64,000 bases of DNA from Camelus dromedarius (lineage: Eukaryota): contig NC_087436.1 in the NCBI RefSeq assembly GCF_036321535.1, positions 20,276,001-20,340,000 on the forward strand, written 5' to 3'. The notes below the pieces were generated by a model. The model was not told the origin of the DNA. It made no database searches and saw nothing but the letters and a program-made list of their open reading frames with translations. Shown one piece after another: positions 1 to 64,000 of the stretch (positions are counted from its first letter, which is position 1; every line of letters starts with the position of its first letter). The position numbers were made by a program, and so were the translations under genes.

Positions 1-1274
1 GTACAACTCTGAAGGTAAATGACATTACTCTAGGGAGCAATGCAGCATTTGGCAGGGGCCTATAGGACAAATGGCATTTTTTTTTTTAGGGCTGAAGGAA
101 GTGCCAGGAGAGGCTACTGTGCCTGGAAATTACCTTGTGTTCTATTACGGGAATTCATCAGGTCCATTTGGGACCTGCTTACAAATTCCTTGACAAAAAT
201 TACAGTGGTACCAACTGCTTTTACTGCTATTTTGCACCCTGAGGAGCAGTAGTTAGAAACACAAGTGCTTAAAGGGGCCAGGCTGAAAACGCATTTGAGC
301 GAAGCAGGCCATGACTGAAAGCACCGGGGGCTACAGAAAACTGGAGAACATGGGCTCGTTCGGACAGCCCGGCAGATCTATATCCCTGAACCAGTTCAGC
401 TTCCCCAGCCTCCCTGTCTGATACCCAGGTGCAGGAATGACGGAGAAAATAACATGATTGTGTTAGGAATCCTAAACCATCCAAATCACACTGCACCCAG
501 ATCATTACTTTGTAAATTCTAAGATAAGCCAAACCAAGATTACACGCATTCCTACATTTTCCTCTTTGTCTCTTCTTTCTACCCTCTTATTTTCACTTAC
601 CTTTTAAATCAGTATATCAAGACCTGGTTGTAAACATCCACCATGTACAGGTAAGCACCAGATGAATCTCTAAAGAATGAAATAGAGTCTCCGAGCTCAG
701 GGAAGTTTAGAATGTACTAGGGAAGGCAAGAAACCAACAAGAGAAAAAGCAATGTGGACTGCATAACCCAAGAGATGTCTCCAGGTGGTTAGCAAATGTG
801 TTACTATGACTCCAGAGGAATTACAGATCAAAGCAAAATGAACTGCTGTGCTCTCAGATTTCTTGAACAAGATGTGACTTGAAACGCCCTGGAAAGGAAG
901 TCAGATTTAGCTTACTTAGAGAAGATAGGAATAGAGAGAATGGTTTGGGTGATAGGTCCAGAGTGAGCAGAGGAATACCAGAAGGTCAAGCTTTTATCCT
1001 TCCTTTCTTTCCTTCTTTTTAGCCAACTCCGTAGTTTCCAAAGATGATCAGAAAATAATGGGAAATAATTAGAAAATGTTGGGGGGGTGGGGTGTGTATT
1101 GTCCTGAGAATGGGGAAAAGCATTTTTTGTCCTTGTATTCTGGAAAGTCCTTGTAAGTCTGTGTTACTCATTGCAGATTCTGAGTTACTAAATGCTTTGT
1201 GACTCTGGCCTGGGACTGTGTCACGAAAAGCACTATCTCCACCTTTTGGAGCAGGAATTAAGTCCTATACAGGT

Positions 1275-1700
1275 TATCAGGTAGTGTGGCCTTTGGCTGA
1301 AAAACAACAGAAATCACAACTCAAAATGGCTTAAACAATAAAGAACATATATTACCTACGTAACAAGAACTGCAGAGGTTGGGAATATTCTCCAGGGCTG
1401 GTTAATGCAATGACCTGGCAACATCATCAAAACCTAGGTTCTCTTTAACTGTCCTCTCTGCCATCCCCTGAGCATGTTTCCTGTGTCCTCAGACTTAGCA
1501 CTCCTGATGGTTGCAAGGTGGCTGCAGCAGCGTCAGGTGGCCCATTAACACACGAAAATGTCCCACAGCAGAAGGTAACACTCTTCCTCTGTGTGTCTTT
1601 TTAAGAGAAAGGAAATCTTTCTCATAAAGTCTCCGATAGACCTCCCTTGATGAATTCTCTCTGAGATTGGGTCATATGGCCCCTTTAAAAACCGGTCACT
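1275..1700 (-). mobile_element. Old ERVL-MaLR LTR (MLT1K/L-like)
   Basis: Antisense MLT1-type motifs (aactcaaaatggcttaaacaa, caaggtggctgcagcagc, gattgggtcatatggccc); heavily diverged. Confidence 0.55.
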
Positions 1701-2391
1701 ATTCGAGACACTATCAACCTCCTAGAAGAAAACATAGGCAAAACATTCTCTGACATAAATCTTAGCAATGTTCTCCTAAGGCAGTCTACCAAGGCAATAG
1801 AAATAAAAGCAAAAATAAACAAATGGACCTAATTCAACTTATAAGCTTTTGCACAGCAAAATAAACTATAAATAAAATGAAAAGACAACCTACAGAATGG
1901 GAGAAAATATTTGCAAACAGTGTGACTGACAAGGGCTTTATTTTCAGAATATACAAACAGTTCATACAACTCAATAACAAAAAAAAACAAACAACCCAAT
2001 GAAATGGGCAGAAGACCTAAACATTTCTTCAATGAAGGTATGGCCAATAGGCACATGAAAAAATGTTCAGTATCACTAATTATAGAGAAATGCAAATCAA
2101 AACCACAGCGAGGCATCACCTCACACTAGTCAGAATGGCCATCATTAAAAAGTACACAAATAAATGCTGGAGAGGGTGTGGAGAAAAGGGAACCCTCCTA
2201 CACTTTTGGTGGGAATGTAGTTTGGTGTAGCCATCATGGAAAATAGTGAGGAGATACTATTTCAGTTAAAAGACTGAAAATACAGTTACCATATAATCCA
2301 GCAATCCCACTCCTGGGCATATATCCGGAGGAAACTCTAATTCAAAAAGATAAATGCACACCAGTGCTCACAGAAGCACTATTTACAATAG
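1701..2391 (+). mobile_element. L1 ORF2 C-terminal fragment
   Basis: Typical L1 sequence ctcctagaagaaaacataggcaaaac ... gaatgggagaaaatatttgcaaac ... ccagcaatcccactcctgggcatatatcc; the minus ORF 1829-2119 is its antisense reading. Confidence 0.9.
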
Positions 2392-2394
2392 TTC

Positions 2395-2755
2395 TGCTAG
2401 GTAGCTATGGTTTTAAAATCTGTGCACAAATTCTTTGATACTCCTCTACTTTCAGGAAGTTGAATCTAACTCCCCTCCACTTGAGTGCCATGCCACCAAG
2501 CAGCCAATGGAAAGGCCTGCCTGGTGAGGAACAGAGGCCTCCCACCAACAGCCATTTGAGTGTGCCATTTTGGGTGTGGATCCTCCAGCCCTGGTCAAGC
2601 CTTCAGATGCCTGTAGCCCCCACCAGCAGCTTGAAAGCAAATAGATGAAAGATCCTGAGCCAGGACAACACAGGCCCAACTCTTGAATTCCTACCCACAA
2701 AAATGGGAGAGGATGAATTTGTTGTTTTAAAACCACTAAATTTTGAGGTAATAGG
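2395..2755 (+). mobile_element. ERVL-MaLR LTR (MLT1G/H-like)
   Basis: tggatcctccagccctggtcaagccttcagatg and ttgttgttttaaaaccactaaattttgagg match MLT1 motifs. Confidence 0.7.
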
Positions 2756-3084
2756 TAATTAATAGGTTAGGTAACTGACCATAGCTGGTATTCTTCAGGG
2801 AACTTGGGTATTCATTTTGTATATGGAAATCATACCATGTCTTAAAATTGGTTGACTCGGGAGAAGGGACTGTTTCAAGTTAGTTGGGTGAGGTGGAAAG
2901 AATCTGGATCTAGAAATCAATAAAATTCTGGCCTTGGCTCTGTCACTAAGAAACTCTCATAATTAATTTCTCTTCTCTGATCTTACCTTACATAAAGGAA
3001 CTGAGCTAAATGCTCTCTGATGCCTTGTCCAGCTCTCACATTCCATGGATATGTGAAGTGCTTGAATTTTACTGTTTTAGGTTG

Positions 3085-3300
3085 CACAGCACAGCATAAA
3101 GAACATCAGTTCTAGAAGTAGATGCCTTGGATTGAAATCCCAGTTCACTTACTTATTACATAATTGTCTTTGGACAAATGATGTTACCATTTTTAAGCCT
3201 CAGTTTCCTTACAGGTTTGTTGAGAGGATTAAATAATATAATGCAGGTAAAGCTTTTTGCGTGGGGTGGCATTCAGTAAGTGCTCAAAAAAATGCAGGCA
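3085..3300 (+). mobile_element. MIR SINE
   Basis: MIR core aagcctcagtttcctt, gaggattaaataat, agtaagtgctcaaaaaa. Confidence 0.65.
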
Positions 3301-3620
3301 ACTGCTGTTATCTATGTTCTAGCAGCACATTTTTAGAAATAAAGAAATTTTGAAATGGCAGTTGTTATTTTTTATGTACTTTATAAAGAGTTTATAGTTC
3401 ATCAGGCTTCTATGTAATCAATACGTTGAGTGCATCTTATGGGAACATGGATGAAGCACACGTTTTTTATTTTGAAAATATAAAAATTTATACATGGAGC
3501 TTTGCCTTATAATTTATTGCTAGATTAGGAATCAGCCCTGAATTACAACCTCATCCCTACAGGAAAGAACAGTCTGCTGTATAATGATCTACTTTTACAT
3601 GTGTTTCTAGGAGTGCTTTT

Positions 3621-3729
3621 TTTTTTTAATTCTTATTTTTTATTGAAATGTAGTCCATTTACAATGTTAGTTTCAGGTGTACAACAAAGCGATTTAATTA
3701 TACATATGTATGTTTTTTTCAGATTCTTC
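3621..3729 (-). mobile_element. 5'-truncated L1 3'-end fragment
   Basis: T-tail then ttattgaaatgtagtccatttacaatgttagtttcaggtgtac; flanks aggagtgcttt / aggaatgcttt resemble a TSD. Confidence 0.7.
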
Positions 3730-3863
3730 CAGGAATGCTTTGCAGTAGAACATTAGGTGATCTGTACTTCCTTGATTCTCCCATATAGTAGGAAGTAAGT
3801 ACTCCATTTTATTTGCTTAAGCTGGCTTTTTTATTAGTATAAAGATCATAAGAATTTAAGTCA

Positions 3864-3957
3864 GTTTTTTTTTTCTTTTAATGGAGGCACTGGGGATTGA
3901 ACCCAGGACCTTGTGCATGCTAAACACGCGCTCTACCACTGAGCTATACCCTCCCCC
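3864..3957 (-). mobile_element. tRNA-Ala-derived SINE (vic-1-like, camelid)
   Basis: Reverse complement reads ggggagggtatagctcagtggtagagcgcgtg...gggttcaatccccagtgcctcca plus A-rich tail; A and B boxes present. Confidence 0.9.
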
Positions 3958-4608
3958 ACTGAGGCAATTTCTGCTTGTGTCTTAGGGTCTGTTCATTAAT
4001 CATGACGTCCATTATCCACCCGACATGCCGGGCCTGGTTCTGCCAGGGTGGAAGTCTCTCTTTTCAGGTCTCCCTGACTCGAGCTGCTGGGTAGAAAGAA
4101 GTCAGTGGTCCTCTGACAGGCCGCTGCCTTCCTCATTCACATCCAGAATGCTAAACTCTCTTTGGCCCAGGTTAGTTTTCTGGGATAAGTTTCCAAAATC
4201 AATATCTGATGTCTCTGTTTGCTCTGGCATCTGCTGGTTGACTTGGGTAGGCCTCAAATGTGGAACAGGGTTAGATTATTCAGAGCTTTCCATCTTTCTG
4301 CTGCACAGCCAGGGTCACCTGAGGCCCCACACCAACTCTCCAGCTGGAAGCACAGAGTATTCTGGGCAGAATTCTTTGCTGGTGGCCACGGGCTGGGCCT
4401 GGCAATTAAGAGTCAAGAAGGAGTCCAGCTCCCAGTGCTCTTAGCTTTTGAATTCTTAAGTAACGCTTTGTTTTATGGGCTCAGATTTAGAAATCTGAAA
4501 TAAGTTTTGTTGTTTCTTTTTTCCGTGTTTGCTGTCATCAATTCCTTGAGAGCCACAAAGCAGTCAACCAGAAGTTTTCCTCTTAGTCTTAAGGGGACTG
4601 TGCTCGCT

Positions 4609-4700
4609 TATTCATTCATTCATTCATTCATTCATTTTAGAGGGGGTGCTGGGGATTGAACCCAGGACCTTGTGTGTGCTGGGACTGTACTCCAGATTGA
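4609..4700 (-). mobile_element. Degenerate tRNA-derived SINE with (TTCA)n tail
   Basis: ctggggattgaacccaggaccttgtg preceded by (ttca)n. Confidence 0.6.
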
Positions 4701-5141
4701 CCTCCTCGTGATCTGGAAGCACGATTACTTGAGCAAATTTAAATCTTGAATGAGCTTATGCTGCTTCTTTTCTCTTGTCATTGTTTACGATTTTGTGTAA
4801 GTTGATTAGGGTCCTCTCTTTTCACCTTAGGTTTCCAGACTAGAATCCTGATTTTTATGCATCAACATCTAGATGGTTGGTTCTGCACTCCCTTCACTAC
4901 TTTAGGTGCCCACCTGCCTCAGGATCTGCACCTGCCTGTTCATCTTACATCTTTTCCACACCACTTCTCTTTTATCCAGCCAACCGTGCTCTCCATGGGG
5001 GAAAATGCACCATGCTTTACGTATGTTGAAAATTTCCAAATCCTGATTATCTTGTCTCCCAATCTCAGTGTTCCACAGTTTTGGGGAATTTCAGAAACAG
5101 ACCTTGTGTGAGGAATGAATCTCTTTTCTAAAAATTTCAGG

Positions 5142-5470
5142 GCTGATCTCACTTTCCAAGATAACTCCATGCTCTGAGGCCGCCTCTCCCCTCTTGAGAG
5201 CACGCGTTCTGCCTATGGGCTGTGAATCTCCTAAGCCTCTTGCTGTGTCTCAGCTCCCTCTCACCTTCAGAGACAGCCTGCGCTCTGGCTATGGAGAATG
5301 TAACTACTTTTACTTTAAAGTAAACACCACCCCCCATGCCTCATGGCCTCTCTGGTCTCCTGGGACAGCCTGTACTCTGTCTATGGAGTGTGCATTTCTC
5401 TGAATAAATTTACCTATACTCAAACATACATACATACATATATACGTACATACATACATACATAAATAAA
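5142..5470 (+). mobile_element. ERV LTR-derived fragment ending at a polyA signal with an A-rich tail (retroposed LTR transcript)
   Basis: ERV1-like LTR 3' motif ctgtactctgtctatggagtgtgcatttctctgaataaa, then (CATA)n(TAAA)n; TSD taaaaatttcagg (5129-5141) / taaacatttcagg (5471-5483). Confidence 0.55.
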
Positions 5471-5544
5471 TAAACATTTCAGGAAATTAAAAATCCTAGC
5501 CCTTGAGATATTTGTTGTAATTGTATTCCAATTTAATATTTGAC

Positions 5545-6690
5545 ACAACCAACAGAATAAAAAGGCAAGCTATGGAATGGAAGAAAATATTTGCGAATCA
5601 TATGCCTGATAAGAAATTAGTATCTAGAATATATTTTTTAAAACTTCTAAAGCTCAACAACAATAACAGCAAAAGTAACCCAATTTACAATGGGCCAAGG
5701 ACTTGAATACATAGGAGAAGAATATATTAAAAGTACATAAAAAGATTGTCAACTTCATTAATCATTTGGGAAATGCAAATCGACACCACAGTGACATGTC
5801 ACTTGATACCCATCAGTATGGCTACTGTTTATCATAAAAACAGAAAATATCAGACCTACTGTATAGTACAAGGAACTACATCTAATTTATTGTAATAAGC
5901 TATAGTGGAAAAGAATCTGAAAATATATGTATGTATACATATATATGTACTTATATATAGAACTGAATAGCTTTGCTGTATGCCTGAAACTAATGTTGTC
6001 AATCAATTACACTTCAATTAAAAAATAAAACAAAAAACCCAGAAAATATCAACTGTTGTTAAGGATGTAGAGAAACTGGTGCACTACTGGTGGGAATGTA
6101 AAATGAGGCAAGTGTTATGGAAAACAGTATAATGGTGCCTCAAGAAATTAAAAATAGAATTACTATATGATCAGCAATTCTACTTCTGAATCTCAAAGGG
6201 ATATTTGCAAACTCATGTTCATAACAGCACTATTCACAATGGTTAAGAGATGAAGCAACCCAAAACTTTATTGGCAGATGAATGGCTAAACAAAATGTGG
6301 CATATATACACAATGGAATATTATTCAGCCTTAAAAAGGAAGGAAACTCTGACACATGCAAGAACGTGGATGAACCTTAAGGACATTATGCTACATGAAA
6401 TAAGCCAGTAATAAAAAACAAACAAATGCTATATGATTCTACTCTACCAGGTACCTAGAGTAGTCAGCTCACAGAAACAGAAAGTAGAATAGTGGTTGCC
6501 AGGTGCTGGAGGGAGGGGAAAGAGGAAATTGTTGTTTAATGGGTATAGAGTTTCAGTTTCATAAGATGCAAAAGTTCTTGACACTGGTTGCCCAGCAATG
6601 TGAATATCCTCAATACCACCGAACTGTGCACTTACAAATGATTAAGATGGCAAATACTCTCTTCTGCAATTTTACCACAATAAAAAAAAA
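5545..6690 (+). mobile_element. Old L1 (L1MB-like) ORF2 end and 3'UTR with a nested younger L1 3' fragment (5853-6039)
   Basis: L1 motifs (tatggaatggaagaaaatatttgc, caatggaatattattcagccttaaaaagg, gggtatagagtttcagttt); nested insert flanked by TSD cagaaaatatca (5841-5852 / 6040-6051). Confidence 0.85.
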
Positions 6691-7997
6691 AGTGTTTGTA
6701 TTTCACATATCTGCAGTACATAATACTCATTATTTTTTTTCTTAGGAATGTCAAGTCTTAGTAAAGGTCACATCTTTAATTACCCAGCTTTACACCCAAG
6801 GGGACTTGGCCCTCCACTCCTGCCAACCGGTGTCTCAGTCAGGACAGGTAGAAGATAAGCTATCAACACCCAAGAGTAGCTAAGTTAATTATTGATGGTG
6901 ACCTTCTGGCATTAAATACATATTTGCTAAATACTGAATGCTCCTTACTTAGCCTAGACTATGCTCAGTGGGGAATTATAAGAGAACTTTCCACTTTTCC
7001 TTTGAGCAACAGAAATAGATTTGGCCAAACAAGACTAAAGTTCTAGAAGGGTAGAGGACTGAGCGTGGCTATGCCTCTGTGTTGTGTGGTGTTCACAATG
7101 GGCTCTCCTACGTGTGCAAGATGGCAGGAGCAAAGAGCTTCTCTCGCCAGCCTATCCAAGGCTGTTAGGGGCCACCACCTGGGAAGGGGAGGAGGGCTGT
7201 TTCCTGCCTGCAGAGCCCTTCAAAACGGGGATGTGGGTTCAGCAGGTGCCCGGAGCCGGAAAGGCATTCTTACAGAGGGAAACTGCAGGAGAAGCCGTGT
7301 CAAAGTGTGGAACAGAAGGCGGTGTTCAGTGAACGTAGGAGGACTGGACATGAAGAGCAAGGTGTGAGGGATGGAAACGACCACGCCATAGTCTTCTTTA
7401 TCTCCAGTTCTTGACAATAAATTTTGCTGAACTGAACTTGAAAAACAGTTAGTTTTTCAAACTTCGGAGAGTTTTCATATAAATGCACACACACATACAC
7501 ACAAAAAGAAAGGTTATTATCTTCCAGAAAACCCGAACACTGTAGTCTGCCAAGTCTACTCACCTGGGAAGATGTCTGTTGGTAATTATTTTTCTTAATC
7601 ATATCCATGGTCACCTTATTCATTTCTTCCAAGACACCAATATCCACTTTTCCAATAGAAATTTCAGGTCACTGGAAAGGCCAAACTGTAAGTAATTCAG
7701 TTAAACAAAAGACACCTCAACAATGACAAAAAGCTCCTCCCATGTTAAGCTCCAGCGGAAACGTCAGCAGCAAATGTTAGAGGTTAAGATAAGAAGGGAG
7801 TTTTCTTTCCAGGGGAGCTGAGAAAAATAATTGTCTTTATAGCCTGATCATTGGGACCCAGAATACATGCCAGGAAAGGGCCAAGAGGGCTGAAGGCGAA
7901 AGCCAGCCAGAAAGGTGGAAAGGAGACCATCTCCTCCCCAAAAGGGGGCCTGGAACTCTGCATGAATTTTACAGACCTTGAGGCATTCTCTCCACAT

Positions 7998-8010
7998 TGT
8001 GCGCGCGCGC

Positions 8011-8067
<57 letters not shown>
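7998..8067. repeat. (GC)n(GT)n microsatellite
   Basis: Seen directly. Confidence 0.95.
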
Positions 8068-8337
8068 GTGGTGCCAGAGCCAGTAGAGTGGATACTCTCA
8101 TGACTCACAGAATCTTTGCCACCTACCATTTCTCAAATCGCCAATAAGTGTTTGGAGGCAACTGGAACACCCAGTCCCACACTTCAGGAGGAAGCATTGA
8201 TCCTTGTATCAAAAGCCAGATGTGAATGGCCCTTGGGAAATGGTGGACCTTCTCTACTTGGCTCTATGGTGACCAGTGAGTCCATTATGCATCAGGAAGT
8301 ATCCATGCACTTATCTTAGGCAGAAAGACAAAAAGTT

Positions 8338-8428
8338 GGGGGGTGAGTATAGCTCAGTGGTAGAGCACGTGCTTAGCATGCATGATGAAGTTCCTGGGTT
8401 CAATCCCCAGTACCTCCATTAAAAAAAA
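8338..8428 (+). mobile_element. tRNA-Ala-derived SINE (vic-1-like)
   Basis: tRNA-like head with A/B boxes, polyA, perfect 14-bp TSD aaagacaaaaagtt (8324-8337 / 8429-8442). Confidence 0.93.
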
Positions 8429-9899
8429 AAAGACAAAAAGTTGACATCTAAATCTTCCCCCTCCTTCCCCTGACTTAATCCTCAAAGTCAATGGTGGGGA
8501 CTGTATGCTCTGAAGTCCATGGAAAGAGAATTTCCTTGACAGTGAGGTGCAACGTCCTCTATGGTCACAGGCCCAAAGCCCGAGGTCCCCCCACCCACAG
8601 CACCCAGACAAAACTCAAGGGTGAAGGTAAACTTCACACAGGAAATAGTCTTATTTGGCCCCAGACCCACATATCTAAACAAGTTCTCAAAATTTCAACC
8701 AACCAAAGAAAAGGGTAGAGAGAGGGAGAAAGAAAGACAACTTGAGCGGAACCTGCAGAGGAGAAGGTAGGTTTGGCCGAGCAAGTCCAGCTACGCCCCG
8801 GGCAACCAGGGAACACTCAGGACAGTCCCACAGTGAGGCCTCAGTTTGCCCAAATGGGTTGAACGTGCAGATGTTAGCAAGTGAGTCCCTCTAGGAGAAG
8901 GAAGGCCTCCATACCACCGCTGTTATCAATATTTTAATATTTAACAACATTGGTGAATACTCTAGATCCTGTGATAAATGCTAGAAATGCAAACAGAAAT
9001 AATGTGCAGCTCTTGTCAAGCTTGGCTGAGCTCATCCACCATGAGTTCATGTGGTTCCCAGCCAGATTGCACTGAATGCCACTAGCTACTCCTTGGTTTA
9101 GTCCTCTTAGATCTATACGGTTACAAATTAGGATAATAGTATAATAATCAGTAAAATGCCAGTGTCAGATACGTCTAAAATACTCCCCAAATATGACTTG
9201 AGTGGAAGATGGAAGACAGAATAAGTGGGGTCTTACATACCAAAGGACTGATTATTTTATAAATAACACGGGGCAAGAAAACCTTTTTTACATTTTTGCT
9301 TGGTATAAACATGAATATCTTGGTAAATATTTTAAGTTAATATGTGAACGTCCTGCCAAGTCATCCACCTCAAATCTAGAAGGGGGCTGAGAAACGTGTG
9401 CTCTGGGAATAATATCCTAGATGCAGCAACTGTCAATTATTTATGGAAACTACTTTAGCTTTGGAGCACTGATTTCCTGGCAAGAGCCAGACTCAAGTCT
9501 TGTAACCAAAACACAGTCAAATTTATTTCAAAGATAGTAGTGAATATTTACTAGGAAGATCTGATTCCAACATGTCTTGGTTTCCCAAACTCCCTTGATC
9601 AAGTCTTCCCAGTTCTCTCTCCCCACGTTCTCCCACTGAAGGTTGACTCTGCTTTCCCTAGAGTAAGGGAGATGGTGAAGTCCTTGGGTATCAGAGTTAC
9701 CCTGCTTATAAAATAAATAGAAAGAAATTATATTTTGACAAGCAGAATGGCTGCTGCCAGCAGTGAGAACCAATATAGAGTCAAAATAAAAATTTTTATT
9801 GATAGATTAACTGAAAAAAATGAAAAAAGTTTTCCAAGATTTATTCTGGTTTAGCAGAAGGTGCTATGCAATTAGATATTAAGAAAGTGCCTTGCCTTT

Positions 9900-10100
9900 T
9901 AGTAGCTGCCTGATTTTGAGCAAGTGACTTAAGTTCTCTGATCTTCAGTGTCTTCCCATCTATAAAATGGGATGACTGGTCCCCACTTTCCACACTGTTG
10001 TGAGGACTAGACACATCTAAGTCACCTTGTTTAGTGACAATCACTTGCAGCTCCGAGAGTGGTGCCCAGCACATAGTAAACGTGTAATAAATAAATAGTT
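9900..10100 (+). mobile_element. MIR SINE
   Basis: gagcaagtgacttaagttctctg ... catctataaaatggg ... cccagcacatagtaa. Confidence 0.65.
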
Positions 10101-11869
10101 ATGAGTCAATGGTAGCTATTACAACAACAATAACATTTTGCAAAAAGAAAGATGATAACATGTAAAATAAAATAATTATTACATTTTTATGCAATTCAGA
10201 AATAACCCAGATCTCTGATTTTGTGGGGGCAGGAGACACAAAAGACAAACAGCTTTATTTGAACAGTGAGAGGATTAAGCCCATCCTCTGCAAGAGGAAT
10301 ATGTGATCCAAAATGGTGGTGTGTAACAGTCATGGTTTAAAAAAACTGGAATTTTAAAAGAATTCCAGGAAACCCGAGGCTTCAAGGTAATGAATCACAG
10401 AAGAAAGGAATCAACAATTTTCTGACCAGAGGTTGATTCTCCAATGTTAAAACAGGGTCATAGACTTTCCAGTACCTTAATGTAAACAGACCTTTTCTAA
10501 TGACAAAGCCAAGTATGACTCAGGGAAACCCCGATGGCTTGGCCAGTGGGAAAGTATCTCTTTCTGCTGTCGACATAGATCTCTTGTGTGGACTTGAACT
10601 TCCAGCTGCTTTGCTCTGCTCTAGGTCTGCTTCCTGAGAGAAACTATTCTTTGGCCTTTTCTTTATTCCAATCTTAATTTCATTTGGGTATTTACTGCCG
10701 AAGATTTATGTAACTGGAAGTAGTCTATATTCATAAATATATATGTGTATGTGTGTATGTGTACGCATGTGTGTTACCTCAGCGTGTTTCAGTCTCTTGC
10801 TTTTTCCATTTGATAGCCTGGAACCATGACCTTTCTCCGTGTGTTACTTCTGCGCCTTTTGTGGAGTTGGGGCGACCCTCAGCCCAGGACAGAGTACCCT
10901 GAGCTTGTCCCCGTCTAGTCTCTGGGTGCAATGCCTGAGCTTCCTCATGACTGCAAGTCCAGAGACCCGTCTTTTCTCTTCCAACACATCTCTTCATTAG
11001 GCCTGCAGAGGGCCCGCAGTGCACAGGAGTGACTTGAGGAAGAGGGTTAAGTTGAAGAGACACCAAGGTCCATAGTGCAGGGGCCTTGACCACTGAGTGG
11101 AAGCTCATCTTAGGGGGTCATGGCCCAACAGCCAAGCTGGGGGGAGTACTTGATTCCTGCAGCAGCCAAGGAGCCTGGGAGCTTCGGTCCTGTGGATCAG
11201 TGTTATCCAAACTAGCCGGGACCTGCCTGCTTAAAGCCCTTTCACGGTTCTGTTGTCTCACAGAGTTGAGGCTTTGCAGACTCGGCTCCAGAAAAGCAGT
11301 GCACTGAAGGCTGAGAGCTGTGGGGTGAGAAGTGCCTCAAAGCACTTGTGTTGAGTCCTCTGGGACAACACCAAGAAGGTGAAGAGATGCCACACTTTAG
11401 AAGCCGTCTTCAGGACAGGGCTAGAGCCCCTTGGAGGAAGCGCTGTTCTGTACTCCTGCGGCTACGAATGGTTCAAAGTCAAGGCCTTCCACAGAAATTC
11501 TTCATGGGAAAAGGCCACCCCCAGAATCTCATCATAGGAGTCTCAGGCCTTGAGATTCCTGATTCCAAAGCTCTCTTAGTGGTCAAACACCTTCTATTCC
11601 TCCTCAGACTCATTTCTGAGACAGCAACATGGCCCCAGGAGTACTTGGCCAAGGAAGTTCCCGCCGCCTTCTGCAGTAATGACCTCACAATTTTTTAAAG
11701 ATACTTCAAACATCAAAGTTCTGGTTACGTTCCTCTCCCGGAATAACAGCCAGCTCACCCTGCACTTAAGTGACTCAAGCCACTTACGAGACTCTTCCCA
11801 GAACAAGGGAAATCTTTTCAGAGTGATGCTGCCCACCAGGACAATGGAGCCTACTCACACGGTACTTAC

Positions 11870-11973
11870 GTAAATGAGGAGACCACTTCTGGGCTTCTTC
11901 CCCAAACAGTAATGACCTGCTTCAGTGCATTTTCCGCCCTACACTCATCATACACTGAAACAGCTGCCAACTT
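11870..11973 (-). other. Candidate exon (104 nt) with strong splice signals
   Basis: Long polypyrimidine tract ttttttttcctcccatttccaaagacag and C/gtaagt donor; one open frame KLAAVSVYDECRAENALKQVITVWGRSPEVVSSF. Confidence 0.2.
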
Positions 11974-12449
11974 CTGTCTTTGGAAATGGGAGGAAAAAAA
12001 AATTAAAATGCTCAAATGTAATTACGAATGGGGCATCAGTCTGATGTGGTACCCATAACAGACGCCCCGATGCTTCCTTGGTTTACTTCTCATTTACATC
12101 CTGTGTGTTAGCTTCTCAAATCTGCATATTAAGCGCAAAATTAAATGCGCCTATGCCTTTGCCTTCAATCAGTAAAAATGACAGCATGTTTAAATATATG
12201 AACACACACACGTGTGTGCGTGTGTATGCACACACGACACGGATATATATCCCACTGCCAGAGTCTGAAATATAGTTTACCTTTGTTTTGCAAGCTGCCT
12301 GAAAAGTGTGATCTTAACCTTATTTGCTAGAATAATTTTCAGGAATAGGGAGAAGATTTATAAGCTGAAGAGCTAACGTCATAATATCCTTATCTAAGTC
12401 CCACAGTGTTAAGGAAATTTCAACCACATTTTAATAGAAAGTAGGGAGC

Positions 12450-13043
12450 TATGGTGGAATCCCACCATAATACAGCAAGTGGGGTCCAAAAAGACTTACA
12501 GTTGAGGGGGTAACATGTGGAGTTACATTACTGCAAGGTTAATAAAATTACCTAGCCCACCAGCCAGGAGTAATCCTAGGGAATTCTTAGTGTGACCCCA
12601 GTCCATCCAGATTCCTGCAGCATTTGGAGCCACTTGGTGGGAGTTCCTCCTGCCCCCAACCCCTCACTAGCCAAATACCAATGGGGATGACTCTGGGTCT
12701 GTGTTGGCTGGGACTTCAGGACAGTGAGAGCGACTCCAGGAGTCTGCTGCTATGTTGAAAGCTATTCTGTCCACCCAACCTTCTTCCATTTGAAAGACTG
12801 AGCTGTGGATTACTGTAGACCTACGCTCTAGTTTCTTGCTTCCCAGTTGGGATTGCCTGCTGTTTCCCCATCAAACTTCATGGCCCCCCAACCCCGATAG
12901 TCTCAGCCTACTTCCCGGAACAGAAGAACACTAACCCACTTGGATTTGGAAATTGGCACTGGACAGAGGACAGGAGCTAGCTGGATTAGATGTGAATCTG
13001 CATTATCCTGGGGTGTGTTACCATGGGGTTTGACTCTACCATA
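12450..13043. mobile_element. Probable old ERVL-class solo LTR (MER74/MER88-like)
   Basis: About 590 bp bounded by inverted ends tatggtggaat ... actctaccata; family assignment from memory only. Confidence 0.35.
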
Positions 13044-14368
13044 GCCCTGCGTACTTGTCTTCCCTGCCCAAATCCTAGGCTCCCACCTAAGAGCAGAGGC
13101 GAATAAATATTTTAAAAATCATTGCAGAGTTTTTTCAATTCCACATTCTACGGTGATATACACGATCCCACAGTAAACCAGTAATAGCACAGCCGAGGAA
13201 TATATGTCAAGTGTGTTTGTCCCATGATTAATAACTCACATCTTCTGACAGCTGTTACAGACATGGTGCTTTAAAGAGGAATGGTTGGGCCCCTGCTTTT
13301 CAAAAGCTCCTGAAATCACACAATATTAAGTGGATGGTTTCTTAGAAGCCGAAGAGAATTATCAAAAAAATCTTTCATACAGGAAAATTTTGAGCTGTGG
13401 CTGGCAGTAAGGGGTTATTAACACAGAAATGTTATTTCTGTGCCAATGGTGAAACTGAAATGTCTGGATGTCGATATAAATAGACAGCAGGATAGGGTAC
13501 GAGGGGTTGAAAATATCATTGAGACTGTGGGTGTTTTGTTGGCAAAATAAAGACATTGAGCAAGCACATATGGTCTTCCAGTAAGCCGCAGACTGCCAGA
13601 AATCAAAGCACTAGTGCAGAAGGGCAGGTTTTCTCTTCAGCGCGGGGGCAGAAAAACAAGGGGACTTTCCAAGCTGGTAAAGCCAACACTCGTGTTAGTT
13701 GGGAACACCTGATGCATATCAGTACAGGTGCAGTCACAGATTTTTATCCAGGGACAGGGGTATGGGAAGAAAAATACGTGTTCCAGGGTGAGGAGGAGGT
13801 GAGTGGAACTGATGCTTATCAGAAACAGTCCGTTTAATTAAAGAGATACTACCGTTCATCCTAAGAGTGAGGGTTTTCAACCTGAAGTGAGTTGGGAAAT
13901 AAGACAGGACTGCAGCAAAGAGCTTATGACTTTGTGAATTTTTTTAAAGTCACTTCAGATGAAAATAGTTTGAAAAGAGCATCTGAATGGCTTTATCAAC
14001 CCAACAGTGTAAACCGACTACACTTCAATAAAATAAATAAATACATGGCTTTCTCCTTTGCTAGGACTCCAAACTATGCCTTGAGAGCCAGAAAGGAGAA
14101 CTGAGGGGGCTTCAGTTTGTCGATGCTGGGACAGCTCTCTGTGTGGCTTCTACGGACCAGCTTCCGGTCGTGCTGGGAGGTGTGGGACGCCCCTTCCTTA
14201 GCTCTCTCACCCAGTGTTGTTCAGAAAAGGACGTGCGCAGCAGTCCACGGTGCACCTGGACCAGCTTTCGAGCTCCCACCTCTGGATTCCTAAAGCCTCT
14301 CAGAGGAAGGCAGTGAAATAAGGAAGATTTGGCCTGTTTCTCAGGGGTGGGTGGATACTGCCCCAACC

Positions 14369-14406
14369 AAAAAAAAAAAAAAAAAAAAAAAAAAGAAAGA
14401 AAAAAA
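14369..14406. repeat. Poly(A) tract
   Basis: Seen directly. Confidence 0.9.
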
Positions 14407-16899
14407 TCTCATTCTTTTATAAACAATTAAATATCTTACCTACAAGTATGTAAGCAATTCTTACTAATATGTAATTTAAATCATCACTTGAAAGAATCAT
14501 TCACAAAGTCTGCTAATAAATGGCTTTGTGTTGTGTCCCCATTTTGGAATCACAACAAAAATATATCCAGTTCCGATCAGGGACCTGAAGCCAACCAAGG
14601 GTTTTCTCCAGAGTGCCCCAGGAGAACTGGAAAACAAAAATGAATCCTAGGAGTTGAAGTAATCTTAACACCCTACCTGTTTATGAACAAGTAGCCCGGT
14701 TGATGCAACCATATTCCAATTTATGAGCTCTTCAAATCAGCCTGTTCAATTCAGCAAACTTCGAGTGGTTCCTCTAGGCCAGGTGCTGTGCCTGATGCAC
14801 AAGACGGTATGAAAACGGTCTGCAATCTACTTTAAAATGTTCTTAGGTTAAGCTATCGGACCTTCACAATGTATCAGCTCAGGGATGTTCAGCACATTCC
14901 AGAGGGGGGCAATGATAGTTCATGGGGTTTTCTGTATCTCCAGTCTCCACCCTGCCAATCAGCATACTAAATGTCAGAAGCAAATCTCCGGTTTTTAAGT
15001 GTTGACTGGCATGACGAATATTCAGTGTCGTATATCACATATCATTGATGAAATTAAAAGTACTTGTGACACATGGACTGGTTGCAAATACAGGAGACTT
15101 TCTTCACTCTTGCATGAATAGGGTGTAAGAAGCAGATGAAGACAGCCTTTACCCCTAGAGGTGGAGCTCGAGTTTGATGCTCTAAGTAGTCTTGCGTCCA
15201 GCTGTCGGCTAGGAGGACTTCTGAGGCCTGCTGAATAGCACAGGAGTGAAAGATTCCTGACTCTGGAGCTGTGTCAGTCTCTTAGCAGGCAAGGTAGTCT
15301 TCAGAGCATCTAAGATGATGGCAAGCTGGGCCTTTTTTTAAACTTACAGAACAGCATAAGCAGCTTTGAACCTGCTTGCTCATCAATGTTTGGCTAATAA
15401 ATGTCTGTACCTGTGGCAGAATTTGATTTGAGACTTGCTTTCATTATGACCTAGCAGGAAAATTCAGGAGTAACTGACCCTCATCTACCTCAACTTCTTC
15501 AATGGCTACTGTAACCTCTTAGAAAGAACCTAAGAATCGTGTAGAACCAAGTAGACTTAGATCAGTAGCATTAACAGGCCCTACTATCAAGGAATTTACA
15601 GAAAAGTTTCTATAGATCTAAATGCTGCTCACCAGAGGCTACCAGGGTTCTAAGAGATGACTAATGGCCATGGTCCCACATGAAAGGTGTTTCCACTAAG
15701 CCATGTTCCTTGATGAAAGATGGATGTATATATATATACACACACACACCTGTATTTGTTCACTTGGCTTACTTTAGTCAATAGCCTAATGAAGATCAGT
15801 TACTCAGCTTTTCTTATGTGGATAAGGAACACACATCTTAGAATAATCAATGTCTTCTTCTTTAAAAGGTTCTGGAGGGGGTAATCTTACATTTTATCTT
15901 GGGCCCAATGTTCAAAGTATCAGAGAGGATTTCTTGATGTCTCCCCTAAACTCTGCTACTGACAGGTAAAGAAGTAGCTCTGAACGGCAAAGGTAAAGGT
16001 AGAAGGCGTTGCATCTCAGTGTTTAACTCTGGGTTTCTCGCTCCTCAGAAGCTTTTGATCTCCAGTTGTATTTTCCTCTTTGTTTTCCCCCCATCTTTAG
16101 AGTTGGGTCATTGCAGTCCCGTGGTGGGGGCTGTCTTGGCAGTTGCCCTTTGGAATAAATTGCTTGTTAGCATAACTGTTAATAAGGAGATACAAAATGT
16201 AAGCCTTTCCGTCATACCCGAAGGCAACCTTAATTATACAAGAGTGAGTAACCGCCCTTTGGCTCACTCGCCCTCTGGCTGCCATTTGGTGAGGCATCTT
16301 GGTCCTGCCACAGGCTGTAATTTACAAAACTGTAAACTTCACTTCCTCCATTTCCTCCTCCTTTACCCATCCCATCAACCACCACAATTTTTAAATATAG
16401 AGCTGTCCTTTTTGGTCACAGTTCATGACTAGTTATAGCAAGACTCTCTTGATACTCAGCCAGACTTTGATGATTTTTTTTTTAAGGTACCGGTTAAGAA
16501 CACCCCCAAGTTAAGAATAAATTCCTCCACAGGCTCAGAGTAAAACGCTCCTGTTTCCTTTCCCATAAGTACTAAAATAAAGTTAAGAAGTCCCTTTATT
16601 TCCTATCCCCACAAAACTATATTTTGTTTCAAATAGCTCTCCTTCCTAATGTTTGAAATCAGGAGCCAATGTTCATTTGGCACGCATTTTTCTGAACATT
16701 TATTCTATGGTGGGTATTGCGCTGAAGTTACGACAAAAAAAGATTTAGATATGTATGTGTATAACCTCAAAGGAGCTCACAAGTCTAGTGGAGGAGGAAG
16801 ACTGGTCTACAAATAATTATCGCTCACTGAAGCAGGCGATGTGTGACTTAGAATACAATGGATCTTCCCAAGCTACAGGACATCTTGGTTGCCCCGTAG

Positions 16900-17140
16900 A
16901 ATGCAGTATAGTATGACAATCAGGATCACTGGCTTTGGAGCCAGAATGTTTCCCTTCAAATCCACCCCCATCATTTATTAGCTGTGTAGTCTTAGGCAAA
17001 TTACGTAATCCCTCTGAGCCTCAGTCTTTGTAAAAGTCATCTGTAAAATGCAGCTAACATTTGCTCCTCTTTCATAGTGGATATAAAGCACTTAGCACAG
17101 TGCCTGGCACATAATAAGCTCTTAATAAACACTAGCTGCT
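16900..17140 (+). mobile_element. MIR SINE
   Basis: ggctttggagccagaa, tagctgtgtagtcttaggcaaattac, catctgtaaaatg, cttagcacagtgcctggcacata. Confidence 0.8.
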
Positions 17141-18429
17141 GTTTATTACGTGTCTTTCAAGGTCCTATTCAGCTGTGAAGATCTTTATATTCCAGCCCCA
17201 TCTTAACTCTCCAACTCTATTTTTTTATTAATTAAAAAATTAAATTAAAAATAAATTCAAATTGAAATGAATATGCATACAGAACACACACAACAGTATT
17301 ACATTATTCCTTAATTTTAAATAATTATTTCTTAATTACAAATTAAGCCTTCTACGTGGCATAGACTCCAAGAACAATCCAGTAGAATGAAGCGTAAGAA
17401 TACAAATTTAAACTGATGAAGCCGAGAGAGGTAAAAGCTTTACGTAAGAAAAAAGCTGGATGCTTAGTTAAATATTGAAGACTGGGAGTGATTTTTCTCT
17501 CCAAGACTGCTGAAATGATAATAAATGGATTTTAAAGTTACGTAAATTCAGAAGCAAACACAAACAGAACAGATTGCCAGGGGAGATATTGCAGATAAGA
17601 CAGTTAAACACATTTTTGGAAAACGTAAATCAAAGAGTTGGTGACTGATTTAGCTACAATTTAAAGAGCCAACAAAAAAGCACTTCATTAAAAGCAAACA
17701 AAAGCTCTGAGAGGCTCAGGAGGACTTGGAAGTATCTGGTATCACAGAGGGCAAGGAAGAAGAACAGTAAAAAGAAGGGGGTGAATTGAATGTTTGAAAA
17801 TGGAGCAGTGGGAATACTATGCAGACAGCTCTTGACAATCCCACCTGCTCAGAATGAGGCCAAGGACCCAATGTGGGGGTTACTCCGGTTGCCAAGCATG
17901 TGAATCCCAATCATACACTTGGGGGCCAAAGAAATGACCACTCAGTGCGTCAGTAGGCTCTGACTGTAAGCCAGACTTTGGCCAGAACTTCATCTCTAAC
18001 CTGACCTCCTGTGTGCGCTCTCTCTACCAGGAGACTACGATGATGGATGGTATCTCTGGATACCAATGTTGACTTGGATCCTATGTCCAATAAGATATCA
18101 CAATATCTGTTTATTCCCTTTTTCTCAATATCCTGTTACTCAGGTAAATGGTTTTAGGTCTCTAGTGAAAGACCAGGGTAAGCGTTACAGTGTATACTCA
18201 GCATGGTGATGTGTGCGTGTGTGCGTGTATAAAGAGCTAGGCAGTAACTCCAGAAAAAACAATAGATTATGAAAGAAAATATATAATATACTATATTACT
18301 TGGTTCTGTAGAAAACAATATTGACAGTTATAACATGTAAAACGAAAAGTTATTATTTTAGCTAAAGTAAGTGATGTGATTATAATGATAGCGTGAGAGT
18401 GAGGGAAGAGAAGTAGGACCAGAGTGTGG

Positions 18430-19139
18430 CCTATGAACTGGCACGTCAGCTGCCTCCTCAGGAGATCATGATGACACTCAGGCAACACTCTTGTGTGCCA
18501 GCTCGTATTGAGGAGGGGAAACCACACCTGCACATCCCAGGGTTCAGAATAGCCTGGGGATGGGGGTCAAAATCTACCAAGGCATCCATCCAGATGTCCT
18601 CATCTCATGTGTCAGGGACTCAGGTTTTCCCAGCCAGCCAGAGTCATGACTACCTTAGTTGAGCTTTCAACCATCTTTGAAGTTTCACCAGTCTGATAAC
18701 TAAATCCTGGGCACAATCTTCAGTGCTTTCTGTGAGCCCATTACATGAGATGAAGGCACCCTCAAAAGCTACCAAAGAGATCCTCTGGCTTTTACACTTA
18801 GTTTTCCATTTGTTAATTGCTCTCAGATTTTCAGTATCAACCTATAGAGTTTCAGTGCAACTTAAAAACACCCACCCAATTCCACTATCATTGTTATTTC
18901 TTGTTCCCCCACAGATTTCAAATGCCTGAATCATCCTATAGACTACTACATTTCCCTCTGCAGGCACAGCCCAGCTCTACCTTGGAAAGTCTTATCAATT
19001 AGCCTGCCACCTTCTTCCAGGGAATATCTGTGCACCAACCACCACCAGGAATTGGTTCCTTGTTACTAGCAAAGGAGTGAATGACTTGGCTCCTACACCA
19101 CACCTTACTGCCTACTTTCTTGGACTGCTTCTGGCACCA
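18430..19139 (-). mobile_element. ERVL (ERV3-16A3/HERV16-like) PBS and degraded gag N-terminal region
   Basis: Minus strand starts TGGTGCCAGAAGCAG (tRNA-Leu-like PBS) directly after the LTR; translated pieces EPIPGGGWCTDIPWKKVA, GIGWVFLSC, KCKSQRISLVAF, AQDLVIRLVKLQR and DEDIWMDA resemble ERVL Gag. Confidence 0.75.
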
Positions 19140-19566
19140 AGAGGCACAGGTTGGATTCTCTCCAGAAAACAGAAGTGAGCTTGACTGAGGAGTGCAAAAG
19201 CTTTTGAGATGGAATAATTGTGAAAGATAAGGGATGGAAACAGGATTAGGCAGGATGAGTAGCAGACCACAATGCAGATGTGACAAGTCTCTATCAGCCC
19301 CGTGAGAGGTCTGAGCTCCAGAGCAAAGACTACCTGTGAGAGGAATCCCGAGAATGCCAGATCTTTTTACCACCTCCTAAGATGGTCACAAGCTAGGGGC
19401 TGCCCAAGGAGAGAGCTCAGCCACTCTGCTTTGCTCAGTCAGTGGCTGGAAGCTGCCCCAAGAAACAAGTGACCTTGACTTAAATGCTGAGCTAGATCCT
19501 GAAGGAGCTAACTGTAGGGGGTCCTTTCTTAAAGGATCTGAACCATCCATTACCATATCTGCCACA
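19140..19566 (-). mobile_element. LTR16-family ERVL 5' LTR
   Basis: Reverse complement begins tgtggcagatatgg and ends gagaatccaacctg; aligns by eye to the LTR at 27418-27875. Confidence 0.75.
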
Positions 19567-21860
19567 AGATGGTTCTTATCCTGAGCTTATCTTTTGGAGA
19601 GGGAAACAGACACACAGCATATGATTTCCATTCAACGTGGTAGGTACAATGCACGAGGTCATAGCTAAGTGGAGGGCTGAATGGGCAGGATAACGTGGGG
19701 GTGAAGATATTAATCAAGACCAATCCCCAGGGTCTGGGTCATCATTTTGTAACTCTTAGTTAGCATGTCAACTTGAAAGACTGAAATAAGACCATATCGT
19801 GTATAATAAGTGCATTCACAGAGGGTCGATTTATCTTTTAATCCCTAAATGAAAAGAACTAAAACAATGTTTGGCATCTTCCAACCACAACCACAAATGG
19901 TGAAGTGGAAATTAATTTGATTTTTCATGGAGTTCTAAAAGAAAGCCAAGAAAATGTCTTAGTGTAGAATGCTTTGTGCTTACTCAAGTTTAAGGGTGGA
20001 ATGGATTTTCTAAAAATCATCAAAAAAATTTTATCAAGAGACTATGCTTAGTGTGGTCCTTGTAACAGAATGAAACTTTACTGTGGAATGTATTTTGAGT
20101 TTGGGATAGTCAATAAATCACTGTAATTTCTAGATAAACCATCATGTATTCCTTCAAAATGCAACTGCTGGAGTCATTATAAACTTACTTGGAATTACTT
20201 ACTTACTTCATTGGAAATTTTAAATTACAGAAGAACCTACATCAGTTAAAGAAAAAATAATAATACAGAAATAGTAACATATCATCTCTCCTTTAGAGGA
20301 AGAACATCAATTTTGTGACTTGCCACATGCTTTTCCAAATATCTTCATTTCAGTTTGGGCAACTTACTTCACCCTACATGGGCTAAAGAATCACCAGGCT
20401 TAAGCATTCAGATCTATTTACTGACTAGATCACAATTCCCTATAATAATTAGTTTTATCATTGAATAAATATAATATAGTTCACCCAGCTAGAGATAAGT
20501 GAACTCTGCTAGTTGATCAATCTTAATTAGCCACTATCAAGATCCCTTGAATTGTCCCGTTAATCACCTTGAAGGACTCCCCCTCGAATATGTTATGAAA
20601 AAAATCATCCTCATTTTGGTTCCCCAGATTTGTTTCTCCTTCTGATTTATTGAACAGACTATACATATATATTCTGTAAAAATATCTATGGTTGTAAATA
20701 CTTATTACTGAAAGATAAATGATCCTATCAAGTCATCAATGGGTGGTAATGGATTTCAAGATCTAAAAAGGTCTAAGTGTTTGATGCTTGGATGAGATCA
20801 CTAAGAAAAACTACTCACAAAATGAACAATTTAGGCCCTTCTACAGTAACAACATTCTAAGTTAGTCAGAAGCCAGGCTACGATGGCCAGTTTTCTCCAA
20901 GGAACCTCTGAACTGTGGCACTCACAGGAAATGTCTCTGCAAGTCCTTAGCCAGTGCAATGGAAACCATCTATTACTTTCTTAATCATATATTTAATGCT
21001 AGGGATTCCTTGGCCTTGAAGATTCCACTTGACTTTAATAGTGTGGACTTTGTCAAATGATGTGCAAAAATACTACCAAGATTCTACAGGGCCGCACGCC
21101 CATCTGGGTTTGATTTAGTTAATCTATCAAGTACTTGTGTGCAATTTTTCAGACACATGGTTTCGCTTCTCTACTTTTCAAGTATGTTCTATTTACTTAG
21201 GCAGATGTTGCAAATTAGCTCCTAAAATATTGCAAATGAAGTAAAGAGATCCTTTATAGTAGATCTGAGTCTAATATGAGTCTCTTTACTGATTCCCAAA
21301 GACAGACTAATCCCAGACTTCTCTGCAAGTCTTCAAGAAAAAAATTCTTTAAAAATTTAAAGATATGTCCCCTTCCACTTCCTTGTTCCTTGGTACATGG
21401 TGTTCCTGCTGCACCTTGGTGACATCCCTGATATCTGGAAACTTTTGAGCTCATATTTATTCCTGGCCATAAAAAAATGTGAGTACCCTTAACCTTTTCC
21501 CAGCTCTTTCCCTTGCCCCATTAAACCAAAACTATACTGTGAAAGAAGTACTACTAAAGCTTCCACTTAAACTTCTGGTCATAAGAATTTCATTAATCAG
21601 GCATGTGGGTCACCATAAATTAACCATGAGGCAACACTAATTGAGAGCATTTAAACCTATCCAGTTAAGACATTTAAAAATGCTACTTTGAGAATATACA
21701 TTATGAATAGAAAATATTTTAAAATTATTATGCAGAGAACACCTAGGTTTTCCCTTGCTTTTTAATCAGTTCCATCAAAAAGGAATGAATTAGTAAAAAA
21801 ATATTTTAGCAGAAGAAATTGTTTTTCAGCTCCTCCATTCACACGTTTTCCACTATTTAC

Positions 21861-21952
21861 CTTTGCTGATGTCTCCAAAGCAATGCCTCCAACACTTGTT
21901 TCTCCAAAAGGGTCCCGCCCCATATTTTCAACCATCTGCACTGTGATTCCAC
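21861..21952 (-). other. Candidate internal exon (92 nt), gene unidentified
   Basis: cacatccag acceptor, AAG/gtaaat donor, frame GGITVQMVENMGRDPFGETSVGGIALETSAK with mostly purine-first codons; no homolog recognised. Confidence 0.17.
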
Positions 21953-22029
21953 CTGGATGTGACAGGAATTCAATAATTACTCCAAAAGAAATGACATTAT
22001 CAAGTATCTAGCGTCAAGAAAGGCAGGAT

Positions 22030-22218
22030 GCTTGTGCTCAATACTCAAAGTGTGACCCGATCAGCAGTGCTGGCATATTATTAGGTAGCTTCTCAGACAT
22101 GCAGAACCTCAGTCTCATCCCAGACCCACTGAACCATGATCTACATTTTAATAAGAACCTTTTAGGTAGGTAAACCTGTAGGTAACTTTTCTACACATTG
22201 ACATTTAAGAAGTGCTGA
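22030..22218. mobile_element. MER5-like hAT-Charlie DNA transposon relic
   Basis: tactcaaagtgtg, atgcagaacctcagtctcatcccagacccactgaacc, tttaagaagtgctg. Confidence 0.65.
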
Positions 22219-22219
22219 A

Positions 22220-22430
22220 TTGGACTACATGGATTTTAGGGTCCGACGTTTTGAGTTTGTTTTCTACTTTGTGATTTATTGACTGTGAGACCATGAGCGA
22301 ATTACTTGGTCTCTCTGAACCTCAGTTTCCTCATCTGTCAAATAAAGATAATAATACTTCAAATGGTTGTTGCAAACATATTCAAGAAAAGTATTTGTGA
22401 ATGTGTGTGACACAGAGAAAATTAAATATG
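22220..22430 (+). mobile_element. MIR SINE
   Basis: ctctctgaacctcagtttcctcatctgtcaaataaagataataata. Confidence 0.75.
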
Positions 22431-22547
22431 TTAGATATATAAACAATTAGGTTGAACAGTCAGATATTGACAATTTACTACAGTTCAACTTTACCTGGCA
22501 CAGTGAATCCTAAATAAACCATAGGTTACTGCTCTCTCTGGCACTTT

Positions 22548-23160
22548 CCTAGGGCTGCCATGACAAATTACTGCAAACTTAGTGGCTTAAACTAATAGAC
22601 ATTTATTCTCCCCTAGTTCTGGAGGCCAGAAGTCTGAAATCAAGGTCCTGTCAGGAGGCGCCTTTACTCAGATGTCTAGCAGTCATTACTGGCTGTTAAC
22701 TGGGACCTCAGCTGATCTTTCAGTCTGAGGACCGACAGGTGGCCACTATATTTGGCCTCTCCCCACAGGCTCGTTTGGGCTTCCTCACAACATAGTGTCT
22801 GAGATTCTGAGAGGCCAAGAAGGAAATGAGTAGGCTTCTTATGACCAAGCCTTGGATGTCACATAGCATCATTTCCATTATACTCTGTGAAGTCCAGGCA
22901 GCCACCAAGACCTACCTGGTGTAAGAGTAGAGGACATAGACTCCCCTATTTGATGTGAAGACTATCAGAAAAATTTTAGGCATATTTCAAAACTATCAAA
23001 GTCTGCCCTCTGGCCTCAGTATTATTATTTACAATGATTTACATTTCTCCCGCATGCAAAATACACTCACACTCTCCCAGGGACTCCCCAAAGTCTCATG
23101 CCATCATGAGTCAGGCTTAGAAGTCATCTAAATCAGATCCAGGTGTACTTAAGATTCCCA
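22548..23160 (-). mobile_element. ERVL-MaLR MLT1 LTR(s) plus truncated internal sequence
   Basis: cctagggctgccatgacaaattac...aacttagtggcttaaa; after about 22998, MLT-internal-like tctgccctctggcc...catgcaaaatacactcac, truncated near 23160. Confidence 0.7.
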
Positions 23161-23199
23161 CATGTGGTTCTCTGAACACAGCCCCTTCGCACTGCTCTT

Positions 23200-26100
23200 A
23201 TTCATCCATAGAGTATATTCTCAGCTCTTAAGTGACATGGGATGTGATACCCTTGAAAGGACCCTAGGGGCAATCTCACTGCTAATGTGGCCCCTAGGGA
23301 CTCGAAGGAAGCAGTTGTCCACCCTGAGCAAGGTTGAAATGCCTGAGCTTCTATGAGAAACACTAGAAGGAACAAAAATGCTAAGAGACGTGGATATGCT
23401 AGAATGGATATATCATGTGAGGCCGAAAGATCCACCAGAGAACACACCATTCATCAAGGCAATCGGGAATGTGCTGGTGAGAGGGAGACACCAGCATCAC
23501 TAGGAGGTTCAGTGATGGCTCTCTTCTGCAGGCCAGGGCTGACGATACAGGGGGTGGTCACAGAGCTGGGCTCTTTCATAGCAATAGAGGCCATGTCAGT
23601 GACATGGGGTACTTTGTCACTAGAAGCCAGGTAAGAGGGGCAGCCAAGAGGCTTTGACCCTCAGAGAGTTGTAGAGATGGTTAATTGAACATGGTGTCCT
23701 TATGGGCAAAATAGGCCGCCAGCAAGAGTGCTGCTTCACATTTAGAGTGAAAAGTAAGCACAAATGGAGAAGCAGGAAGTTGGGAAGAAGGCTGCCCAAA
23801 TAAAAAAATTCATGATCCCTTGCTCAGCTCCCTACCTGAGCCAGTTTTCAAATCCAGAACCTATTGTCTAGGTCCCCAAGAAGAAAGACCCTGCAACACC
23901 ATAGCAAGCGTGTCCTGTATACATTCCCTGAGTCCTTCCCCAAAGCAACCTTCAGCCATGTGCTTGAGGGGCTATACACTGCAGAAATGGAAATATCCAG
24001 ACTTTGAAAGGTCTGTGGGACACAGAGTCCAAGTTGACATGAAGTTCTAGAAATCTGAAGCGTCTTCACCCCGTGAGAGTGGGGACAGATGGGGTAGTTA
24101 AAAAGGAAGACCTGGTCAAAGTCTGACTTCATTTTCCTGTCCCTGAATGTATTACTGTGATTGACATACCTGGCAGTTGGAACCCTGGGCTCTACTGGGT
24201 CTCTGGCCTGTAGGGTAAAACTATCATAGTGGGGAAGGCCAAGTGGAAGGATCCTAAATGCCACACCCATTTCCCTCCAGCCAAGAGAGTAAATCAAAAC
24301 CAATTCTGCATCCTGGGGTCGTGGTCGGGGTGCTGGGGATTAATGGTACCATTAAAGATCCAAAGGATTCCAGGGTGGCCATCCCTACCATATCTCAATG
24401 TAATTTGCCAGCCTCACCCCTACAGAAGCTGGACAGATCCTGGAAAATGACTACAGACTTCCACACACTCCACTGAGTAACAGCCCCAGCTGCAGCTGCT
24501 GTGTCAACTGTGGTGCCTCCTTTCTCGAGTAGATCAATGTGGCCTCAGGAACATGTCATGCAACGATCTGCTTGGCAAACTCATCTTTATATATCCCATT
24601 CAGGAAAGAGGATCAGAAACACACTGCAATCGCATGGAAAAGACAACAATATATAATTTCCCCCCAAGACTATGTGAACCCTCCCATCCTCAGTGATAAT
24701 ATAATCTGGAGTAATCTGGACCATTTGGATTTCTTTGCAGAGCATCTGATCTATCCATTACGTCAGTGACATCATGCTGGTAGGACATAATGAGCAAGAG
24801 GTGACTAGCTTCCTGGAGATTTTGTGACATGTGCTATCACACATGTGCTCCAGAGGATGGAAATAAACCTTATGAAGTTTGAGGGGGCTGCTACTTGAGC
24901 ATTTAGGGGATCCAACGGCCAGGGATATTCTATGCTATCCCTCTAAACTAGATTGCTGTGCCTAACACCTCCTACTGTTAAGAAGGAATCATAACACTTA
25001 CTAGGCTTCTTTGTGTTCTAGGGTACCATGTTCCACATCAGGTGTACTTCAGTCTATTAACTAGGTGACACAGAATGCTGCCATACTCAAGAGGATCAAG
25101 AGCAAGATAGGGATCTGCAGCGGGTCTAGAAGTGCAGTGCTCCGCCACTTGGGCCGTATGATTTAGTAGACATCATGATGATGGAGATATCAGTGATGGA
25201 AATGAGATACAGGGGAGAGCTTATGACAAGCCCAAGGGGGAGAAGCCTAGTGCAGATGCTAGGGCTCTGAAGCAATACAAGTCCATCTGCAATGGAGACT
25301 CACATACACACCTTTTGAAAAGTGGGTCTTAGAGTGCTGCTGAGTCATGATAGAGAACTGGAATGTTGGAGCATGGGACACCAAAGTGATTATGCATCCT
25401 GAACTGTATAATATGAGCTGGAGTCTACTGAACCTGCCAAATTGGAAGGAGGTGAGAGTCCAGCAGCAATCCATCATAGAATGGAAATATGCATTCAAGC
25501 TTGAGCTTCAGCAGGACCAGAGGACACAGCAAGCTGCATGAGCAGGGAGCCCAGACCCCCATGTCATCCATCAAGGTTTCACCAGCATCCCACCCCAAGC
25601 TCATACCTCTGGTTGTATCAGGAGAAAGAGAGGGAGTTCTGTATGATCAAATGAAAGAGGAGGAAAATGCCCAAGCTCAGTTTACAGATGGACTGGCTCA
25701 GCATGTGCAAGCCAAAAATTGTATGACAGCTGTATGACATTCCCACTCAAGAGTGGCCTGGAGAGACAATTACAAAGGGAAAGTCTTCTCAATGGGTAGA
25801 GTGTTATGTGGTGTACCTGGACGTAATCACTTTGTGTGAAAGGAGAAGTAGTCCGAGATGGAATATAGATGGACTCGTGGGAAGGGAAAATGGCTTGTCT
25901 GGTTAGTTGGAGACCAAGAAGGGAAAAGACTGAAAGCTGGCAGTTCAATCTTCAAAGCAAGGAATTGTGGGGTGGAGGAACGGGATAAGCATGTGGAATT
26001 GCACGTGAAGTATGTAAATTACCAAGCAGACAAAGTGAGTTGGCCAGTTTAGGCTAGCTACCTTTATCAGTATCTACTGCAGTGGAGGCAAAATATACAC

Positions 26101-27417
26101 ACAAAGTTGCCACGATAACTGAAACAGGGATTATGCATGGACCCAAGAGCACAGACTTCCACTAACTAAGGCCAATCTAGCTAACCATGTCCAACCATAT
26201 CCAATGTTCCGTATCCAACCAGCCAACAACAGAGACCAATGCTAGCCCTTTGATATGGTAGTGCTCTTTAAGGAAACCAGTTGGCCACTCGGTAGCAAGC
26301 TGACTTCACTGGGATTCTTCCATCTTGGAAATTCCAGCAGTTTCTTCTCACAAGAATAGACACTTATTCCTGGTGAGGTTTGCCTTTCTTGCCCACGGTG
26401 AAGCACTGCTAACTGGGAATTTATGGAATGCCTGATCTACAGATACGGAATTCCAACATAACATCACATCCAACCAGGGAATTCATTTTATCAGGATAGA
26501 GGAGCAAAAACATAGTGCATGTGATGACAGGATAGCGTATACCAGTTCACCTACAACACCCAGAAGCTGCCAGCCTGTTAGAGCAATACACAGCCTCCTG
26601 AAGGGGCGGCTGGAGCACGAGCTCAGAAGCAGTGCCTTGTAAGGATAGCACACCATCCTCCGGGAAGCAGTACACTCATTGAATCAGGGACCTCTCTATG
26701 GTGCCGTAACCATCATGAAATATACATGGGTCTGGAACCAAGGGATGGAAGTAGAGTTGGCCTTATTTACTATCACACCAGGGATCTACTGGGGTGTTCT
26801 GTAGATTCTTGTCTCCACAACTCTGGGCTCTCCAGGATGAGAAGCCCTTGCACCCAAAGGGGGCAAGCTGTCACCAGGGGTCGCAGCAAGGGTCTCACTG
26901 AAGTACAAGATAAAGCTAGCTGCCGCCTGAGCACTTTGGGATTTTTGTGTTCAGGGACCAGCAAGCAAGAAGAGGAGTCACCAGCTTGTCAGAAGTAATG
27001 GACCCTGAACAGCATGAAGAGGAAGGCTTCCTGTTACCCAACAGAGACAAGGAGGAAGAGGTGGGCTCGGGTGACCCATTGTGAGCACCTCTTGGTACTC
27101 TTCGCCCACAAGAATGGAAACACACAAGCTTGGGCAGACAAGGCCGCGTTTCACAGGGAGTCAGACTTCAGGAAAACTGCAAAGACCAACATAGGTGGTA
27201 GGTTAGAGTGAAGGGAATTTAGAATGGCGAGAGGAGAGGGGAGGTGATGGGTACCAGCTGGGGCCTTGAGACAACTGCAGAGATGGGGGCTCTATTTTGT
27301 CACACAAACCTCTCTCTATCCAAGTTTCCCCTCAGGAAGGGAGGTCCACCAGAGCCCATGAGGAGTTGTTTCCATATATCATGAAGAAGTAGATCTGTGT
27401 GCCCCAAGGCTGGACAA
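23200..27417 (+). mobile_element. ERVL (ERV3-16A3/HERV16-like) internal region: mid-gag, RT, RNase H and integrase remnants
   Basis: Gag-like TLSKVEMPEL and MLEWIYHVRP; RT-like SPLQKLDRSWKMTTDF, ICLANSSLYIPFRKEDQK, PQDYVNPP and HYVSDIML (decayed YIDD, about 24760); RNase H-like FTDGLAQ; integrase-like segment at about 26280-26400; many stops and frameshifts. Confidence 0.88.
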
Positions 27418-27875
27418 TGGCAGACATGGAGATATGCTCAGCGCACCTTCAAGAAAGACCTTGCGGACCAGGAGGAGGGCGGTGGCTACCTGGCAGATTT
27501 CAATTGTTGGCTTCTTCAGGATTCACCTCAGCATTCAAGCAAGTTCACGATCTCCTCAGAGAAGATCCCATTCATGATAGAGTAAGGTGGTGCTACAAGA
27601 GGTCAGATTCTCCTTGAAGTGGCCCCCAGGCAACAAGTAAGGTGTAAGAGCCTAGCCCTTTGCACACAACGTGGGCCTCCTCCAATGGTGACCTGCTCCA
27701 GAATTTCCTGTTGGGCTGGCCGAGACCTTGTCAGGTCTTCATCGCGTCTGACCATCTTCTCCGCTGTGTCCTGCCTTCCCCACCCTCTTCTTCCAGGGGT
27801 GCCTCTCCTGTGAAAACCTTCTGCACCCTTCATTCCAACCCAGTTTCCGCTCTCCAGAGAACCCAACCTGCAAAC
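27418..27875 (+). mobile_element. LTR16-family ERVL 3' LTR
   Basis: Starts tggcagacatggagat after the internal region and ends gagaacccaacctgcaa. Confidence 0.78.
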
Positions 27876-28654
27876 CATGTTTCATTCAGTTTTGTAGCCA
27901 GATTACCCAGTATAGCTCCTGGAACCAAATAGGTACTCAACAAACACTTGGTGAACCCAGCTGAACTGTCCACTGCAATCTGTGATAAATCACGTGCTTA
28001 GGCACGGTCATGTAACATGGCAGATGCCAACAGAATTTCTTGTCTTCTCCTTTTTTTTTGTTTTTAAACTTTTACCTTCTAATCCATCAACTTTTAGGGA
28101 CTCGCAGGCAGCAAGGATGAAGATGTTTTCGTTGGCTTCCTATTCACTAAACTGAGACACAATCTAATTCTTCCAAGTCTTTGGCAGTTTTCTGAGACAG
28201 GGAATTTTCCATGCCAGGAAAGGGAGATGGATTTGTATTTCTATCACAAAGAATTTTCACTATTTCTCTCAGAGGACTGTGCTCATCAGAGCCAGTCAAA
28301 TTTGAGAAGCTACCCGTAAGGACGGGGCAGTTGAAATAGCCCATCAGCCAAAAAAACCACATAAGAGCCCTCAGTGCAACTCTGAAGCCACCCACGTAGA
28401 CCGCGGCGGAGCAATCAGTCAAGGCCCAGACGCAGGAGCTCACTCATGTGGTGGCTCAGGGACTATTTGAAGAGCTTGGCAAAAGCATGTAGATTTTATG
28501 AGGGGGCCTTTAAGATGAGAAACAAAAAGTGATTTAGATCAGCTGCCCGCACTGTGAATCAAATTTCCTGTGTCACTCTGTAGATGGCTTTGCAGCTATA
28601 TATAATGCTTTGTGCCAGAGCACTGATATAAATAGCACCATCGAAATGTACTCT

Positions 28655-28820
28655 GGGGGAGGGTCTAGCTCGGTGGTAGAGCGCGTGCTTAGCATGCATG
28701 AGGTAGGTTCAATCCCCAGTACCTCCATTTATAATAAATAAATACATAAATAAACCTAACCACTCCACAAAAAAACATCAAAAAATAGCAAAGTAATAAA
28801 CACACACACACACACACAAG
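28655..28820 (+). mobile_element. tRNA-Ala-derived SINE (vic-1-like) with A-rich and (CA)n tail
   Basis: ggggagggtctagctcggtggtagagcgcgtgcttagcatgc...ggttcaatccccagtacctcca, aataaacctaa tail. Confidence 0.88.
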
Positions 28821-30899
28821 ACACATACTCCATAGAATGAGAGCAATTCCGATAGCATCTCTAGGTAGAAAACAATTGTCTTTATCCAGGTCAGAGGTAT
28901 TTAAAAAGAAAGAACTTGGGGCCAATTGTTTTGTCTCAGGAATAGGAAGAAATGCCACGGTAAATTTTCTTCGGCATATCGGCGACAAAGCAGACCTCTG
29001 CACGAAAAACCTGACACATTCTCCATGGCAGTGTTTCTCTGGGGTCTCAATTTGGTTTACCTTATAAAGCAGAATCAAAGATTGGGGAGGCCTAGAGAAC
29101 TACTGTAAACTCCCACCAAACCCAAGTCCTACAGTCATTTGTGAGTATGAATTTCGGAACTTGTAGCATCATTTGAGTCACAGACGAAGCAAAGGCCCAT
29201 TACAGCTGCTAGTAACTATACCTGCCTCTTTGCCTAGCCAGCACGCCAACCTTGAACTTCCTCTTGGCCATCCGTTATTACAAGTTGTGCTGAAGACTGC
29301 AGTGGTTTTGTGATTGAAAATAAATGCAGCTGAAGACCAGGGCTATAAACGTCTTGCTTAAGGCATGAAGTACATGTGTATGTAAGCCCTTCATTACACC
29401 ATTTTAAGAGACTTGGAATAATCTGGTATTCTCCTACCACTCAATTTATATTCAAGTTAAAAGATAGCAATTTCCCTTGAGTGGAATTTCCCCACACTTT
29501 GTTTTGTCAAAGCAATAGAGATTCATTTAATGAAAGGAACCCTTAAGCATACAAGGCACAATTGACTACAACTCTAAAGAGAATTTTTTCACATATTTAT
29601 GTGGATGTTTATAATTTGTTTATGCTAAGTACAAACAAACAGCCCAGTTTGTTGACACATTAAACAACTGTTACCATATATCTGACACAATTCTGGGGAT
29701 AGAGAGTGAATTTTAAACGTAAATTCAATTTCATGCGCTAAATACATCTCTTTTAAAAAGAAAAGGAATTGTCTTCAATGGGAGATGGTAATGCAAGCCC
29801 TTTAAGTGCAAATTGCTAGAGGAACCTTGCAAATCCCTTATCAATAAAACACTGTACTTCCAATTTCTCCTTAACTGTTAGCCACTGAAACAGTTGCTTG
29901 TTAAGGTCATATTGCCAATGGTTAAAATATATGTGTGCAATAGATTACAGTTTTAACTGGCATTAGGTTTCCAAAAGTATAAATATTACATTGCAGCAAA
30001 AATTTTTTTAAAGGAGGGATGGTGATAAATAGTATTTATCGAAAATTTAATGCACCAAACAATTTTGAGGCACATTATGTGTTTTCTGGTAGCCACACTA
30101 AGGAGAGTAGCACGTCAAGTCACCAATCAGACATATCGAAATACGTATTATAGTGTACTTCTTGGAAGCCAACGTCAATGTTTTTAATAATTCGTTGGTG
30201 CTAACAAGAAGTCTACTTTTTCCTGATAGCAATTAAAAAAAATTTCCATGAGCAGAGACACAGATTTTTTCTTTTAAAAATTCAGTGAGCCTAATCGTAC
30301 GTGCTATGCCAAGAGAAAAAAGTACACAAATGGTACTTTGGTTATTTTACTTTTGTTTCAAGTAAATGCACAATAGTTTGAACTGATGATTAGTGAGTAT
30401 ATACTGGGTTGCGAGGCATAACTAGCTAAAAAAGAAATTCTGCTGTTGAAGACAGGAGGTATATTAGACGTCATAAAGAGAACACTTAGGAATTTATAAG
30501 ATACAACCTGAAACTATCGATACATGAAAGATGGTGTTTCAATTACCAGCTGATTGGTAGCAAGTTACTCCAAACACTAGTGTCTTAAACAACAAATTTT
30601 ATTGTATTCTAAATATACAGAGACCAGTACAGTATGTATGATTTCTATAAATACTTACCAGAACAGTCACCTGACCGATAAGAAATCCATTATGCCCTAC
30701 TATTGATGCCCACTCGCTAAATATCAGTGATGTATGAAACGTGAATTTTTTTTCTGAGAGTCTCATTTCCTTCTTTATTTAGGTTATATGAGTCTTATGA
30801 AAAACTAATCTTACGGGTTTTGGTTTTTTAAATTAACTCTTCGTGTTATAAAACCTTTCATTGCAGCAAACTACAAAATGGCTAACAATCCAGCAAGGT

Positions 30900-31072
30900 G
30901 ATTTTTCTTTTTTTTTAAATTTTTTCAATTTTTAATATAATTTTTAAAGGTTACACCTCATCTACAGTTATTACAAAATACTGGCTATTTTGTTTTGTAC
31001 AATACATCTTTGTAGCCTGTCTTTACACCCAACGGTTTGTACCTCCCAGGACCTTTCTCCTCTATTGCCCCT
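30900..31072 (-). mobile_element. L1 3'UTR fragment
   Basis: T-rich tail, tacagttattacaaaatactggctat, tacaatacatctttgtagcc. Confidence 0.65.
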
Positions 31073-31084
31073 CAATTTATTGTT

Positions 31085-31725
31085 ATTTGTCTCACTCTTC
31101 TGTGGGTCAAGAATTTGGACAGGACGTAGGGAGTGAGGGCATAGCTTAGTGGTAGAGCACATGCTTAGCATGCTTGAGATCTTGGGTGCAATCCCCAGTA
31201 CCTCCATTAAAAAGAAAAACAACAACAACAAAAAAAAACCCCAAATAAACCTAACATTACCATCCAAAAAAACAAAAAACACAAAAAAACCCAGGCTGTG
31301 TGATGCCCATGTCATCACAGACCTTTAAAAAGAAAAAAAATTGGACAGGACACAGTGGGGACAGCTTTTCTCTGCTCCACAATGTCTGGGGATGAGTCAA
31401 AAGGCTGGTGGCTGGAAGAAATGGGAAGGAGGCAACCTGAACATCTCTCTCTTTCTTTCCGTTAATCTCTCTTACTCCCTCTCTTGACGTCTCTCCATAG
31501 CCTCTCCATGTGGCTACTCTGGGTCTCCTCATAGTGTGGCTATCAAACTTCTTCCATGAAAACAGAGAGTCCCAGAGGACCAGATCAAAGCTTCCAGTCT
31601 CCTGATGTATAGGCCTGAGATTGGTACAGCATCTTGGCTCAGCCCAGGGTCAAGGGAGGGGAACCAGATCACACATCTCAAAGGGCAGAGTACCAAGGAA
31701 TTTGTGGACCTTTTTAGTCAACCAC
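31085..31725 (-). mobile_element. ERVL-MaLR LTR (MLT1H-like), interrupted by the SINE
   Basis: tctgtgggtcaagaatttggacagg [SINE] acagtggggacagcttttctctgctccac ... ggaatttgtggac...caaccaca. Confidence 0.6.
31129..31338 (+). mobile_element. tRNA-Ala-derived SINE (vic-1-like) with unique 3' extension
   Basis: tRNA-like head; TSD ttggacaggac on both sides (31115-31125 / 31341-31351). Confidence 0.88.
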
Positions 31726-31778
31726 AGATGACTAGTAGTGACATTTGAAAATCTGGGGCATTAAAAAAAATCATAATT

Positions 31779-32253
31779 AAAGAAGATGTGGTATATATAT
31801 CACTCAATATATATATTGAAATACTACTCAACCATAAAAAAGAATGAAACAATGCCATTTGCAGCAACGTGGATGGACCTAGAGTTTATCATTCTAAGTG
31901 AAGTAAGTCAGAGAAAGACAAATATTCTATGATACCACTATATGTGGAATCTAAAACATGATAAAAAAAATGAACTAATTTATAAAATAGAAAGAGACTC
32001 GCAGACATTAAAAACAAACTTATGGGTAATAAAGGGGAAAAGGGAGATAAATTAGGAGTTTGGGATTAGCAAATACAAACTACTATATATAAAACAGATA
32101 AATAACAAGGTCCTACTGTATTGCACAGGGAGCTACATTCAATATCTTATAATAGCCTATAATGAAAAAGAATACATATTATATATATGCATAACAGAAC
32201 CACTATGTAGTACCTCAGAAAATAACATTGTAAATCAACTATACTTCAATTTT
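31779..32253 (+). mobile_element. 5'-truncated artiodactyl-type L1 3' end
   Basis: aaagaagatgtggtatatat ... gcagcaacgtggatggacctagag ... tgtaaatcaactatacttcaat; TSD aaaaaatcataatt. Confidence 0.9.
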
Positions 32254-33074
32254 AAAAAATCATAATTTCTTTTAAAAAATATTCCAGATGGGGAAAAAAA
32301 GTATTGTGATGGCCAGACAATTATACCCATTCGAAACTCAATGAATAGGCATATTTCAAGAATAGCTTGTTGGATCCCATTACTTCCAGCCTGTATCTTC
32401 GCCACTACTATTTTGGCATTCTATATCCTTGATGTTTGATAGTAACGACATTTGCAACATGATATTTTAACCCACAACAATAGCATTACTTTCTCTTCTG
32501 ATGTAAAATAACCAACCAACCAAAAAAAAAAAAAAAAGCAATCTATTAGGAATACCTACTGTGACTTCAAATGATCCTTCCAAAGAAAGAGTGATTTTGT
32601 ATTCATCCCAGCCTTTAAGAAAGTAAATTTTCAAGAAACACAACATAGACATTTAACAGCAGAATAGCACATCTGAGTTTGAAGGAATGTTGATCCACCT
32701 CATTAAAGGGAAAATAAGTGTGTATCTACCAAAAGTCTTAGAAATACATCTTAAAGACCACATACTACAAACCTAAATAAAATGAAGTCAAGTAACAACG
32801 CAGAGCCACGCTAATCTAGCTACTCTACCCGCACCGGGACTTCCGACAGGGTGAAATCAGGACAGCTGAGTAAGGGTCATGAACGCGTCAGGGAGCACAG
32901 CCCACCCAGCCTCTCCACCCAAGATCACTTGATGGCATAAGTGACCCACCTGTTCTGCCTGATATTCAGTTTGGTTCAACAAACATGTACTGAGAAGTAG
33001 GTTCTGTGCTAGGAACTGAGTATTAGATGACATGATCACTGCCTTGGTGGGAATTACCATCTGATGATGATTTT

Positions 33075-33432
<358 letters not shown>

Positions 33433-33433
<1 letters not shown>

Positions 33434-33523
33434 ATTGAAGTATAATTGATTTACAGTGTTGTGTTAGTTTCTGATGTACAGCACAGTGATTCAGTTACAC
33501 ACACACACATACACACATATTCT
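33433..33523 (-). mobile_element. L1 3'-end fragment whose tail is the compound microsatellite
   Basis: attgaagtataattgatttacagtgttgtgttagtttctgatgtacagcacagtgattcagtta; flanks tgatgatg on both sides. Confidence 0.75.
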
Positions 33524-33703
33524 TGGTGATGATGTTCTATTTCCCATCTTCCTTGCCCCCCATCTACCTTGCCCTCCTTGAAGCAGTCTTGTGGCATCAT
33601 TTTCCCATTTCTCATTCAACATATACTTGTTGAGCGCTTCTTCTGTACCAAATATGTGAACCACTTGTAAACCAAAACAATGATGCCATGGTTCCATGCA
33701 TCC

Positions 33704-34138
33704 TGTATTGGTTTCCCAAGGCTCCCATAACAACGTACTATAAACCGGGTGATTTAAACAGTGGAAATGTATTGTCTCATAGCTGGGGAGTCTAGAAGTT
33801 TCAGATCAAAGTGCTGGCAGGGTCGGTTCCTTCTGAGGGAGAATCTGCTTCAGGCCTGTCTCCTAGCTTCTGGTGCTTTGCTGGCCATCTTTGGCTTTCC
33901 TTAGCCGTAGATCTCTTCTTGATGCCTTCATTTTCCCTAGGTGTGTGTCTGTGTCCAAATTTCCCTTTTGTATAAAGACAGTAGTTGTATAGAATTAGGG
34001 ATGCACCCTGATCCTGTTTGACCTTGTCTTAACTAATTACCTCTGCAACAACCCTGTTTCCAAATGAGGTCACATTCCGAGGTGCCGGGTGTTAGGACTT
34101 CAACATGGGAATTTTGGAGAAACACAATTCAAACAACA
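33704..34138 (-). mobile_element. ERVL-MaLR solo LTR (MLT1B/C-like)
   Basis: tgtattggtttcc...tctcctagcttctgg...tttccaaatgaggtcacattc...gttaggacttcaaca...caaca. Confidence 0.85.
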
Positions 34139-34354
34139 GGTCCTTAAGGTCCAGAGCAACTATTCACTTTGCCCAGTGAATTGAGCAACTTTACTTCTAT
34201 CTAAAGAATAACAGTAAGCAGGGGCAGAGGGTTACAGGGATGAGCAAGCTCTCATGTGCTATAAGCTTTGATCTGCACATGTTCTAGACAGGGATCATTT
34301 AGGAGGTGCTGTATGCAAAAGAACGCAGGAAGGGTTCCTTGAGTGTCTGAAATG

Positions 34355-35150
34355 TATCCACTTAACACACATTTATTGGGCACTGTTCTGGGCACTGAAG
34401 CTACAGCAGTGAACACAATGGACAAAAATCTCTGAATTCATGGAGATCACATTCTATTGGAGGGAGACAGAGAGAAAAAACAAAATAATAAATAAATCAC
34501 GTGGTGCTTTAGTAGGTGTCAGGTGTTATGAAGTAAGACAAGACAGGGTAAAAGGGATGGGGAAGGCAGAGTTTGACATTTTAAACAGGGGAGGGGCTGA
34601 AATTTTGAACAGGGTGGTCAGGGAGGCTTCACTTAGAAGGTGAAAGTTAAACAAGGAGTTGAAGGTCACGGGGTGGCGAGCCGCACGGCTGTCTGGTGAA
34701 GGAGGGCTTCAGACAAAGCAAACAGCTAGTGGGCTAGGAGGGTGACTGATGTTTAGGGAAAACAGGCCAGTGTGGCTGCAGAAAGAGAAAGTGGTGGGTG
34801 GAAAAGGTCAAAGAGACGTAGGAGGCAGACCACAAAGGAACTTGTAGCGCACTTCAGCTTTTCTCCAAGTAAAGGAGGGAGCGTGGAAGGTTCTGAGCAG
34901 AGGAGAGATGTCATCTGACTTGAGCTTTATTAGGATCACTCTGGTTCTAAAGGTGAAGGGGTGAAGAGAAACACAGGCAGAAGCGCTAGGAAGCTATTGC
35001 ACATAGTCCAGGTGAGCGGCGTTGGCTGGGGCCAGGGTCGTAGTAGTGGCGATGGTGAGGAGCATTTGGATTCTGGATATATTTTGAAAGGAAAGCCAAT
35101 AGGATCTGGGGTGGATTGATGTAGGACGTGAAAGGTAGGAAGGACGCTCT
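34355..35150 (-). mobile_element. L2 LINE fragment
   Basis: catttattgggcact, ggtggtcagggaggcttcac, aggatcactctgg, ggattctggatatattttgaa. Confidence 0.8.
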
Positions 35151-35379
35151 TAAGCAAAGAAAGGAATAAGAAATGATAACCTCCCATTTTTGTCTTGTGT
35201 CAAATGGTAAATTCTCTTCACATTTCATTGTTACCAATGAGCTGTTTTTATCTAGGTGAGGTGAAAATTATTGAAGAGTAAATCCAGGAGTGAAAAAGCC
35301 AGGGAATAAATTACTTTAAATGTGAAGTATACAAAATTCTCTAGGAAAGTGCAAAGCAACTAAATTCAAAATGTGAGAA

Positions 35380-35820
35380 ATTCCATAGGTTGGAAAATTC
35401 AAGTTCTTCTATAAAATACAAAGAAAAACAAAACAACAGGGAAGGTGAACCTACAAATTAAAAGACACTTGAGCGATGTGTCAATCATATGCAATGTGTA
35501 GACCCTGTTTGGATCCAATTGTAAAACAGAAACAAAAATATGAGACAATCAGAGAAATGTAAACATCGATTCATTTGATGATTGGTCATTTGATAATTAT
35601 TATGAATTTGGAAGGATACAATATCAATATTATAGCTAGCTTTTAAAAAATGAATTATTATTTTTGATGACTCCATAGTAAAATATTTATAGATAAAACA
35701 TGATGTCTAAGATTTGCTTTATCATAATCCAGTGGAGGAACAAATGGTGGTCATACGTGGAGGACTGTTATTCATTTTACTGTTCTCTAAATGTACGTTC
35801 AAAGTTTTGCAATAAAGAGT
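35380..35820 (+). mobile_element. Old L1 (L1ME-like) 3' region
   Basis: atgcaatgtgtagaccctgtttggatcc, atgatgtctaagatttgcttt. Confidence 0.6.
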
Positions 35821-36019
35821 AAGTAAATACACACATACATAAATACACAGACATCAATACAATACAATGACGACATGTTGAAATTGACAATATTAGTTGC
35901 CTTAAGAAAAGGGTGGCAGGGAGCAGGAATAAAGGGGATTCTTCCCTGCCTCTTATTTTGTATCTTTCAAATGTCACATCATTGAAATGTATTGTCTGTT
36001 AACAAACACAACACAAAAG

Positions 36020-36620
36020 ATGCTATCTCACTGTGATTTTGATTTGCATTTCCCTGATATTAATGATGTTGAGCAGCTTTTCATGTTCCTGTTGACCATC
36101 TGCATTTCTTCATTTGGAAAAACGTCTGTTCAGTTCTGCCCATATTTTAAATGGGTTGGTTGGTTGTCTGCTTTTTAACTGAAGTACAGTTGATTTAAAA
36201 TGTTGTATTAGTTTCTGGTGCCCAGCATGGATGGACTTGGAGGGCATTACGCTCAGTGAAATAAGTCAGACAGAGAAAGACAAATACTGTAAGATACCAG
36301 TCACATGTGGAATCTAAAAAATATAGAACAAACTAGTGAGTATAACAGAAAAGAAACAGACTCACAGATGTAGAGAAGGAACTAGTGGTTACTAGTGGGA
36401 GAGGGCAGGGGGAGGGGCAAGACGGAGGTGGAGGATTAAGAGGTACAAACTGTCAGGTGTAAAATAAGCTACAAGGATGTGCTGTACGACATGGGGAACA
36501 GAGCCAATATTTTATAATAACTATAGATGGAGTATAACCTTTAAAACTTTGTGAATCACTATATTGTATACCCGTAACATATAATACTGTACATCAACTA
36601 TACTTCAATTTTAAAAATAT
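36020..36620. mobile_element. L1 with an antisense ORF2 piece joined to a sense 3' end (inverted/composite)
   Basis: 36020-36170 antisense L1 (gatttgcatttccctgat); 36228-36615 sense 3'UTR (tggatggacttggagggcattacg...atcaactatacttcaat). Confidence 0.8.
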
Positions 36621-37141
36621 GATATTGTAAAATAAGTACATAAATAAATTTTAAAATAGTTTAAAAAATAAGTAAATACAGCTGTTAAACTGCCTTTGCA
36701 GATGTGTGGAAGGAGCAAATTGCACAGAAGACAAGCTACTGATTAATTTCTCCTGGAGTCTCCCTGTTCTGCTCTCCTGCTGGCCTTGGTTGTCTCATGA
36801 CTGCTCATTCTGAGGCAATGCTTAATTCAGCAAAATATAAGCCAAAATTAGAATGACTCAGAGAACAGTACCCCTGAGCATTAGAGCATATATCATTCTG
36901 AAGCAAATTTTTCCATGCAGGTTTCACTGGATCTGTAAACGACTATTAGCGTCTGATTTAAGACGGTGGTCTATTTTCCTAACCTAACTGATAGGTTTAG
37001 ATCCTGGGACTCTTGGGGAGCAGGTTAGATTTCATTATATGACCACTGTATATATTGTGGGAGTAACTTTTATTAATGAAATGAACACATCTTATCTTAC
37101 CTGAATAATACACATATTTAATTTTATATAAAACTTCATAC

Positions 37142-37285
37142 CACTCAGCCTCGCTCCATTAACTTTGCAGTACACTTTTTCTACATTGATCGGAAAGTCA
37201 TTTGAACTTCTAACACTCAGAGACCAATTTCGAGGACATACATCAATCCAAAAGACCTTCTGGGAGGATCTCCGAGCTTCAAGAT
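37142..37285 (-). other. Candidate internal exon (144 nt, phase 1-1), gene unidentified
   Basis: ttttttaag acceptor, G/gtatga donor, one open frame DLEARRSSQKVFWIDVCPRNWSLSVRSSNDFPINVEKVYCKVNGARLS, local CpG retention; no homolog recognised. Confidence 0.2.
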
Positions 37286-37892
37286 CTTAAAAAATAGCCT
37301 TTTTGAAAAGGTGTAAATTACTCTTCTCACCCTTTGAGGGAGTTTAAAATCAACTGAACATCTGCATCTTTAATTTCTTGGTCTAGCAATCTAATCACAG
37401 AATAAACAGGGCTGAGTCGACTGATTCACATGAAACCTATCGTTGGTTTTGGGGTTTTAATTCTTTTTTATCCAAATATTGGTCATCATCAAGGTTGCTG
37501 CCTCTGTGCTTTTAGGGCTAAAAACCTGTCATTTTCTGCTTCAAGGAAATAAGACAGAAAAAGTTAAGTGAGTAGATGTCATACTTAGCTATGAAGGTCA
37601 GTGTTTTCTGTGGCTGGGAGAGTTTTAACATTTAGCTTGGCAAAGAAATGATTAAAATCGTACCTCCTGAAGATGAACTGCATAACCACATTAGTCACTG
37701 AGGCAAGTGCAACAGCAAAAGCTCACGTACGAGGTCAAGGGGTCCCCTACCACCCTCTTTTTAAACTCTGCCTACACTGCTTAGATAGCATTCATAGCAT
37801 TCCGTAGCTTACACACAGTCTTCATACCTAAATACTTACTCTTCATGTAAAAATAAAATAAAATTCTTCATGTACAGAAAGTATAGAATCTA

Positions 37893-38057
37893 GGGGGAAG
37901 GTATAGCTCAGTGGTAGAGTGTGTGCTTAGCATGCAGTGGGTCCTAGGTTCAATCCCCAGTACCTCCATTAAAAATAAATAAGTAAATAAAAATAAACCT
38001 AATTACCTCCCCCTCTAAAAAGAAAGACAATGTAGATAAAGAAATTCATATTTTTAA
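37893..38057 (+). mobile_element. tRNA-Ala-derived SINE (vic-1-like)
   Basis: tRNA-like head; perfect 15-bp TSD aaagtatagaatcta (37878-37892 / 38058-38072). Confidence 0.93.
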
Positions 38058-38558
38058 AAAGTATAGAATCTAAACTGTCTTTGGACAGCCTTTAAGTGTA
38101 CTTCTAGCTCTTAGATTCTATAATTTTTAATTTTTTAGAGAGAAATAGAGGAGACTATTAATTTAGGATCTCTTTGTTTTACTCTATCTGACACTTATTT
38201 AGGGACCTCTAATTTAGTAAAGGAGTAAGAGTTTCCAACACTGCTGCCCACTCATTGTCTACTTTCCCTTCTTCCTCACTAAGGGAACTCTGTATGCCAA
38301 TGTTGCCTTCAGCTCAAACACTGCCTTTTCAGATACCCTTGCTGCTGGGGAGATGAGGAGATGGAAGCAGAAATGGCTCGGTGAGTCTTCCAGGAAGGCT
38401 CTTTCTAGGTGGGTAGGCTCCCCTGGTGGATGTGTTCCATGCATTGACCTTCCTCTTCTTCCTGCCTGGAACTTGGACACGAGACGAGAGGTGGAGCAGC
38501 CGTCGTGCTGAGACAGCCAATAGCACAGCTGAGCAGGAAAGTAAGGACCCCAGGTCCC

Positions 38559-38987
38559 TGCATTGGCTTCCTAGGGCTCCCGTGACAAAGAACCACAAAC
38601 TGAGTGGCTTAAAACAGCAGAAACTCATTCTTCCACTGATCTGGAGGCTAGATGTCTGCAATCAAGGTGTCAGGAGGGCCATGCTCCCTCCAAAGCCTCT
38701 AAGGGAGGATCCTTCCTTGCCTCTTCCAGCGTCTGGAAGCCCCAGGTGTTCCTTAGCTTGTGACAGCATCACTCCAATCTCTGCCTCCTTCTTCCTGTGG
38801 GCATCTTCCAATGTGTCTCTACCTAGATTTCCCTCTTGTAAGAACACCAGTCACATTGGATTAGGGTCTCTCCTAATGACTTCATCTTAACTTGACGACA
38901 TCTGCAAAGACCCTTTTTCCAAATAAGGTGACATTCACAGGTTAGGACTTCAGTATCTTCTGGAGGGATGTAATTCAACCCACACCA
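38559..38987 (-). mobile_element. MLT1C-like solo LTR nested in an older MLT1 LTR (about 38230-39137, + strand)
   Basis: TG...CA ends, perfect 5-bp TSD gtccc (38554-38558 / 38988-38992), MLT1 motifs. Confidence 0.88.
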
Positions 38988-39899
38988 GTCCCAGTGGCAT
39001 TCTGGAACTGCTTTACCAGCTCTGGATCTTCTACCTCTGAACTTACGGCATGAAAAAAATAAATCCCCAATGTGGTAACGCCTCTGTTTATTCAGAGCTT
39101 TTTGTATTCACAGCAGAACTCGATTCCTAACTGACACAGCTACTTCTAAGTGAAGGTGCTGGCAATTAAAAAATTATCTGCCATGTGGAGCCTACCTATT
39201 CAGAGGACGGTTTGTACATTTTTAAAGACAGAGACCATGATTGTCTTATTTGGGGCTGGGGCAATGGGACTGGGTGGGAATCCGTGCCCAGCTGAGATTT
39301 TTCTAGTCATTTAAAGATCAAAGCTGTTTTCAAAATAGAGTTTGCCAGACACTGGAAAGGTCAATGGACATGTATTCAGCAGCCAAATTTAGACCCTAAC
39401 CTTGCTCTGGACTCACACCCGTCTCAGATATGTCTTCATTAGTCACCCCGACATACCTCAATGAATGAGGCCATGAAGGTAGCTTTTATGCTTAAATTAC
39501 CAGAAGCACAGTTTACTTGTCCAACACAATCAGACTCAATTTTATGGTACAATTTTCTGCCAGGTGAGGTGCACAGAAATATAGGTGCCAGAAAACACTT
39601 CAAACCGCCAACACTGAAATTTGTCTTAATTTGGAGAGCGTTGCCAGGAGTCCTCAGACCATTTTCGTGGCATCCACACCAGGAACATAACCATGATTCA
39701 TTCCCCTTATTCATGAGCGCCAGCAGCGGGGACGAGCAATTACTTCCATCATCTCTGTTAGTCAGACAGCCCTGAATTGTTCGCTTTCCCACTCAGCAGG
39801 CTGAATAAAGGCTGACATCAGAGTAAATAGATACTCCAGTCACTTCTCCAGAAAGAAGAGGGCCAAGTTGACGAAAGGACATTCTTCTGTCCTTTCTCT

Positions 39900-40600
39900 A
39901 AGAAGTATTTATTGAGTGCCTATCTGCTACCAGACTAATGCTGAGGATTAAACAAATAAGAGATCATCCCTACTTTCAAGGAGTCTACAGTTTTGTTACA
40001 GAGATAGACAAATCAACTGATAGACACAAGATACTGAAATAAATGCTGAGAGAGCTTTAAGTGCAGGATGCTAAAGAAATACACAAAGCGATGAGCTCTT
40101 TTTGGGCAATCAGGGTGAAGTTCTTGATTAAACTGGTGTCAAAAGTTAGACATGAGCGTACATGGGGAGTTAGCCAGGTGAGAGAGAACAGCAGATGCAA
40201 AGGCCCAGAAGTAAAAGAGGACATGACAGATTTTGAGAATCACTCAGTTTGTGAAGTGTTTGTAAAGTGAGTATAAGGTGGAGAATGTCAACAAAAACAA
40301 ATCAAACGTGGTCCGTACTCTGAAGGCATTGGGGACTCACTAGAACTGTTAGGCAGTTACATGATCAGGTTTGCGTTTTGGGAAAAGAACTTTCTGGCAG
40401 AATGGATTACAGCAGGATCAGACATGGAGAAACCAGTAGAAGTCTCTAAAGGTGGTGCTCTGAGGGAGGCAGAAGCAGAGAGAAAGGAATGAAGAAACAT
40501 AATTAGGAGTAAAATTGACAGCACTTGAATTATCACATTTAGCAGGCACCCAAAGATGACACTGAAGTTTATGGTTTAGTTAACTGGCATGCGTGGAATG
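39900..40600 (-). mobile_element. L2 LINE fragment (old)
   Basis: agtatttattgagtgcctat, gatgcaaaggcccagaag, acatgatcaggtttgcgtttt. Confidence 0.65.
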
Positions 40601-41299
40601 AGGAGGTGTCCTTATAGGTTAAAAATTAGGCAACATGGTTGAAAATTGTTAATTCTCTAATATTGATGCTAAAAATCCATATTTGAATTCATATCCTTAT
40701 TTAATAAGTATGAATTCTGATCCTAATCAAATTTCTAATATAGGAACTCATTGAATATTCTTAAAATGAGAAAAGCAAATTTACTTTAAAAACTAGATGT
40801 TAATGGGGATGAATGATGAAACAAAAATATGTGCAGGGTAAAATTCAGAAGGCACGAATCAATAGTTCTCAATTATTTGCATCTCATAATTTCCTTGAGA
40901 GTCCCCCTCCCTGCTGCAGCTCAGTTCCAGGGAATGGTCCCTGTTGCCCTGTACCACTAATATAAGATGTAGCAATATTTCTTTCATGTAGGAAATGAAA
41001 ACTTGAAATTTGGGAGCCAAAAAGGAACTTTGGAGATAATGAAATATGGATTCTTTTGGTTGAAACTATTGTATAGCAACATTAAAATATTTTTAGGTAA
41101 TAAAATCTCAGAATACCATTATGTGTATACCATTATACATACCAATATGCATTATATATACTGGTAGGGACAATGTGAGGAGCACCTGTTTGATAACTGT
41201 TCCAAGGGAGGGGGCCTGGGGCTTGGGCTTCTGTGGATTAAATGAAGCAGTCTTTGTAAAGCATCTGTCTCACTAGCTGACAGCTACAACAGCAGAGGT

Positions 41300-41722
41300 T
41301 ATCAACCACAGTCCAATCTCTCACTCATTCAGGGTATGAGGCTGCCCACCTAGATTGCATTTCCCAGGCTTCTTTGCAGTTAAGTGAGGTCACATGACAA
41401 TACTCACCACAGGACCACAAGCAGAGACACCAACTGCTACTTCTAAGCCTGGACCCTATGGTGCTGCAGAAGTTCCTTCATATCGTCCCTTTTCTTTCAG
41501 CCAAAAGCAGGCATGACTGTAACCCTGCAGATGAAGACAGTGCCCTAGGGAATGGCTGGGAATAAGACTCAGGAGTCTGGGTCCCTGAGTGGCCACATGG
41601 AACAAAGGTACCTGCCTTCCTGCCCTGGACTGGTGTGAAGAAAAATAAATATTTTTGTCTTTAAGCCACTGTATTGCCAAGAGTCTCTGTTTCAACAGGT
41701 TTGTCATTGTCCCTGATAATAC
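41300..41722 (+). mobile_element. ERVL-MaLR LTR (MLT1I/J-like)
   Basis: gcatttcccaggcttctttgcagttaagtgaggtcacatgac, ggagtctgggtccctgagtggccacatgga, ttaagccactg. Confidence 0.65.
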
Positions 41723-42034
41723 AGCTTCTTCCTTTTTCTTGTTCTTCTCCAACACAACTATTCCTTTTCTGTAATAATTATCTTCCATGAATATCAGTAT
41801 TTTAGATAGTGCAACCCCAGTGAACATGTTATTTTACACTCTGTTATTTTCATTTCCTATACCACGACCATGTTCCAAAGTCAAAATTACCTTCAATTAT
41901 TCATTTTAAACAGAAAATGAAATCACTCAGAGAGGATTCATGCAAAGCAAAAAAGTTTGGGGTTTTGGAGAGTCTCTCCTATGTAATGACTATTGTACCC
42001 ACAGGTGTGTGTAAGTGATTAGACAAGGTTGAAG

Positions 42035-44901
42035 GCAGAGACATTGTCAAGATGGCTACATGGGTCATTCCCAACTTTATTTCCCTCACAAGAAGACCAA
42101 ACTAGCAACTCTCCACAGACACCATTGTGAAAATCCCAGAGCCCAGGGGTAAGGCTGAAGCAGAGACAAGGAAGGACCATATCAGAAGGCAAGAGGAGTG
42201 GCTGCGCTGACTGCACGCCCCTCCCCCAGGTCAGCACAGTATGGAGAGGGCCCCCTCGGGCCGATGGTTTCTCCAGCAGGTAAAGAGAACTCAAAGTGAA
42301 CATCCAGCTCCCCCAACAATTGCAGGATGCTTCCCAGGAGGGCTACTTGGGTCTCAGCTCTCAGGGATCATTGGGGGAATCAAACAGAGATATAGAAGGG
42401 GGTGGGGCTTACAATAATCAGTGCTCAGACCTTGGCAAACCATGTTCCTGCTTGCCATATCCCTTGAATGGAGATTCCAGTCTGCAACTCTGCCCATCTG
42501 CAGAGCTGAGCTGGTAGCTGTGCCTGGCCAGGGAGCTCAGTTGATCTCATTTCCCAGTCAATAGGCCGTACTGGCCTTGGACCCCATCCTACCATCCAGC
42601 CCAAGCTGGGAAGCAAATCTGCAGTCCTGCTCAATTGCTGAGCATAGCCTCCAATAGTACCTCCCAGTCCAGGAAGCCTGGTCAGAGAACTGGGCATTAT
42701 GAAGTCCATCCTGTAGACATGCTAAGGCAAGGAACCAAGCTGGCAGACTGGCCCAGCTGTTGAGCATAGCCTCTGACTCTGGGCAGCCTACAGTACCACT
42801 GAGCTACAGAGCCCAGCCCACAGCCCTACTACAGGAATTAAATAATTCACTGCAAAAACCTGCAGGACACAAAAGAAGACAGTAATGCAGTAAATGAGAT
42901 GAAAAAGCTATAAGGCATATAGAAAACAAATAACAAACTGACGGAAGTAACCTACAAAGTGTGAGTCATGAAGAAATAGAACAATTGAACAGACCAATAA
43001 CAAGTAAGACTGAATCAGTAATCAAAAACCTCCCAACAAAGAAAAGCCCAGGACCAAACGGCTTCACAGGTGAATTCTACCAAACATTTAAGAGATTTAA
43101 ATTCAATCCTTCTTAAACCCTTCCAAAAAACTGAAGAGAAGGGAACACTCCAAAACTTATTTTGCAAGGCCAGCATTAGCTTGATGCTAAAGCCAGATGA
43201 GAACACTACAAGAAAGGAAAATGACAGGCCAGTAACTGACGAACATAGATGCAAAAATTCTCAACAAAATACCTGAATTCAACCACATGTCACAAGGATC
43301 ATACACTCTACCAAAAAAATCACCAGAACTAGTAAACAAATTCAGTAGAGTTGTGGAATACAAAATCAACATACAAAAATCAGCTGCATTTCTATATACT
43401 AATGAAGAACTATCTGAAAACCAAATAAAAGAAACAATCCCATTCACAGTAGTATTGAAAACCATAATATATTTAGGAAAAATTTAGCCAAAGAGGTGAA
43501 ATATGAAAAGATGTTTAACATTGCTCATCATCAGGGAAAGCAAATGATAACCACAATTAAGATATCACCTCGCACCTGTTAGATTGGCTATTATCAAAAT
43601 GACAAGAGATAACAAGTGTTGCTGAGGGTGCGGAGAAAAGAGAACTATTGTACACTGTTGGGTGGAATGTAAATTGGTGCAGCCACTATGGAAAACAGTA
43701 TGGAGGTTCCTCAAAATATTAAAAATAGAACTACCACATGATCCAGCCATTCCACTTCTGGGTATTTATCTGAAGAAAATGAGAACACTCATTAAAAAAG
43801 ATCTATGCCCCTCCATATTCATTTCAACAGTATTTACAATAGTCAAGATATGGAAACAACTTAAGTGTCTATTAATGGATAAAGAACATGTACGTACATT
43901 CCATTGTTTTTTCTCCCCTTTATTGGAAAAACCTCAGTTTTAATTATTTTTCTCAAAAAATAAATCATACATTTGGTTATGAAAAAAAAAAAACCCTTGA
44001 GGGTATTATGCTAAGTGAAATAAGTGAGACAGAGAAACAAATACCACATTACCTCACTTATATGTGGAATCTAAAGTAAGACAAAAAAAAACAAAAAACA
44101 AAGCAAGCTCATAGACACAAAGAACAGCCTGGTATGAAGACAAACATATTGGTATGAAGACTAACACAATGTCCCAGTCATATATGCATGACTGGGACAT
44201 TGTGCTTAACCAGAAATTGACACATTGGAACTGACTGTACTTACTTACTTAATTAATAAATTAAAAAAGCCAGAGAACAGATTGGTGGTTGCCAGAGTTC
44301 GGGGGTAAGGGTGGGTGAAACAGGTAAAGGGAGTCAAAAGGTACAAACTTCCAGTTATTAGATAAATCAGTCTTGGGGAAGTAATGTATATGCATGGTAA
44401 CTATAGTTAATAATACTATCTTGCATATTTGAATGTTACTAAGAGTAAATCTTGAAAGTTCTCATCACGAGAAAAACAAATTTGTAATTATGTAGGTGAC
44501 GGATGCTAACTAGACGTGATCACTTTGTAATAAATACAAATATCAAATCATTATGTTGTACACCTGAAACTAATATGTTATATATCAATTATACCACAGT
44601 TAAAAGTAATACATAATAAATAAATAAATTTCCAGTTATAAGATAAATAAGTTCTGGGGATGTAATATTACTATTGTTAATAAAAATATTGTATATTTGA
44701 AAGTTGCTGAGAGAGTAGATCATAAAAATTCTTAATATATACACAAACTGTAACTATGTGGGATGATGGATGTGTTAACTCATCTTATTGTGGTAAACAC
44801 TTTGCAATATATATATATATAAATCATCACATTGTATACCTTAAACTTACTTGATGTTATATGTCAATTACATCTTAGTAAACTGGAAACAAAACTCATA
44901 C
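42035..44901 (+). mobile_element. L1 (L1MA-like) with 5'UTR, heavily deleted ORF2 and two tandem 3' ends
   Basis: 5'UTR-like caagatggct start; ORF2 peptides [57 protein letters not shown]; candidate TSD agacaaggttgaag / agagaaggttggag. Confidence 0.85.
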
Positions 44902-46789
44902 AGAGAAGGTTGGAGTTACAGGTTTTTTGTCAAGCAGAAAAATTTTTAAGTATCAATTTCTCAATAATTGACCCCTCTGGTTGGACCACTGGAAAACCTG
45001 ACTCCCTTTCACCCAACAATTACATCTTCCTAAAACAGCCTAACTTCCTAAGGGGAAGTTGAGATCATCCTAAAAGCATCGAGAATTTTCCTGAAGAGTA
45101 AATACCCTGTTGTTATTTTTCCCATCATGGAAGAACAACGTGTACCTTTGATATTCTGACACCTGAAAAAATTTGTGATTTTGCTTCTATGAGAAGCTGA
45201 ACAAGAATTAATTCAATTTAATATTATTTCACAATGGTAAAGCTGTTAAAATATTATAGAGGATATGTCAACCGAAGGGTGCAGACAAGATTAGACCTGA
45301 ACTTAGCTGGCTTTTGCAATAAAAGGAAATCAACTAAGCAAACCATTTTCAAATCCACGTAAAAGCATTTACGAAGCATCTACAGTATGCAAAACACTGT
45401 CTCAGGTTTCTCCCTCCCCCATGAGCAGGTCACAGTCACTGTCTTTGCAATCTAATGGGGACAACAGACATATAATTAAATAACAGGAATTCATGGTGGA
45501 ATAAGATGAATTCTATAACTTGTATAAACAAAATACATTTGGGCCATCTTGGAAGGAAGAATTAGTTTAATAACTGTTGAAGAAGAGGGTGAAGGAGAGG
45601 GAAGAATCTAATAGCAGAGAATAAAATCAGTGTTTACCTTCCCCCACCATCCCCGTTTCTCAAGCCCTGAGAATTACCTTCCTCTAGGATGTTTCAGAAA
45701 AAGGATGTTTGCCTCACATTTGCTACTGAGTCGCCCTCCGCAGCTGCTTCTGTGAGTCACTTGCTCTTCCCCACTGCCCTCAGCTCTGCTCTCCATCCTG
45801 GTCCCCACCTGGATGATCTGGGATTCCTTTTCTCATGATATGATGATGGTCTCCATGGAAGGACAGATCATACTGCCTTTTGTGGCTCTTCTTTTTAATT
45901 TCCCACCACACGGATACAGGACCTGTGCATATGTAATAGTCTTAATTAAATGCTTGGTGTAAACTAGGGAGATTTATAATACAGAAGGGAAAAAAATATC
46001 CGATGACAAATATGACAATTCTCACAGCCCAAGGGGAAAACTGTAAGTCCTTTACAGGTGTCCTCTTGTGAAAACATCCTAGTTCCTAACTTTGCTCCAT
46101 TGCTTAAAGCCCAGCTTCCTCTTGTCCCATCTAAGAATGGCTTGGTTTTTCAGTCCTCTAAATGCAAATCCTTACTTGTACCGTATAACCCCACCCTTGT
46201 TCTTTGGCCCCCACTGGATAACTCAAGGACACAGCTGCCATGGCAATGCATTGTTTTAATTGGGAGAGTCTGAGGACAGCCAAGGTGAGCTTTGCACAGC
46301 AAGTCCAATGTCTCTTTTGAAGTCTCCATGCCAGTGTAATGTGAATGCATACAACCTCATCACTCTTGCAGTTTTCCCAGTGGGTAACTGTTGAACTAAA
46401 CATGTCCCTCACACCTTTTCTAGTAGAAACAATACTTTTCAAAGATGGTGCACCCTAAATGTATGTTAAAGAAGCTAAGCTTTTTCTCAATGTGAAATTA
46501 GCTGCCTATATGTATTCCCCAGCCTGCAATGGAAACAGCACTTTACAAAATTGTTCCAAGAAGTTTTGGTTTCATTTTCCTACTTCCAGGCAATTTCCAG
46601 AGGTCTACCTGTGCTTCAGAAATAAAATCTACCGTAGTACCTCACCAAGAAACAGTACCACTCATACTAACAGCCACCATTAGTTACATAAAGAAGAAGA
46701 AGAAAATTTCAAAGTTTGAGTAATCTTCCTCTCAATGATCTCTGTTAGAGTCAGGGAGACAGTGGAAGGATGGCAAATGACACTGACTG

Positions 46790-47330
46790 GTATAGCTGCC
46801 TGGTGCACGATGACCCCACACTTCTCCTTAAGGTAACAGAATCAACCCCCTTAATCTCAAGAATGGATATGCCACCAGCCTGAGCCAATCATCTTCTGGT
46901 TTTATTCTTAGCCATAAGAGTTCATCCAATGGTTGGAAACATGATTTAAGCCCAGCAGATCACAGAGTCCTGCCCCAGGATTTTTTAACTTAATATTGGA
47001 TGAGAGAAGCCCCTTTTCCTCTAGGAATGAGGAAAGCCCAGGACTGACTCAGCTCCTGTTTCTCACCATAAAGAAGGAACCTATTCCCCATAGTAAAAAC
47101 AGAATAAAATCAATAGGCACAGGGAAGCGGAAATGAGAGTCAGAAGAGTATTTTATTTAGTATCTGAGTGCCTGGTTCCAGTCAATGAGGCCTTCAGAGT
47201 GGCTGGAGAACCTAAGAATCATCCTCAACTCTCTGAGTTATTTCAATTCCTTTATTCCTTTAATTTAGTTCAAATTTTACTTAAATTCGATTGAATTGTG
47301 TTTCTCTTCTTGTGAACAGAATGTTGCTGA
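46790..47330 (+). mobile_element. Old MaLR LTR (MLT1K-like)
   Basis: cagcctgagccaatca, gagtgcctggttccagtc; highly diverged. Confidence 0.45.
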
Positions 47331-49706
47331 GATTATATCCCATCCAGAACAAATTATCTTCCCTGAGGGTAGGATATAGGACACAAAAAGTTACACTTCC
47401 AGTGAACACAAGCAAATCCTACACATGCAATCAGAAAGTCCTTCTCTGGCTCATGGCATTATTCTACATACAGCCAAATGCAACCCTTTGGAAAAGGACT
47501 TTAGACCACGTTAGCATGGTATCACAGATCCTGTATATCCTGATCAACTAGTTGTCAAACAGAGCTCTGTGAAAGCCCCTGGCCAGTCCTGCTGGGCCCA
47601 GCCCCTCCTAAGCATGGACCCAATTTCATATGCCACGGGCTTGTCTTCAGAATGTAACTGCAATACATTGATGCATGTGGTGTCTAGTAATTATTTGGTA
47701 ACTTATAGTCAATGAAGCAAAATAGTGATGTGGCACAGTGAGAACTGTACTTGGAATCTCTTTTATCCAAGTGATAAAGCTTGCTAAAGGCTTTTTCTCA
47801 TCTTTCAACTTTATAAAAAGTATGATAGAGTTTTAGAGTAGCATGATATATGAGAAGTTTTATATGCCTCTAACTGGGGCTTCCCTTGATCTGAGAGGAC
47901 AACCATGGTCATGTGGAATGCCATTGCCACTCACTCAGGCCATCTCCTGTAAAGAACTGGGGAGACTCAGAACCACATTCAACAAATATTCCCAGCCTAA
48001 CATTTCCTAATGCTTTGTGGCAAGTGTGTTCCTTGGGAATACTAGAACAGTACAGACCTTCTATAAAATGCTGGCATCAGTTCACAAAGCCTTTCACCCA
48101 GTCCTATGAAGAACTACTTCAGGGCCATAGGAATCAAGAAATATTGGGAAATATAGAATCTGCTCAAGTCTTTATCAATATCTAAACCAGAGACAGCTGG
48201 GTAACTTCTGGACATTCAGCCCAAGGCCCTCATTGTTATTAAACAGTGAGAAACTTCAGTGTCTACATTTTATATCTTAACTACAACCATAGGCTTCAAA
48301 AGCAGTATGTTATTCACATGTAACCCAGATGTCAGATGAGTCCCTTGGCCTCTTGAAATGGTCTCAACTCCTATTTCATATTTCTCCCAAGTCCAGTGCC
48401 CACCCCCAAATTTCTGAAAAATCCCCAAGGGACTTTCATTCTGATTCATTTCTGGCTCTGAATGCTGTTTCCACTGATTAGTGTAATTGGCAGATTATCT
48501 TGCCATGTGGCATACACTGTCCCTATTCTGCACCACATTAATCCAAATGTGGAACGCAGCCCGACTATTCCCACAGGACACATGCTCCCACGTGCACTGG
48601 GTTCACCCAAGGCAATTATGTAGACAGCCGAATTCACTAAAGATTTGGGAAAGTGAAGGTAGGATTTACATCACAGAAATAAAAAGATCATAAAACAGAA
48701 CACATAGTCTACATCTTAAAAGGCTTTGAGGTATATCACTGTTCTGCTGCATCAGTCAGTCTCCCACATTCCCTGTCTGTTCATTTTTCCCCGTCTTTAT
48801 GTGTCTATTGCAGAGCAGTGCAGCTATGACTGTTCCTTCTTTGTCTTCTGTTACCCTCAGGATGTACCTTCCACCCAAGTAGCTCATGGAGTAGTTGCCT
48901 AAAACAGATTCTGGTCCCAGCTGTCAAGATTTCCCCCTAGTATACACAGAATGAATTAAATTGTAAAACTGGATGATTCTAAAGCACTCTAGCTCTTCCA
49001 TACACTAAATTTAATAGGTTCTTACCCTGGAACAATGAGAGTTTTCAGCTTGCTTCACATCTCTTACCTCTGAAGAGCAGCGGGTTACCCATTGTTCATT
49101 TGTGGCAGGTGAGTCCCTAACTAAGCCATGATATTGTTAGTACACTCTTGGAAACTGGTCGGTAAGAACATTTGGGTTTTTAATAATGCGTAATAAATTA
49201 ATCTAATCCCAAATTAAATTTAAAAAGACACATTTTCACAAGAATGGAAAGGAAGTTAGATTCCTTCCTGTAGCAGGACATGTGGGACCGTGGAATTTAA
49301 ATGACATCAGGAAACAGCTGGTCTCCGGATAGATGTGTTTATCCCCTAAAGTGATTAATAACCACATCATTGGGAACTTCACAATGGCTGTTTTCCCAAT
49401 TCTGCAAGATGGTCCCAGTCAAAGAAACTGTTTATTTTCTATTTTGATCTAGGGAGCCGGCATCGCCCCTCCTCTAGAGACGGTGGGTAATGAGTATGGC
49501 GGAATGGATTTGAGTTCTTCCTTGGAGTCCAGAAATACGCTTCCATGGGCTGTGCCTGGGCACAGAAGGCTACACTTTTAATACTGTGGCCTAAGTGCCC
49601 AGCTCTTAAACCAATTCCAGAAGAGAAGAATAATGTGGAATTACCTATCTTTCCTTCTTAGAACCTGCGGAGGAGATGTCAATCAACAGCCTCTCACCCC
49701 TGCCGC

Positions 49707-49716
49707 CACACACGCG

Positions 49717-49749
<33 letters not shown>
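49707..49749. repeat. (CA)n(CG)n(CA)n microsatellite
   Basis: Seen directly. Confidence 0.95.
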
Positions 49750-49879
49750 TCTCACATTGCAGAGCACGACTATGTCTCTGATCTGTAGCCCCTCCGCCTC
49801 CTGAGTCTGCTTGGGCCGACTCACAGACGCGGTATAAATCTTTCCCCCCCCACCCCACCCCCGTCTCACCACATCCCAG

Positions 49880-50257
49880 CCCCAGTGACCTCCTGGCAGT
49901 CCCACAGACTCAGGAGGCACGCTCTGGTCCTGGAACCTTGGTACTGCTGCTTCTCTGCCTGGAGAGCTCGTCCTGCATTTACCCCCATGACAGCTACACT
50001 CACTTCATCCACTCAGAAAGGCTTTCTCTGACCATCTCATCTAAGACAGGTTCCTTGTCAGCCTTTATCCCTCTTCCCTGCTTTATCTTTCTGTATCGAA
50101 TTTATTTCTACCTGATATCATATTGTAACTTACTGTCTGTCTCCCCACGAGGAAGTCCCTGAGGTCAAGGACTTTGTTCAGTTCACCGCTGTATCTCCTG
50201 TACCTACAACAGTAGCTCTCACACAGTATGTGAAATTAACGAAAACATGAATGAATG
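49880..50257 (+). mobile_element. L2a 3' end
   Basis: ctctgcctggagagctc, gttcaccgctgtatctcc, ends atgaatgaatg. Confidence 0.7.
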
Positions 50258-52699
50258 GGTGATAGACCTGGAAGAAACCGTGTAGCCTGGTGGTTTAGAG
50301 CATGGGCTTTCGAGATAGCAAATCCAGGTTCAAATTCTGGCTCCTCTGTTTATTAACAAGATAACCAAGGCACTGAACCTACCTCGCAGGATTATTTTGC
50401 AGATTAGCACTTTAGCAGGACAACATTGTTGATTTCCCGTTGTTTTATAAATGAGGAACCAGATGTAGACTGAGGCAGAGGGACTGGGGCAGTATCTCTG
50501 ATCTTGGGGATATTTCATACAGAGAAGGAAACAAATCTTATTCCCTCATAAAGGCACTCCCAGCTGGAGTCAAAACCCCTGAAAACATACATTCACTTTA
50601 ATTCAGCAACTTTATTTCTGCAAATTTATCCTAAGATAGATTTAGTTACTTAGATCTTTATCACAGTCTTATTTATAATAACAAGGAATTAGAAGTATAC
50701 TAAGTATTCAGTAGGGAATTGATCTGATAAATAATAGTACAAGCCATTTGATGGAATGTTACATGGCCGTTTAGAATGAAATTGTAGCACAGTTAAAAAC
50801 ATGAGAAAATGCTTATATATACTCAAGTGAAAAAGACTAACATACACAAAAAGGTCTAGGGGGTTGGAATCTGAATGAACTATATTTTCTTTGTACTTCT
50901 CTGAATTTCTCATATTTTCTTCAGTAAATAGGCATTGTTTTCATAATCAGTCTTTTAAATACAGATAATGATTGCTTGGTAGCGTCTTCACAATAAAGGG
51001 TTACCGCATCTCCTGGGGTAAACGATGAAAGACACATAAACTTGAGGGAGTTTCCCAAGTGCTGGTGGAATGAAATTCTTATCTCCTTTTCCAAATGTCA
51101 TGATTTTAAGCCCACAGTCTCCCCTAAAGGCTTGGCACACCGCAGATTCCAGAGTATTCCAGCTTCTTGACCGTCAGGACCGGCTGTGCGTGTGTTCTGA
51201 ACATCCACATTACTCTGTATTAGCACATTTAACTGATGACCTTAGCTATGTTGCATTTTTAAAAGCCAAATTGACTTATAGCATTACTCATTAGATTTAA
51301 ATACTAGGGTGATTCATCATTTACAGTAAATCTATTAGATAAATTACACTGCAAAATCCACCATCGTCAGTGTGGCAGGCCTGCCTGGAAATTAAGAATG
51401 GGAAGGGAAATTGAAGAAGAGAGATTCCTATCCGTGATTTGAAATTTAAACTTAGATCGCTATGGCAAGCATCCGGGCCTCAGCCGAAGAGGACGAGGCG
51501 TCTGTCACATGTCTGAGCTATTCCACGCTAATAATAGCCTAGGATCTCTTTTGGAGCAGGTCAGTGCCTTGCTTCACAAGGGAAAGTCCTGTATGTTAAA
51601 ATACTTTAAGGAGTATTTCCTTACCCCTTAGCATTTTTTTTCACAGCATAACTGGACTGCATATGTGATACATGCGGTGATGGTTGGGTTTCTCTTGGGT
51701 AAATATAGTCCCAAACCAACAGTGTGTTCAGCTGGGGGCCCTTGCTCACCAGATGTTATTCCACTAATAGTGAGTGAGCTCATCCTTGGTGTGGAAGGCT
51801 ATTCATTTGGGAGAGAATAATGAAAGCAAGACAATCATTACGTCACCTTTTCCTGCACATTATTCTCCCCTGCAGCTAACAAGGAAAATATGCTGCTGGG
51901 CTGGTTGTAAGCTAGCGCACGTTTCTGCTTTTCTTAAGTCGACATCAAGAGCCTCACGGGGGTGGTTCTAGCCCAGATTAACATGGTACCTGATAATTGA
52001 CATTTGGAGAGTTAGACTTTGGGACGGTCTTTGTCTCAGGCTCAAGCAGGATGACTTCTGGGGTGTGATTATCCGCTCTGCAAGCCCAGAGGGGCTCTCC
52101 TCTCACGCCTTTGGAGGGGTAATTAACTCACTGTCCTCGGCCAGCCGATGGGGAGGCAGAGATTGCTGTTTCTAGAAACATGAAGACTTCTGAATAATGG
52201 AGTGAACTTTTAAAATAATTCTCATGAGATCATGTCTTTTTTTGTTTGAATGACTCACTTGGTGCTACCTGTCTAACCACCAGTCCAAGTTCAGAGTAAT
52301 TAATTTATAGATAAACTGCCGAAGGGGGCAATATATACATGTAAACACAGATATACAAATATAACACATACCCATACACCTATATAACACACATACGTGT
52401 ATTTGAATACATATATGTTTTATGAAAAACAAAAACAACCTTTACATGAGAAACTATATTTTTGGAAAACACACATCAATTAAGAACCTTAACCCATTAC
52501 TGAATTTTATTGCCGCCTTCCTTTAAATACAGTAACAACTCAACAGCAAACAATTTTACTAAATTTCATTAAAAGGCTTGAACTTCTGCCAAGGGCCTAA
52601 ACTGGCCTCGTTTTTCTAGTGTCTTGTTTATCTTTCCAAACATGATTACAAAGGAAAGTGAAACATCTAATAGTAAACTACTTGATGAGAACTTTTTTT

Positions 52700-53832
52700 T
52701 CTTTTTTAAAATTTCTTTTTTTAAATTATTTTATTGAGGTGTAATTGACATACAACATGACGTTAGATTCAGATGCACAACATGATTTGATATTTGTATA
52801 TATTGCAAAATGATCACCACACTAAGTCTAATTAACAACAGTCATCACATAGGTAGAGAATTTTTTTTCTTGTGATGAGAACTTTTAAGATCTATTCTCC
52901 TGGCAACTTTTAAATACCGCAAGACAGTATTATTAACTCTAGTCCCCGTGCTAAACATTACATCCCTATGACTTGTTTATTTTAAAACTGAAAGTTTGTA
53001 CCTTTTGACTCCTTTCACCCATTTCACTCACCCCCTACCCCACCGCTGGAAACCACCAGTCTATTCTCTATATCTATGGACTTGGTTTTTTTGCTGTTGT
53101 TGTTTTTACATTCCTCATATAAGTGAGATCATACGGTATTTGTCTTTCTCTGTCTGACTTATATCACTCAGCATAACACCCTCCAGGTTTAGCTATGTTA
53201 TCACAAATGGCAAGGTTTCATTCTTTTATAGTTGAATAATGCTCCATTGTCTGTATTTATGTATACTCCACTTTCCTTATGCACTCATCTGTCGATGGAC
53301 ACTCAAGGTTGTTTCCATGTTTGGCTACTGTAAGTAATGCTGCACTGAACATGGGGGTGCATGTATCTTTTCGAGTTAGTGTTTCCATTTTCTTTGGCTA
53401 AATACCCAGAAGTGGAATTGATGGATCATGTGGTAGGTCTATGTTTAATATTTTGACGAACCTTCGTACTGTTTTCCATAGTGGCTGCACCAATTTACAT
53501 TCCCCCCAGCAGGGCACAAGGGTTCCCTTTTTTCTACATCTCTGTCAGTGTTTGTTATCTCTTTTCATTTGGGTAATAGCCATTCTAACAGGTGTGAGGT
53601 GATACTCACTTCGGTTTTGATTTGCATTTCCCTGATGATTAGTGATGCTGAGCATCTTTTCACGTACCTGCTGGCCATCGATATGTCTGTGGAAAAATGT
53701 CTGTTCAGATCATCTGCCCATTTTTTAATCAGATTGTTTGTCTGTTTTGCTATTGAGTTGCATGAGTTCTTTATATATTTCAGATATTATTAGATACATG
53801 ATTTGCAAATATTTCCTCTCATTCAGGAGGTT
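52700..53832 (-). mobile_element. L1 3' end (L1MA9/artiodactyl-like)
   Basis: tttattgaggtgtaattgacatacaac, ataagtgagatcatacggtatttgtc, aaatacccagaagtggaattg, gatttgcatttccctgatgattagtgatg. Confidence 0.92.
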
Positions 53833-54244
53833 GTCAATGAAGTCTTTAGTTGGGCACCCAGCATTGTCTACTCACTTTTTCTCGTGCTCTCTTGAGCTAC
53901 CCAAGCCTTCTTTTCAGGGCCTAAGTGTCATCTCAGGAAGGAATTTTGGTGCCTGGAGCAATACTTGGCCAATCATAAAGCCTCCTATATTTTAAATTCC
54001 ATTACATTCTTTCCCATATTGAACTTCACTCTGTATCTACCACTTCCCATGGCACACTGTGTGCAGAGAGTACTGAAAACCAGTCCCCAACTCCATCACT
54101 TTCTTTCTCATGACTTCTTTCCAGGTTTCAAAGCCCCCATGTGCAAAACTGCAATAATAATATCCCAGGTGGCCCAAAATCCTAGAAGGCATGGTACAGA
54201 CATATTTCATAAATTTGGGCAGGTTAGGGCATGCCACTGGATCC

Positions 54245-54497
54245 AGAGCCATGTGTGACTTTTGTGGGCTCTCAGCACCTTGGCCTTCAGGTACCTTCTT
54301 AAAAAGATTTTTAAAAGATATATTCAATGATAGTATTGGTATATTGATAAATATATTAATATTATAAATTGAAACATTTTCCTTGACTTAAGAGTTTATT
54401 CTCCTTCTGATGTTAAAGGAATTAAGACATCTTTATGGGCCCCTAAAACTACTGTGGGCAGTCAGCATCGTGCCTGCTAGATTAGTCAGTCCAGCCC
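54245..54497. mobile_element. Probable hAT-Tip100 DNA transposon relic
   Basis: GC-rich ends (gtgggctctcagcac ... gggcccct...gtgcctgctagattagtcagtccagcc) around an AT-rich core. Confidence 0.35.
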
Positions 54498-54714
54498 ACA
54501 TCACAGAATCTCTACTGGTGTATCAGACTTCGCTCTCACTTCCCCATCCTGGACAGTTTTTGTTGTTCCCTTCTCTGGTCTCCTCCTCCTTTCTTGCTGA
54601 GTTTTTCAGTGGCTAGAGGCTGCCTCTTGTCCTTTTCTCCAGGCTTTCTTAGGTTCTCCAGCTCTGGTAAATCAAGGCTCACTAGCCAACAGACACCAAG
54701 TTCCAAGAATTAAA

Positions 54715-54870
54715 TCGATCAGCAACAGGATCTACTGCACAGCACAGGGCATTATAGCCATTGTTGTAATAACTTTTAATAGAGTAGAATCTACAAAAAT
54801 ACTGAATCACTATGCTATACACCTGGAATTAATATAATATTGTAAATCAACTCTACATCAATTAAAAAAT
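54715..54870 (+). mobile_element. L1 3'-end fragment
   Basis: ctactgcacagcacagggca, gaatcactatgctatacacctg, tgtaaatcaact. Confidence 0.75.
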
Positions 54871-56149
54871 ATTTTTTTTAATTTTTTTTAAGTATCAAAA
54901 ACTATTCTAGGAGAGTGGAGGATGTGTTCAGTCCAGGCTACTATTCTCTACTGTCTCTGGAGATTCTTCTAAGTGGACCAGAATCACTTCTAAGTAGACA
55001 GGTAGCTATGCAGAGAGATTTCTGGATTCATGGGTACCAAATTTTAAGAACGATTTTTATGAGACTGTGGGCTTTGGGTGATTTTTCTCTTTCCTGTTGG
55101 TAATTTCTATATTTCTTGCATGTTTTAAATGACCATGATTTTTAATAGAAAGGATACAAATACTAAAACTTAATTTTAATAAGTATCAGCTACTAGATTT
55201 TTTCAGAATAAGTGTGGACCCAGATCCTATTTACCCATTCCAGAACAGGTCCTTGGTCTCAAAAGCAAAGCTCGCTAAATCCACACACTTAGATAGTCCT
55301 TTCCCAGGCTAACTCTTGGCTTGGCCGTGTAACTTACCTTGGCCGGTGGAATAATAGTAAATATGCTGCAAGCAGAGGTTTAAGTGCTTGAAACTATGTT
55401 TTGGGTTGGAGATTAAAGCACATCTTCTAGAAGATATTCATGTTTCTCTTAGTCAATACAATCGCCAGAGAAAGACAGAAAGAGAGATGTTGTTTGCATT
55501 TTTTTTTAACACATTTTTCGTTTGCTATCACCTGAAAGTGTAAAAGAACTTCTCCACATGCCTCAGGAATTAAAACAGGAGGAGTTAAAATGTTATGAAA
55601 CAATAAATTGAGTTATTTTTCTCAGTGGGTGGCCTTTCAAATCCACACACAGAGGAGCTGTGATCTAGCCAACCATATGGTCCTCATTTTCTGTATCTAT
55701 TTCTATTTATGTTAACTCAAGAATTCTGCCACTGTCAGGCGGCTGCCTAACCTTTTGCCCCTTGTTTCTCTCTTGTCTTAAACAGAGGGCTCAGGCTGAA
55801 ACCTTTCTTGGGTGCTGTTTCCCTCAGTTTTCCTCCCGTGGGAAAAAGAGCTCAGGGCTAAATTGCTTAGTAAGAAACTACATTCGCCTAATTATTTTCC
55901 TTGCGGGTGTTTCCCTCTGTCTGCATTGTCTAAATCCTTTTCCTTTTGTATTTCATTATTCCAGGCCTTCATCTTAAGATCTCTTTTTTCCACTAAGAGA
56001 GAGCAAGGGATCCTAAATGATTTTAGCACATGAGGAATCAGACTCACTAAATAATCCAGCAACAGCTGAGTGCCCACCATGGGCCTCACATCCCGCTGGA
56101 CGTTGCAGGAAGTTGTAAGTGGTTCCTGACGAACCCAGAAGTCTGCTGG

Positions 56150-56478
56150 CTGGGCGTCCTCAAGCTCTCCAGTGTTGGAGTGGGTGGGGACTATGGGGAA
56201 TTGGGGAGCGCAAATCCGGGTGGGAAGGGCAGCTGTTACTCAACCCCAGCCAACTGTTGCCCTGTGGAAATGAAGGCCCAGGCTTGCCCGGTCAGCTTAT
56301 TTTTACCCGCAAAGCTAGAAATCAAGATTTTTGCGTGAAATCTCTCCATTTAAAAAGTTGTCGGCTAATTCAAATTAAAAATAAAAAACCACTGTGTGGG
56401 CCGACAAATCTGCCAGCCAAGTCAAATAAGCCTGCGAGGCCCGATCTGGGCTGCGGCCTGCTGGTGCGCACCTTTTGC
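56150..56478. mobile_element. MER102-like hAT-Charlie DNA transposon relic
   Basis: aactgttgccctgtggaaatgaaggcccag...gatttttgcgtgaaatctc...ggcccgatctgggctgcggcctgc. Confidence 0.6.
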
Positions 56479-56861
56479 TTTACATGAGACACTCCCTCCG
56501 CATTTAAAAATGCTCACCCCTCAGAGTGACCTGGTGACATTCGTAATGGTCTAGTATACCTTCTGGAGAACAACCTTGAACAAGGCTGTTGGCATGCAAA
56601 TTCTAAACAACGAAACCTGCCAGTCCAGTCATCCAACACCCCAGGGAAAAGTAACTTTTTGACAGAGTTTTTCACTTCTAAATAATTGTTTTCATGTTAT
56701 GTAGATTCCGTCTAAATTGTGTATTAGTCTTAACATCACAGTTTCTGAGATCACGTGTGTATCAGCATTCCCCACCCCCAGCCACACACATACGAAATGC
56801 TATTCCATGACAAAAATGACCCCTTCTGAGGATTATTTTGGGTTCCTGCAGGATTATTATT

Positions 56862-57965
56862 GCTGGAAATAACAAGTGGTTGGCAAGGCTGTGGAGAAAT
56901 CGGAATCTTCGTGCACTGTTGGTGGGAATGTAAAATGATGCAGCCACTATGTAAACAGTATGATGGTTCATCAAAAAGTTAAAAATAGAACTATCATACG
57001 GTCCAGCAATTCTCTGAATATATATATCCAGAAGAATTGAAAGCAGGGTCTCAAAGAGATATTTGTCCACCTATGTTCGTAGCAGCTTTATTCACTGTAG
57101 CCAAAAGATGGAAGCAACCAAAGTGTCCATCGACTGATAAATGGATAAACAAAATGCATACACACAATGGAATATTATTATTCAGCTTTAAAAAGGAAGG
57201 AAACTCTGGCACGTGCTACAACACAGGTGAACCTTGAGGACATAATGCAAAGTGAAATCAGCCAGTCTCAAAAAGACAAATACTGTATGATTCCACCCAT
57301 ATAAGGTATCTAGGGTAGTCAAATAGATAGTAACAGAAAGTAGAATGGTGGTTGCCAAGGGCTGGGAGGAGGCAGAAAGAGGGATTTGTTGTTTAATGGG
57401 TTTATAAATCAGGGTTCTCCAGAGAAACAGAATCAATATGATGTTTATACACATAGAGAGAGATTTATTTGAAGGAATTGACTCATGAAAATATGGAGGC
57501 TGGCAAGTCCAAAATCTGTCGGGTAGGCCATCTGGCTGGAGACCCAGGGAGAAGCTGATGTTGCTGTTTAAATCTGAAGGCTGTCTGGTGACAGATTTCC
57601 CTCCTGCTTGGGGGAAGTCAATTTTTCGTTTTATTCAGGTCTTCAACTGATTGGGTGAGGCCCACCCATTATAGAAAGCAATCTTCTTTACTCAGAGTCT
57701 ACCAATTGAAATGTAAATCTCATCCAAAAGCACCCTCAAAGAAACAATCTAGAAAAATGTTCAACCAAATATCCAGGCACTGTGGCCTGGCCAAATTAAC
57801 ACATATAATTAACCTTCATAATGTGTATGGAGTTTCAGTTTTATAGAATGAAAGGTTCTGAGATTGGTTGCATATCAATGTGAACATACTTAACATTACC
57901 GCACTTTATACTTTAAGATGGTTAAGATGGTAAATTTTATGTCCTGTGTATTTTACCGCAGTTGA
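56862..57965 (+). mobile_element. L1MB-like 3' end interrupted by an MLT2 LTR
   Basis: aaagcagggtctcaaagagatatttg, tggaagcaaccaaagtgtccatc, gagtttcagtttt...ttaagatggtaaattttatg. Confidence 0.88.
57402..57820 (-). mobile_element. MLT2-type ERVL solo LTR
   Basis: tcagggttctccagagaaacagaa ... ggaggctggcaagtcc ... aattaacacatataattaacc. Confidence 0.85.
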
Positions 57966-57983
57966 AAACCACAGTTTACTAAA

Positions 57984-58703
57984 TCTTTCACTCGGGTCTG
58001 TGTACCAGTGGGATGGGCAAGGGTCTAGGTCCTCGTTACTGCCAAGAAGCTCTGCTGCCACCATCAGGACCAGAGGTGGCATGATAACGAGTACAAGAGA
58101 GCCCATTTGGGCACAGCCCTGAAGGCTAGCCCCTCTGGAGCTACTTCACAGGCAAAGGGAATTTTGCTAGAAAAAGTGAAGGTTGAAGCCAGACAGTTGA
58201 AGTCTGCTATCAGGAAGGTTTTCAGGGATCATCTGATCAAGAAGAGCAAGAAACTCACAGCTTTCATACCCAATGATGGCTGCTCGCACTTTATTGCAGA
58301 AAACGGTGATGTTCTTGTTGCTGGATTTGTTGTTGTTACTGTTGTTTTTATTGAAGTATAATCGATTGACAATGCTGTTAGTCTCTGGTGTACAGCACGG
58401 TGATTCAGTTATACACACACACACACATTTATATTCTCTTTAATATTCCTTTTCCATTATAGGTTATTATAAGATATTGAATATAGTTCCCTGTGCTATA
58501 CAGTAGAAAGTTGTTGTTTCTCTGGTTGCTAGATTTGGTTACAAATGTCATGCTGGTGGTGACATTCCTGAGACCCACTTTAAAGTTGTCAAAGTAGCCA
58601 GGGTGTCTCTCTTGGCCTTATGCAAAGGCAAGAAGAAAAGACCGAGATCCTAAGTTTTGATGATGCCAACGTGGTAGTAATAAACTTTCATGTACCAAAA
58701 AAA
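57984..58703 (+). pseudogene. RPS23: Processed pseudogene of 40S ribosomal protein S23 (uS12)
   Basis: ATG at 58013 (MGK..); +1 frameshift near 58037; [54 protein letters not shown], then after an insertion [38 protein letters not shown] (58651-58653); intronless; AATAAA 58679-58684; A remnant 58697-58703; pyrimidine-rich 5'UTR remnant. Confidence 0.96.
58330..58520 (-). mobile_element. L1 3'-end fragment inserted in the RPS23 pseudogene
   Basis: tttttattgaagtataat...gatattgaatatagttccctgtgctatacagtag; 17-bp TSD tcttgttgctggatttg / tctggttgctagatttg. Confidence 0.9.
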
Positions 58704-59698
58704 CCATGTTAGATAAATTTCCTTTCACTAAATACCAAAAGAAATATTTTTATAAGGGACCTTAGGGTACAGACTGGACTATATTTTAACATCAGGATCT
58801 TGTTTAAAAAAAAAAGTTCTTCATACAGCACACTGCTACAAAAGTTGAGAGAGTAAATTATTGCATCTCAATAAAGCTATTTCTGTGGGGAGCTGAGATT
58901 ACACAATCCAGGTATATTGCTTCCTGGGGATATAATTTTCCTGAAATACAGAGCATAGGGAGTAAAAGAAACAGTGGCTAATACAGTCCTGTGATTGTTA
59001 CTCTCAAAAAACAAAACTTTTCAACGGAACTGTTGGTAATAGCTAAATAGCAGCCAATTCATGGCTGGTCATGTGATAAATGGCTACAATTTTAGTATTT
59101 TGGTGAAAATTGCTACGTCCACAAGGAGGTAGAGTTTGATCATAGGATCACCAAATCCATGCAGCCAATGCATTTCGAGTCGATTTTTCTGAGCATAAGC
59201 TCAGACCTGGGGATTCTTTACAAGGTAAGTGAGGGGCCATTAATTGACTATTAACTTAGAAACTCAGATCATTCATTCAAGTTTCTATAACGCTAGAGAA
59301 AGTTTTTCAAGTACAAGTATCTAAAACTCAAACTTAACTGATGTGACAAGAAGCACCCCTTCTTCGGTCCCCCTATACTTTAACCATTGGTTTATCCTAT
59401 GAGCAGCATTATATGAGTAATAATAGCTCTGATCCTAATGCTGAAGGTCAAAATATGAACATGGCAGTGAAATAATACCAATTCTAATGAAAAAGGCAAC
59501 ATAAATTCTAGTGCACTAAACTCCATAGGGAAGAGTAACTTCGTTTCTTGTAATTTTTAAAGTGTTTTTTTGTATTTTGTATTAACAGTTTCTCTAATGG
59601 CTTTTTCTCCCGCATGAAACTAGAGAGTTAAATAAAGAAGGTAATAATTGCTGAGGCAAGAAGTGAGCTTTTCTTCTCCACAAGAAGGTAACCTTTGA

Positions 59699-59806
59699 GA
59701 GGGAGGGTACAGCTCAGTGGTAGAGCAAATGCTTAGCATGCACAATCTCCAGTACCTCCATTTTTTTAAATTAATAAATAAATCTAATTACCTCTCCCCC
59801 CTCAAG
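59699..59806 (+). mobile_element. tRNA-Ala-derived SINE with B-box deletion
   Basis: gggagggtacagctcagtggtagagc...gcatgcac^aatctccagtacctcca; TSD agaaggtaacctttga / agaaggcaaccccttga. Confidence 0.85.
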
Positions 59807-61019
59807 AGAAGGCAACCCCTTGACAAGCCTTCCGGTCTCCAGTAAAAGCTCTAACTCTGAGAAGCTCATTTAGGTCTAAGTGGAGCAAGGACCATGAGGT
59901 GATGACAGAGGTGCTGGCTGAAATGCTGAGCTCAGCCCGCTGCAATTTCAGATTTTTGAGTCTCCCTGTTTTGAAAAGGAATTAATTGTTTTCTTTTATT
60001 TTTACTTCATTAAAAAAAATCCTCAACTATGAACACAAACTTGGCAAACCCATGAATCATAAATACAAAGAAAATCTCTTAAGACCATTTAGGGTATTTC
60101 TCTGCTTCTGAGTAAACTTAGGTCTACCTTTTAAAACGTATCTCTAGGGAAAGTTTTCCCTAAATCCTCTAGACTAGGTCAGGGTCCTCTGTACACCTCC
60201 ATACCATATTGTATTTCTCCTTCAGAGGACTTCTCCCAAAACGACACAAAGAATTACTTGGGCTCTCGGGTTAAGATGGCTGATGAAACTCACACCTTTG
60301 CCTTTCTTCCCTCCCAAAGTCCTGGTGAGAGGATGCAAGTAATACAGCCATCCAAGTAAATCTGTAACAGGCAAAGTAGCTATACACCAGAAGAGTATGG
60401 AACTTGTAGAAGATTTAATCCAGGTAGGGGAAAACTTAGGGAGGCGAGGAACCAGAAATCCTATATATGTGAAAGAAGAGACTTTCAAGGAAATTTTTCC
60501 ACTGGAGAATGGGCCTAAGTCTCGATCAGAAGTAGCTGGGGCTGGTAGGAGACTGAGAGGCAGCTGGCTTGCACTGAGGGGTCTGGGACACCTGCATCAG
60601 CAGCGCGTCACTCACGGAGCTGCTCACTTGGCCTCAGCCCCATGGTAAAGCCACGAATACATTATTAAGTAGCCAAATAAAATTAAGAGTTTGATAAGTA
60701 AGATCCCCACTGTGAGCACTGGGACTAGAGAAGGCAGGCGGTAGCCCTGATAACTGACAGCTCTCTTGAAGGACAAGGAGCCCCTACACGCAGAAGTCAG
60801 TCCTCCTGGTCCTCCCTTCCCCCAGCCCCCATAGCTGACTCCTATAACAGGAATAGAAAATCCACATTCACTGCCAGGAGAGCAAACATCTTCAGACACA
60901 CATCAGCCCATCTAGATCTTTTTTCTGCATAGAAACAATGAAAATCTCCAAACATTGGAACAAAACCAAATTGTTTCATTTTGTTATATCATTTCATTTT
61001 ACTGGGTTAACCTTTGAGA

Positions 61020-61180
61020 AAACAGTTAAAACAGAAAATGGAAAACAATTTTAAAAGCAAATAATCCTTATCCTAAGAGAAATCAAGAGAACGTTGTACC
61101 CATTAAAACAGAACAGGTGGCTGTGAGAATCGATGACTGTTCTTGGAAATTTAAAATGTAATGATGTAAATTTAAAATAT
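61020..61180 (+). mobile_element. HAL1/old L1 ORF1-like fragment
   Basis: aaatcaagagaacgttgtacccattaaaacagaacagg...tcttggaaatttaaaat resembles the HAL1 consensus as remembered. Confidence 0.4.
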
Positions 61181-61189
61181 TTCAACTTT

Positions 61190-61560
61190 TTTGCATATGA
61201 ATATTTTTTGAATATTGTTAGTCATGTTGGACGTCTTTTCATGTTTTTTTTTTTTGGACCATTTACAGCTTCATTTCCATGAACTGCCTGTTCCTATTTT
61301 TTGCCCGTTTTTTCCCCCCTCTTGAGTCATTTACAGTTTTTCTTATTGATTTGTGAGTGCTCTTTGTATAACATGTTGCTTGGTATATATGGGCAGATGA
61401 TTCCTCTCAGGCTGTCACTTGCCTTTTAACTGTCTTTTGGTGTTTTTCAAATTTCAGGAATTGAAACTTTTTATAGAAAATTTGTTCTGTAATTATTTTT
61501 CTAAAAGCTTGTGAGCTTTAATTTCACTTAGAAATGTCTTTTCCAACTCCAATAAAATAA
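61190..61560 (-). mobile_element. Old L1 (L1M) fragment
   Basis: gaactgcctgttcctattttttgccc, cttattgatttgtgagtgctcttt. Confidence 0.6.
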
Positions 61561-62829
61561 TAGAACTTCTTCTGGTATAATTACATATATCAAAACCATC
61601 TAATACCTTTAAACATTTTACAGTTTCCTTATCTGTAAAATGGCAATAATATCTTCCTTACAGTGTTGTCATGAGAATGAGTGAGAAGACGCATGTGAAA
61701 CATCTGGCGTGCACAGACACTCAATAGACTTATTGTGGAAATAAGGAAATTGAAAGCGACAAAATAAAGAAAGCTGGCCAAGATCAAATACACACAAAAA
61801 TATAACCTCCTAAGTCATTGACTCAAAGCAAACTAAATGACTTGTTCTTAGCCTCTGCGTGGACAGGAGAGTACACTTTCCCTCCCCATGACTTCGTTAA
61901 ACAGGCACACAGACACCTTGAAAATAGCGTGCCCATCTGCCTGCGCAGTGAGGAAGATGGTTAAGTGTTCGGAATTTAACATTGCCATTCCCCTTCCTCC
62001 TCTCCTGCTTAATCTGCCTGAGGGTGTCTATGGCTTTATCTCTCCCTCTTCTCACCTTGTCCCTCCCACCGCCTGCCCTTGCTTTGAATCCATCAATCCA
62101 CATTCACGTCCCTAAAACCTGGACATTGATGGATGCGTCCCCAGTGAGGGATCTGAGATGGCCAAGCTCCTCGTGGAGGAAGGCACCCTTTTGACTCTTC
62201 CCTGTCCTCTAATTCCCAAATGTCTCATCTCATTTTCTTTTACATAAATTGCTTGCTTCCACAGCCTTCTTGCCTCTCAGCCTTTCTACCCATCTCCACT
62301 TCCCTCGCCTCCACACAGACTCTGTTCTGCTGCCTTAATGATATTTCTAAAGCAAAATCTGATCATGTCACTTTTTACTTAAAACGCTTTAGTCCTCTGC
62401 CACTCACTAGCCATTTGGCACTAGGAAAATACTTATTTATTGGATCACCTTCCCCATTTGAAGAATAGGCTTAATAATAGTTTGCTATTACTTTTAATAT
62501 ACAATATAAATATGTTAACCTGATCTATAAATCCCTACAGGATGATCTCCACCTTCACCCCTGACCATCTCCTATCTTGTATTTCCTGGTCCAGTCATCC
62601 CAGTCCCCTCCCCATTCCTAGAGCACAACACTCACTCTTATTCTGTAATTTTGCACGCACTGTTCCCTCTGTCTGGAAGAATACATTCCCCCCTGCTCCC
62701 GGGCCCTTCTATCCACCTTCATTGACTGATCCTTGTTTATACCCCAAGGTCCAGTTTCCTCCTGAATTGTTTCTGACACATTCTAAGCTCTGAATGAGTA
62801 TTCACTGAACGAGGAACTACCAATGTATC

Positions 62830-63032
62830 TACTATCTATTAATAATATTATGTGCATTATCTCATTCGATGCTCACAAAATTCCTGTGAGGTCAGTATCA
62901 TTGTTCCCACCGTTGTGGATGCTCCAGCCAAGCCGCGGAAAGGTTGAGTAATACACCTAAGTTTATACAATTATACAGTTATCAGTGGTGGAACTGGTAT
63001 CCAAATCCACGTCTGTCTGACTTCAGAGGCCA
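62830..63032 (-). mobile_element. MIR SINE
   Basis: gcattatctcattcgatgctcacaa...gtgaggtcagtatcatt...gtctgtctgacttcagag. Confidence 0.65.
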
Positions 63033-63554
63033 AGTTTGGAGTGAAATAGAGCATCGGGCAAGGCACGAAGGAGGAAGTCATCGTAAAATCAAATCTTAAA
63101 GCTCTCAAAAATAAAACCTTCGCATGTCAAGTATGCATAGGTTTTCCAAAGCAGCACAAAATCCTGCAAATCTGGCCTTTTCACCGACTGCTAGGAAGGT
63201 GCCAAGGGCCCACACAACAATGAGTTCTTGACCAGCAAGGAGGTGTGGCAACCATTCCAGATGACCCTCCCCCAAGGACCACGTGTCCACAGCGTCTCCC
63301 AGCATGAGAAATCAGGACTTAGCAGGTTCCTTTCAGACTCTTAGATCTCCTTCTTTCTATGCCATAAAATGTAGTTCGCTGTATTTCTTAAAAATGAAAG
63401 TTCTTTTTAACAAGGCTTTTGTATAAGTTTATGAAAAAAATACTATTAGAGTAGAAACAACTTAAATGTAAAGGATCAGCCACTCAAGCATCCATCTCCA
63501 GAACTTGGGGCTGTCTAATTGGCAGTCATAGCACATTAAAAGCCTTTATTTAAA

Positions 63555-63690
63555 GGGGGAGGGTATAGCTCCAGTGGTAGAGTATGTGCGTAGCATGCAT
63601 GAGGTTCTAGGTTCAATCTCCAGTACCTCCACTAAAAAAATAATTAAATAAATAAACCTAGTTACCCCCCTGACAAAAAACATATAAAAA
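63555..63690 (+). mobile_element. tRNA-Ala-derived SINE (vic-1-like)
   Basis: gggggagggtatagctccagtggtagag...ggttcaatctccagtacctcca plus aataaacctagttacc tail. Confidence 0.88.
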
Positions 63691-64000
63691 AGACTACTTC
63701 AGTACACTCTGCACGGTCATAGATCATAGGTACAGAAATAAAAATATGGAACAAGTGTAGGTCTCTATCTTTTCAACAGATACGAATGCCTTTATTCTCT
63801 GCTCATTGTTAAGAAAATATTTTACAAATGTTTGTGGTACTTTTAAGTTTGCTAGGAGTTTTTTTTCAAATGATCTGTTAATGGTATATATCGAATAATT
63901 CTATAAAGGTTTGTCCTCAGAGAACACTGACTTCAAATAGGAAAGAAGATAACTTTCTCTAAAGATGGATGCAGTGATGGATAGAGAGCTAAGGAGATGG

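Follow-up and report, generated by a model that had tools for sequence, protein, structure and literature searches.

One ancient ERVL provirus in the dromedary genome, very probably split by a later chromosomal inversion

We analysed a 64,000-nt stretch of the Camelus dromedarius genome (the window; contig NC_087436.1, positions 20,276,001 to 20,340,000), in which two halves of an endogenous retrovirus face in opposite directions, each lacking exactly the LTR carried by the other and together amounting to about 6.1 kb (Table 1). Is this one provirus that was later broken apart, or two insertions that happen to lie head to head? A preliminary description had proposed a single ERVL provirus split by an inversion after integration, or else a local misassembly. 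A single ERVL provirus followed by a chromosomal inversion of approximately 18430–23200 is very likely the best account of the locus, and one such inversion is the simplest move that yields the observed order. The provirus is a long-dead retroviral insertion, about 100 My old, with a 4.8-kb stretch of chromosome flipped later; the element is dead and neutral, showing neither present activity nor any sign of function.

Table 1 Features of the provirus and its surroundings (positions in the window)
Feature	Position	Strand	Basis or remark
Non-ERV flank	17480–17850	+	Presumed HAL1/L1ME 5' region
Extra gag-end/protease copy	17857–18211	−	65.5% identical to 23894–24209
Non-ERV spacer	18235–18420	+	Presumed HAL1/L1ME-type 3' region
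Gag N-terminal remnant (aa ~10–259), with stops and frameshifts; ends at the left break of the proposed inversion (~18430)	18430–19103	−	tblastn and frameshift-aware alignment
Leu-type PBS, 2 nt past the LTR	19122–19139 (read 19139→19122)	−	Sequence
5' LTR, begins TG	19142–19566	−	Alignment and reading of the sequence
5' TSD copy, CATCT	19567–19571	−	Sequence
Upstream half of host L2-like 3' end; probably continues to ~19760	19572–19636	−	Star profiles
MaLR (MLT1-type) LTR within the inverted segment	22539–22975	−	Alignment; strand and name presumed
MaLR internal sequence, ~200 bp, cut at the right break of the proposed inversion (~23200)	22976–23197	−	Presumed identity
Mid-Gag remnant (aa ~350/376–486)	23198–23586	+	tblastn; match to P0016 begins at 23198
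Protease region of the provirus; 31 nt of the extra copy are missing here	23894–24209	+	Alignment
Decayed pol remnant	24250–27400	+	Weak: foamy-virus Pol, E 0.62; no Pfam match
3' LTR	27416–27875	+	Alignment and reading of the sequence
3' TSD copy, CATGT	27876–27880	+	Sequence
3' tip of that host L2-like element, forming its downstream half	27881–27960	+	Star profiles

The two LTRs (425–460 bp), which we take to be LTR16-like, are homologous and lie on opposite strands, as had been claimed: positions 19147–19512 on the minus strand align to 27506–27870 on the plus strand with a score of 100.8, where 200 shuffles reached at most 39 and the same-strand comparison 26.4. They are 62–69% identical (K2P 0.41–0.54); in global alignment, four stiffer gap settings gave 61.5–65.9% identity and the laxest setting gave 73.9%. 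Their termini read TG...CT and AA...AC, so that only the 5' TG is left from TG...CA, an erosion expected at 35% divergence. No third LTR copy was found within the window, and the plus-strand half indeed has no 5' LTR of its own, as none lies upstream of the mid-Gag remnant at 23198. ERVL elements make TSDs of 5 bp, and the near-match of the 5 bp outside the two LTRs holds at four of five positions (chance of at least four of five: 0.020 with a single register, 0.056 when the best of three is taken). The Leu-type PBS reported after the minus-strand LTR was likewise recovered, with 12 of its 18 letters agreeing, by hand count, with the ERV16 Leu PBS printed in the available text of PMC6562477.

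The decisive evidence comes from the DNA outside the LTRs. We took these outer flanks to be parts of an L2 3' end, and scored them separately against three star profiles, each built on a different master copy, with 12 other L2-like 3' ends of the window (chosen by eye) as reference. Without the TSD letters, the flank of the minus-strand LTR had its best end at column 70, 63 and 63 of the three profiles; with those letters it ended best at column 75, 68 and 68, and the flank of the plus-strand LTR with its 5 bp started best at column 71, 64 and 64. Stripped of its 5 bp, the latter flank peaked independently at the expected column in one of the three profiles. Joint scores without the TSD letters were 33.8, 44.6 and 34.8. 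In 2,500 trials with a random first flank these values were reached 1, 0 and 0 times, and in 2,500 with a random second flank 3, 0 and 1 times; wrong-orientation controls scored 17–28. A gap of 5 columns was best in two of the three profiles, with a spacing resolution of about ±5 columns.

Other tests of the same flanks were weaker. Pairwise alignment gave nothing clear and a 6-copy nhmmer model gave no match, both approaches being without power; marginal results were obtained with the top 5 sites (19 of 2,768), with the top 12 sites (160 of 2,768) and at the expected column (654 of 12,031). One test with a positive outcome (each control reaching 0 of 1,091) is not relied on, since the TSD letters entered its score two times. 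On the star profiles, the DNA outside each LTR represents one of two neighbouring halves of a single L2 3' end, about a 5-bp TSD apart and now oppositely directed. The split L2 and the TSD together mean that both LTRs derive from one integration site, and therefore that approximately 18430–23200 was inverted after integration, which bears out the claim of one provirus split by a later inversion. Used as internal witnesses, a TSD and an older repeat cut in two make an inversion on the kilobase scale provable from one genome.

The remains of Gag are divided between the two halves in a complementary way. With the plus-strand mid-Gag frame, phmmer recovered 20 short unnamed relatives (E 5e-6 to 1e-3), and a profile of these matched one full-length reference protein, a pika Fv1-like protein of 489 aa (P0021), which served as the Gag reference and shows this Gag to be homologous to ERVL/Fv1-like Gag. 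By tblastn, the minus-strand piece matched aa 77–187 at 18901→18584 (E ~1e-6) and the plus-strand piece aa 376–486 at 23267–23586 (E ~1e-10 to 1e-9), with one short relative (P0016) carrying the latter match out to 23198. Frameshift-aware alignment lengthened the minus-strand piece to aa 10–259 (19103→18430), of which the tail (aa 210–259) is not significant alone (score 48, where the highest of 25 null scores was 62). The pieces do not overlap, in agreement with the preliminary description, and a gap of about 90–115 aa separates them. Word-based protein searches returned no match, either with the mid-Gag piece or with P0021 against longer proteins.

These data support the following history. 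A class III (ERVL) retrovirus, very probably of the ERV3-16A3/LTR16 type, integrated once, landing near the 3' terminus of an L2 LINE that was already old and creating a 5-bp TSD. Later, as the geometry shows, a chromosomal inversion of about 4.8 kb (~18430–23200) turned the 5' LTR, the PBS, the start of Gag and, from upstream, 3.6 kb of host DNA, with the remainder staying put. A product of viral auto-integration was considered and rejected: the LTR is inverted together with 3.6 kb of host sequence, which makes the inverted segment chromosomal. The junctions were probably joined without long homology, by end-joining or replication template switching, with the likely loss of some 270–350 nt of gag at one of them and of the rest of the MaLR at the other. 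No near-identical or long inverted repeat was found at the breaks, and sequence is missing from both junctions (Gag at one, MaLR at the other), which points to end-joining or template switching as the probable route. The MaLR, MLT1 and HAL1 names used here are presumed; the first 120 bp of 22539–22975 align to 38564–38677 and 33712–33821. No continuation of the MaLR was found anywhere in the window, nor a second MLT1 LTR on the left, and no element was seen crossing the reciprocal host–host junction.

A further piece, absent from the preliminary description, sits 220 bp past the left Gag break: an extra minus-strand copy of the gag end and protease. It aligns to the protease region of the plus-strand half with a score of 110.6, against a maximum of 42.5 in 200 shuffles, and the K2P of this pair (0.45–0.47) is about equal to that of the LTR pair, the intervals overlapping. 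Homology to the plus-strand half ends at both sides of the copy. When the remaining tiles of that half were compared with the window, only the LTR pair gave another clear match, the weak scores reaching 53 at most. With a duplicated protease and losses at the junctions, this is not a clean balanced inversion. The single inversion proposed earlier stands, but either it was more than a clean two-break event or a stray fragment adjoins it.

Where the extra copy came from is finely balanced. Its order and orientation are those of a second provirus, and neither divergence nor CpG-decay counts separate a local copy from an independent fragment. The spacer between the copy and the Gag start has no ERV homology and, compared with other repeats of the window, nothing beyond background; we take it to resemble the 3' region, and the flank on the other side of the copy the 5' region, of one HAL1/L1ME-type LINE. 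If those flanks are what we presume, this argues that the copy dropped into such a LINE and did not form one continuous piece with the start of Gag. An independent fragment within ~1 kb of the break is a priori improbable, and we lean slightly towards a local templated copy from the same event over an unrelated fragment of the family. In that case the 355-bp minus-strand copy may have been made in or near the event that inverted the segment; to have diverged as far as the LTRs have, a local copy must date from an early time, so that its divergence would put the event soon after integration, and the inversion would therefore be older than ~90 My.

The available text of PMC7025897 describes reciprocal inversions, local 2-jumps and templated-insertion bridges in cancer genomes, and the extra copy would fit a templated insertion by analogy with these somatic rearrangements. 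As in the pattern ascribed there to template switching, the camel locus combines an inversion, junction deletions and a small inverted local copy; unlike it, the camel event is fixed, ancient and germline, any microhomology at its junctions has eroded, and the local origin of its copy is only narrowly favoured. A tentative proposal, which we consider rather doubtful, is that the inversion, the protease copy and the junction deletions all arose together through replication-based switching among several templates, in the germline of a Mesozoic mammal. If it were true, the duplicated protease would be a built-in clock, placing the event soon after integration (> ~90 My), and the same scar would be expected in human, horse, pig and cattle, providing a homoplasy-free phylogenetic marker and a datable fossil of a complex rearrangement. 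A protease copy that belonged to the event would make the locus a rare self-dating fossil of template switching.

The protease pieces also bear on the alternatives. One alternative does without an inversion and has two truncated elements of one ERVL family inserted independently, facing head to head. The protease order speaks for it: the minus-strand element would read LTR–gagN–protease and the plus-strand element midGag–pol–LTR, two protease regions are present, the LTR and protease pairs are equally diverged, and one deletion could have taken the 5' part of the MaLR together with the 5' part of the plus-strand element. This reading was largely refuted by the split L2. It must have two insertions strike the homologous spot of two L2 3' ends in matching orientation (~1e-3 by rough estimate), and it needs in addition a chance TSD match at four of five positions (0.02–0.056) and Gag ends that happen to be complementary. 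According to the preliminary description, overlap of the two internal pieces would speak for separate insertions, and the extra protease copy does formally create such an overlap; it does not rescue this model, because the shared integration site stays unexplained by it, and we regard two insertions as extremely improbable.

The shared integration site would also be accounted for by an inversion driven by homology, in which an oppositely oriented second ERVL to the left recombined gag to gag with the first and left the protease piece as its remnant; the order and orientation of that piece match, and its divergence (K2P 0.45–0.47) is about equal to that of the LTRs (0.41–0.54). However, such a partner should have left its 5' LTR and Gag start before 23200 and its pol and 3' LTR to the left of 17857, and none of these was found. 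Three more deletions would also be needed, along with a piece of LINE separating gag from protease, and the near-complementary Gag ends would be left to chance, so that this version of the inversion seems to us improbable, if somewhat less so than two insertions or a misassembly.

A local misassembly of the window would make the arrangement itself unreal, and was weighed with a word search of public sequencing runs. In 20 of the 24 runs listed (9 studies, 2 organism labels), the share of the 784 words from 17000–24500 was 1.00, with both junctions spanned; the other four, small same-sample additions, had a share of 0.00. Two false junctions would remove only about six words (share 0.99), since by hand estimate some three sampled words fall on each junction, and the support is that of word sampling rather than of individual reads. 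Fourteen of the 20 word-holding runs are possibly source data, but six, from three studies, carry no such flag. In addition, the sequence at the breaks is unique, old and marked by deletions, and holds no young inverted repeat to mislead an assembler. The word search indicates a real arrangement, on run evidence that is suggestive rather than proof, and a misassembly is unlikely, with a probability we place very low. Of the two options offered by the preliminary description, it is the inversion that holds up.

For the rest of the plus-strand half, the mid-Gag and LTR assignments made earlier were borne out, and the RT, RNase H and integrase labels drew weak support from the tools. The pol remnant matched foamy-virus Pol at E 0.62–1.3 (RT piece, E 0.62), Pfam gave nothing relevant for six frames of 17500–27500 or for the 20 short pieces and P0021, and the integrase piece had no match in PDB. 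We presume that the remnant comprises RT, RNase H, integrase and a dUTPase-like stretch, the last near 26800–27085.

The element is very probably an ERV3-16A3/HERV16-type class III provirus. In the available part of PMC5753468, Table 4 pairs ERV3-16A3/HERV16 with LTR16-family LTRs in class III (ERVL). The full ERV16 copy at HCP5, as given in the accessible text of PMC6562477, measures 6,173 bp with insertions and has a Leu PBS 2 nt past its LTR; the camel provirus resembles it in its Leu-type PBS 2 nt after the 5' LTR, its total of ~6.1 kb and its complete decay. Placed at the level of type, the camel copy shares LTRs of 425–460 bp and an ERVL/Fv1-like Gag with ERV3-16A3/HERV16, and differs in being split in Gag by an inversion, in having lost ~90–115 Gag codons and in the extra protease nearby. 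ERVL sequence is abundant in camelid genomes according to the available text of PMC8605555. The locus is well supported as a newly described instance of a known ERV type, with an inversion through an old repeat that is in itself ordinary.

The neutral substitution rate is about 2.2e-9 per site per year. At this rate the LTR distances of 0.41–0.54 convert to ~95–125 My for the integration, a sort of conversion that the available text of PMC3758187 treats as unreliable. The same text describes a pre-placental orthologous ERV-L locus at least 104–110 My old, which, like the camel provirus, is a single ancient ERV-L insertion with strongly diverged LTRs and is datable through orthologues; the word 'inversion' is absent from the main text of that paper. 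The camel inversion may fall anywhere from the integration to the divergence of the two organisms named in the run search, or more narrowly if the protease copy serves to date it. After a check of orthologues it could serve as a presence/absence marker in the phylogeny of mammals.

Kilobase inversions through old repeats are ordinary, and the event is of an ordinary class, a genome scar of a common kind; its importance is modest, and nothing suggests a function or an element of a new kind. The literature covered, mostly openly accessible journals, showed no report on the locus. Scans for related loci yielded none among viral contigs or prokaryote genomes, a blastn search of plasmids gave no match, and the sole metagenome match (L001) was a bacterial false positive. 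The window is mammalian in character, ~41% GC and repeat-rich; Rfam annotated only tRNA-like SINE heads, which are tRNA-Ala-like and which we take to be of camelid type.

Interspersed repeats recur throughout the window (see table), with at least 12 L2-like 3′ ends within 64 kb, and these copies from the window itself served as the reference set for the L2 comparison. Two of the additional MaLR LTRs, 33705-34120 and 38560-38990, have their terminal 110-135 bp in common with 22512-22658. Another fragment, at 60230-61170, presumably represents the 5′ region and the start of ORF1 of a HAL1/L1ME-type element; no significant alignment was found between it and 17440-17856. ARAGORN and Rfam called tRNA at the tRNA-Ala-like loci, but these are SINE heads with A-rich tails and not tRNA genes, and we take these SINEs to be camelid-type.

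Further repeats and features of the window (window coordinates)
Feature	Positions	Detection
tRNA-Ala-like SINE heads, A-rich tails	3882-3953, 8343-8418, 28658-28727, 31135-31206, 37897-37968, about 59700, about 63560	ARAGORN + Rfam
L2-like 3′ ends	34345-35160, 39895-40600, 50000-50258, 16665-16900, others	
Additional MaLR (MLT1-type) LTRs	33705-34120, 38560-38990, 2400-2760	
Compound microsatellite, (CTTC)n/(TTTC)n/(TATC)n, ~360 bp	33073-33433	
Short (TG)n-like run	18212-18240	
AT-rich stretch	29300-30500	

The (TG)n-like run lies precisely where the extra protease copy (a second copy of the provirus's gag-end/protease region) meets the LINE-like spacer. No repeat was recognized in the AT-rich stretch, which could be conserved non-coding sequence and could serve as an anchor for locating the orthologue.

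Outside the window, the plateau pika protein P0021, annotated as Fv1-like, is encoded by an uninterrupted, ERVL-Gag-derived ORF (489 aa) and is possibly a domesticated gag.
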